NCBI GenBank assembly: GCA_047495785.1
Contig: JBLDXI010000046.1
Location: 1,550,001 to 1,614,000, forward strand
Source of the DNA: Lepidodermella squamata
Lineage: Eukaryota; Animalia; Gastrotricha
Direction of reading: 5' to 3'
Length of the DNA stretch: 64,000 bases
The notes under the pieces: generated by a model
The model's input: only the letters and a program-made list of their open reading frames with translations
What the model was told of the DNA's origin: nothing
Databases searched by the model: none
Translations under genes and position numbers: made by a program
Shown here: one piece after another, positions 1 to 64,000 of the stretch
Position numbering within the stretch: the stretch's first letter is position 1
Layout of the letters: each line of letters begins with the position of its first letter

Positions 1-3000
1 CCCATTTACGATTTGCGCGCCGAATTTAGGCGCACACGTCGATTTCGAGCGCGTCCTCGCCGGCGTCACGTTCGGCTGCAGTTTATTCCGCAACAACGAC
101 GAATTAACCAGCGGCTTATGGTTATTCACCCTGGTACTAGCCGCCGATCGTATCGACGAGGCAATGCTAGGCCTGGGGGTCGCGTTCTCCGACGTCTTCT
201 TCGTGTCATCCGTAGCGACTGACGACGCTCTTGAGCTGTTTGAATTCGTTTTCAGCAACGGCGCCTTCTTCGGCGTCAGGTAGCGGGACGGGACGTTTGA
301 GTGGTTCGGGGCTAGGACAGGTTTCGGCTCAGTCGCGTAGCACCTGACGACGAACGGGCTCGACGAGACAGGCATGCCGAACAGGGTGATCTCCATTTCA
401 TATATGCCCTCCCTCGGGATGGTGTAAGTCAGTAGGAACGACGCGCCCGATACGCGTTTCAGGTCGCATGTCCCAACTTTATCGACAGCATCGCGAATCG
501 AGGCTGATAGCGCCCGGTCGTGATTGGCTGGCAGCGCCGCCTCGCGGCCGTGTTCGTCGACTGCGGTTAACATAGCGACCTGGGGCACATTTGCCACGCA
601 TGACGACCAGGCTTTCAGCCGTTCTGTCGCTGGCATGGCGTTGGCTGAGCTGGCGAGTTTGACGTGCACGTCGCTGGGCAGCGCGGCGCCGGGTGCGGCG
701 TTCATCGACTGGCTGGTTCGCAGCAGGTAGTCGCTGCTCGAGGCCGACGCGCCGCCTGATGTCACGCTTTTCGTGTCGTCACCGTCCAGCGGTGATAGCA
801 AGTTGTTGGCGAGGGGCATATCGCTTCCGTTGGAAATTATTGCACCAAAATTCTGAAAAAAGTGAAACAAAAAATCATGAATTAGAATGAAACCACTTTG
901 ATCCCTTGAATCAAAATACAAAAAATATGTAATTAATTTTTTTTTAATTCTAGTTCCAAATCCAGGGTTCCAGGTTCCAGAGCTAAGTTTGAAGCTCCAG
1001 CCCCAACTTGCCCCAAAATATGGATTCCGAGAATTTAGATCTCCTCTAAATCTCAATTTTTAGCGAGTGAAGCTTCAGTTTTTGGTACCAAGTATCGATT
1101 TTAGAAATCAGTGATTTTTTCGATATCAGAAAGCCAAAATTGAAAATTTCCTAAATTTAGCGCTGGAACCTTGAATCTTAATTTTCGTCTTGTAAATATT
1201 TGAACCCTAAAGCCCATTTTCGAAAAATTGGCTAAAAACAGTCTTTCGAGTTCAGAAGAGTGAAGTGAAAATTGAATTGACTAGTAAGAGCTTTAATTTG
1301 GCTGAATTTCATCATTCATCATTCATCCTAATTTTTTTATATCTCTAATTATCTAGCAGAGCTCAAGACGAAAACTCACATCTATAGATCTGAGAAGTTT
1401 TTCGGAAGCACAATCGACAAAGCTGAACAGCAGTTGAGTTTCCTCGAGTTGAACCGTGTTCAATGGGAATGGCTGAAGTACGACCTCGGTTTGTTGTTCG
1501 AGTTGCTTGCGAACAACGAGCAAATCGAGGTTACCCGCAGGCGGCGTTGTTTGCTCTGAATCCGCGTCCAAATCGCCGCACTGTTCAAGCAGGCGGTGTA
1601 GAAAATCAGCAGATTCCTTAGCCGAACCGATACAGCTAGCAACGGCCTGGCGATTCGTATCGATAACGGCCTGTTTCTGCTGGCAAACCGTCCGCAATTG
1701 AGCTACAAGTTCGGCCCGCCTCGCGTTTAACCTCTCGAGAGCTTTGTCAAAACTCCGGTTGATTAACGACAACGAATCTTCAACTCTATATAATAAACAA
1801 GGCAAAAATTCGTGTTAATTATTCGCATCACGCCTATTAGTATGATGTTGTAATAATAAGAAGATAATTATTGTTGTATATTCCTAAGCTCACCGCGTGT
1901 ATTTTTTTACAGACTGAGTGAGAGGAAAAAACCGCTCACAGCTGGAATGACAAGCCGCTAATGGTTTTTTTACTTGCCTCATAATCATAAAATACTGGCT
2001 TGATAGACTCGATATAGCCAGGGTTATTAAAAATGGCCTACAATTCTAATGAGGATGCCGAAATTTCATGTCCGGCGATATTGACATAAGTATAAAAAAA
2101 CAGAGATGCCATAAAATTACTACGATTAAATTTTTCAAGAATTTTTAGCAGATCCAATTAATTCGAAAAAATCATTAAACTCGCCCATTGAGACTCTAAA
2201 TTTTATTCTGTTTTTTCTCTTACCTGATGTTCAAATTTTTCTCGATAGTTTTGAGGTGTTCGGCCGCATCTTCGGCCTCGCCGATGCGCATTTGCAGCGC
2301 CTGCGCCAACCGGCCCAGTTTCGTATGCTCAACCTTACGCGCAGCCGTCAGAGGCGTGTAAGAATGGCCCTCGTGCCGGCTGACGGCAACGGCGGACGAT
2401 GAAGCTGAGGATAGGTCGGTTGATAGGTACTCTTCACTGCTGTCGAGGCGCAGCGACGGCGGTTTCAGGCAGTCAACACACACGGCATGGTCGCATGTTT
2501 GACAAAAATATTCCAGCGGTTGCAGATCGTGGAGGGGGCAATAATTAACAGCCTAAAAATCGGAAATTCAAATAAAAAAATTATTATTAAAAAATTAAAC
2601 TTAAAATTGAAAGCATGGAGTTAAAAAAATCCGCCTTAAAGTGTCTTGAAATTTTGAAAATTTCTAAAATTTTTGAAACGTGTCAGAAACTAGATCTCAT
2701 TCTAAATACTCACCCGTTGGTTATTGTCGCTGCTTTCGCTGTCATTATCACTTGTGAAGCTTTCCGCGCGATCGCTCGTCGGCAACTGCAAGTCATTATT
2801 ATTTTCAGCCTCGTGGCTTGACGATACCAGACTGCTGCCGCCATCACTACAGTCGGCAGTATTCAATAAAACAGCGGCTGCCATCGACTTTGACGATCGG
2901 GCGCCGCCGAGAAGCCAGTTGGTCGGATAACGCCGAGTATTAGGAATTGGAAAATGCTGCTTGCAAATCGGGCAAGGCAAGAAAAATCTAGCGATGATGA

Positions 3001-6000
3001 CGAATAAAAAAAACGGAAATAATTCACAGGATTAATCAATTCGATGAGCAAAAAAACCGATACTCCCCCGGGCACATTTTTTTTAGCCCCTAATAAAGAA
3101 GCACGAAAGAGGACAAGTGGCGATAAACAAATATTATTAGAAGAGAAAAATCGAAGAAATGCAAAAAATATTATATATCGATATAGTATAAAAAATAATA
3201 AGCTTCCATTTTTCGGCAGGCGATTGATAAAAAACATGCGGCTGGCGGCGTCGATTCATAACGCAGCGGGGCCCTCGCGCCGCTTTTTTCCCGCCTGAGA
3301 TTTCATCTATGCCCTCAAACGAATATACGCGTGCAATCGTATTAGCTAATAAAGCAGTTATATATTCGTTGGAGCAATATTTTTCAATAAAAAAGAAGGC
3401 GTAAGAAGAGAAAAATCGCGCTCGCCCCGGAAACAACGTGCTACGTGTCGAATAATAGAATTTATTAGGATGGATGAAGGAAAAATAGGTTAATTTGCTG
3501 ATAGCTTCCGCCAATGCACTCTTGCCAAAAATCACGTACATTTTGAAGGTAAAAATCAGCAAATTATTAGGAATCTAGTTAGCGGAAGATAATCTAGCTA
3601 TATGAAGTTCATAAAATGAGATAAAAAATGATTGAAATGATGAGGCAAGCGCGAATTGACCTAACCATAATATACTTGACGCACTGTAGCGTGGCAAAAG
3701 GTGAGGCGATCGATAAAAACCCTAATAATATGATGAAAAATACCTCTAAGCCTCATTTAAAAGCTATCATAATATTGTGCGAAAAATTTCCTTGTACGCA
3801 ACTAGGCGAAAATTAAATAAGAAAAAAAAAGCGCCTGAAATATATAATAAATATTTTACATCGCATGCACCTTAAAATTTCGTCGGTACTTATTGAGCAA
3901 ATAACAGTTGTCTTTTTTGCAATAATATAATCATAATAGAAAAAAAATTCTACAGACGGGTGGGTTTGAGTGAGCAAATTGCCGGATATAGCGGTTCGTA
4001 CGTGCGATGCCCCGGCGGTTTCTTATACGCGCACACGCGCTCTGCCTCAGGTAAATAAACAACAAAAAGTGCAAATAAGTGGCTTCGAGGCGAGCAGCGC
4101 GCAGAAAAGGCGCGCGGCAGGTGTGACAGTGTCCGAAAAAGTAACAAGTAATTACATGGCGTTAGAGGAGCAATTATAAGCAAGAGGCGAGGTCACTCGA
4201 ATCGTGTCATCAAGGAAAAACGCTTATATATAGCAAAAGCCATTTCGTTTCGTTATAGTATTTGCCTTTGTGTCTGGCACCGGCCGGAAAACGCTCATTA
4301 CACCGATATGACGGCGCGTGTTTAATAAGCCAAGATATATTACCTCGATGGGCTGTAATGAAAATAGCATTATTTCTCGCTCTCTCTCTACACAATTGTT
4401 TATGGCAGTCGAAAGATCAAACAGCGACACGAGTCGAACGCGCAAACAAAAAGCTGCGCTGCGGATGGACATGTGATCCTCGTCGCCGTTTGTTGTTTGC
4501 CGGATGCGAGGAAAGGCAACGCGAGCTTTTAATAACGGCCGCGATAAAAATGAGAAATTTTAACGACAGCTTGAAACGGAAAAGGTGTTTTTCTGCTTGA
4601 CATCATACAAATTTCTGTGATATATTATATTATACGCAAAATATTGCCTTCTTTGTGAGAAATTTTCTCGCGCGCGCTGGTGTCGCATGTGAGATGTGTC
4701 AATCTCTCACGAGGCCGTTGTATATCAAGTGTATACGGCATGAAATTTATTTACATGAAGATGAAGTGAAGATGCCCGCTGCTGCTGTCATTGAGATGCA
4801 GCGCTATGAGATCGATCCTTTTTGAATTTTTCACGCGTGTTTAGCCGAAAGTCATCGACTACAACGCGGCGATCGCTGCTATATATACATTACGAACGAA
4901 TTGATGAATGATATTCTCAATGATACTTTTATTATAGGGCGAGCGAGAGGGGAGCGGGCTGTTGAAATTATTCTAAACACCAACATGTCGCGTGACCATG
5001 TAATTTTAGGGTGGGCTTAGATTTCGCGCTAAAACGATCGGTCACGCGCAGTTATAAATTAGTGGAAAAACAAGTTGAGACAAAACGACCAAGAGCCATT
5101 TCATTCATAACAATAATTATTACTTATGATGGAAAAAAAACCGGCCTTGTAGAGGAACAGAAAGACTTGACGTATAATTTATCCTCAATTCGCAAGGTAT
5201 AATTAAACGTGAAAAAACTGCGCTTCGTAAAAAGCTATCAATGCGGTCACCTTATATGTCAGTCTCGATCAAAAATAGCTCTATTCACCGGCTTTTTTAA
5301 TTAACCCGGCTTTACGACTCAGAGGTGAAATGATGAATATCTTACCGGTGTGTCTCGCCGAAAAAAATGACTAGCCGACTTTGATGAGGGTCCTACTTCT
5401 AGCGAAACAAAATTTTGAATGAATAATCCACCCAAAAATACATTTTTTAATTTTTGCGAATTTCATAAGTAATTTTACAAGCAGAAATCTGATAAAATTC
5501 TGGTAAAGCTTATCATTGCCTTGGAGAAGCTCATCCCTTTGCTCAATTGAGCCGAAGAAAAAAATGTCTTACTTCTATAGCGGAACCAAATTTCAAATAA
5601 TTTTCTAAGATTTCACGATAAATGAAAAAATCCAAATAAATTAAGGCGAAGTTCTCCGTAATTTCTGTATAAAGCCTAACTTGGTACTTGGCAACAGGCA
5701 AATTTGGTTCCGCCTGGGAAAATTAGGAAAATAATTCCATCTCTCAGCCGCTAAACACACTAAACTCTGCTATCGTATGATCTGTATGTTTTTAGAATTA
5801 GTATTAAGGCGGTTAAAAATGGGCAATTTTACGCAAGAAATTGGCTCCCGCTTTGTTACATAAAGAGAAGCCGTTAGTATCGGTATACCTTTTCGCGAAA
5901 ATTGAGTTTGAGTCGTAAAAAATAATATAATTGGCACGATAACACATGATGATGAGGTGTGAGAAAAATTGTCGAAAAATAATAATAATTTGCGTATCAA

Positions 6001-6430
6001 CTCACTTGTGCTGGGCGGTTAAAATGGCGAGACAGTCGGCACATAGCGAGTGGTGGCACGGCAACAGTTTCGCTGTGACAACGCCGGCGGATTTATTACT
6101 GTTACCGGCACGGCTGCGCTGCTGTTTGCCGAGCGCATTCAGGCGTTTGTGAACGCACACGTGGCACGTGAAGTTGGGCGGTAGGCTGTCGTAGCAGGCG
6201 CTGGACAGCAACGGCGAGCTGTTCTCATCTTCATCCGCACAGCCATTGCTAACACCTTTATGACCTTCGTCCGATGACGACGTGCTATGATGGGGCGGCG
6301 GCGTTGATGGCGAGTCGATTGTGAGCAGTATCAACTCGGCACCGCAGCTGGTACCCGTCGAAGACGGAGCCGGCGACGTGGCACTCGGCGCCAGGCCGGT
6401 TTCGCCGAAATTGCTTTGCAGTGTCAACAT
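1..6430 (-). CDS. TRIM2/3/71-like E3 ligase (RING-HC, B-box2, coiled coil, filamin repeat); C-terminus lies beyond the window edge
   Basis: Phase-compatible GT-AG exons 6430-6006, 2987-2714, 2552-2224, 1785-1380, 852-<1. RING CHVC...LLPCHHSLCADC...CPIC; B-box CPLHDLQPLEYFCQTCDHAVCVDC...HEGH; coiled coil; filamin-like LLTYTIPREGIYEMEITLFGMPVSSSPFVV in the last exon (not in the ORF track because it runs off the edge). Confidence 0.85.
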
Positions 6431-9400
6431 TCAGAGAACATTTAAAACCTATCCAAAAGGGAGAAAAAAAATAATTCCGCTCGAAGTAGGTAATCCTAGC
6501 AATTTCAGAGGATCAACTTATGATTCATCGAAAGTTTTATAAATTAATTGAGAAAATAGACGCATCCTATAGGGCTCAGGATGATTTGAGCGTGAGCAAA
6601 CATGAGATTGCATTTGATAGTAATTAGCGCGCGCGATATATTATAGGTGATAACACGCGACGCCATGATGATGGCACCAGTTTTATTGGCGTCATTTAGG
6701 GTGGAAGCTGGCCCGGAGCCGCGTGTTCGCATAGTTTGGGCGTCGGTCTAATTACCTAAACAGAACGTGGTACAAACACGCGAGGAAAATCAGCATTCAT
6801 CTATAACACATAGTTAATTAAAATAACTCGAAATGTAACCATCAGGAAAAACACATTTTTGACGCTTAAAAACCAACATTCACTTCCTGTTGACTCAGCA
6901 AGGATTGGCTTTCTAGGTCAAATAAAGTGCAAAAGATGTCAAAAATAATGTCCCGAAAAATATAGCTATTTATCGCCGGATTTTCGGTTTAGTTTTTGTT
7001 ATTTTGTCTACCTGCGCTGACAAATGGCGATCGGTGAATGGCAATAATATACGATTTCAGGTACGTAGCGCAGCGATGCGATTGGGGACGGGCCAAAATA
7101 AACAATACCTGACTGATTATAATACGCGTCGATCACCATATCGGTCATGCTGAGATTCATGTACAAGCCGGCACAAAAACACATCGACAACGTGTTTTTA
7201 AGCTCTAGCAGCGAACAAACACGCATGAGAAATAAAATAATACAGGTAGGCAGACAGACAGACCCTTTATAGTATCGAGGCATATATTATCAATAATTAA
7301 TCGGCTTAAATCGAGGCGCAGAAAACACGCGATGAATATTTATCGAAACGCACAAGTATTGGCCACTTTTGACAAGGTGTAAACACGCAATTTAGCGCCT
7401 CGGCCTGCGACGGGAAAAAACTTGTCATAAAACGGGCTAAACGCGCAGGTCACGCACTTTGGCAATAAATCGAAGCTTATTAGCATTTAAAGCGTCTAAT
7501 TATATCGAAAATATTCCGAATATTTTGGAAATAAAAGGGAACAACATTTTTCTCGGTAGAGTGGAGAACTTTTTGTTTACTGCCTCGGGGTTATTATTAT
7601 TATATACTACAGCTCGTAAAGTGATCGCGATCCTAGGTGAAGGCCCATTATTAAAGGGTGCGGAAAATCAAGCCGGATGTGCGGCTTTTGTTTAGAAAAG
7701 CTTGATGACGATATGATGATGAAGAAAATAATAATGTAATAGCGGCGAGGTGATAATTGTAAGATGATGATAGCTAAACAAAACAATAACCGCCGGAAAA
7801 TGCTGCCTTATAACTTGTAAATAAAAACAAAATAACCCCGCGTCCTGTATCGCGCCTTTTTACGCTGTGAAAACATGTGTAATTTTCAGGATATAACGGC
7901 CAGATTATATAGCTATATCATAAGACGATGAGCAACGGCTGCGGACAGGCGGAAAAAATAACAAACACTCTCGCGCGAACAATATCGACAATGGAAAAAG
8001 GTATGAATTCAGCAGAGGCATCTCGTTGCTGTTGTATTGTAATAATATAAATAGAGCTATTTTATTTCTATAACGAATTGCCTGCTAACAACATCATACC
8101 TAAAATGGGGTAAACAAATAATGTAAGTTCGGAAGATAATTTTCGTTAGAACAATAGACTTCGAAATTATTGGGCGATGATGTGAAGTGAAACGCATTGC
8201 TAAACTTGGATAAAAATGTTGTCTTCGCTGGCTATAAGTAATGGAATAAAAACGCAAATTCGATTCATTGAAAAATAAGAGCGAATTTAGTACGCTGATG
8301 GGAGAAGAAGAAGAAAAAGCGGCACTCGGCAAGTACAAAGAGGAAATATATTTTATATAGCGCGCTCGTTTTTTCTCTTGTATTTATAATAGTCTCAAGG
8401 ACGCAATGATATATTAGCGCTGTTGAAACTATCGAATTTACTATAATAAATGATAATAATTTTAACAAGATTAAGCAGCGTTTATCTCGGTGATTATCTC
8501 GATGAGCTTAAGGTGTTCGGTGCACTTGCCGAAAGATGATGAGCTATAACAACTTTTTGCCGTAGGGAAAAAATACGCAAAAATCATCATTAAATAATGA
8601 AGCGTATGAAACACGTGATTTTTCTGATATATATCGCTATTTTCTGATGGCATATAATGGGTTTTTTCTTTAGCCCAACTCCCAGATGTATCATATCGAT
8701 ACATGTTTATGTAGAAACGTAATATATCTTGCCGCTATTTTTTGCCACGCGAACATAATCAAATAAAAATGGAGCAAAAAATTATAGTATTGGTGAAAAA
8801 AACCGCCTACTTGATTTTCAGTTCGCGTGTTTTCGAGTGCGTTCATATTTACCTGCTGGGGCTACACAGAAAGTTAGGTCAGGTGGTGACACTAACGGCA
8901 AAAGGTTACCCGTCGTCGTCGCTAAAAGCTGTTACTTATGACACATCATGCAAGTTGAACTCGGCAAATATTCTTTGAAAATATATTATTGTTATATAAC
9001 CATGTGCGCACTGAATTTGACGGGTATCAAATGTAGGTCTTTGCTTCGTTAACCATGAATCGGCCGATGGAAAATGGCCCACTGGGAATTTTTGTGATTA
9101 TTTCGGCTCTATTGTTATATTGGAAGAAAAAAGGCAATAAAAATAACACACACTGTTTGTGAATTCGCGACGGAGAAAACAATGATTTACATCATTGAAA
9201 TCGCAGTTTATTACACACATCTGATGGCGGAGTTGATGAATGTTTGTATTTATATGATGTTGTGTGTAAAATTTTATTAAGCGCCCGAAGCGTTTTTGCC
9301 GTCAGTTTTCGCCGCGCATTGACGTGGCGCATTTTTGCCTCCATATACTATGATTTTTACGAATATACGGCGATGACCGGATGCGCGCTTTATTATACCG

Positions 9401-10056
9401 CAAACACACTGATGCGGCGCCAAATCCCTTCTGTATCGTTTCGTATGACGAGCAGGGGGACGTTGTTTGCTGCCCATCTTTCACATGTGATTCGCCATCA
9501 TTTTGTGCGGCGCCAAGAGACGGCATCAAAAGCATGCGGCATAAATTGAGTTCAAAGCAAAACAATCAACAACCAAATTGATCAGGATAAATTAGGGTAC
9601 AACCCACGCACACCTTCATCTTATCATCTGGGGGTGATGTGTACCAAGTTGACGAATTATTGGTGACCAAGGACCAATTACCTAAAATTGTTGTTGCGAA
9701 CTACCTTAAATTCATTTGACGTAGTTTTCCAACCAGATCAAAAGGAAGAAAAGTTGAATCGCCATGCCCCGAATTTAACATTTCTCCAACTTATTACTCG
9801 GATGTTACTCGAACTATAGAGCTGTCAGTCAAATTCACACTCACCGGACCTACAGAATCAGAGAATCAACTGTAATTGTACAAATTAAACAGCAAGTGAT
9901 GGTTCGGTTATTTTTTTCCGTGAAAAGTTGATTACGGTCACGAGAAATTAAGCAAATTATGACAGAGCGCAACTGAGACAAATTGTTCCCGACGTAGTAC
10001 GAGTAAAGCTGACCCTAGTAAGAGGCGATAGATATTCTTTCCGGTGCAATAAGACA

Positions 10057-12761
10057 ATGAAAGCTGAATTTTTATCGTTAATAAGTCTATTTCAAGTCAA
10101 CCTGATAGGTTCTGCCAAGTATGAGCTGCACATTCTCGTGATGACTACCTTCACGGGTAATGACCCATTCGATGGCACTGCCTGCAAAACCGGCATGCAA
10201 ATCGCGTTCGATGCAGCTAACAGTCGGCCTGACATCTTGGGAGATTACAACGTTAAAGCGTTATACAAAGATGACGGAGCTGGGAATAAAGCTGCTCGTG
10301 CTCTTGTTGAATACATCCGTGATTTCAGTCAAAGCGACAACTCAAGCGTGATCATGTCCCCTCTGGTTGTTGGGGCAATGTTTTCTAGCGGTTGTAAGGC
10401 TATCGCGCCAATGCTTCACCACGAGAATTTGGTCGAGGTAAGTCAGGGCTGCGGGGCGCCTTTCCTTACAGATCGACGGCTCTACCGCAATCTGTACATG
10501 ATGCGATCGACGGGGCGAGTTCTAACCATTGCTCAGATGCATTTTATCAAAGACGTCGGCAGATGGCAGCGAATCGGAATTTTGACCTACGCCGAGAACA
10601 TTTTCGACTACGTAACTGCAACTTTGCTGCAGAAGCTTGCGAATGAAAACGAAGTTCAGGTCGCCCTTTTTGACTACTTCATCGATGTCAACGAAGAAAT
10701 GTTCATAGAAATAAAGGGAAATGACGTTCGAGTCATCGTCTACTTTTGTTCAATGGCTCGGTTGATTTTAAAGTTCTTCTGCCAGTCTTATAAGAAGGGT
10801 ATTACTGGCCCACACTACATCTTCATAATTCTCCCCATTCAATTCCCCGACCCGAAAAGTTTACCCGAAGAATCTCTGTTCGGATGCTCACCTGATGTTA
10901 TCACCGAGCAGTTGAGATACACGTATATGACGGGTCCGGTAATGTTCAACGATGATCCGACTTTGAAAAACGAATTCAGCTACGACAGTCTCGACTTTGA
11001 ACGACGCTTCAATGCCTTGACGAATAACAAGCAGCCACCTGATTATGACTGTCGATTTCTATGCCACGTAAGTCTAAATAATCTTTCAGCCCAATTAGAT
11101 TCGTGCAATGCTATTATAGGATACAGTCATGCAGAGTTTGATCGTGTTAGACAATGCGGACCGGGAGTTGAAAAAGCAAAATCTTTCCCTGGCCAGTTAT
11201 AGGGACTATCCTCGGCTCGTCATGGAAGTTGTCAATAAGTCTGCAGTCAGTGTGGATTACATCGGGTTAAGAATGGGGCGAATGAGGTACAACTCGCGCG
11301 GGGAGGTAGAAGCCGATCTTCAAATGATTGGTCGATGGTCACCCGAAACCTCACTGAATTACGTCAACCTGGTCCGCCAGTATGAAAACACTTCAGGGTA
11401 TGACTACGAAGATTACTGGGTTCAAAACGCGTCTGAAGCGAGGTGGGCAACTGCTGACAACAAACCGCCGCGGGATAAAGTTATCGAAAAGCGAATGGCA
11501 CGGGAGGTGCCGATTCCTTTCTACTACTCAGCAATTGGCATTGCGGCTTTTCTGATCCTAATCCAGATTTTCGTGATTCTTACAACAGTTTTCGCATGGC
11601 TCAAGATTGGCAACGATCTGGCAATGCATGTTTTGCCCCTTACTAAATGTATCGGGTATCTAGGATGCATTATTTTGAACATCTCTGCAATCTTATTCAC
11701 TATGGAAACTCAGCAACATCCCCGCGTGATTTGGGAAGTGCGCATTGTAGCAGCTTTGGTTGGCTGTGCAATGGTTATTGGCTCGTCTTTTTCAAGGGTT
11801 GTCGTAATCTACCAAGCTGTTCTTAGCTTCAACAAGCAGATTCTATCACATAAACGGAGACATTTTCGGACCCTAAATCCGTCGAAATTAGTCATTAATT
11901 ACGGACCGTTCTTCACCTCAGACATGGTTAGGAAACTGGAGAAGCGCAGTGTGCTCACGGCTGCCTCTATATTTTTCCTATCTAACACCTTTATCATGAA
12001 CTGGTTCTTATGGGACCCGATATTCTGCAAATTTGAAAATATCGACGAAGATCCTATTTACAACTATGAAGAGGACACTTCTACAATAATGCATTCTGTG
12101 AAATGTTCCTCGTCGGGCCTAGTTATTTGGTCATCGTTTTCAGGCGCATCTGCACTTATCCTCTTAATACTGAGCTGTTACATGTCAAGGAAGCTTTACT
12201 ACTTAACTTTTTCAATGCGAAAGTATCACGAACTTGGAACGATTTACATCGTCAGCTTGATGATAATTTCGACTTTCGTCGCCGAACTACTCCTGCATTT
12301 TTTGATTGAAGATGAGACGAGGCAGCGAATTGTTATTGCATTTGGCTGTGTTCTTGTATCTGTGATTATGACAGTCGTCAATTTTTTCAGTGGCTGTATG
12401 GATCATCGGCAGAAAACTTTCGCCTCAAAGAACGACGCAGTAGCGACTGTAACAACGACAGCTGTCAGGTAAACATTGTTCGCCAAAATTGTCCGCAGGT
12501 AACCTGTGTTTTTCATCTAGAAGACGAGGTTCGTCCACTCTCACCGCGTCGGCCGTTTTCCAGCAGCCGCAGAGTGTTGGTAATAACAACTCGAATACTA
12601 GTGCCGGGCTGATGCTGCACGTCATTCGATTGGTCGTCAACTCAACGGGAAATTCGACGGCGAACAATTCAGTCAATCCTATCGCGGGAGGCCAGCAGCA
12701 TCTGGAATCTGAAACCCATATCATCACAGCTGATGTATCGGTTATTCAACCTAGTACGTGA
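10057..12761 (+). CDS. Class C GPCR, GABA-B-receptor-like (signal peptide, Venus-flytrap/ANF domain, 7TM, no Cys-rich domain)
   Basis: Exons 10057-11067, 11120-12468, 12521-12761 joined by two 52-nt GT-AG introns. VFT motifs (GMQIAFDAANSRPDILGDY, GAMFSSGC, WQRIGIL, DVRVIV), 'KPPRD' linker, multiple hydrophobic segments and KYHE after TM5. Confidence 0.8.
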
Positions 12762-13222
12762 TATGCATAACTTGATATACACTTAAGGGCGACTAAAGAC
12801 TTTTGATTGCTACTGCCTTGATATTGCATTAAAAATGGTCGCATTGCATCGTGGAGTCCACGTGTTTATAGGTCGCGCGACTCGAAAATTTGACACACAA
12901 AATAAAACGTCGTGCGCTTTCTCTTCAATACGCAAAGCCGGCCGAGAATATTATTAAGCGTGTTTGACATGCACAGGAAAAAAATCGAAATTTAGGTAGG
13001 TTATTTCAATGCTTTTTAAGATATTTCACCACGTTTTCATTTACATTGAGTAAGGATTATTTGAACGGAAATGAAATATTGCCAGAGCAAGCCAGAGCAA
13101 GGATTCGTACATGCATGGCAATACGAATCCCTTCAAACATCGCCACAGCTTTTTCACTGCTCATATATAATAGTGGTACTCGAAAAGCAAGATAAATTTT
13201 TTTGCTACACGGAAATCAGAAA

Positions 13223-14559
13223 ATGCGGCTGTCCCCTCGGGCTCTCATGTTTATCACACTGGTGGTTTCAGCAAACGCTAACTTAAGTTTTGAGACCATC
13301 GAGGTAGTCAACAAAATATTTCGCGAGTCTTGTCCATTTGCTTTCTCCAAGTGGCTACCGAACCATTTTATCAACGGAAGCAATAGTGAGCATAAAATTG
13401 ACACGACTATCAGAGTAATATTGTGGTCACCCGTCAATATTCTCGACACCGAGCGTCAGCTATTCCTTCGAGCTACAGTGGAGGCGAAATGGCAATGGCC
13501 GTGTGATTTGGATGCTTTTTGTGGGAATCTCGTTGCTGCCAACTTCACCAAATGCGAATGGCTGAAGGGGGATATGTTTTACGTGGACGCAAAGCTTGAC
13601 GAAGTTTGGCACGCGTCAATCGGCCACGACAGTGCTATTTCCAACCCGATGTCAATAATGGAGTAAGATGTTATTTCTATACATTTTGAAACAGTTATCA
13701 TACAAGTTACGGTCAAAAGAAAAATGCAGCACAATTGTGCCCGTGAAAACAGGAAAAGGAAAGGCGGGTTTAGCCCGGGCTCGCAGATTTTCAATTTCCA
13801 TAACGGATCAAAATCTATTATTTTATTATTTTCGTCAGCTCAATAGTACAGTCAAACGTCATAATCGACCTGTTCTTGGGCGAATCGGATTGGATCGCTG
13901 AGGTTAACTTGGAATCTCAATGCCCGGAAAGCTCACAGATATCACACTTCCCCTTTGATAACTTCGAATGCACCATTCTATTCAGTGGGTATAGGAATAC
14001 GCGAATCGGTGTTTTTGAAGCTTCTCCCGAATTCGAAAGAAACGACGATGTCGGTGATGTTTGGACTTTTATGAATTACAATCATTCATGTGACGATGAA
14101 ATGCAGTGCTCCATCCGAGTGAACTTTCAGCGTAAGCCGGGCTTCATCATTCAGCAAGTCATCGTGCCTTGTTACATTCTGGCTGTGCTACAAATTCTAA
14201 GTCTGATAATGCCTGCTAGAATGCCAGACCGGCCTGTTTATAACATCACAGTCCTGCTTGCATTTTTCGTCATTCTCGGCATGATTTTCGCGGCAATTCC
14301 GAAGTCTCCGCATCCCATTTACATGGCAATTTTGATCGAAGTTAAAATTGGTATCGGAGCTCTTATAACTCTATACACCCTTGTCACACTTCGATTCGCG
14401 AAACGAGGATTATCGAAGCAACTAGCTATCCGCACGGGTTACTTAACATTTACAGTCATGGACATATTTGACATATTTGCCGCGTTCGTGTTCATTGCAA
14501 TTTCTGGAATAATCGACGGCGTCCTTTTCCGAAAAATGTTCGGATCGTCCTATTCATAA
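13223..14559 (+). CDS. Divergent Cys-loop (pentameric) ligand-gated ion channel subunit
   Basis: Exons 13223-13662 and 13839-14559 (phase-2 GT-AG intron). Signal peptide, Cys-loop CPESSQISHFPFDNFEC, pre-M1 FQRKP, M1 VIVPCYIL, M2 DRPVYNITVLLA, four TM segments. Confidence 0.85.
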
Positions 14560-15600
14560 CCACCAATTTTATATCCTGAGAATGAACTGAATTGTGAAAG
14601 CGGTGTTTTTATGATCTATGAAGTCGTAATATTATGCTAATTTAATTGTCTTACTTTCATCTGACAAAAAGCATCACTTCATATGCCATAAATGCTTCAG
14701 ATTCGGCGGATTACTGAAAGATTCCCCGTCATCCGTCATTTCAGTACCTGTCCTCAAAATTTCATGAAATTTGTTTGGAATCTCGAATGAATTTGACGAT
14801 TTTGGCAAAAATTGCCACGGTTCGGAAAGGTCTTGACAAGTCGCGGTTGGCATGCCTGGCCTTGACGTGGTTGCTGTCGATTCCCATTTTCGGCCCTATT
14901 TATTTGAAAAGAAAACAGCTGACGTACAGTCATAGTTGCACAACACCCGATTTCAATTGACTGAAGATAAAGATAAGCACGAAATCGCTTGACGGGTCTC
15001 AAATATGCGCCCAACTGGAGCATGAGACGTCTCATGAACTGGAGGGGAATTGAGTTGCAACTAAAAAACTAAGTAAAAACCTTGTTCTGCAGATGAAGCT
15101 GTATGAAAGAGACCGACTATGAGCAAAGTAATTGCATTCTTGCCCAAAGACACGCCGCGCATATTTTTCAAGAAACCTGGACCCTGGATCCTGAATCCGC
15201 AACAAACACAAAACTCGACAAAAGCTCAAAAGGTTCAACAAAAAAGAGAAACCCTAATTTATCACTTAATGCGAATAATTTGGCTTTAAATACAACATTC
15301 TCATTATTAAAGAAGTATGATAAATATTTTTTTATTATAATAAATTTTTGACCTTGACAGTTGATTTCACCCGCGAAGATAGAGGTTTTCATCACTGATT
15401 TGTTGGCATCGGGTGGTTGTTGGCTCTGAGCCTCAAACTGGGTCAACTGGGTCAACCTAACGGCCGATTTGCCGGAGACATCACTCATTACTCGCCCTCC
15501 GTCTTACTCTACACATTCTTAGTTCGGATGGGCTCTTTTTGTATTAACGTAGACTTTATGGATTTGATCAAATATTAAAAACAATTCTCGAGCTTGGTCC

Positions 15601-15920
15601 CAGTGCTCCAAAAAGTGGTTTTCTGTCTCGTAACCGGTCAGACAATTTTAGAAACTGTCTCTTGCCTTCCATTACAAAAACATGACATGGCTGTCATTTT
15701 GACTCCTTACTCGCGTAGTTCACAGGCAATTAGAATGGGCAAAAAGAATTTTTCCACAAAAAATTAGGATCTAAATGGCCCAGCGACCCCCAACAATCAA
15801 AATACGTGAGATTAGCGAGACAAAGCGCAGGAAACTCATCAAATCTTGTTACCCTATCAGCTTAGCCTCTGAATCTGTCTCGTAATTTAATTACTATATT
15901 ACCGTCTTTTTGGAGCTCTG
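15601..15920. mobile_element. Non-autonomous hAT-type MITE (320 bp)
   Basis: Imperfect TIRs CAGTGCTCCAAAAAG / CTTTTTGGAGCTCTG, flanked by a perfect 8-bp direct repeat CTTGGTCC (15593-15600 and 15921-15928). Confidence 0.8.
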
Positions 15921-16414
15921 CTTGGTCCACTCTCTATCATTATTCACCCTCATTTGTCTAGTCTGAACCTAGTCCACATTCTATGGCCTTTTTCTTCCAT
16001 CACAATGTTCTTCCATTGACTCAATTCCTATTTTAATTGTGTTCGTTTGTTTTGTACTCATCGCCTAAGCTTTACGGTCTCAGGTTTCACACATTCAGTT
16101 CATTCTCTTTGCCTCGAGATTACAGAAAGCGAAACTCATCTAAATCCGCCCTTTCACTGTTCGAGTACTATAGAAGAAAGAAAGTGAACCATGGAAAAAC
16201 ATCCCTCATCTTGCAACATATTGCCGTCACCCCTTTTCAGATGCCAACGTTATAAATTCAGCATCATTGAGCTGTTCAATCATCTAAATTGTTTCATCTG
16301 TCCGATTTCGTTTATCCTCAAAAATGTCTTCTGCGCATTATTTGCAAGAACACATGCCTATTTATTTTAATTTAGACTGTAGACGCACCGGTCTATTACA
16401 TTTGAACCTAACGA

Positions 16415-19400
16415 ATGGCCGCTACAGCCACGCCGGCCGTAACAACTTTTCGGGTCGTGGCTGCTCGCGGGCGCTATTCTTTCCTGAATCTTCGCTCTGA
16501 TCTAAGCTTGGTTGTGGAGCAATCACTCACAGGTGTCATCGACGGTGCTGTCATTGAATCGGTATTGCATTTCTAGTTTTAATACTTATGCGATTGCTCA
16601 ATTTCTGTTTTTCAGTTCTGCTTCAACACCTCGCTTTCGGAGGTTAGGGAGTTGAGAAACCGGTTGTGCTTATACCTACGAAAAATCTACAGAAACGACG
16701 AAGCTCCGTGCCTACCTGAGCTAACTAGCTCGCCTTCTCAGCAATTAATTGACGAAATTCTCCAAGCTGTTACATGCTTCTTCGAATTCATCCATTCCCG
16801 AAAGTATATAGTGGAATCGCCTCTTTTCCGTAGTTTCATGCACTATAAAAAGCGCTTTCAACCGGAAACTGTTGTTGTTAACACTATACAACCATCGCCG
16901 CAATCTTCTCAGCCGGTGCTTGAAGCAGCGAAAATTGAGGTCAAACCAAACATCTCCCCTCAAGATTATTTAATTGAAGCTGGGGCGTTGCTGATCGGCG
17001 CAAGGCGCAACGAAGCTGAAAAGCGTTACCCCGAGGCTTATGATTTGTATAAAACGGCGATCGAAGTGCTGTTGGAAGGTGCCAGGAAAGACTCAGACCC
17101 GGCAAGTGTGCGTCAAGTCAAGCAGAAAATCGGCTCGTTGCTCGAGAGCACGGACCGGCTGTACGAAACGCACCTGCGTGACCGACCTGCCGACGCAGCC
17201 GCTGAAGTTTCAGCGAAGGCCAATCCTTTTTCGGGCGATGTCGATTCGGTGAGTGACAACTTCGACTTCTTTGCTACTTAGTTCCGTCACGCGAAATAAT
17301 CGATGAACCCGCTTGCCGTTTCTCATTACTAATTCATGCTGCTGATAAGAGGAGCACACACACACATTTGAATAACCTTCGTTTTCATTGTTCGCCGGAG
17401 TAATAACGTTCTTAATTTTTCGCGGTTTTTGGATATGCTTATTCCTACTTAACTCCGCTTATTCTGAAATCCAGATTTCATCGCACTTACAATCCCTGGC
17501 AAGTTGCTTTGCTTTTTTGTTCTGAGTGGAAATGTTTTGTTTTATTGTGGAATTGTTTGCGTAACTCTGATAATTTTTCAGCTGGCGATGGCTGAACTGC
17601 AGCGACTTTTTCATGCTTATAAAATTGTTGGAATCGAGGGTAAAATTGTCGTACTGCAAGACCGAGAATCGCCCCGCCTCCAAGCTGTGAAAATCCTCAA
17701 GAAATCCCCTGTCAACGCTGACAGTGCAGCTCAGGCCGTCGTTCCGACTGATGTAGTCCGCATGTGCCGGCTGGTCAGTCTTCACGAGACGCAAAACTCG
17801 GTGTTACTCATGTTAGAACACGTTGCCGGTGGAACTCTGCTGAACCATGTGTGGGGCGAGGCGTACTACCCAGCGCCGTTAGCCCCGAATCCTCACCCGA
17901 TCGACCCTAACGCTTCGATATTACAGCCCGATGATGAGCCTGAGAAGCTGTTAAGGCGGAAGTGGAGTTTAAACCTGTCTTCCTCTGACTGGTCGTCTGC
18001 GTTTGTTCGATCTCAACGAACCGGTTCAACATCGCAAGCGCCGCGGCTGGACGACGCCGTAGCAGCCGGGGTGAGCACGACTGATTTCAGCAAGGTGCTG
18101 TCCCAGGTCAACCAGTCGGCTGTTTCCAGCCATTTCAGCCTCGTCGAACAATTCTCGGGCAGCAGTGCAAACACTGCCCGGCTTCACGATTCCGCCTTTT
18201 CGGAGCAGGAAGAGCCGGCCCAGCCTGACCAGGTCGTACCGGGCGTAGAAGTACCCGTCGCGGCTCAGCCGTCGATGGAGGACGTGAGAGCGTGGTTGTT
18301 GCAAATTCTAGACGGGCTCGAGGCGTTGCATCGTTACGGCATAATTTGGGCTGATTTCAACCCTAACAACGTTTTATACGATGCTGATGATAACTCGATT
18401 CGACTTACCTTCATCTGCAAATGGCCGGGCGTTGAAGTTGCGCCGCCTAGTGACGATGCAATGCGCAATGGCTACGTTGCACCTGGTAAGTATGATTTTT
18501 CTGATTTATTCTAGTTTTAAAAGAGTTATCGTATGCGGGGATGCGGAATTTAGAGTGCAATATCGCTGGCAAAATTTATTTTAAGGTGGATATGCTATTT
18601 TGTGCGAAATTTAAGGATTAATGAATTGTGGATGGCGATATCGACTTGAGTTTCCCTGACTACCCCTTTTCTTATTATTTTGGTATTTTTTTCATCAAAA
18701 CTAAATTTATTGGAAGTTCAAATCACGTTCGGAGAGAAAAAATTCAGAGTGAAAAAGCGAAAACTGATTGAATTATTAAGATGGATTTTTTTCTTCAAAA
18801 ATCTTCACCCATATATTTTTGGTGGAATTTTTTGAGACGTCCTTAACTCCTAATTTTACTTGTTGGATAGCGATCATCGAGATCGTAAGACTTGTAAGGT
18901 CTTATCAATGCTTTACCCTGAGAACGAAGTTTATCTTGAAGCGAAATAGATAAAATTCCGTTTTTCATCAACAAAATTACCGTATTTGTTCCTATAGCAG
19001 CCCGGGCTACTAAAATTTCAACCTCGAAATTTTGAAATTTGTGAAAAATAATTTTTGGCTAATCGTTTTTATCTGAGGTTTTCAAACCGACTTGACCCCT
19101 CAACCCTGGGCTACTATTAGGGATGGGCGATTACTAGTGGATGGGCTACTATTGGAACAAATACGGTATTATTTTGAGCTTTTGAAGAAGTCTAAAAATT
19201 TAAAGCTATTTTTATTTTTGATCTATTACTGCGATCAATTTGTATTGGAATCGGCTATTTTTGCTGGTTTTAACCCATCGTGAACTATTTTTTTAATATT
19301 TTGTAGAGCTACTTGGGCCATTTGCGTGGAAAACGGAAGATTTGACGCTGTCCTGTGATTATTGGAGCTTTGGAGCGTTCATGTTCCAACTGCTGACGGG

Positions 19401-19614
19401 TCATTCCCTAGGCGGGCTACTCGGTGATGTCGTACAAACGTGTTCTTCGTCCGGCTACCTCGATTCTGAAATCAGCGAACTGGTCCGGCGCCGCGTCAAA
19501 CTGCGAAATGCCGCCGCGTTATTGGAGGCTTTGTTGAAATCGAACCCGGCCGAGCGGTTGTGCTTGCCCGACTCTGTCAGGTCGCACATGTTTTTTGTCG
19601 GTGCCGATGTGTGA
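16415..19614 (+). CDS. RPS6KC1: RPS6KC1/RPS6KL1-like protein (degenerate PX-like region, MIT domain, split pseudokinase)
   Basis: Exons 16415-16561, 16616-17248, 17582-18485, 19307-19614. MIT domain (DYLIEAGALL...AYDLYKTAIEVLLEG); kinase N-lobe (AVKILKK, LEHVAGG), long insert, then LHRYGIIWADFNPNNVL, LTF replacing DFG, YVAPE and CDYWSFG. Confidence 0.8.
18980..19166. mobile_element. Tc1/mariner(pogo)-type MITE in the RPS6KC1-like intron 3
   Basis: TIRs CCGTATTTGTTCC / GGAACAAATACGG with TA on both sides; internal GGGCTACTA repeats. Confidence 0.7.
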
Positions 19615-19830
19615 GTGACACTACTCATATCCGTGATTATTATTATTACTATTTGTTTATTTTTAATTCTGAATGATAAAAACAAACACAATATGGCAAT
19701 TGCTTCTATACATATGTGATACAACTCGATGTACTATATGAAATATGCCTGAGAGAAAAAAGTGACAAATCACGCTGAATCAATATTTTATTCTTGCTGC
19801 GATTTTCTGTTCTTTTCAGAATAAAAAATC

Positions 19831-22800
19831 ATGACTTGTAATTTTCTAGAGATGGTATCTGTTATTTTGGCATCACTTTGCCTGTTGTTGGCTGTGTATT
19901 CGCATGCGCAGTACACGCCAGACTGGAAGTCAATTGACTCGCGGCCGTTGCCTCGCTGGTATGACGAGGCTAAAATTGGCATTTTCATCCATTTTGGAGT
20001 GTTCTCAGTGCCAAGTTATGGAAGTGAGTATAATCCCCCAATGGAGCCAAAAGTCCTATTATTTCTTGCCTTTCCCAGGTGAATGGTTTTGGACTGATTG
20101 GGCGGGCGGTGAAGCCGACCTGGTCAAGTTCATGAAGGACCAATAGTGAGATTTTTTAGTAGTTTGAAGGTTTCCATACTAATTTCCGATTTTTCAGCCC
20201 TCCTTCGTTCACTTACCAAGATTTTGCGAAAGATTTCGACGCCTACATGTTTGACCCAGACTGGTGGGCTGATTTGATTAAAGATTCAGGTGCTAAATAC
20301 ATGGCTATCACCTCGAAACACCACGAGGGCTACACAATGTGGCCGTCGAACGTGTCTTTCAGTTGGAATTCGAAGGACGTTGGCCCTAAAAAAGACATCA
20401 TAGGTAAAATTCGACAAAATATTTCTTTAAGCTGGAATACGTTGCGGATTTTTTTCTCTAAGGAATGTTGGCCAACTCGATTCGAAACCGAACTGACGTT
20501 GTGTTCGGGCTTTATCACAGCCTCTACGAGTGGTTCAACCCTCTATACGACCAAGATAGATCGAATAACTATCAAACAAACAGATTTGTCAATGTAATAA
20601 CATTTTTCGTTTTATTCGGGCAATTAGGATAATTTTTTGAAGTTTTCATCCCGGGCAATATTCGGGAGATTTGGCTAGATTTTTAAACTCCCAATGAAAA
20701 AAACCGAATGTTATAATTTTTCTTGGGGAATTCTAGCGAAATGTCTTGTTAAAGAAAACACCCGAAAATATTTCCATTCGGGTTTTTCCGGGTTTCCACA
20801 GGTCCTCGAGGCCTTTTCGCAAAATATTTTCAAATTTAAATTTCTTTTGGTTAATTTTTAAATTTGCCGGAAAAAACCCGGGAAAACCCGAATGGTAATA
20901 TTTTCGGTTACTATCGGGTTTTTTTTCGTTACCAAGCATTTTTCCGGTCATTTATTTGTAATTTTTATGACCTTTATCATCTAGAATTAACTTCGAGTTC
21001 GATATTATCGGTCACCTCGGGTTTACAATTTTCTATAATTTTGTTAGTAAACGTTTCCCCATTTTTGCATGTCAAGTCATGCAGATCATTTTTCTATTGT
21101 TTTTTATTACATTTGTTTTAATTTAGTTTAAGACAATGCCCGAGCTGTATGAGATTATCAATACGTACAAGCCTGAGCTGTTGTGGTCGGACGGCGACTG
21201 GGAGGCGCCGGATTTCTACTGGAACTCGACGGTTTTCCTCGCGTGGCTCTACAACAGCTCGCCTGTGAAAGACACGATTGTGACGAACGACCGCTGGGGC
21301 GACGGCATCATGTGCAACCACGGCGGCTACTGGACGTGCCAGGACCGCTACAACCCGGGCCATGTCGTGGCGCACAAGTGGGAAAACGCGTATACCCTCG
21401 ACAAGGTGTCGTGGGGCTACCGGCGCGAGGGCCTCCTGCAAGACTACCTAACCGAGCTCGAGGTGATTACGGTACTCGCGCAGACGGTCAGTTGCGGCGG
21501 CAACCTGTTGCTCAACATTGGCCCACGCAAGGACGGCCGTATTGACCCGCTCATGGAAGAACGCCTGCGGCAGATGGGTAAATGGCTGCGTATCAACGGC
21601 GAAGCTATCTACGGCTCGCAGCCTTGGATTTTCCAGAATGAAACACACGTAATAATTTTTCTATGAATTATAAATTAGATAAAATTTAGATTAATTTTTG
21701 TACCATTTTCGCATTTTTAGCTCTCATTTACAGACATTTTCAAAATCCAAGTGATACTTTTAAAAACCAGCACGTAATTTGGGTCCCCCACTAAGCAGAA
21801 GGCTTCAAAACAGGGTAAACGTACTAAACAGTCCTCCCAGCAGGCGCTCAGGCTCAGCCTCTGATTTTCAACCAATGGACTAACATGATGGTCAGCTATT
21901 CTAGCTTTTCACACCAAAAATTGAGGAACATTAGTCATGAAAACTCCGCAATGTAGCTCAGACCTCAATTTGGGCAAAAAGTCATTTTTCGAAAATTTAC
22001 CTAAATTCACAAGGTTATGATGAGCCCATATTCAGAAAATTACGCAGAATTTTATTGTAATTAATTCGATTTATTGTTGCATGGCATTTGCACCGCTTTC
22101 TGGGTTTATCCTGCTTTGTGAAGCCTTCTGCTTTGAGTGGGACCCCGAAATTGTTGGAAATTATCTGGTACTAAAACATATAGCTTGTCCCACAATTTGC
22201 GCAACCCTTTTGTAATTTTGCAAATTTTTAAAGAAATTTGACCTAATTTTGTGAAATTGAGCTACAGACAGAATCTTCCATTTTTAGTCCACGATTTTAC
22301 CGAAGAAATTAAAAAGTTACCGGAGAAAACCCCGATGGTAACTGGTTCGGTAATTTTCGGTTTTTACCTGGTTGGATCAATTTTTTCGGATTTTTTTAAT
22401 CCCATTCATAAGAGACATACTTGATTACGATTCTTAAGTCATTTTAGATCATTCTACGATTTTTTCTTCTGGCCATGACATTTCACAGAATGGAGTCAAA
22501 ATAGGAACATTCTTCAATGAGGGAAAATCAGGGAATTTTCTTCGGGATGGGAGTGTTTTCTAGTTTCCGTTCATAAATTTTCAATTTTCCTATTTTCGTG
22601 TTACTTCTGAGTTTTCGAAATATGTATCCTGACCCCAATTGAGCTCTTAATTTTCAAGTCTGAAGTTGAAGGTACGTGGAACGAAGTTACCGTCCGCAGC
22701 CACAACACTAAAAGCCTTGATTCCGAGTATTTATTTCTAATCTTATTTTTCAGTTCAAAGTCCAATTACGATTAAACGGGTTTTAATCCTATTTTCAGAT

Positions 22801-23143
22801 CCCTGTCTGGTACACGGCTCAACAGGCTATGAAGGGCGACCCTGACTCGCCTGTAACTGTCTACGCAATCGTCCTCGCCTGGCCGACGAACGATGAAAAC
22901 CTGTTGTACCTCACCCGGCTATCCCCAACCGAAACAACGACTGTCACAATGCTCGGATATACCAGCGGTGGTGCGTTGCCGTGGAAAATGATCGGCTTCG
23001 AGCCGGGAATTGCCGTTGATTTCAGCGATATTCGATTCGCAGACATGCCGTCGTATGTCGCCTGGGTGCTACGCATTGACAATCTGTCGCCGAAGCAACA
23101 GCAGATTCATCCGCTTGTTCGAGAAAATTACATCTTCAGCTAA
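19831..23143 (+). CDS. FUCA: Alpha-L-fucosidase (GH29), secreted/lysosomal
   Basis: Six exons (~19831-20022, 20079-20145, 20198-20403, 20463-20593, 21127-21648, 22799-23143). Motifs [47 protein letters not shown] (nucleophile Asp), [19 protein letters not shown]. Confidence 0.95.
21781..22146. mobile_element. MITE with ~45-bp TIRs in fucosidase intron 5
   Basis: GGGTCCCCCACTAAGCAGAAGGCTTC...GTAAAC at the left is the imperfect reverse complement of GTTTATCC...GAAGCCTTCTGCTTTGAGTGGGACCCC at the right; a second partial copy lies at ~51030-51320. Confidence 0.75.
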
Positions 23144-23390
23144 ACTGCTGCTTTTTATCCTAGACGTGCAATCAGTGCAATGATTCCTTTTTGTTATCTT
23201 ATCAGTGCGACGAAACATTCCGCGTTGTTTTAGTATTTTGTTCTTTGCTCATTGTCCTGCTTTGTCAACCTTGATAACAACAACAACTACCAATGCAATT
23301 TTTTTCGCCAAATTTATATATTTTAAAATTGATTTTAAAATAAATTATTGATTCGTTGGCATTATCTAGGCTGATATTTTGAGGTGAGAA

Positions 23391-26300
23391 ATGTCGGCGC
23401 CGTTTCGCGGGTCTTCGTTCGTTGAAAACGACCGCGAGTTGATACTTGCGGCGAGCGAACTGCCCGGATCTCTGCCCGCGAATTCGTTTCACCTGTCGCC
23501 GAACGAGCCTGGCATTCAGTTCGCAAACACGGACTACGACTTTGTTTCGCTGTCGATTCGCACGAATTCGTCCAATTCCGTGCATAGGAAAAGCCGCACT
23601 GAAAGCCACTCGCCCAGTGCGTCGATATCGAACGGCTCGCCAGAGCGGGAAGTCACCAACTTGGACATGTCAGATCTAGTCGAGTAAGCTTTCTCTCAGT
23701 ACATATTCAAATATTTCTGAATACTTGATTAAAAAATCTTCCTTAAAATACCGCAATGAGTGTAAATTTTGGACGAAAGAAGTGTGTTAAGTTTAAAATT
23801 AGGGTCGATTCCGAACATTTTGATATTTAGGACCTAGATGAGGAACAAGATTTCCGATTGATCTGCAAATTTTGGCGATTTTGACCTGATTTTTCGGCAA
23901 TTCAAGACGTTTTGCATAAAGTTGGACAGTAATTTTCGCAACATTTTCGCACAATAATTTCATCGTAGAGATTGGCCCATAGATCCACAATAAAGATAGG
24001 ATTAACCAATTTGAATTTCCAAGGTGACTTTTTTATTTGGAGCTTGGTTAGCTAATGCATGTCCCATTTTTAAATTTAGCAACTTTTTGCAATAAATTCA
24101 ATCAATTTTTTCAAATTAAAACTACCCAGAGAATCTCACATTTTTATTCCGCGATCGAAGAATATACAAATTTACCGGAGAAAACCCGGAAACCCCCGAT
24201 GGTAACTGGCGAAGTAACATGAAACCCGCGAACTTTTATTTTCTTTTCTCGAACCATTTTAACTTAAAGCATCGGAACCATCGGAATATTCAATTTTTAT
24301 ATTTTAAATAATAAGCATCGGAAAAGTCGCCTTTATATTTATTCTTATTTTCCGATGTGTTAAGACATTATGTTCGATCAAATAAGTAACTTGTTAATTT
24401 CGGAATATCTTAACACCGTCGGAATTACCTCAGGGCGTGACAATGCGAGCTGAACGAGCGTTAGTAGGTCGTGCACCTTGTACCACAATTTGATCCGACT
24501 CTCTGTAAACAAAGGTAAAATTGTCTTACGACCGTCGGAAAGAGGCAAATTACTTACGCCCAAACCATTTCCGCGCGTTGAACTTCACATGAAAATAGCA
24601 CATCAATCGTAGCACTGCTCCCTTGCCAAAGATTGTTTCGATCGCAGTAGTAATATAGCCAGCGCCATCTGCCATTACCGCCATCGGAAGATAAAGGGGC
24701 ATAAACTTTCTCAAACTACGAAAAATGACCTCGTATGCTCTGCCGTTTTCGTTGCTCGCAACTCTGAGTAAAATGGGGTGAAACTTGCGGTTTTTGTCAC
24801 TTGAGCCGCCAGGCTTCTGAGTTCGTGATTCGCACCAGGCACGAAGCTCGGCTGTTCCGAAAGAGCTTGAAAGCGCGTCAGGACCAACAGTTGCCATTCG
24901 ATGTTTTCTCTTCAACTGTTGCTTCAAATTGGCGACTTGCCTCGTTGTCAGCTTTGGATTGTCTTTGATGAGCCGCTCCCTGATGTACTTGGGTGGATCA
25001 TTGATATGATCCAGCACATATCGCCTCACCTCGGCTGTTAACACGCTTGTCGAATTGATTGGATGCACATGAGCGCCGCCACACGAAAACACGGCTTGGT
25101 CAGGAGACCATTTGAGTACACCCCGGTGGGGGCAATCCTTTGAGCCTGACTTCCGATGCTTACAGACGTAATAGCATGTTTGCTTGTTGAAACCGCTCTT
25201 CGTAGTGTCAATCCAGAGAATGCTGTAGTTCCGCTAGACATGGAATGTAATGCCGAATGGCAAAGCTTCGAACAAATCAAACTCAAATTCATCTGTCGGC
25301 TTCGGGTCGGCAATAAAGTCATTTTCATCGTCAACCAGAGCAGGGTCATCTTCATCCCAGTCCTGATCTTGATTCTCGACCGACTGCCCATCGATAGCCT
25401 CGTCGGAGTCCTCAAATTCCTCTACACTTCCGTCAGATTCGTACAATTTCAAAAAGTTCATGTTTCAAATGATGAAAATTGGGAGAATAAATTAATGTTT
25501 AATAAATCGTTCATTGCTGCTTCAATTTAGCGCGAATTCCGACGGTTTAAGGTAGTGTTACGATACATTAGTCGCGTGTTCCGATGAAATAAATCAAAAC
25601 AAGTCATTCCGATGGTTTAATTTACTTTCCTTGCGATTTTTGTATTTCCGACGCTTTAAGTCAAAATGGTACGCGAAAAGAAAATAAAGGTTCGATGATA
25701 TTAGCTGAGTCCTAACTGGCTTGGTAATTTTCGGTATTTTGCCCAGTTTGTTTAAATTTCATCGGATTATTTTGATCCCATTGACGAGTTCCTTACCTGA
25801 TTACTGTTCTCGCGACATTTTGAATTTTTTTATGATTTTTATGGCAGCTGGCAGTGAGATATAGCGTGTCCCATAAGTAACGCAATCAAATAAAATACAC
25901 GGAAGATGGTTCAGAAACTCTGAAATTAGAGACGAAGCAGCATCTCATTGCCCCAAATTTCTTAGAAAAATTCATAAAATCACGAGAATAGTAATCAAGT
26001 ATGTCACTTGCTGATGGGAATAAAAAGTCCGGAGAAATTTGGCCCAACCGGATAAATTACCGAAAATTACCGAACCAGTTGCCATCGGGGTTTTCCGGGA
26101 TTTTTCCGTAAATTTTTTATTTCTTTGGGTAAATCGCGGATGAGAGATAGAATATCCCTAAGTAGGGTTCGTTGAAAAAAATTAGTTCAATTTCCTACAA
26201 AATATTGCTAAATTGAAAAATAGGAGCGCATTTTAGAGTTTTTAAACCCTCTTTCATGCATTTTATGGGACACGCTTTATTAGTGACCGAATTAGCCATT

Positions 26301-29300
26301 TTTGCACCCGAATTTATTCAATTTTTTCAACCAAAATTTATGTAATTTTTTGTTTTAGTAACGAACTGAATTCTCAAGCGTTGGCGTTGTGCAAGCGATA
26401 CGTGCTGAAACACTATTTCCGGCTATTGCAAGTCATCGCCTGGGAGCCGTTCGCCTTCTGCAACTGCTGCTACTCGTGCTCGAACCAGAAGCTGTACGGC
26501 GACGAGACGTCGGCATTCCACCGCTTCTACATCGGCGCCATCAACCTGCTCTACCCGATCCTAGTCGTCGCCTTCCTAGTCTACTCCTACGTATTCGACG
26601 TGATCGGCTGCCAATGGGTGGTCATGATCGCCCCATTTTCACCCATCGGACCAGCTATCATCAACTCATCCGCCCTACCGCCTGAAAATTTAACAACCAC
26701 CCCATTCGGCGTTTTATACAACATGGAAACAACAACCAAGGTAATCCCATTCGGCCCGGTTATTCAAAAGGAAGAATGCAGTTCGCACTGGCTGACGACG
26801 TACGTAGTGCCGAACATCCTCCACTTCGTCGCCTACGTCATGGGCTTCGTCTACTTCCGCCTCATGCGTTCTGAACAGCTGTACGCGTTGATTGAACGCG
26901 TGTTCCTGAACTCAGCCCTCGTGAAAAACCGCACCGTCATGTCGTTGACTCGAGTGATTCGAAAACTGCGCATCATTTTATTGGCCTCTTTCACCTGGGT
27001 CGTTTTAGCCACCGCTCTGTACGTATTTTTTCTAACCGCCTTCCCCGACCATTCTTACACAATCATCCACGACGCGTTGCGCCTCGACGACAACGTGTAC
27101 TATTTTATCCTCGCCCTGCGCTCGATCGGCTACATTCTAGCGAATCTAGTCACGCTGACGGTTGTCTTCAACTTTGTCGTGCAGTGCGAGATGCTGTGCT
27201 TCTACTTCGAGTTCATCTTCCACCGCCTGCGCGAGAAGGTGTGGCTCATGAGCGATGCGTTCAAGCACGTGTTCAACGTGGCGGCGTTGGCTCGCCAGAT
27301 CAACTTGTTCCAGTCGCATCTAACGTCGGTTGTCATGTTCAAGCTGCTGATAACAACGACAATCGGCATTATCACGCTGTTTCAGAACAAACAAGACGAC
27401 CCAGTGGTGAGTTTCCGCTATCAATTTCCTCAACTAGGCTTATCTTATATATCGTGCTTAATCATGAGAAAAAATGGTTTGAGTACCGGATCTGAACATG
27501 TGAGCCTCGAACCTTTTTGGAGGTTCCTGGGGTCGTTGGGATCGCGGCTTCAAATTCCTAATTTGCCTTATTTTTTCACGATTTTAACTTATTTTTAACC
27601 GTAAATTACTGTCAGCCCAGTGGAAAAATATTCGACCAAGTTGAGAAGTATGGTTGAAGTCACCTAGTAAATGAATCTCAAATTCCGAAATACGGAAAAA
27701 ATCTATTAATATAGGACTTTAAAACAATTTTTTCAGGTTTTGAAATTTAAATTTAACTAGAAATTTCGAGTGTTGAAGAAAATGAGAATTGCTGGCTTTG
27801 AGGAATATCTAATATCCGCTGGCGAGTCATCGTTCAGTTTCGGTAACGATGGAAAGCGAAACTCAGTGTTAATTAAATTAAATTGAATTGAAATTGAAAT
27901 TTGAAATTTTTTCGAAAAAACTTGGAAAAAATCATAGAAATTCATGAGATGCGCGTTAATAAGCAAGTCCAGGGCCATACAAAAGCTGAGCTGGGCCAGT
28001 TTTATCTTCCTAATTTAGATTCGGTAAATATGTTCGGTAAATAAAAATATGGAAATGCTCGGTAAAATGAAGTTCGAATTTTAGGAATTTTCTCAGGCTT
28101 GGAATAAAATCGTTTGAGTGGGTGCGAAAAGCATTGATGAAATCCTTGAATCGCTAAAAGAAATGCTACTATCCCTCAGCGACCTTCAGGAAAACTCCTA
28201 ACCGTTCATTTCCGAGGTCGAAACCAATACATATCGTTTAAACTAATTCGGGAAAATATCCACCTTGAAGAAAATTTACAAAAATCGCCGAAAAAGTTAT
28301 GTTAAGTTCCAGAGAAATTATCTCTGGTAAAACTCAATTCCCTGCGGCCTAATTCTGACGTCATGGTAGAGAGTGAACGGCTTCGAAAAAAAATCAGCTG
28401 TAATTTAGGTTCAAGTAAACACGGCCTGATTGCGCACTCGCGGCAGCTGATTATTCTAATTACACTGAATAGCGGATCGTTTTTTAGGCAAATTTTTTCA
28501 CTCAAAAACAACAACGTGTAACAGTCGGACATGTGCACTGAACAGCGCGTAAACAGCATAAAAAAAACTGCCTGGCACCTGGTCAAACTGCGTCATAGTA
28601 AGCGTTGGCATAAAAATACTAGGCTGAAACCATATAAAACAGGCGCATCGTTTTCATAGTTTTCATCGTTTTCCAAAACTTGAATTTTCAATATTATAAA
28701 ATGAATTTACTTCAAATTTCCGTTATTTACTTTGCCGCATTTGCCTCCGGTAATGCATTTGCTGCAGTACCTACGATTGGCGGGTGTCAAATGTTCCCGG
28801 CTGATAATATCTGGAACACCCCGATCGACTCGCTACCCGTCCATCCTAAATCCGCGACCTACATGGCCACCATCCAATCCATGTCAGGCAACAACTACCT
28901 GAAAGCTGACTTCGGCACTGTTTGGAACGGAGCCCCAATCGGCATTCCGTTCAACGTCGTCAACGGGGCTCAGGCGAAGTTATCCCTAAAATTCGACTAC
29001 GCCTCTGAAAGCGACGCAGGGCCGTACCCGATCCCGCAGAATGTGCTGATCGAGGGCGGCACGAACGCTCCGTTGTCCGACGACCGCCACGTGCTGCTAG
29101 TCGACAACTCAACCTGCACGCTGTACGAAATCTACAACTACCGACCCCAGGCGGACGGGTCGCTTCAAGCCGGGTGTGGGGCGATCTGGAAACTGGGCTC
29201 AAACGCACTGCGCCCTGATACTTGGACGTCGGCGGACGCGGCTGGTCTGCCGATTCTACCCGGGCTTGTTCGTTACGAGGAGGTGGTCGCCGGTGAGATT

Positions 29301-31163
29301 GCTCACGCTATTCGATTCACCCTGCCGAAAACGCAGCGAGCCTACGTGTGGCCGGGCCGGCACTACGCGTCGTCGATCACCGACCAGTCTTACCCGCCGA
29401 TGGGGCTGAGATTCCGCCTGAAATCGACCTTTGATATCACGCCGTTTTCGCCGAAAGTGCAAGTTATTCTACGGGCTTTCAAGAAGTACGGCCTGCTGCT
29501 AGCGGATAACGGCTCGAAGTGGTTTGTTTCGGGCGTGCCGAATTCTAACTGGGACGATAACGATTTGCGAAATCTAGCCAAAGTTCTCAGCTCGAATCTC
29601 GAGGTGGTCGATGATTCACTGCTGATGGTGAGTAAGGACTCGGGCCAGGCCAAACAGTCGTCAGCTAGCACGTCGACTTCATCATCCCAAGCAACTGCTT
29701 CTACGACTAAATCAGCGACTTCTACCACTACTACTACGAAATTATCGACTACGATGAAATTGTCCTCCACCACTACCAAGAGGAAATAATTAGCAAAATA
29801 ATTTAGAGTCATAATTTTGTGATGATTACACCTCAGTTATAATCCTGGTGAATTATGTTAATGAACTTGTAATATTATCTAATCTAATAGGTTTTAAAAT
29901 TGTCGAAATTATTTTTTCCGTTCTGTAAATAATTAAGCTGGGCTACGGCTATGTAGAATATTTGATGTGTTTATTGAATAAAAAATGAATTTATATGATT
30001 TTAAACAAGTTTTTGAAGAAATTTTTTCATGTCGTGGGCATGAATTTAGTTGAAATTTCATCTCGTTTTTAACTAATTTTGTAATATTGAAAAGGTATAG
30101 GAACCCTTAATTCACCCTAAATTGGGGGTTTCAGCTCTAAGATGACCCAAAATATGGCTTTTCGGGTTAACCATCTTCCTTAAAATCTCAATTTTTTTGC
30201 GTAATTATTTATTTAAGAGCATTTATCCCACAGTTGAGTTGGTTATAAAAAAAATTGTCAGTGAGAAAAACCGTAACAACAAGTCATGATTATTCGGTCC
30301 TGTTCAGAATTTTGCGTCAGTATATGAGTTGAGCCTCTATCGATTCCCAAAAACAAGTGATTTTTCCGGTATCTAGCCAATTTTTCAGTTATATCATCGA
30401 TAAATAACGTGAAAAGAAGAGAGGAAAGGGGATCGCACCGAGGTTCAGAGAGTTAAATCGGAAACTAAATCGTTTACCATAACAGAGGCTTGACAGTTTG
30501 TGTACATGTTGGCTATCATTTTCAAAAAATATCTTCACCAAAAAACGATGATTCATCAAATCTAATGCGCTGCTGTAAGTGACGAAGGGTTTTCTTAAGA
30601 AATTTGAAAATATTGTTTCAGGTGGATTTTTTACTTTTTTAATTGATTAATTTTCAATTATTCTGCTTGAAAAAATATCATGAATAATTACATCATGTGC
30701 ATGTCTTAAGAAATTTGAAAATATTGTTTCAGGTGGATTTTTTACTTTTTTAATTGATTAATTTTCAATTATTCTGCTTGAAAAAATATCATGAATAATT
30801 AATTTTTGTCATGAATAATTTATGATTTCGCATCTTGTGCAGATATGGGCGTATAAAGGCGCATTTCCCGTCATCTGGTTCATCCCGGTCGTGTACTGCT
30901 TCGCCGAATCGGCGCGCCTGTTCACGTACAACCGCACGCTGATCAACCAGGCGCTCGAGATGCGCGTGTTCGGCTACGCGGCCGCCAGCCCCGCCGAAAT
31001 CGACTCGTTCATCGCGTTTCTGCGCGCCGCCAACGTCCGCACCAAGCTCTTCCACGTCGGCATCCGGCCCTCGTACCTGCTGATCATCGCCTTCCTACTA
31101 GCATTTGCCCTCGTGGCAATGCTGCAGCTGGACATTGTTTCATTTGGCTACCTAAAACTCTGA
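23391..31163 (+). CDS. Multi-pass membrane protein, gustatory-receptor-like / 7TM ion channel (GrlHz-like), ~550 aa
   Basis: Phase-compatible exons 23391-23683, 26359-27406, 30843-31163. No signal peptide, Ser-rich N-terminus, LCKRYVLKHYFRLLQVIAWEPF, ~7 hydrophobic helices, C-terminal EIDSFIAFL...KLFHVGIRPSYL + final TM. Family recalled from sequence pattern, not searched. Confidence 0.65.
24050..26235. repeat. Foldback/MITE-like element with long imperfect inverted arms, interrupted by the MULE insertion
   Basis: 24058-24210 plus 25713-25835 is approximately the reverse complement of ~25960-26232 (CCCCGATGGTAACTGG...GGTAATTTTCGG vs CCGAAAATTACCGAACCAGTTGCCATCGGGG). Related arms at ~22190-22460 and ~20860-20930. 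Confidence 0.65.
24211..25712 (-). mobile_element. Internally deleted Mutator-like (MULE) DNA transposon with frameshifted transposase remnant
   Basis: Minus-strand fragments 25461-24550 with MULE core (VMADGAGYITTAIETIFG...LMCYFHV); ~50-bp subterminal inverted repeats (24229-24277 vs 25648-25694); 8-bp flanking duplication TAACTGGC (24203-24210, 25713-25720). Confidence 0.8.
28633..28639 (+). promoter_or_regulatory. TATA-box-like element upstream of the nested bacterial-type gene
   Basis: TATAAAA ~62 nt upstream of the ATG at 28701; could be chance in AT-rich DNA. Confidence 0.35.
28701..29789 (+). CDS. Intronless secreted protein of a bacterial-type uncharacterised family plus Ser/Thr-rich tail, nested in Grl-like intron 2 (HGT candidate)
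   Basis: 362-aa intact ORF; signal peptide MNLLQISVIYFAAFASGNAFA; motifs FPADNIWNTPIDSLPVHP, SDAGPYPIP, DRHVLLVD...CTLYE, WTSADAAGLPILPGLVRYEEV, HAIRFT, PPMGLRFRLK, YGLLLADNGS, recalled from widespread bacterial hypothetical proteins; AATAAA at 29977-29982. Confidence 0.85.
   Translation: MNLLQISVIYFAAFASGNAFAAVPTIGGCQMFPADNIWNTPIDSLPVHPKSATYMATIQSMSGNNYLKADFGTVWNGAPIGIPFNVVNGAQAKLSLKFDYASESDAGPYPIPQNVLIEGGTNAPLSDDRHVLLVDNSTCTLYEIYNYRPQADGSLQAGCGAIWKLGSNALRPDTWTSADAAGLPILPGLVRYEEVVAGEIAHAIRFTLPKTQRAYVWPGRHYASSITDQSYPPMGLRFRLKSTFDITPFSPKVQVILRAFKKYGLLLADNGSKWFVSGVPNSNWDDNDLRNLAKVLSSNLEVVDDSLLMVSKDSGQAKQSSASTSTSSSQATASTTKSATSTTTTTKLSTTMKLSSTTTKRK
30593..30801. repeat. Near-perfect tandem duplication (~98 bp x2, period 111)
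   Basis: TCTTAAGAAATTTGAAAATATTG...ATCATGAATAATTA at 30593-30690 and 30704-30801. Confidence 0.9.
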
Positions 31164-32180
31164 TATTAACCCAAAAATCTATATATATTATATTATATTC
31201 TACTCCGCCTTAAAAATAATATCAAAATTATGCATGCCGTAAAAATATTATTCTACCGAAAAATATACTACCCAATTTTATTGTTCATGAGCAAGAAATG
31301 ATATCTTCTGTGATTTTTTTCGAACGATGCCAGTATTATACCAAACGCAATCCAGCATGTTGAGCTTTCTTCCAAAATATTCGTCTTCCCGGAAGGCGAG
31401 CTCTTCTTTTTTCTCATCGAAAACATTTGTGAGCGAAATTCCAGGTGCTGTTTTTGTTGTTGTCGCAATTGCGAGTGCGACATTTTTTTTCCGGCCCGAT
31501 GCACGGCGGCTATGAAGAACTATATTCGATGCAATAAAGCTCTGTATACGGTTTGTATATTATAGCGTTGTTATCTTGTTGTCTCACAGGCGTTTGTTTA
31601 CACTGCACGGGCTCAATAATTGTTATCTGAGCTATAAAAAGTTGTTGGGTGCAGAGGGGTGAATGCGAAAATGTGGCTGCATCATGTACCTTTTTATTGG
31701 GGCAAACCCATGATTAAGCTTCCGGGTTAAATCGGAATGAAATAAGGACAGTCAACTGAAAATGTGAGTTCCGATAACATATTACGCAAATACTGCTCAG
31801 AAATCGAAGAAGAAGAGAGCGGAATCTTCGGAAAGCTCGAGAAAATGTAAGCCTAGATTCGCATTTGTTTGATTAGGTTGGCGAATGAAGATATGGAACA
31901 TAGAAAAAGGTCCAAGATTTCGGAAGTTGTATGATGGCCATGCGACGAGGTACGGTACCGTTCAGAGGGAAAACATATTCGAAGCTTAAAATTAGCTTGC
32001 GCCTTTTGGCTAACTGGGTATGGGCAAATAAGGGGCAGTTTTATACTCTCAATTGCCAAAGCATGGGTTTCCAGCTTTTTTTACCCGGTTTTCAAGCAGA
32101 TGTCCTCCTGAAACGTGTCACGGATATTTATTATTTTCATCCATTTCAGAGGGAGAAAAAGTAAGAGAATAACTATGCCG

Positions 32181-32857
32181 AACTTTATTCAAAAATAGTT
32201 GATAATTGCCAAGATGATAGATATCCAAAAAGACATCATTTCATGTACATTTTTCTGATAATTGATATTCGCTTCTTGCTTTGATGGTTATGTGAAAAAT
32301 GCAACGAATGAGACAGGATTTCATAAAAAAACCCCTAACGTTTCTAATGTTATTTAACCATGAAGTGCCTTTCATCTTTCATCTGAGAAGTCTTAAAGTT
32401 ACTCCGTCCAAAATCACGCTGCGCTACCGTATAAGGGTCCCACCGCGGTATGAAAGGAGAAATCTGCGTCTAAACTGTTAAACATACACTGTTTAACATT
32501 TTGGAAGGTTCCTTACGGTTACCGTTCAATGCTCTGGGCTCCACCTTTCAATGGATAAGTTCTTTCCTTGGGTGTAATTACCCTTTCGAAGTTCGGGATA
32601 AACTATATTCAAAAATAGTTCATAATTGCCAAGGTGAAAGATATCCAAAAAGACATAATTTCATGTACATTTTTCTGATAATTGATATTCGCTTCTTGCT
32701 TTGATGGTTATGTAAAAAATGCAACGAATGAGACAGGATTTCATAAAAAAACCCCTAACGTTTCTAACGTTATTTAACCCTGAAGTGCCTTTCATCTTTC
32801 ATCTGAGAAGTCTTAAAGTTACTCTGTCCAAAATCACGCTGCGCTACCGTATAAGGG
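32181..32857. repeat. Direct duplication of ~257 bp (32181-32438 and 32601-32857)
   Basis: Near-identical sequence at a 420-bp offset, producing the twin short ORFs MQRMRQDFIKKPLTFL. Confidence 0.9.
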
Positions 32858-33318
32858 CAAAGAAAACGAGTTCAAGTTGTTCAAGTTCAAGTTCAAGTGT
32901 TTTTTGACTAGTTGGGCAAGCCAGGCGATACTTTACGTGACTCATCGCAGCGTATCTAAAATGCTATAGCTTCGAGTTACGAATACGAAGTCACCACATT
33001 TGAGATCTATGCTCGCTGCTGGCTACGCACGAGCTTTCTTACGGGAGCACGTCCGCGTAGCACCAGCAAGACAAAAGAATTATAAAGACCGCGCACCGCC
33101 TTAATTTTATTCACTTGACCGCGAAAAGCAAGCGATCGCGTTTGTTTGCTCTTGCGCGGTTGCATCGATTGGCGCGTGGCGCGGTTAGAATCGTAAACAC
33201 GCTGACAGATGGTAGTGGTAGATGGTGCTTTATAATGCAGAACACGATGCCGTGCTAATCGGAAACATTTTGGCAACTTGATCGAAAATTATGCCGTGTG
33301 GCCTACTCTGCTGCGACC

Positions 33319-34819
33319 ATGGACAAACCATCGAAGCGTGTCGGAGTGGCGACGTTACCGCGGAGTGTAGCCAAAGTCGCTGCGAAATGGAATGAATCTA
33401 TCGTTAATAACTACCTGCTAAAATTCACCGAAATGCCGCCTATTACTTCAACAACGAAAGCGTCTCCTTTCACCCGCGTCGCTTTGGTTGACGAGAGCCT
33501 TATACCAAGCTTCGTGATCAATAACTCGTCAATAAGCCAAGGACTCAAGGCTAAGGTTCGCTTTCAGGGCAATAGGAAGCTAGATCTTATCGAAGATGTA
33601 CAATTAGATTAGAGCTAAACATTATTTTGGTAGAACTTTTCTTTTTATCGTATAAATTTGCAGAACATTTCGGCTGAGTTACAGGTAATGAAATGCAGAT
33701 GTAGATACGGTTGGGATTTGCTCCCTACCCTGTAGAATAGCCAAGCTTCAACGGTCTAGCATAGACGGCTGATTTTGAGTTGATATTTTACATAATATTA
33801 GCTTCAACCCCCTTAACATTTGTGCTCATTCATTTATGCAGCCTTTTGATGATGATCACCTCCACGATCACGGCTGGCATTCATATCTTCTCGGATTTGC
33901 AATGCTCTTTTTCCTTTGGTGAGCAATCGTACATTAGTCATGCGACTTTTATTAGCCTTTTTCTGATAGTCTGTCTGTTACTGTTGGGATCCTATGGAAG
34001 TGTATGGACATGATCTTCGTCCGCGAGTCGAAGCGATACGATGACGCTTATGACGACTTGATATTCGGAAGCCGACAATACGGCTATTACGACGACGATG
34101 ACACGTCAGACAATGATTCGCTCGCAGATGTTACGATGCAGCACGTCGTTGCGCAGCCGCCACCTAAACGCAAAAAGTTGGATGCGAAAAAGATCAGGAT
34201 GCCACCACGCAATGACCGGCTGCCATTCACGGATGAACAGAACCCGATCATGGGCTTCACCAATCCTGCGTTCTACGGATCGTCGGATGGCGGAATGGCG
34301 AGCCCATCCACTGTCAAAACATCGAACCCTGTTAAGCCGAAACTGAAAACTGGATCAGAGCCTTACCTTGCATTTCAGCTGCAGCCAGAGTGGTATTCCC
34401 CGCCTACAAAAAAGTCGTCGATGCGGACTTCTGGGGATTCCAAGACCCGCAATGCCCAACATGGGTCGTCCGTTCCGGCCTCCCCTACGCATGAAGTTTC
34501 ATTCAGTGACACTCGGCGCCACAGTGGGTATCAGACTGAACCCTGCCCGACCCCGAAGTCATCTCCCCAGAGCCAGCATCAGCGGCATTGGCGAGTCATG
34601 GCACCCGATGAAGCTGCGTATGAGACAGATATCGATACTGGGGCACGGCATCGATTGCTGAAGGTCGAACCGGCTCAACCGCCGCACTACTCAAGCCTAG
34701 ATGCCATCGTCTTGAGGCAGTATCATCGGCAGCAGCAGTATCGACAGTCAAGAGAAAACGTCACCTTTTCGCCGATCTTTAACAGAAAACGGCACCCATC
34801 AGACTCGTCTGATTACTGA
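33319..34819 (+). CDS. Orphan single-pass membrane protein with disordered cytoplasmic tail; 5' exons uncertain
   Basis: Exon 33842-33918 splices in phase to 33970-34819, giving ...HGWHSYLLGFAMLFFLCLSVTVGILWKCMDMIFVRE... (one TM) followed by a ~270-aa Ser/Pro/Asp-rich tail; AATAAA at ~34837. Upstream ORF 33319-33612 and micro-exons probably belong to it. Confidence 0.55.
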
Positions 34820-35303
34820 TAGCTGAAATGAATTGCAATAAAATACCTGTTCCTACGGAGAGTGTTTTTTTCGCCATCAATTATTGACGACTTGGTAACC
34901 TTAAACATCGACGAGTACCGCTTTGTTCTACATTTTTCTCGAACGTCTATAAGAATAACGGGGCGGAGCTGCTGTAAATCTGTCGTGAACATTTTTTCCT
35001 GGTTAATTATTTACCGATACTGGCAGAGCTACAGCTATTAGGTTTCATTTATAGCAAATAATAATTGAATGCCAAATTTTTCCTGAATTATTTAGTTTCA
35101 TAGAAGGGAGGCCGAAGGTCGCGAGACAACGCCCGTTGAGAAAAATCTGGTGATAAATATTTCATAGCGGCGCGGCTCTAATTGCCAATAATTATAAAAA
35201 GGAGATGCGCTAGCTGGCAGTTGTTTCTTTGCATTGGAAAATATTGCTTCTTGAAATCTACGATTACACCGGTTTAGTGGTCATATAGACTGATGAATGA
35301 AAA

Positions 35304-38300
35304 ATGTGTGAAATACACTTCTTACTGCTATTCGGGGCCATTTTAATGGCAGCCAATATCTCTGAAGTTGGAGCATGTGAGTCCTAATACATGCCCATCA
35401 GAATGGCCTAATTGAGAGTAATTTCAGTCACCTGCAGCCCGGCGTGCGTTAACGGCAGTTGTACAAACACCAATGTATGCACTTGCAATATTGGCTGGAT
35501 GGGCAGCTTTTGCGGCGTCCAAGCGCCAGCAAGTTTGTTCAATTTCTCGTCAAGTTTTCCATCTTGAAAATAACCTATCTCTATCAGTTTGTCAGAACAG
35601 CTACAACTGCGCAAATGGAGGAACTTGTGTGAACGGCTTGTGTTATTGCCCCGCGAACTTGTCTGGCGTGACATGTGTTGACACCGGTAAGGAGACCTAA
35701 CATTTAGGACCATGAGTTAATTGCAATTTTTAAGACACCTTCTTTTGCTCGGTGAGTGGGGTGGATTATCCGTGGTGTTACAATGGTGGAACTTGCACCA
35801 ATAACGGAACTGTAAGTCGATGCAACTGCCCTCCAGGCATAACTGGAAAATATTGCGAAACGGGTAAATTAAAAATCTGAAAAATCTGGTGAACAATCTA
35901 TTACAACAATTTTCAAAGTTCTTTGTGCCACGCCGTGTCAATTTGGAGGGACGTGTTCAGCGCCAAACACTTGCACGTGTGCGCCAGGTTACTGGGGCAC
36001 TGACTGTTCGAGTTTCAATTGCAGCCAACCCTGCATGAATGGCGGGACATGCGTCGCGTCGAACACATGCGCCTGTGACGAGGATTGGAGTGGCGCGAAC
36101 TGTAACACATGTAAGGCGCATTAATTACCCGTCGAATGAATTCCGCATTCCAGCTTTTTTGCTAAGCTACGACTTGCCAGAATATGGAGCTGCTCGGTAA
36201 GATTGTTGGTTGGGGTGGTAGCTTTTCATCATCATCGCAGGCTTCGACGCCAAGTGGGCCACTATACAGCGATGGCAACCTCGCGATAGGAAATTACTGG
36301 ATGGCAGGCCCGACAGATTCACTTCCTTACATTGAATTCAATTTTGGCTCTGAAATGTCTGTGTCTAAAATCATGGTCGCTGGAGGTGACACTGGGGGTT
36401 TCTTGAGGGAGTACTACGTCAGTTTTGCTGTAAAGACTAGTCTGGTTTCACCCAACTCCTGGTTGTACTATCCGGTTCTGGTGAATCAATCTGTTTTCTC
36501 GACGACGTTGAAATTTTTCACAGGAGCTCCAAATTCGAGCTCGACTTTCTATCCTTCCGGTGCAACAACATTTTGTCCAGTAATCCGCACAGATAGGCTG
36601 AGGGTTCATTACAGGAATGGCAGCATGGGCCCTGCGGATTTGCGAGCGAGATTCTTGGTTTACGGCTGCCCGGCGCATTCGGGCTGTGTCCAATGTTCGG
36701 CTGCTAACACCTGTCTCTGCCCTCTTGGCTACAAAAGTAGCACGTCGTCTTCACCTGACCTGAGACCGGCTTGCGGTAAATTTTCCAATTTAGATTGTAG
36801 GTCTAAGTTTTAGTGGAATTTTACAGATGTCTGGAGCATGCCGCCTATCGACTGTGAGGACATCGCGATGCAGCAGCCCCGAAGTCCCAGTGGAGTTTAC
36901 ACCGTTTATCCATTCGGCTACTCAGCTGTTCAAGTCTATTGTGATATGACAACGCTCGGCGGTGGGATGACGGTTATTCAAAGGCGCCTTGGCAACGATG
37001 TCACTTTCTACCAGAATTGGACGTCTTACGCTAACGGTTTCGGCTCATTTACCGGCAGCTTTTGGTTAGGCCTGCAACAAATCGCTTATCTAACGTATCT
37101 GGTCTACAACGCGAATTATTTATATTTCTTCGCTACGACGTATGACGACGACTACGGCTACACGGCGTACAACCGAGCATTTAGGGTCAATACTGGTAAC
37201 AACTACTCAGTTTCTGTTGGGGCGAAATCCGCCGCTGGCAACATGGGCGACTCCTTTACTCCAGCTGGCGCCAAGTTCACTACGATTGATCGAGACAACG
37301 ATGCCAACGCTACTGGCAATTGTGCCCAACTAACAAACGGAGGTTGGTGGTATAGTGGTGTTTGTGTTCCGACGATAAACGGGTCAGTTGAAGTCAAAAT
37401 TAGCAGCATTTTTTCAATATTTACCTTGATGTAGCTTGTATGGCTCGAATATTCCACCAACCCAAGGAGTAAACTGGCGAGCATGGAAGGGCGATTCTGA
37501 GTTTCTGAAAACAACTGCAATGACGATACGAAGAGGGCAGCTAGCATTAGTCACACCAGGTTTGTTTCGAGAGTTATTTTGCCCTCCTCAATCTTTGTTT
37601 TGGCGCAGCTGTTGCCAGCTTTGACTCATGGCCAGCTCACGAATGCTCGGATTTAGTTATTCTCAATCCGAATGCGACAAGTGGATTATACACAATTTAC
37701 CCATCTGGCATTCCTGTACAAACCTATTGCGAAATGGGCGCCTTGGGTGGTGGCTGGACTGTGATCCAGCGCAATTACAACGACGGGGTGACAAGTTTCA
37801 ACCAGAACTGGACCACTTACGGAAACAGATTCGGGTCGCCACTGAAAGCTTTCTACCTTGGAAATTCCAACATTAACAAACTGACTGGAGCGGGTGTCCA
37901 GTTTCAACTGGCCATCGTCATCGAAGACGTCTATGGCGTTCAAAGGACATCGCGATATCAGAGCTTTGCTATTGGCACCTCGTCTTCTAATTATACCCTT
38001 TCAGTCTCTGGTTTCAATTGGTTGAATTTCGTTGAACATGCTGGCGACTCTCTTACACCCCACAACTTGATGCCGTTTCAAACGGGTGACTACTACAAGA
38101 CTGGGTGCGCACCGATTAGAAATGGTGGTTGGTGGTTTCGACCATTAAATGAATCGTCGTGTCTCGAGTCAAACCTCAATGGCCAGGCACTGAACAACTC
38201 GTATGAGCAAGGCATTGTTTGGGCGAGTTGGAAAGGCCGTCAAAACTCGGTTAAATCTGTTACGATGATGGTAAAGTCTTTGACAAAAAAACCAACTTCT

Positions 38301-41300
38301 TGCACCGACATTGGCTTGGCTAATAACACGCTTCCCGACGGTCTTTACTGGATCTTTCCATATGGCCTGAAGCCTTTGCAGGTCTACTGCTTCATTTCTG
38401 CGCTGGCCGGTGTTTCAGCTGGGAACCGTGGCTGGACTGTGATTCAGAGACGAAGCGTTGGCTCTACTTTCAGCTTCAACAAAAATTGGACGAGCTATAA
38501 AACAGGCTTCGCTTCTGCGAATCCTTTGGCAGCTAATTCGGATTATTGGCTAGGCCTCGAAAACATCTACCGAATGACTGACGGGGCGGCATTCAACTTA
38601 TACGTTCAAGTTTCACAGTTATCACCCCCTCACTTATACCTCTACAATGCCGTCTACTTGGACTTCAAAGTGATGGACGAAGCTCGAGGATACGCGCTCT
38701 ACGCAGATAGGTATCAGACGAATTCTGCCGGAGATTCGTTAAGCATGTACCACAATGGGCAACCTTTTTCAACCTACGATTACGGCATAGCTTCAGCCTG
38801 CATAAATTCCTCTGGATTCCAGGGCGGTTGGTGGCTACCATCGAATTGCAGCTACATGTCGCATTTGAATAACGATATAACCTCCAATGTAGCGCCGAAG
38901 TATATGGCTTGGACATCAACTAGCACGGGAAACATCTCATTTGCCGGGTCGATCATGATGATTTTCCAAGATCGTAAGTTTTACCCTTCCTACCGCTAGC
39001 TAAAACTTCCCACTATCTGGTTTAGGAGCTAATCTGCCGAACTTGCCATGTGCAACCAAAACGGCGGTCGGAAGTGGGGGAGCTTGCCGCTACACAGCTA
39101 AGCCAGGATGTAAGTTGGTGTCGGGCGAGGAGGTGCGACTTCCACCTTCCGCAACCAACTTTTACTACCCTCGATCCTCAGCAGCAGATCCGATTTACAC
39201 ACGTAATTGCAACTTGTTTCAATCTATGTAATCTATGTTGAATTGTGTAGCCTTCAATGCTTCAATGGATTGTGGGGCCGTGCAGCAGCAAAAGAGCCTT
39301 TACTATAGATTCATTTCCGGGGTGAATTCATCGATTCAAGTCGGAGATTTTGGACCTGGTACGGTCTGGTGCGATCAGGAAACCATGGGTAAGACGGATT
39401 TGCATCAACTTGCTTGCATCTCATGATGTTCTATCAAAGGTGGTGGTTGGATTGTTGTACAGCGTCGGGTCGACAACACCCAGACGTTCTTGCAAGATTC
39501 AACAGGCTATTTAAGTTCATTTGGATCTTTGTCAGGAAATTACTGGATGGGCCTCGATGCTATTCGCTTGATTACAACAGGAGATAACTTGGAGCTACTG
39601 GTCGAGCTTGTTGGACCTAATGGATACGCTTTTGCGATTTACGATACGTTCTACCTGTCATCCCCAGTCAATAAGCTGGTGGTCGGCGGTTATCGTACGT
39701 GTTCAACAGCGGGGGACTCGCTGTCACCACTGAACAACTTAAAGTTCATCGTTGATGACTGTGGCACTGGTGGTTGGTGGCTTCCCATGCCGTGCAATAC
39801 ATCTGTTTTGTCCTCGAACTTGAACGCTCCTTATTCAAAAGTAGGGTTGACAGGAACCTATTGGAAGACTTACTCGGCTTCAACGGTCAATTTTCTACGG
39901 ACTGAGATGAAAGTCCGCCGCAAAGACTTGCTCAATGGCCGGTACGTAGTCGCGAAGAATTACTTCTGTAATGCGACCGGGAGTACAATTGCTACCATGA
40001 ATAGCGTAATTTCCGCGCAAGACTGCTTGGATCTGTGCACGAGGTATTCAACATTTGAATGCCAAATAGCAATCTATGATCGAACATCCACTTGTATCTT
40101 GAGTTCGAAGTCATGTGCAGTTGGACAGGGAATGGTGAATAATGCGTACGATAGCTATTTCCGTATGGATAGATGTACCCATTTCTCGGCGTGTGGCCCT
40201 CCACCTGGCATGACCGGCACCAGCCTTGAACTCATAAACATGCCGGGAAGTTTGACTGTGTCCTACACTTGTTTACCGGGATACACTAATGCAGCATCCC
40301 CGAATGACGCGACTACGCTTACATGCAACGCGACTTCGAGATACTGGCTTGGAACTTGGATGCGCTGCCAGACACTTTGCGGAATTTACCCTGATTTTAG
40401 CGACGCCCCGGCTACGCGACTACCCATTGTTAACTCAACTGGCAATACCACATCCATTTTTTACGAGTGCAATGCGAATTACGAATTAGTTTCTGGCAGT
40501 TTGACACAAGTTTGCGCGCCTCCTTATGGCGCCTGGGTGGGCAGTCCTCCTGTTTGCGGTTCGACACGATGCAGCCAGCCGCCGGTGGTCTTAGGTACTA
40601 CTAGCAATTTTACTCTAGTTCCGGTCGATCAAAGGAATACTCGCTACTCCGTCTGGCAGTATAAATGCTCAGCTGGATATGTGTTCAACTTAACTAATAC
40701 AAACACTGCTTTTCTCACCTGTGACGTAACCAAGCAATGGGTGGGAAATGTCAGCGTTTGCGTTCCAGACTGCTCACAGATTGGGAATTGCCTGAACGGA
40801 GGCTCATGCGTTGCTACCAATCAATGCACCTGCGCGACAGGATGGTTTGGAACAAATTGCAAGACAGGTATATTCATATAAGTGCCCTAAATTCATCACC
40901 TATCCATCCTTTTCGATAGCTAACTGCTCATCTGTTGGAGGGTGTTCTAATGGTGGTACTTGCGTGGCGCCGAACCAATGCGTGTGTACTTTAGGATGGC
41001 TTGGAAACAACTGCACTATTCGTGAGCATTCTACTCAACTTTTCGGTTTTATAGTGCTTCAATTCTCTGATTTAGCCGATTGCTCCTCGAAGGCCAACTG
41101 TACGGGACACGGAACCTGCTCAGCCCCGGCAACATGCCTTTGCAGCTCTGGTTGGAAAGGCGCGAACTGCTCTGAACGTCAGTAATTAATTCTTAGGACT
41201 CGTGGTATTTTAACCCGTTGGTTTAATAGCTGATTGTTCGATCATCGATGGAGGATGTCAAAACAATGCGACATGTGTTGCTGGACCCAAGTGCATTTGT

Positions 41301-44300
41301 AAGCTAGGTTGGGCTGGGGCTAACTGCACTACGCGTAAGTTCGGCATTCTGGTAAAACTGGTTCATAACGTATCCGTACCTGTCTATTAGCCGACTGCTC
41401 AACGTTATCCAACTGCTCTGGCCATGGATCTTGCGTCGGCCCCTTGAATTGCAGTTGCGCTACGGGCTGGCTCGGCGAAAGCTGTGCAGCAGGTTAGATG
41501 ATACCTTCAAACCTTGACTCCGCATTACACCCTTTACCCATAAAGCGGATTGTTCCAACTTGGGAGGCTGTAAGAACAGCGGCGTTTGCTCGGCTCCAGG
41601 TTTATGCCTTTGTAACGTGGGTTTCTCTGGCAGCGATTGCAGTTCCGCAAACGCCAGTAATGATAACCCAGCGGCAGCCTTAACAGCCCTGTCTAGTTTG
41701 CCGAGCACGACCTTGGTGGTTAAGGCGGAAGCTTTCAGCTCGATTGCACTCGAGAGTTCTACATTCATAGCGAAAATCGAAGATTCAGCGAAAGTTGCTT
41801 CGAACTCGGTAAAAATTCGAAATTGCTATGCATGGTTGACATGTCTATAGGAAACCCGTTTATTAGGAGTCCTTCTTTGCCAGCTTAGGTCCGCTGTTGA
41901 CTCGTTATGCTGAAATATCGGCAACGATACCTGCCGCCGCTATTCCTGGAATAGCAACTAGTTATGCCGAAGCTGCAAGCTCAGTCATGACTGCCGTCGT
42001 TGAGAATACGGTGCTGCCGACAGCCGAGACTCCAGAATTGAACCTAGACGACCGATCTGCAAAGTGTTTGGTCGAAAAATTCGACTCTGAGGTCAAGATT
42101 GTTGAAAAGAGGGTCGAAATGACTACTGAGCGAACGGAAACGATTTACGGGAATTTCAAGCAAATGATTGAAGGAATGGTAACGATGGTGAAAAGCGCAT
42201 TGTCCAGTGGGAAAGACTTTTCGTTCAATGGGAAGTTCTTTTCAGTCCTTGTCTATAGTTTCCCGGTCGGCAGTGTTTCAGGCATGCAACTGAATACTAG
42301 CTTGGCCATCGCTCAGTTTCAAAATGCTGAAAATCCCTTGGAAATGTTTGAAACGATTCCAGCTGGCATGAACCGTGACTCGGTGCTCACAGCTGCAGTT
42401 CAAGCGTACATCACTAACATTTTGGATGTCAGTCAGCCCTTCAACATGCCCACGGTGTCCATTAAAATCTACTATGGCAAGACGTTGCTGATGTTGAATA
42501 AGCGGTATCCCATGAAAATATCAGCCAGACCGTTGGTCAACAAAGTCGCGCAGCTGAGTATGCAAAAGGTTGATGCGCAATGCGACGTGAACAAGATCAA
42601 ATGCGACCCGAGTAGTAACGCGGATTCCATCGGAACTTTGGTCAGTTTCCCTGTTACCCCTCGAGCAGGAGACTTTTTCCTCATCTATCCAGCAATCGCT
42701 TTCAACTACACGAGTTATATCTCCCTCAATTCTACGCCGACTGTGAAATCCTACATTTGGTCAGTTGATGTTGTTGGCGAATCTGTAACCATCAGTTCTC
42801 ACAAGAGATACCGCAGTCTAAAATTCAGTTTCGATCCTAAAACAGAACTACGCATCAGTGTCCCTGGAGACACTTTAGCTGATTTTGCTGCAGCGCAAGG
42901 CTATTCGTCATCAGAAAACGTCTCCTTCTCGATGTTTGTATACAGCAAGAAAAATCTTTCCGCTTTCAACACTATGGATGACCTGCCTCCCGCGATCTGT
43001 GATATGCTGCGATGTTACGGTTACCATCTGCGAGTTGGATTCGCTTCAAAAGATGAATCTGTGAATACGAGGAAAAAGCGATCAGCCGTCTATTCAAATA
43101 ATGGAACATCGGATGACTTTGAGATAGATGCAAGTTCAACTGAGTCTCAAGTTACCTTCAAATCGTCGTATTTCGGAGACTTCGGAGCAGACGTAAAGTT
43201 TTTCATTTTTGAACGATCTCTCCTACGTATCTCTTTTCTCTAGCTGCTTATATCCCCGAATACCATTCAATTCTCAGATGTGTTCGGGAATTTTTCTTCT
43301 CTGATTGCCGACAATGCTTTTGTCCTTGGATTCATGGTGGCCTCAGTAGTTGCCTACCTCGCAGCCGTGGGTGCTATGGTTTACCTAGATAGAGCTGATC
43401 TGAAAGAGTGGGCGTACCTGCCTCTACTCTGCAACAGATGGCATCAGAAGAACACGTACCTCATATCGGTTGACTACCTACAAGTCAAACGCTTCGATCT
43501 TGAGCCGTTAATTTACATCCGATTCTACGGGGACGTTTGCGACACTGATTGGAAACTATTAAAGGATGGTGTTAGAAAGGTTAGTATTTAAGAAATCGAT
43601 TTTGCAAAATATAGGGAAATCATTCTTTAGAATTTTGATGGAAAACACCCGGGAAATTTCATAATGACGACGTTTCTTCCACTCGGCTACGTGAATGCGG
43701 TTGAGGTGAAAGTTTACAGCCGATATCGAGCTGCTGTAACTCAGAAGCCGCTGCAACTACACATCGATAAGATCGTACTCCTAGATGTAGCAAAGGGGAA
43801 CAAATTCATGTTTCCAGTTCGAGAGACCTTGAAAACGGGCGGCAAGAAGTTATGCTACCTAGCCACCGAAGATCAAGCGAAAGGATTTCGATACCTGGTT
43901 AGTGGTCATTCTAGAACTGGTATCACAGACCAACACCCGTGGCTCTCAATTATCAAGCGACCAATGCCAAGCAATTGGACCCGATGCGAGCGATTGTCTT
44001 GCGTTGTTGCTGCAGTTTTCATGGGCATGTTGGTTAATGCCATGTTTTATGGGAAGGAGTCGACTGCTCCTCGTGTTGGCATTAAAATCGGTAACTTGTT
44101 CAGGCTGTCATGGTTCACGGTATATACTAGCTTCATCGGCTGCCTCGTCGTTATTCCGCCAACAGCAGTTATCGGCTTCATATTCAAGAGAGTTAAGCGG
44201 AAGTCTGCGGAGAAATCAAATTGGCTAACTGTATTCAACGCTCAAGTCAAGGAGGTCGATGAGTACGACGAGAAGGATCCAGGAAAAAAGAAAAAGAAAC

Positions 44301-46993
44301 CGCTGCAACTACCGTTCTGGTGCGTTGGAATCGCTTGGTTCTGTAAGCCGCATTTTCTATAATTAAACCTAACTTAGTTAACCCCATTTTGAACTTGATA
44401 GTGGTGGCGTCATGTATCGGAGTCTCGGCTTTCCTTATTGTGACATATAGTCTGGTTTGGGGTCGTGAAAAATCTTTGCAGTGGTTATCAGGGATGGTCA
44501 TGCACATTGTTCAAGATATAATTATCATTCAAACAGTCAAAGTCCTTCTTTTATCGGTCGTAACGTCTTCCTTGCTCAAGCTTCCAGACGATGGGGTTAC
44601 CATTGGAAAGCTTGTTTACTCAAAAGGTTACTTGAGAATTTCTTTCATGATCTAGTACGTTTTCATTTAAATTTAGAAAATACTGATGAGCGAACCAAAG
44701 TTTTCAAACGCCTGCGTAACATCGTGGTGGGGACATTCCATCACGTCATCTACGTCATCGTGTTTGCCCTGGTTGTAGCATGCACTCAAAATATGTTTTC
44801 TTACAGCTTGGTGAGAGATCTCAAGCCTCTAGTCACAATCTCGGGTGTCCAGCAAGTCCTACAGCCAATTGATGATCACGGAGCTATTTTGGACTGGATC
44901 AGCGATTCTTTGATACCAAACTTCATGAATGGAAACCAGTTGACGTACGGCGGGATTTTTAATCGGAAAAACATCTACGCTGTCCCAAATCACGATGTTG
45001 TTATGATTGGTCCTATTAGACTAAGGCAGCAAAGAGTCAGTCTTATGACTTGCCCTTTGAAAATGGCTGCTATACCTGCTTATACATCACGATATATTTC
45101 GAAATTGGCTGGACAAAATGTTACCTGCCAGGAAGCTTATGTCGATAATCTTGGTTTTGGGTCGCTATCTGAAAATCGAAATTTTTCCTATGATTGGATC
45201 CCGTTACCACCCTACTACCCAAAGATATCCAATGTCTCCACCGACAAAGCTCCATGGCTATACCGAGACGACAGTGGCTTCGTATACAGTGGATGGCTGG
45301 GAAATTACAAAACAGGAGGTTATTACGTCGATCTTCCTCTGAAAATGTGGCAGGCCCAAGATGCTGTGCGGCGTCTGAAAGCCGGCCGATGGTTGGATAA
45401 CGCAACGTCAGTGCTTTTCATTGACTTTGTGCTGTACAATGCCCAAGTAAACCTCTTCATGGCTATCAAAACAGTTTTCGAAGCTCTGCCTGCTGGCGGA
45501 ATGACCTACCACGCCAGGCTGTACCCGCTACAACTGTATCAATACTCGGGGGCAAGTTCATTGTTCATATTCGCTGTTCAGGGTGTTTGGATTCTGTTGC
45601 TCATATCCCATGCCATAAGATTTATCCATGAAATGAGGAAAGTTGGCCCATCAAAGTTTCTGAAAGACGGTTGGGACATTTTGGAGGTTGTGTCACTCTT
45701 GATAGCTTTTTCAATTGTTGGCCTCTTCGCCGCTAGAATCTACAACATCATTAAGACCGTGACTAAAATGCAGACAAATCGAAGTTCTTTCACCAACTTG
45801 GACCTTCTGATCAACTGGGAAGAGTTGATGGCTAACTTGTACGGCATTGCTTTTTTCATCACATTGCTGCTGTTTTTCCGAAATCTGAAATTCAACAAGC
45901 ATTGGTGCGTGTTTTTGGGCACGCTATCGAAAGGCCGGAACGATCTCATTTCCTTCGTATTCGTATTTGTCATTGTTACTGTCATGTTCTCGCTTCTTGG
46001 CTATCTTACCATGGGAACAACTAGGGACGAATTCCGAACTTTCACTGCGTCGGTCATGACCCTGGTTCAGAACATAATTGGAGTATCGGGGTCGTTGATT
46101 TCTCTCGGATTCTCTTCGAGATTCGTTATGTTCTACTGCATGGCCTATTCTACAATTGTCATGTTTTTCGCTGTTCAAATTTTTATGACGATTGTTTCTG
46201 TAACGTATGGGCAAGTCGCAGATAATGTCACTAAATTCACGGATTGGGACAAAGAAGTCGACGAATACATGTCGGAAGAACTGAAAAAGCTCGCAGCTCG
46301 TAAAGGCGGCGTTGATAAGTCTAAAAGTGTTTTCAAGCCAGTCGGAGTTAGAAACTTTGCAAAACGTAAGTTAAACTACCTCAACATTCCTATACTAGTC
46401 TGATAACAATTTATTTTGCAGTCGAGCGATCCGTGCATAGATTGTTGAACTATGTCGATGCAACGTTGTCCGATGACACTCTGGACGCCGAAGACAAACG
46501 ATATCGATGCTTAATGCATTGGATAGATTTCAAAATCCACAGCGAGTTGAGGCGGATTTCCAAACCAGTTGTCATCCCGACTCCTAGTGTGGGTAACCTC
46601 TCGTTTCCTCAGAAGCATCCACAATCAGACTGGAGGTCTCTTCTTGGTGACAAAGTGGTGTCTCAGAGAGGCCATGTTGTCCAAACGATCCAGCCGCCAC
46701 CGTTGCCTCCTCCACCGCCTGTTTACGTCTACACTCCCATGAGGATTGAAACACATTTTCTATTACGCCAAGAGACGAATTTCGTACCTGCAATCAATAA
46801 GCCTGCTGTGAAAGCACCTAAGCCTCATTCGATACAGCCTGCAAAATCCAAGAAAACCTCCCTGCTCGATTACTTGAAGCCATCAAAGAAGAAACCTAGC
46901 ATTCAAGCAAGCGGGAGCAATTTGCCGACGGACGCAGTTCGCAAAATGTACGATAAAAAAACTGAAAATCGATTATACGCCACAAGCATGTGA
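35304..46993 (+). CDS. Polycystin-1-like (PKD1L/REJ-family) receptor-channel with EGF, F5/8C, 4x fibrinogen-C, PAN, CCP/sushi, EGF array, degenerate GAIN/GPS, TM1, PLAT and polycystin channel domains (~3,400 aa)
   Basis: Signal-peptide exon 35304-35376; EGF exons; discoidin-like 36184-36670; FBG domains at ~36838, 37640, 38290, 39260 (VYCD/E..GGGWTVIQRR, FWLGL, GGWW); PAN ~39950; three CCP; EGF array; in-phase splice 41809->41868 into the stalk; PNTIQF-TM1; PLAT; HPWLS..RP..SNWTRCERLSC; IRLRQQRV; RWLDNATSVLFIDFVLYNAQVNLF; C-terminal LERSVHRLLNYVD. Confidence 0.85.
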
Positions 46994-47821
46994 AAGCTTT
47001 GACAAACAATGTTCTCCTATTTCGACTTTACTCGTGCGATTCGGGTCAATTCTGAACGAAATAAACGATTATTAAACGCAATAAAAAATCAGCAAAACCA
47101 TCCGTAAACTCTTGAGCTATTTAGGTGTTTGCGTTTCTGTCCTCCGAATTTGAACAATATGGTGGCCCTAAACCTGCCTATAAACCTGCCTAACAAGTAG
47201 AGCTTCTGCCGAACAAGCGTCTTGAGCCAGAACAAGTAGTTGAGCGTCTACTGCAAAAACCAGTAAAAGATGGATAGCGATACTGTTGCCGCTAGTACAT
47301 AGAGACTACAAGGACGTTGTTCAAACACTGGCTATGGCCTCGTGGAGGTTTGAAGACACTGTCTGGGGAGTTCCGGCTGATGTCAACGCTACAATCATAA
47401 TATGAAACGGCTCTATGCCACGCCAGCAATCCTTTTGAGAGGAGATGCAAGAAGCCATCTCAATTCTCAACCTTTTTTAGCGGCTTAAGCCATGAGGTGG
47501 GTGATCAAAATACAATGGCAAACGCAAGATGAGCTTGCCTCACGAACTTCAGCAACGTCTTAGCCGAAAAGATACATATTCTTATATTCTTATATGTATT
47601 TTCTGCGCCACCAATATAGCGAGCGCGTTGCCCAACAAACGGAGAAGGCCCATTTCCCAGTCCGGCATTTGCACAGCAGAACAACGCCGAACACAGGGTT
47701 TTTGCCGAACAAAGGGGTGAAATCGAGTTGTACTGACTTGTACAGGTGTTTTTTATGCCAATTTGTTCGTCCTTGTTCGGAAATTTTAAATTCAAGGAAA
47801 ATAATTGCAGGGAAAAAAATT

Positions 47822-47900
47822 AAAAAGCTGTGGTGGGCGTTGAACCATCGTTCTCACACTCCTTACACAGCCTCTCTCACCACTAAGCCATTCACTCTCT
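47822..47900 (-). ncRNA. tRNA-derived Pol III element (SINE head or tRNA pseudogene)
   Basis: Minus strand reads A-box TGGCTTAGTGG (47890-47880), B-box GGTTCAACGCCC (47846-47835), then TTTTT. No convincing acceptor or anticodon stem. Confidence 0.5.
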
Positions 47901-49336
47901 CGAAATCAGAGACCGAGGGGTCGAATACAAAATATGTATCTAGAAATCATGTGACTAAACCATTTTCAACACAATTCAACTTTTTAAACTGTTAATTTTC
48001 TTTAATTTTTTAATTTTAAATTTTCATTTAAAACAAATTGAATTCATAGCGAAATAATGCGGAAAAAAAACAAAATTCACTGTGCAGCCGTATTTATTGA
48101 AAATCGCAAAACTGAGGTGGCTTGAATCATACTTCTGGGTAAGTTCTTGCGGCACCAGTTTGAGCTTGGGAATTTTTTAAACGATAAAATCATCTGATTA
48201 TTATGAACTTTGAACACTGACTGAGACCGATTGAAAAGCCATACAAAATGTCGGAATTTTTTATATACCTTGTGTCAAATATTTCAATACCAACTGCCTT
48301 ACTTGTCTATCAAGTATTATCCTGCACTGATGCTGATTTCAGCTCATCTTCTCCAATTTAAAGCACAATGCAAGACGTAAAACCCGTTTCTCGTTAGCAA
48401 TTCTCATTGTTTCGATCTTTCGATCAAGAGAAGGAAAACGTATCGGATCAAACCAACAAATTCAGCTATTTATGTTTCACAGCGCCGTCACTATTGTTCA
48501 AGTGAAGCTGTGTAAGAAGTTCAGAAGAGGTCAATGCACACCTTGCCGAGTATGCATCACATTGTTATTAATATTTCAAGCTTAAGAATGGTAAAAACGA
48601 CACTCTGCATTTCAAATTATTGGACTCCAATATAGCAACTTCAAACAATTGATAACGGCTTTAATAATGGATGGTAGGAGCAAGCGTTCCGAAAGAAGAG
48701 GGAATAGGTCATGTTTGAGCGGTTTTCATGCAACAATGATGGGAAAATTTCTCCATATTTTCATTACAGGTTTGCGAAGATATGAAAGCATCGCTATATT
48801 TGCACATTTGCTTGTTTTGATTTCTGTTGTCACAGGATTGCTTTCCCTGAGATGCGCACTTGGTAAGGAATTTTCATTTCAACAGAAGGTGTCATTGAAT
48901 CAATCACTCAGGAACGTGCATCTCAAATGCCACCTTAACTGCGACAACGACTCCTGCAACGCTCACAGTGGCGTATAGCGTTAATGACAGATGTGGCTGG
49001 TTGATAAGTGCTGCTCCAAGCCAAAGAATCAAGTGAGGATTTAAGCCATGCCATGCATTGACTATATAGCTAGCTCACGTCGGATTCAACCTTGATCACA
49101 TTAGTTGAACAGGCAGCTAGCAAAAGTAGAATGAAAAGGCAAAAGCATTGCCGTTTTCGGCTGTTTTATTTGGCACCTGTGACCCCAAAACTATAGTGAA
49201 CAAGCTTAAAAACCCACATTTTCAACGACGCTAGAATGACATCATTAGGGAACCTCAGAAAATAATTAACACTTTAACTGCCAAAAATAGACCGCGAGAT
49301 CCGATATTTGGATCCTAATCCTGGGTCTGTCAAAAG

Positions 49337-50416
49337 CAGGGTTGGGGTTTATACAGATATTTCAAATTTCGGATCTGTTCAAACGTTTAAACGTTTAAAC
49401 ACATGTTTAAACAGGTATATATCGCGGGGTGGGCGACAGAACGACCTGACTAAAATAGAAACAAATGGCGTAAAACTATTTTTTGCATCTCGGCCAAGTC
49501 AGTCGCGTGCCGGAAAAACTGAGCGCCAGTTTTTTCTAAGCATCAAAAGCATTACGCCATTTGTTTCTATTTTAGTCAGGTCGTTCTGTCGCCCACCCCG
49601 CGATATACAGATAGTGTAAAAATGGGTATTTTGCTCCAAGCTACATCTCGTTAACCGTATCTCTAGTTGAATTTTAAGTTGCACCACGTGATTCTGCGTG
49701 AAAAACTGCATAGTTTGATGTATTACTCGATTATTTTCTCATTCGGAAGGACAAAATGATGAAGGTGCAATAAAGTAATAAAATAATTAAAAAAATGCAA
49801 TTATTCCCGGAAGTATGACAGCTACTGAAATTCTGAAAACGGATTCGGATCCGCCGTGAAAGGTTACCCCTCCGGAGTTTCTAAGGGGGTTTGCTAGGTC
49901 AAAGGAAGCGGTTTTGCCGATTTTTTTGAACATTTCAACTTTAAAGGCACAAAACCGCACAATTATACCCTACCGGAAGCATAAACTGATTTCGCGATAT
50001 CTTCGTTATTATGATAGATAGAGGCTTGAAACTTTGGATTCTAGGGTAACTTTTGCCGCTGAACAAGCTGGTGACATCAGCTTTATAGCATTCGACACCG
50101 ATTATCGGTTATCGATTATCGGTTATTGGTGATCGATCAGCTGACTGATTGACATTTACTCAGCCATTTTCGATTGTTTCTTCAGAGCTCAGAGCTTATA
50201 TCTACCATCAGCTACATCATAAGCAAATGTTAGGGAAACCTGATCTATATTTTTATGCTCCGATATACCATTTACGTTAGATCGTAGTTAAAACACTGTT
50301 CGACCTGTATAAACCCTGTTTTTTCAGATTTTTCGGACCTGTAAACTGTATGTTTAAACATAACAGTATGTTTAAACATACTGTATAAACAGATTGTTTA
50401 AACAGCCCCAACCCTG
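49337..50416. mobile_element. Non-autonomous hAT-type element (1,080 bp)
   Basis: TIRs CAGGGTTGGGG / CCCCAACCCTG, perfect 8-bp TSD GTCAAAAG (49329-49336, 50417-50424), subterminal GTTTAAAC repeats at both ends. Confidence 0.88.
49418..49607. mobile_element. Short palindromic MITE nested in the hAT element
   Basis: ~55-bp perfect inverted repeat TATATCGCGGGGTGGGCGACAGAACGACCTGACTAAAATAGAAACAAATGGCGTAA; another right arm at ~50940-51028. Confidence 0.8.
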
Positions 50417-50939
50417 GTCAAAAGTCCTTTTTTCGGGTCAACGATGCGTCGTGGGGCAAAATGCCTGAAGGCAAAATGTGAACCATGACCTGGCGGTTCT
50501 CTTGACCCCAAATTCGGGGCCGTGACCTACTTTTTCCCAGCATTTTAGTTGTGATAACTAATAAAAAAACGACGTCTATAACAAGAGCTTTTAGGGTCAA
50601 ATCACTCGTCTGGGTACAAAAATATGCCGATAAAGCCGACTTTAAGGCGATAAAGACGAGGATGGTCGTCTTTATCCTGCATCCTGCATATAGAAATGTA
50701 CTAGAGCTGATAAAGACGACCATCCTCGTCTTTATTAAAATCTCTATTAAAAAACCCCAATATATTAATGAAATAAATCAGTTAGTGATCATCGTTCCTC
50801 CAATTGCTTCCGGATTCCACTCGACGTTATTTGAAATAAATTCCCAGCATTTATTGGCAGCCATGCCAAGATCCATTTCTTACTTGAGAACAATTATTCT
50901 GATTCAAATAATATTCTTATTTGCCCTCTTATTTGCCAG

Positions 50940-51320
50940 AAAAACTGAGCGCCAGTTTTTTCTGTGCATCAAATGCATTACGCCATTTGTTTCTATTTTA
51001 GTCAGGTCGTTCTGTCGCCCACCCCGCGACATGAAGGTCAGCTAGTCTAACTTTCCGCACCAAAATTTGAGGAACGCAAGTCATGAAAACTCCGTAATGT
51101 AGCTCAGACCTCAATTTGGTAAAAAAAAAAGTCGTTTTTCGAAAATTTTCGAAAATTTTCCAAATTCATAAGCCGGGCTCTTCAAGTTTTGATGGGCCCG
51201 TATTCAGATAATTACGCAGAATTTATTTATCGTAATTAATTCGATCTATTTTTGCGTGGCGTTTGCACTGCTTTTTTGGGTTTATCCTGCTTTGAAGCCT
51301 GCTGCGTCGTGGGGGACCCC
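50940..51320. mobile_element. Composite of MITE fragments (arm of the 49418 family abutting a truncated copy of the 21781 family)
   Basis: 50940-51028 matches 49515-49603; 51030-51320 matches ~21885-22146. Confidence 0.7.
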
Positions 51321-51799
51321 TTGAACACTCGAGAATCCTGAGAAAAAATCGAACCTATCGATATTTTCTAATTTATTTATGTATTTTGCAGGTAATTTAT
51401 CGTACTACAATATACAGAATATAGGGTGGTTTAAAACTGCCGCAGTGACGCGACTCTTTGCATAAGTCATTTTAGGAGGATTTTGACAACATTCAAGAAT
51501 TTTTATAATTGCGATATCGATCATTTCCATTTACAAGGATGAGAATTGTAGAGATCACGTGCCAGCTAACGATGTGATTGCAAAGTTGATGAATTGCGAG
51601 TACTTAATACCGCAAAATTTTAGTTTTAACCCGCTTCGTAATGAATTGTTAACAGCGCCCGTAAAACTTTCACACAAAAATATAAAAAGCGTTCGTTTGA
51701 CTTTAAGTATAAATATTGACGCAACAGCCGAAGCAATTAACGTCGATAATTACGAAGTAGCTCGTGTAAATGCGATGAAGGATTCAGTAAGGTATTTAG

Positions 51800-62429
<10,630 letters not shown>

Positions 62430-62463
62430 GTAACATCATTTTCCGGAAAAGTGTTAGTTCATA

Positions 62464-64000
62464 CAGGGTACTTCATACAGTGATAATTTCATACAAAACC
62501 AGTAGTAACTCGTACATTATTTCCGTGATATTTTCATGACATTTTTCTGATTTTTTCGTGACTTTCTCATACGAAAAAAAATACCAACGAAAATCGTGAT
62601 AATTTCATACTTTATTCTTCTACCAACGAAAATCGTGATAGTTTCTTACTTTATTCTTCTACCAACGAAAATCGTGATAATTTCATACTTTATTTTCTCT
62701 ACAACCCGAAAACAGATTTAACCGTTAATCATCATCTTTATCACCATTATTATCATCTTCACTTTCACCCTCAGGATCAACAAAGTCCAAAGGGGCCAGT
62801 TCGCGAAAGTCTTCTTTCGCCTTTGGCTTCTTCTCCTTGAGTTGAGAAAGCGCATCGGAAAGCGCATCCAAGAACTCAATTGGAGTAAGCTTGTTCTGAT
62901 CGAACTCGTCCCAGCGCAGTTTGATCAAGTTCGATATTTTTGCATAAAGCTTGATTCCGGAGCTAGCCGGCTTGTAGGTGTTTGCGGTGATTTGGTCGAT
63001 AACAACTCGAGAATCGTTTTCTAGCTCGAGCATAGAATTCGGAAAGCGCCAGACATTAGGGTGACTCACTCCAACCTTCGTGTTAATCTTGTTGTTGTTG
63101 CCTTCTGCAAAGTTGTTAGTGCGAAATTCCTTTCGATAAACACAAAATCTCTCCTCGGTTACAACTTTAAACCAATACGAATCGATGTACTCGAAAAATT
63201 TCTTCAAATTTTCGGATTGGTCGATAAGGGGTTGGGCGCCAAACCAGATTAAATCAAAAGCGGGTCTCGTGTGATCCATAGGCAGCAGATGAATGGCCAT
63301 TATACGGCGAACGATGCGATGAATTTCGCCTTCCACCAGAAGATAATCGGTCCATAGACCGTTCTCATGCACCCATTTCAAAACGGCTTGGCAGTAATGA
63401 AAATGACACCCTGCTATGTCGCAGAGGAAAACCAGAGCCAAGGCATTCATCATGCCAAGTTCATAGTCGCAAGTTGTTAGCGGTTGCGTGATTGATGGAA
63501 CTAGATTGAGCATCTCGCCTGAGCTAAGCTGATCGAACCATTTGGCGACGGTTTTCGGCTTCTTCGGTTGACAGCGATCGAAGTGCTGGTAAAGCGTCCG
63601 CTTGCAATTCTCGTAGCAAGGAATAGCAGTGACTAGTTTCGACCGTTCTAAACCATGATCTTCGCCAAAGTCCAACATCTTCCCGACCTTGTCGTTGTAT
63701 ACATCGTGAACAGACTTGCCTTTTTCTGTTCTGATCGCCGATTTTATCCAGTACATAACGACATAGCTCAGGCCGGCGTAGTAGTTCGGAACATCATCGT
63801 GACGACCTTCAACTCCGACGACTTCCGTCCCATCAGCATTCAAGACCAAACCAGCTTTCGAACAACGCATGCAGCGGAAACCACATCGATCATCGATCCA
63901 GTTGTAGAGGTGACCCTTGCTGAACCATACCTTGTTGCCGCGAGTACTGCCTATGAAGTAATTGGGAATCTCTTCAGGCTTTTTCTTCGCCGGAGCGGCT
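62464..64000 (-). mobile_element. MULE transposon (FLYWCH-like N-terminus + MULE transposase), probably internally deleted; extends beyond the window
   Basis: Frame open from the window edge to the stop at 62725: GHLYNW...FRCMRC...H, TCDYELGMMNAL...GCHFHYCQAV, FFEYIDSYW, RTNNFAEGNNNKIN...HPNVWRF. Confidence 0.85.
62582..62712. repeat. 39-bp tandem repeat (~3.3 copies), subterminal to the MULE
   Basis: TACCAACGAAAATCGTGATAATTTCATACTTTATTCTTC starting at 62582, 62621 and 62660. Confidence 0.9.

Follow-up and report, generated by a model that had tools for sequence, protein, structure and literature searches.

Vertebrate polycystin-1 (PC1) and PKD1L3 assemble with PKD2-type subunits, and current models of how polycystin-1 is activated give a central place to self-cleavage at the GPS. 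For polycystin-1 proteins, the natural ligands are, to our knowledge, largely unknown. Vertebrate polycystin-1, PKD1L1-3 and PKDREJ and the sea-urchin SpREJ proteins follow a plan of 11 transmembrane (TM) segments, with a PLAT domain after TM1, TOP and channel domains, and lectin-type modules in the head (PMC1934368). They carry a GPS motif and, except for PKD1L3, a REJ module, which is thus not obligatory for the PKD1 family (PMC1934368); their heads are built from LRR, WSC, CTL, SUEL and PKD modules and contain no fibrinogen-type (FBG) domain. A published report puts the PC1/PC2 heteromer at 1:3 (PMC12183636), and in planarians the pkd1L genes work together with pkd2 in ciliated neurons that sense chemical and mechanical stimuli (PMC11448475). 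A functional tie between a PKD1-like receptor-channel and a fibrinogen-like protein is found in Ciona, where v-Themis is encoded by a separate antisense gene within intron 1 of s-Themis-B and acts as its ligand (PMC7018956).

At the locus described here, both module types are encoded in one chain. Within the analysed stretch of 64,000 nucleotides (the window), a gene for a PKD1-like protein of 3,509 aa (predicted) lies at 35304..46993 on the forward strand (+), as do all features below. The splice model leads from the ATG at 35304 to the TGA at 46993 in one continuous frame of 23 exons (10,530 nt coding), with the terminal stop as the sole stop. Exons 1-6 lie at 35304-35376, 35428-35532, 35588-35686, 35735-35863, 35919-36110 and 36167-36775; exons 7-12 at 36827-37382, 37435-37559, 37609-38973, 39026-39202, 39251-39388 and 39440-40867; exons 13-18 at 40920-41021, 41076-41177, 41230-41334, 41391-41492, 41546-41808 and 41867-43192; and exons 19-23 at 43244-43579, 43631-44342, 44402-44626, 44677-46365 and 46422-46993. 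Each of the 22 introns is of the GT-AG type, with a length of 48-59 nt; 20 contain an in-frame stop, one further intron shifts the frame, and the intron at 41022-41075 is open. Homologues have intron-free stretches that align in exact colinearity across the junctions of exons 18-19, 19-20 and 21-22. Databases were searched with each exon separately; the joined model served only for the frame check, hydropathy, motifs, the FBG profile and a tblastn search against the window itself. No paralogue of the gene was found inside the window. A neighbouring fucosidase matches proteins from many phyla at 65-69%, which identifies the source only as an animal other than human. The sole public run holding this DNA (X1) must be genomic DNA, since introns are never skipped in it at the gene. 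A joint in X1 at 41708-42384 was rejected as a splice (ends GA..GG, 30-base side).

The gene model comes from genomic DNA, and two genes, one for a secreted FBG protein and the other for a PKD1-like channel, might lie as close together as in an operon and have been joined wrongly. FBG4 and the main stalk exon are indeed separated by five introns between exons with EGF repeats and by one that follows exon 17. However, all of these gaps are short GT-AG introns like the rest, and the motif scan detected no AATAAA inside the gene (the only copies are at 47060 and 47080). According to hydropathy, none of the acceptors of introns 12-17 is followed by a Met with a hydrophobic leader or by a second signal peptide. 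Moreover, the FBG4-PAN-sushi-EGF link lies inside one exon (39440-40867) and the EGF-to-stalk junction inside another (41546-41808), and a metagenomic relative (L003) also has a long EGF run directly before the stalk, across an assembly gap. Two genes are very improbable, and a single intact gene is confirmed at the DNA level. The original prediction of one splice-compatible gene is borne out in this sense, including its intra-exonic EGF-to-stalk junction, which it had placed at 41560-41809.

The ectodomain starts with a signal peptide (aa 1-24, 35304..35376, hydropathy) and five EGF repeats in exons 2-5 (35430..36109, Pfam and pattern count), followed by a divergent discoidin/F5-8 type C-like domain (36175..36669) and an atypical EGF-like unit (to 36774). 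The FBG domains come next, with a degenerate sushi-like spacer in exon 10 (39040..39201) that was recognized by eye only and has no Pfam match. A PAN/apple-like domain (39940..40176), three sushi/CCP repeats (40192..40767; two with Pfam E 2e-3 and 2e-5, the third by cysteine pattern only) and six membrane-proximal EGF repeats that run from the last part of exon 12 through exon 17 (40768..41643, Pfam and pattern) complete the head. In total, the pattern yields 11 EGF repeats, and the ectodomain contains 47 N-glycosylation sequons. A single-sequence structure model of the FBG4-PAN-sushi region reached a pLDDT of 32. The domain order proposed earlier was recovered for the four FBG domains, the EGF and sushi repeats and the polycystin channel by Pfam or pattern, and for the divergent PLAT by a custom profile. 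The discoidin and PAN assignments, in turn, have weak scores only: F5/8C E 4e-5, under the Pfam cut-off, and a MANEC (PAN-type) match at E 0.009 next to the cysteine pattern.

The four FBG domains belong to the same sequence family as those of the ficolins, tachylectin-5, FIBCD1 and the tenascins, with FBG1 matching ficolin-2 and FIBCD1 at E ~1e-30. In Pfam, Fibrinogen_C is found in exon 7 (E 1e-32) and in two stretches of exon 9 (E 6e-71). FBG1 (exons 7-8, 36844..37537) is the only domain that keeps the D-x-D-x-D calcium loop (Asp393/Asp395), as DRDND. In FBG2 (37638..38282, Pfam), for which the best structural-database match is the tenascin FBG, the loop is shortened; in FBG3 (38295..38969, Pfam E 1e-26) it is degenerate; and in FBG4 (exons 11-12, 39262..39924, its exon 12 part with Pfam E 8e-19) the ligand-binding P-subdomain loop is largely deleted. 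In FIBCD1 and TL5A the acetyl (S1) pocket is formed by Tyr405, His415, Tyr431, Ala432 and Trp/Tyr443 (PMC3908420). None of the four domains keeps this set in the alignment: His415 is replaced by Val, Leu, Ser or Asn, the equivalents of Ala432 and of aromatic 443 have changed in every domain, and the aromatic residue at 431 survives only in FBG2. There are also differences in arrangement: ficolin-type proteins oligomerise single domains, whereas here four tandem FBGs occur per chain, and unlike in ficolins and tenascins they are attached to a channel subunit.

The loss of the acetyl pocket bears on the original prediction, which had read the head as a lectin of the ficolin/tachylectin type. FBG and discoidin domains would then recognize glycans of microbes or food and directly gate a TRPP channel, and it speaks for this that C-type lectin and SUEL domains occur in other PKD1 proteins (PMC1934368), that a discoidin-like domain is present, and that FBG1 resembles ficolin-2 and FIBCD1 with its calcium loop in place. 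However, with the His415, Ala432 and aromatic-443 positions of the pocket replaced throughout, the calcium loop damaged in three domains, FBG2 nearest to tenascin and the PKD2-type filter aspartate missing (see below), such a pattern-recognition receptor-channel is rather unlikely. Judged from the aligned residues, ficolin-like sugar binding by the FBG head is probably not to be expected; the lost residues would make a protein or an unusual glycan a likelier ligand than simple N-acetyl sugars. As compact and expressible heads, the FBG domains could offer a tractable place for the ligand search on polycystin-1-type proteins.

The head is linked to the membrane by a stalk with a putative GAIN-like domain (41644..43282). 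A PKD1-like GAIN profile matched the homologue P0002 (E 3e-7), exon 18 itself not being significant; the structure model has low confidence (pLDDT 53) and weakly matched several GAIN structures (Z <= 6.4), and an Atlas search of the stalk returned one weak GPS-containing cluster (0.87). No exon gave a Pfam match to REJ, and there is no room for it between the last EGF and the stalk. At 43154..43192, the CxCxHL↓TSF motif of the GPS is replaced by FKSSYF-GDFG, with neither Cys nor His, and from these residues the GPS autoproteolysis site is dead. A furin-type site, RKKR (aa 2292-2295, 43070..43081), sits 30-40 residues upstream, and neither of its arginines varies among five close-family sequences. 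All five have a furin motif at 15-70 aa upstream of the post-GPS motif, a place where none of 25 GPS-intact proteins has one. By these motifs, the family's self-cutting GPS appears to have been swapped for a furin site. Four Lingula members have RRLL near the equivalent position, and Lingula P0033 and P0163 have neither furin site nor GPS. The stub left after RKKR (aa 2296-2355) contains no cysteine, so that after cleavage the head would be held non-covalently via the GAIN strands or be shed. A spiralian branch that has lost GPS self-cleavage and carries a convertase site nearby may provide a natural test of whether polycystin-1 gating needs any stalk cut or GPS autoproteolysis specifically. 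The correlation between furin site and GPS corresponds to one or two evolutionary events.

The membrane part displays the features of the PKD1 family. Hydropathy identifies the signal peptide and 12 further hydrophobic stretches, one of which lies in the TOP domain, leaving 11 TM segments. TM1 (43313..43390, hydropathy) is directly followed by a divergent PLAT/LH2 domain in exons 19-20 (43445..43858). This domain was missed by Pfam and picked up by a profile made of distant PKD1-like sequences, which scored E 6e-17 (P0002) to 9e-11 for close homologues and E 2e-4 for exon 19. TM2-TM6 (43991..44789, hydropathy) contain the PKD1-family motif HPWLS..RP..S.WTR.ERL.C and match human polycystin-1 (E 9e-11). 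The Polycystin (TOP) domain (44862..45533, Pfam Polycystin_dom E 9e-28) and the remaining channel helices (45540..46208, Pfam PKD_channel E 5e-23) are well conserved across the family, and a basic cytoplasmic tail of ~240 aa with a PPPLPPPPP motif and no domain match ends the protein (46209..46990). In the alignment with PKD2L1, the filter reads IIG-V instead of the ILG-D of the PKD2 type. Because this aspartate is replaced and the pore loop is variable among close relatives, a PKD2-type partner is probably needed. The idea that the head is coupled directly to a channel is weakened on the same grounds, and the conserved furin site would also sever the head.

The protein could alternatively be mainly a precursor, tethered in the membrane until furin releases from it a secreted, tenascin-like EGF/FBG protein of the matrix, cuticle or an adhesive; channel activity would then be of minor importance. 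EGF and FBG together are the tenascin combination, the tenascin match of FBG2 fits, the furin site lacks a disulfide anchor, and PLAT and pore loop are divergent. The conservation of the TOP domain and channel helices and the retention of all 11 TM segments, however, make such a precursor quite improbable.

The channel-domain tree joins the gene, its close metagenomic relatives, a Lingula clade with the FKSNFFG motif and Haliotis P0116, apart from the HLT-GPS proteins (support 99/98). This places the gene in a PKD1-like clade of spiralians, in which the members checked have neither REJ nor the HL↓T GPS. The clade includes the Lingula anatina 'PKD1-like 2' expansion (XP_013397161.1, XP_013397107.1, XP_013386761.2, XP_013393442.1, XP_013384713.2 and XP_013384714.1), which likewise has a degenerate GPS (FKSNFFGSF), no Pfam REJ or GPS and variable heads; Lingula members annotated as PKD1L2 also lack an intact GPS. 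Unlike the gene, the Lingula proteins have a canonical PLAT, RRLL (or RVKR) instead of RKKR, and heads with Kringle, C-type lectin, MAM/FN3/CUB, vWD/NIDO, EGF or Ig modules but never FBG. Similar REJ/GPS-less proteins occur in Lineus, Haliotis and Ylistrum. The close relatives L001-L005, on marine metagenome contigs (ENA ERZ27333047, ERZ27332993 and ERZ23486764), are 33-57% identical over stalk, PLAT and channel and share the degenerate GPS and furin site. They have fewer introns and other membrane-proximal heads, with a long run of EGF repeats or with sushi next to Thr-rich and LamG-like parts; the contigs stop before any FBG could show. Among 212 PKD1-like relatives, of which 73 reach >=2,000 aa and some are redundant or partial entries, none was found to have an FBG; the metagenome scans gave nothing useful, a protein homology search with the channel exon gave no match, as its length window and word index can explain, and no FBG-polycystin fusion is described in the literature searched. 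Within this sample and literature the idea of an undescribed architecture is supported, and fibrinogen-related domains join the known head types of PKD1-type receptors. The surprise is nevertheless smaller than first thought, since the Lingula heads indicate that swapping on the PKD1-like core is normal in the clade; taken by itself, the architecture surprises only moderately.

We give an even chance to a functional PKD1-type (11-TM) receptor subunit of this REJ/GPS-less spiralian clade, convertase-processed and partnered with PKD2, that senses contact or a ligand. The protein would enter the secretory path, be heavily N-glycosylated and be cut by a proprotein convertase at RKKR↓S (aa 2295) in place of GPS autoproteolysis. 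Its membrane part may assemble with PKD2-type subunits, probably on sensory cilia, while the FBG/discoidin/PAN head, extended on EGF and sushi spacers, would bind a surface or matrix ligand. Binding or pulling would then displace the head, and the complex would open to Ca2+.

The Ciona pathway suggests another role, in which shed or displayed FBG heads are recognized by members of the family on a different cell, as in a gamete or self/non-self receptor. In Ciona, s-Themis on sperm reads v-Themis on the egg coat (PMC7018956), the same two module types as in the present chain; sea-urchin REJ proteins also function in sperm (PMC1934368), and the furin site could free an FBG-rich ligand. However, the Themis proteins carry REJ and GPS, and the present protein carries neither. 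An antisense FBG gene in intron 1 was not found either: the intron is only 51 nt long, and the FBG domains are in-frame exons. Such a role is distinctly unlikely. It would be a long shot to propose a lineage-specific family that unites the Ciona receptor and ligand module types, with a convertase cut for the GPS, so that each member yields an FBG head that can be shed plus a Ca2+-channel receptor, forming a self-reading code of cell recognition or allorecognition in a little-studied phylum. In a within-gene comparison, the allelic variants are concentrated in sushi repeat 3, with 17 in 276 nt versus 0 in 764 nt of PLAT/TM, which would suit gamete recognition, but the listed variants are mostly silent and diversifying selection was not seen. 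None of the 40 listed variants introduces a stop, the exonic indel is in-frame and frameshifting indels are confined to an intron. With 24 silent versus 10 replacement codons in one DNA run, the alleles show purifying selection.

The PKD1-like gene was modelled from a three-frame translation combined with a listing of splice sites. The predicted model runs on the plus strand from the ATG at 35304 to the TGA at 46993 and comprises 23 exons (10,530 nt), encoding 3,509 residues with the sole stop at the end. All 22 introns are GT-AG and each measures 48-59 nt. Phase 1 prevails in 15 of the first 16, the pattern expected for shuffled extracellular modules, and 20 introns contain an in-frame stop, so these must be spliced. 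At the DNA level, frame and introns bear out the original prediction of one splice-compatible gene from the FBGs through the polycystin channel. In close metagenome contigs, the part from stalk to channel contains at most a few introns and is colinear with exons 18-22, an independent confirmation of these junctions.

The sole public run (X1) is genomic DNA, and the gene model thus rests on DNA. Among its 40 best-supported allele differences, 24 codons are silent and 10 residue-changing, without any stop; a 6-base deletion between the alleles keeps the frame, and two 2-base insertions both fall in intron 18. This pattern supports the reading frame. Divergence along the gene is uneven: the third sushi repeat (40494-40775) carries 17 differences and a 6-base deletion within 276 nt, and the PLAT/TM part (43487-44250) carries none across 764 nt. 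No paralogue was found within the window, although a contig aligned over 44507-44540 alone and diverging beyond suggests one in X1.

A wrong fusion of two gene models is very improbable. AATAAA is present 3' of the upstream gene and at 47060/47080, and a motif scan found none inside the gene; likewise, none of the acceptors from FBG4 to the stalk precedes a Met with a hydrophobic leader. Exon 12 holds FBG4, PAN, three sushi repeats and one EGF together, and exon 17 holds the last EGF and the stalk start, which places the EGF-to-stalk junction within a single exon, as had been claimed.

Exon-by-exon Pfam searches confirmed four Fibrinogen_C domains, sushi, EGFs, Polycystin_dom and PKD_channel. 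The proposed domain order therefore stands for these modules, while discoidin (E 4e-5) and PAN (backed by a MANEC match, E 0.009) are weak. The FBGs share just 29-39% pairwise identity, so the tandem is old, and the best matches of FBG2 are tenascins. FIBCD1 binds calcium through Asp393 and Asp395; its acetyl pocket (Tyr405, His415, Tyr431, Ala432, Trp443) is common to tachylectin-5A and the ficolins (PMC3908420). In an alignment of the window FBGs, the DRDND calcium loop is kept in FBG1 only, being shortened or altered in FBG2 and FBG3 and nearly lost in FBG4; valine, leucine, serine or asparagine takes the place of His415; and neither Ala432 nor the aromatic residue at 443 is preserved in any of the four. 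The expected ficolin/tachylectin type is thus weakened, and these losses make ficolin-type N-acetyl binding unlikely. A microbial-glycan receptor is an unlikely reading, since the N-acetyl pocket residues are not kept; other glycans or proteins may be bound.

Hydropathy predicts a signal peptide and 11 TM segments, one stretch in the polycystin (TOP) domain being discounted. Exon 20 matches the region after PLAT in human polycystin-1 (E 9e-11), and exon 22 matches PKD2L1, PKD2, PKD1L3 and PC1. IIG-V stands where the PKD2-type filter has ILG-D, and the pore loop at this position is variable among close relatives. Both features would fit a PKD1-type subunit that completes a PKD2-based heteromer (PMC12183636). 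Planarian sensory neurons co-express pkd1L and pkd2 genes, the pkd1L genes being required for chemo- or mechanosensation (PMC11448475). The suggested direct coupling of an FBG receptor to a TRPP-type channel is weakened by the change at the Asp position of the PKD2-type filter.

GAIN autoproteolysis depends on a His and a nucleophile. In the window protein the canonical CxCxHL|TSF is replaced by FKSSYF-GDF (FKSNFF-GSF in Lingula members), and with the catalytic His, nucleophile and cysteines absent, autoproteolysis is very unlikely. A profile of GPS-intact PKD1-like stalks matches the homologue P0002 (E 3e-7), the profile's GPS strand aligning to FTSNYMGDIG. The AlphaFold model of exon 18, the main stalk exon, is weak (pLDDT 53); GAIN domains of CELSR1, BAI3, latrophilin, CD97, GPR126, GPR97, GPR56 and GPR110 recur among its top structural matches, with Z at most 6.0, which is only a hint of a GAIN-like fold. 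About 30-40 residues upstream of the degenerate GPS lies RKKR|S, both arginines of which are invariant in 5/5 close-family sequences; none of 25 GPS-intact proteins has a furin-type motif at the equivalent place. At a similar place, four Lingula members carry RRLL, a site-1-protease-type motif, one carries RVKR and some have neither. Convertase cleavage at RKKR|S would stand in for autoproteolysis, a replacement we infer from a correlation across one or two evolutionary events.

Relatives were gathered by an exhaustive protein search with exon 20. It yielded six close proteins at 33-68% identity, most from metagenome contigs, after which came named PKD1-like proteins from Lingula, Ptychodera and scallops. 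An unrooted channel-domain tree was built from 47 rows, after removal of near-identical cluster members and of proteins lacking the channel. In it the window gene and its close relatives cluster at 100/100; together with nine Lingula-type proteins and Haliotis P0116 they make up a group of 15 rows (99/98) that stands apart from canonical HL|T proteins. By its TM plan, PLAT, TOP and channel, the window protein is classed as a PKD1-family member; like its Lingula relatives, it lacks the GPS and REJ features. A Death domain matches in some GPS-less clade members of Lingula and Haliotis, P0116 and P0052 (C-terminal) among them; the window protein has none.

Heads vary widely: a long EGF run upstream of the stalk in L003; sushi with Thr-rich and LamG-like parts (LamG by eye only) in L001 and L004; Kringle, C-type lectin, MAM/FN3/CUB or CUB, never FBG, in the Lingula members examined; and EGF or Ig, without Pfam REJ or GPS, in Lineus and Ylistrum proteins outside the tree. 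To judge from these sequences, the FBG head is another swap within a freely head-swapping group. A profile of the four FBGs, which in leave-one-out runs recovered every one of them at E < 1e-23, found no FBG in a non-exhaustive sample of 212 PKD1-like proteins, of which 73 reach 2,000 aa or more; the close metagenome contigs stop short of any possible FBG position. PF00147 was absent from all 49 long relatives of one Lingula member, and no FBG-headed polycystin was described in the literature searched.

The most likely reading, to which we give roughly an even chance, is a convertase-processed contact or ligand sensor that would pair with a PKD2-type subunit. In Ciona, the partner of a PKD1-like receptor is a ligand of fibrinogen type (PMC7018956), which favors a Themis-like gamete or self-recognition receptor; there the ligand is separate, whereas the window gene holds both module types, and we consider this role quite doubtful. 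A tethered matrix precursor is improbable.

The upstream neighbor (33259-34819, +; no Pfam match) has its AATAAA near 34837, less than 500 nt before the ATG. Further upstream lie TRIM-like exons (RING/B-box/coiled-coil by eye; 1-6430, -), a class C GPCR-like gene (9952-12758, +; ANF_receptor E 7e-13, GABA-B-like by eye), a possible divergent Cys-loop ligand-gated channel subunit (13196-14559, +; by eye, main exon without Pfam match), a kinase-domain gene (16583-19611, +; Pkinase E 4e-9, RPS6KC1-like by eye), an alpha-L-fucosidase (20163-23140, +; 65-69% identity to many animal enzymes), a MULE-type transposase remnant (24553-25421, -; weak Pfam match), which the sequence at 62728-63999 (-) resembles by eye without a Pfam match, and an intronless secreted-protein ORF of bacterial appearance (28638-29786, +). 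Downstream, 51800-62429 (+) encodes a very large CUB-rich protein with EGF pieces (CUB E 3e-25).
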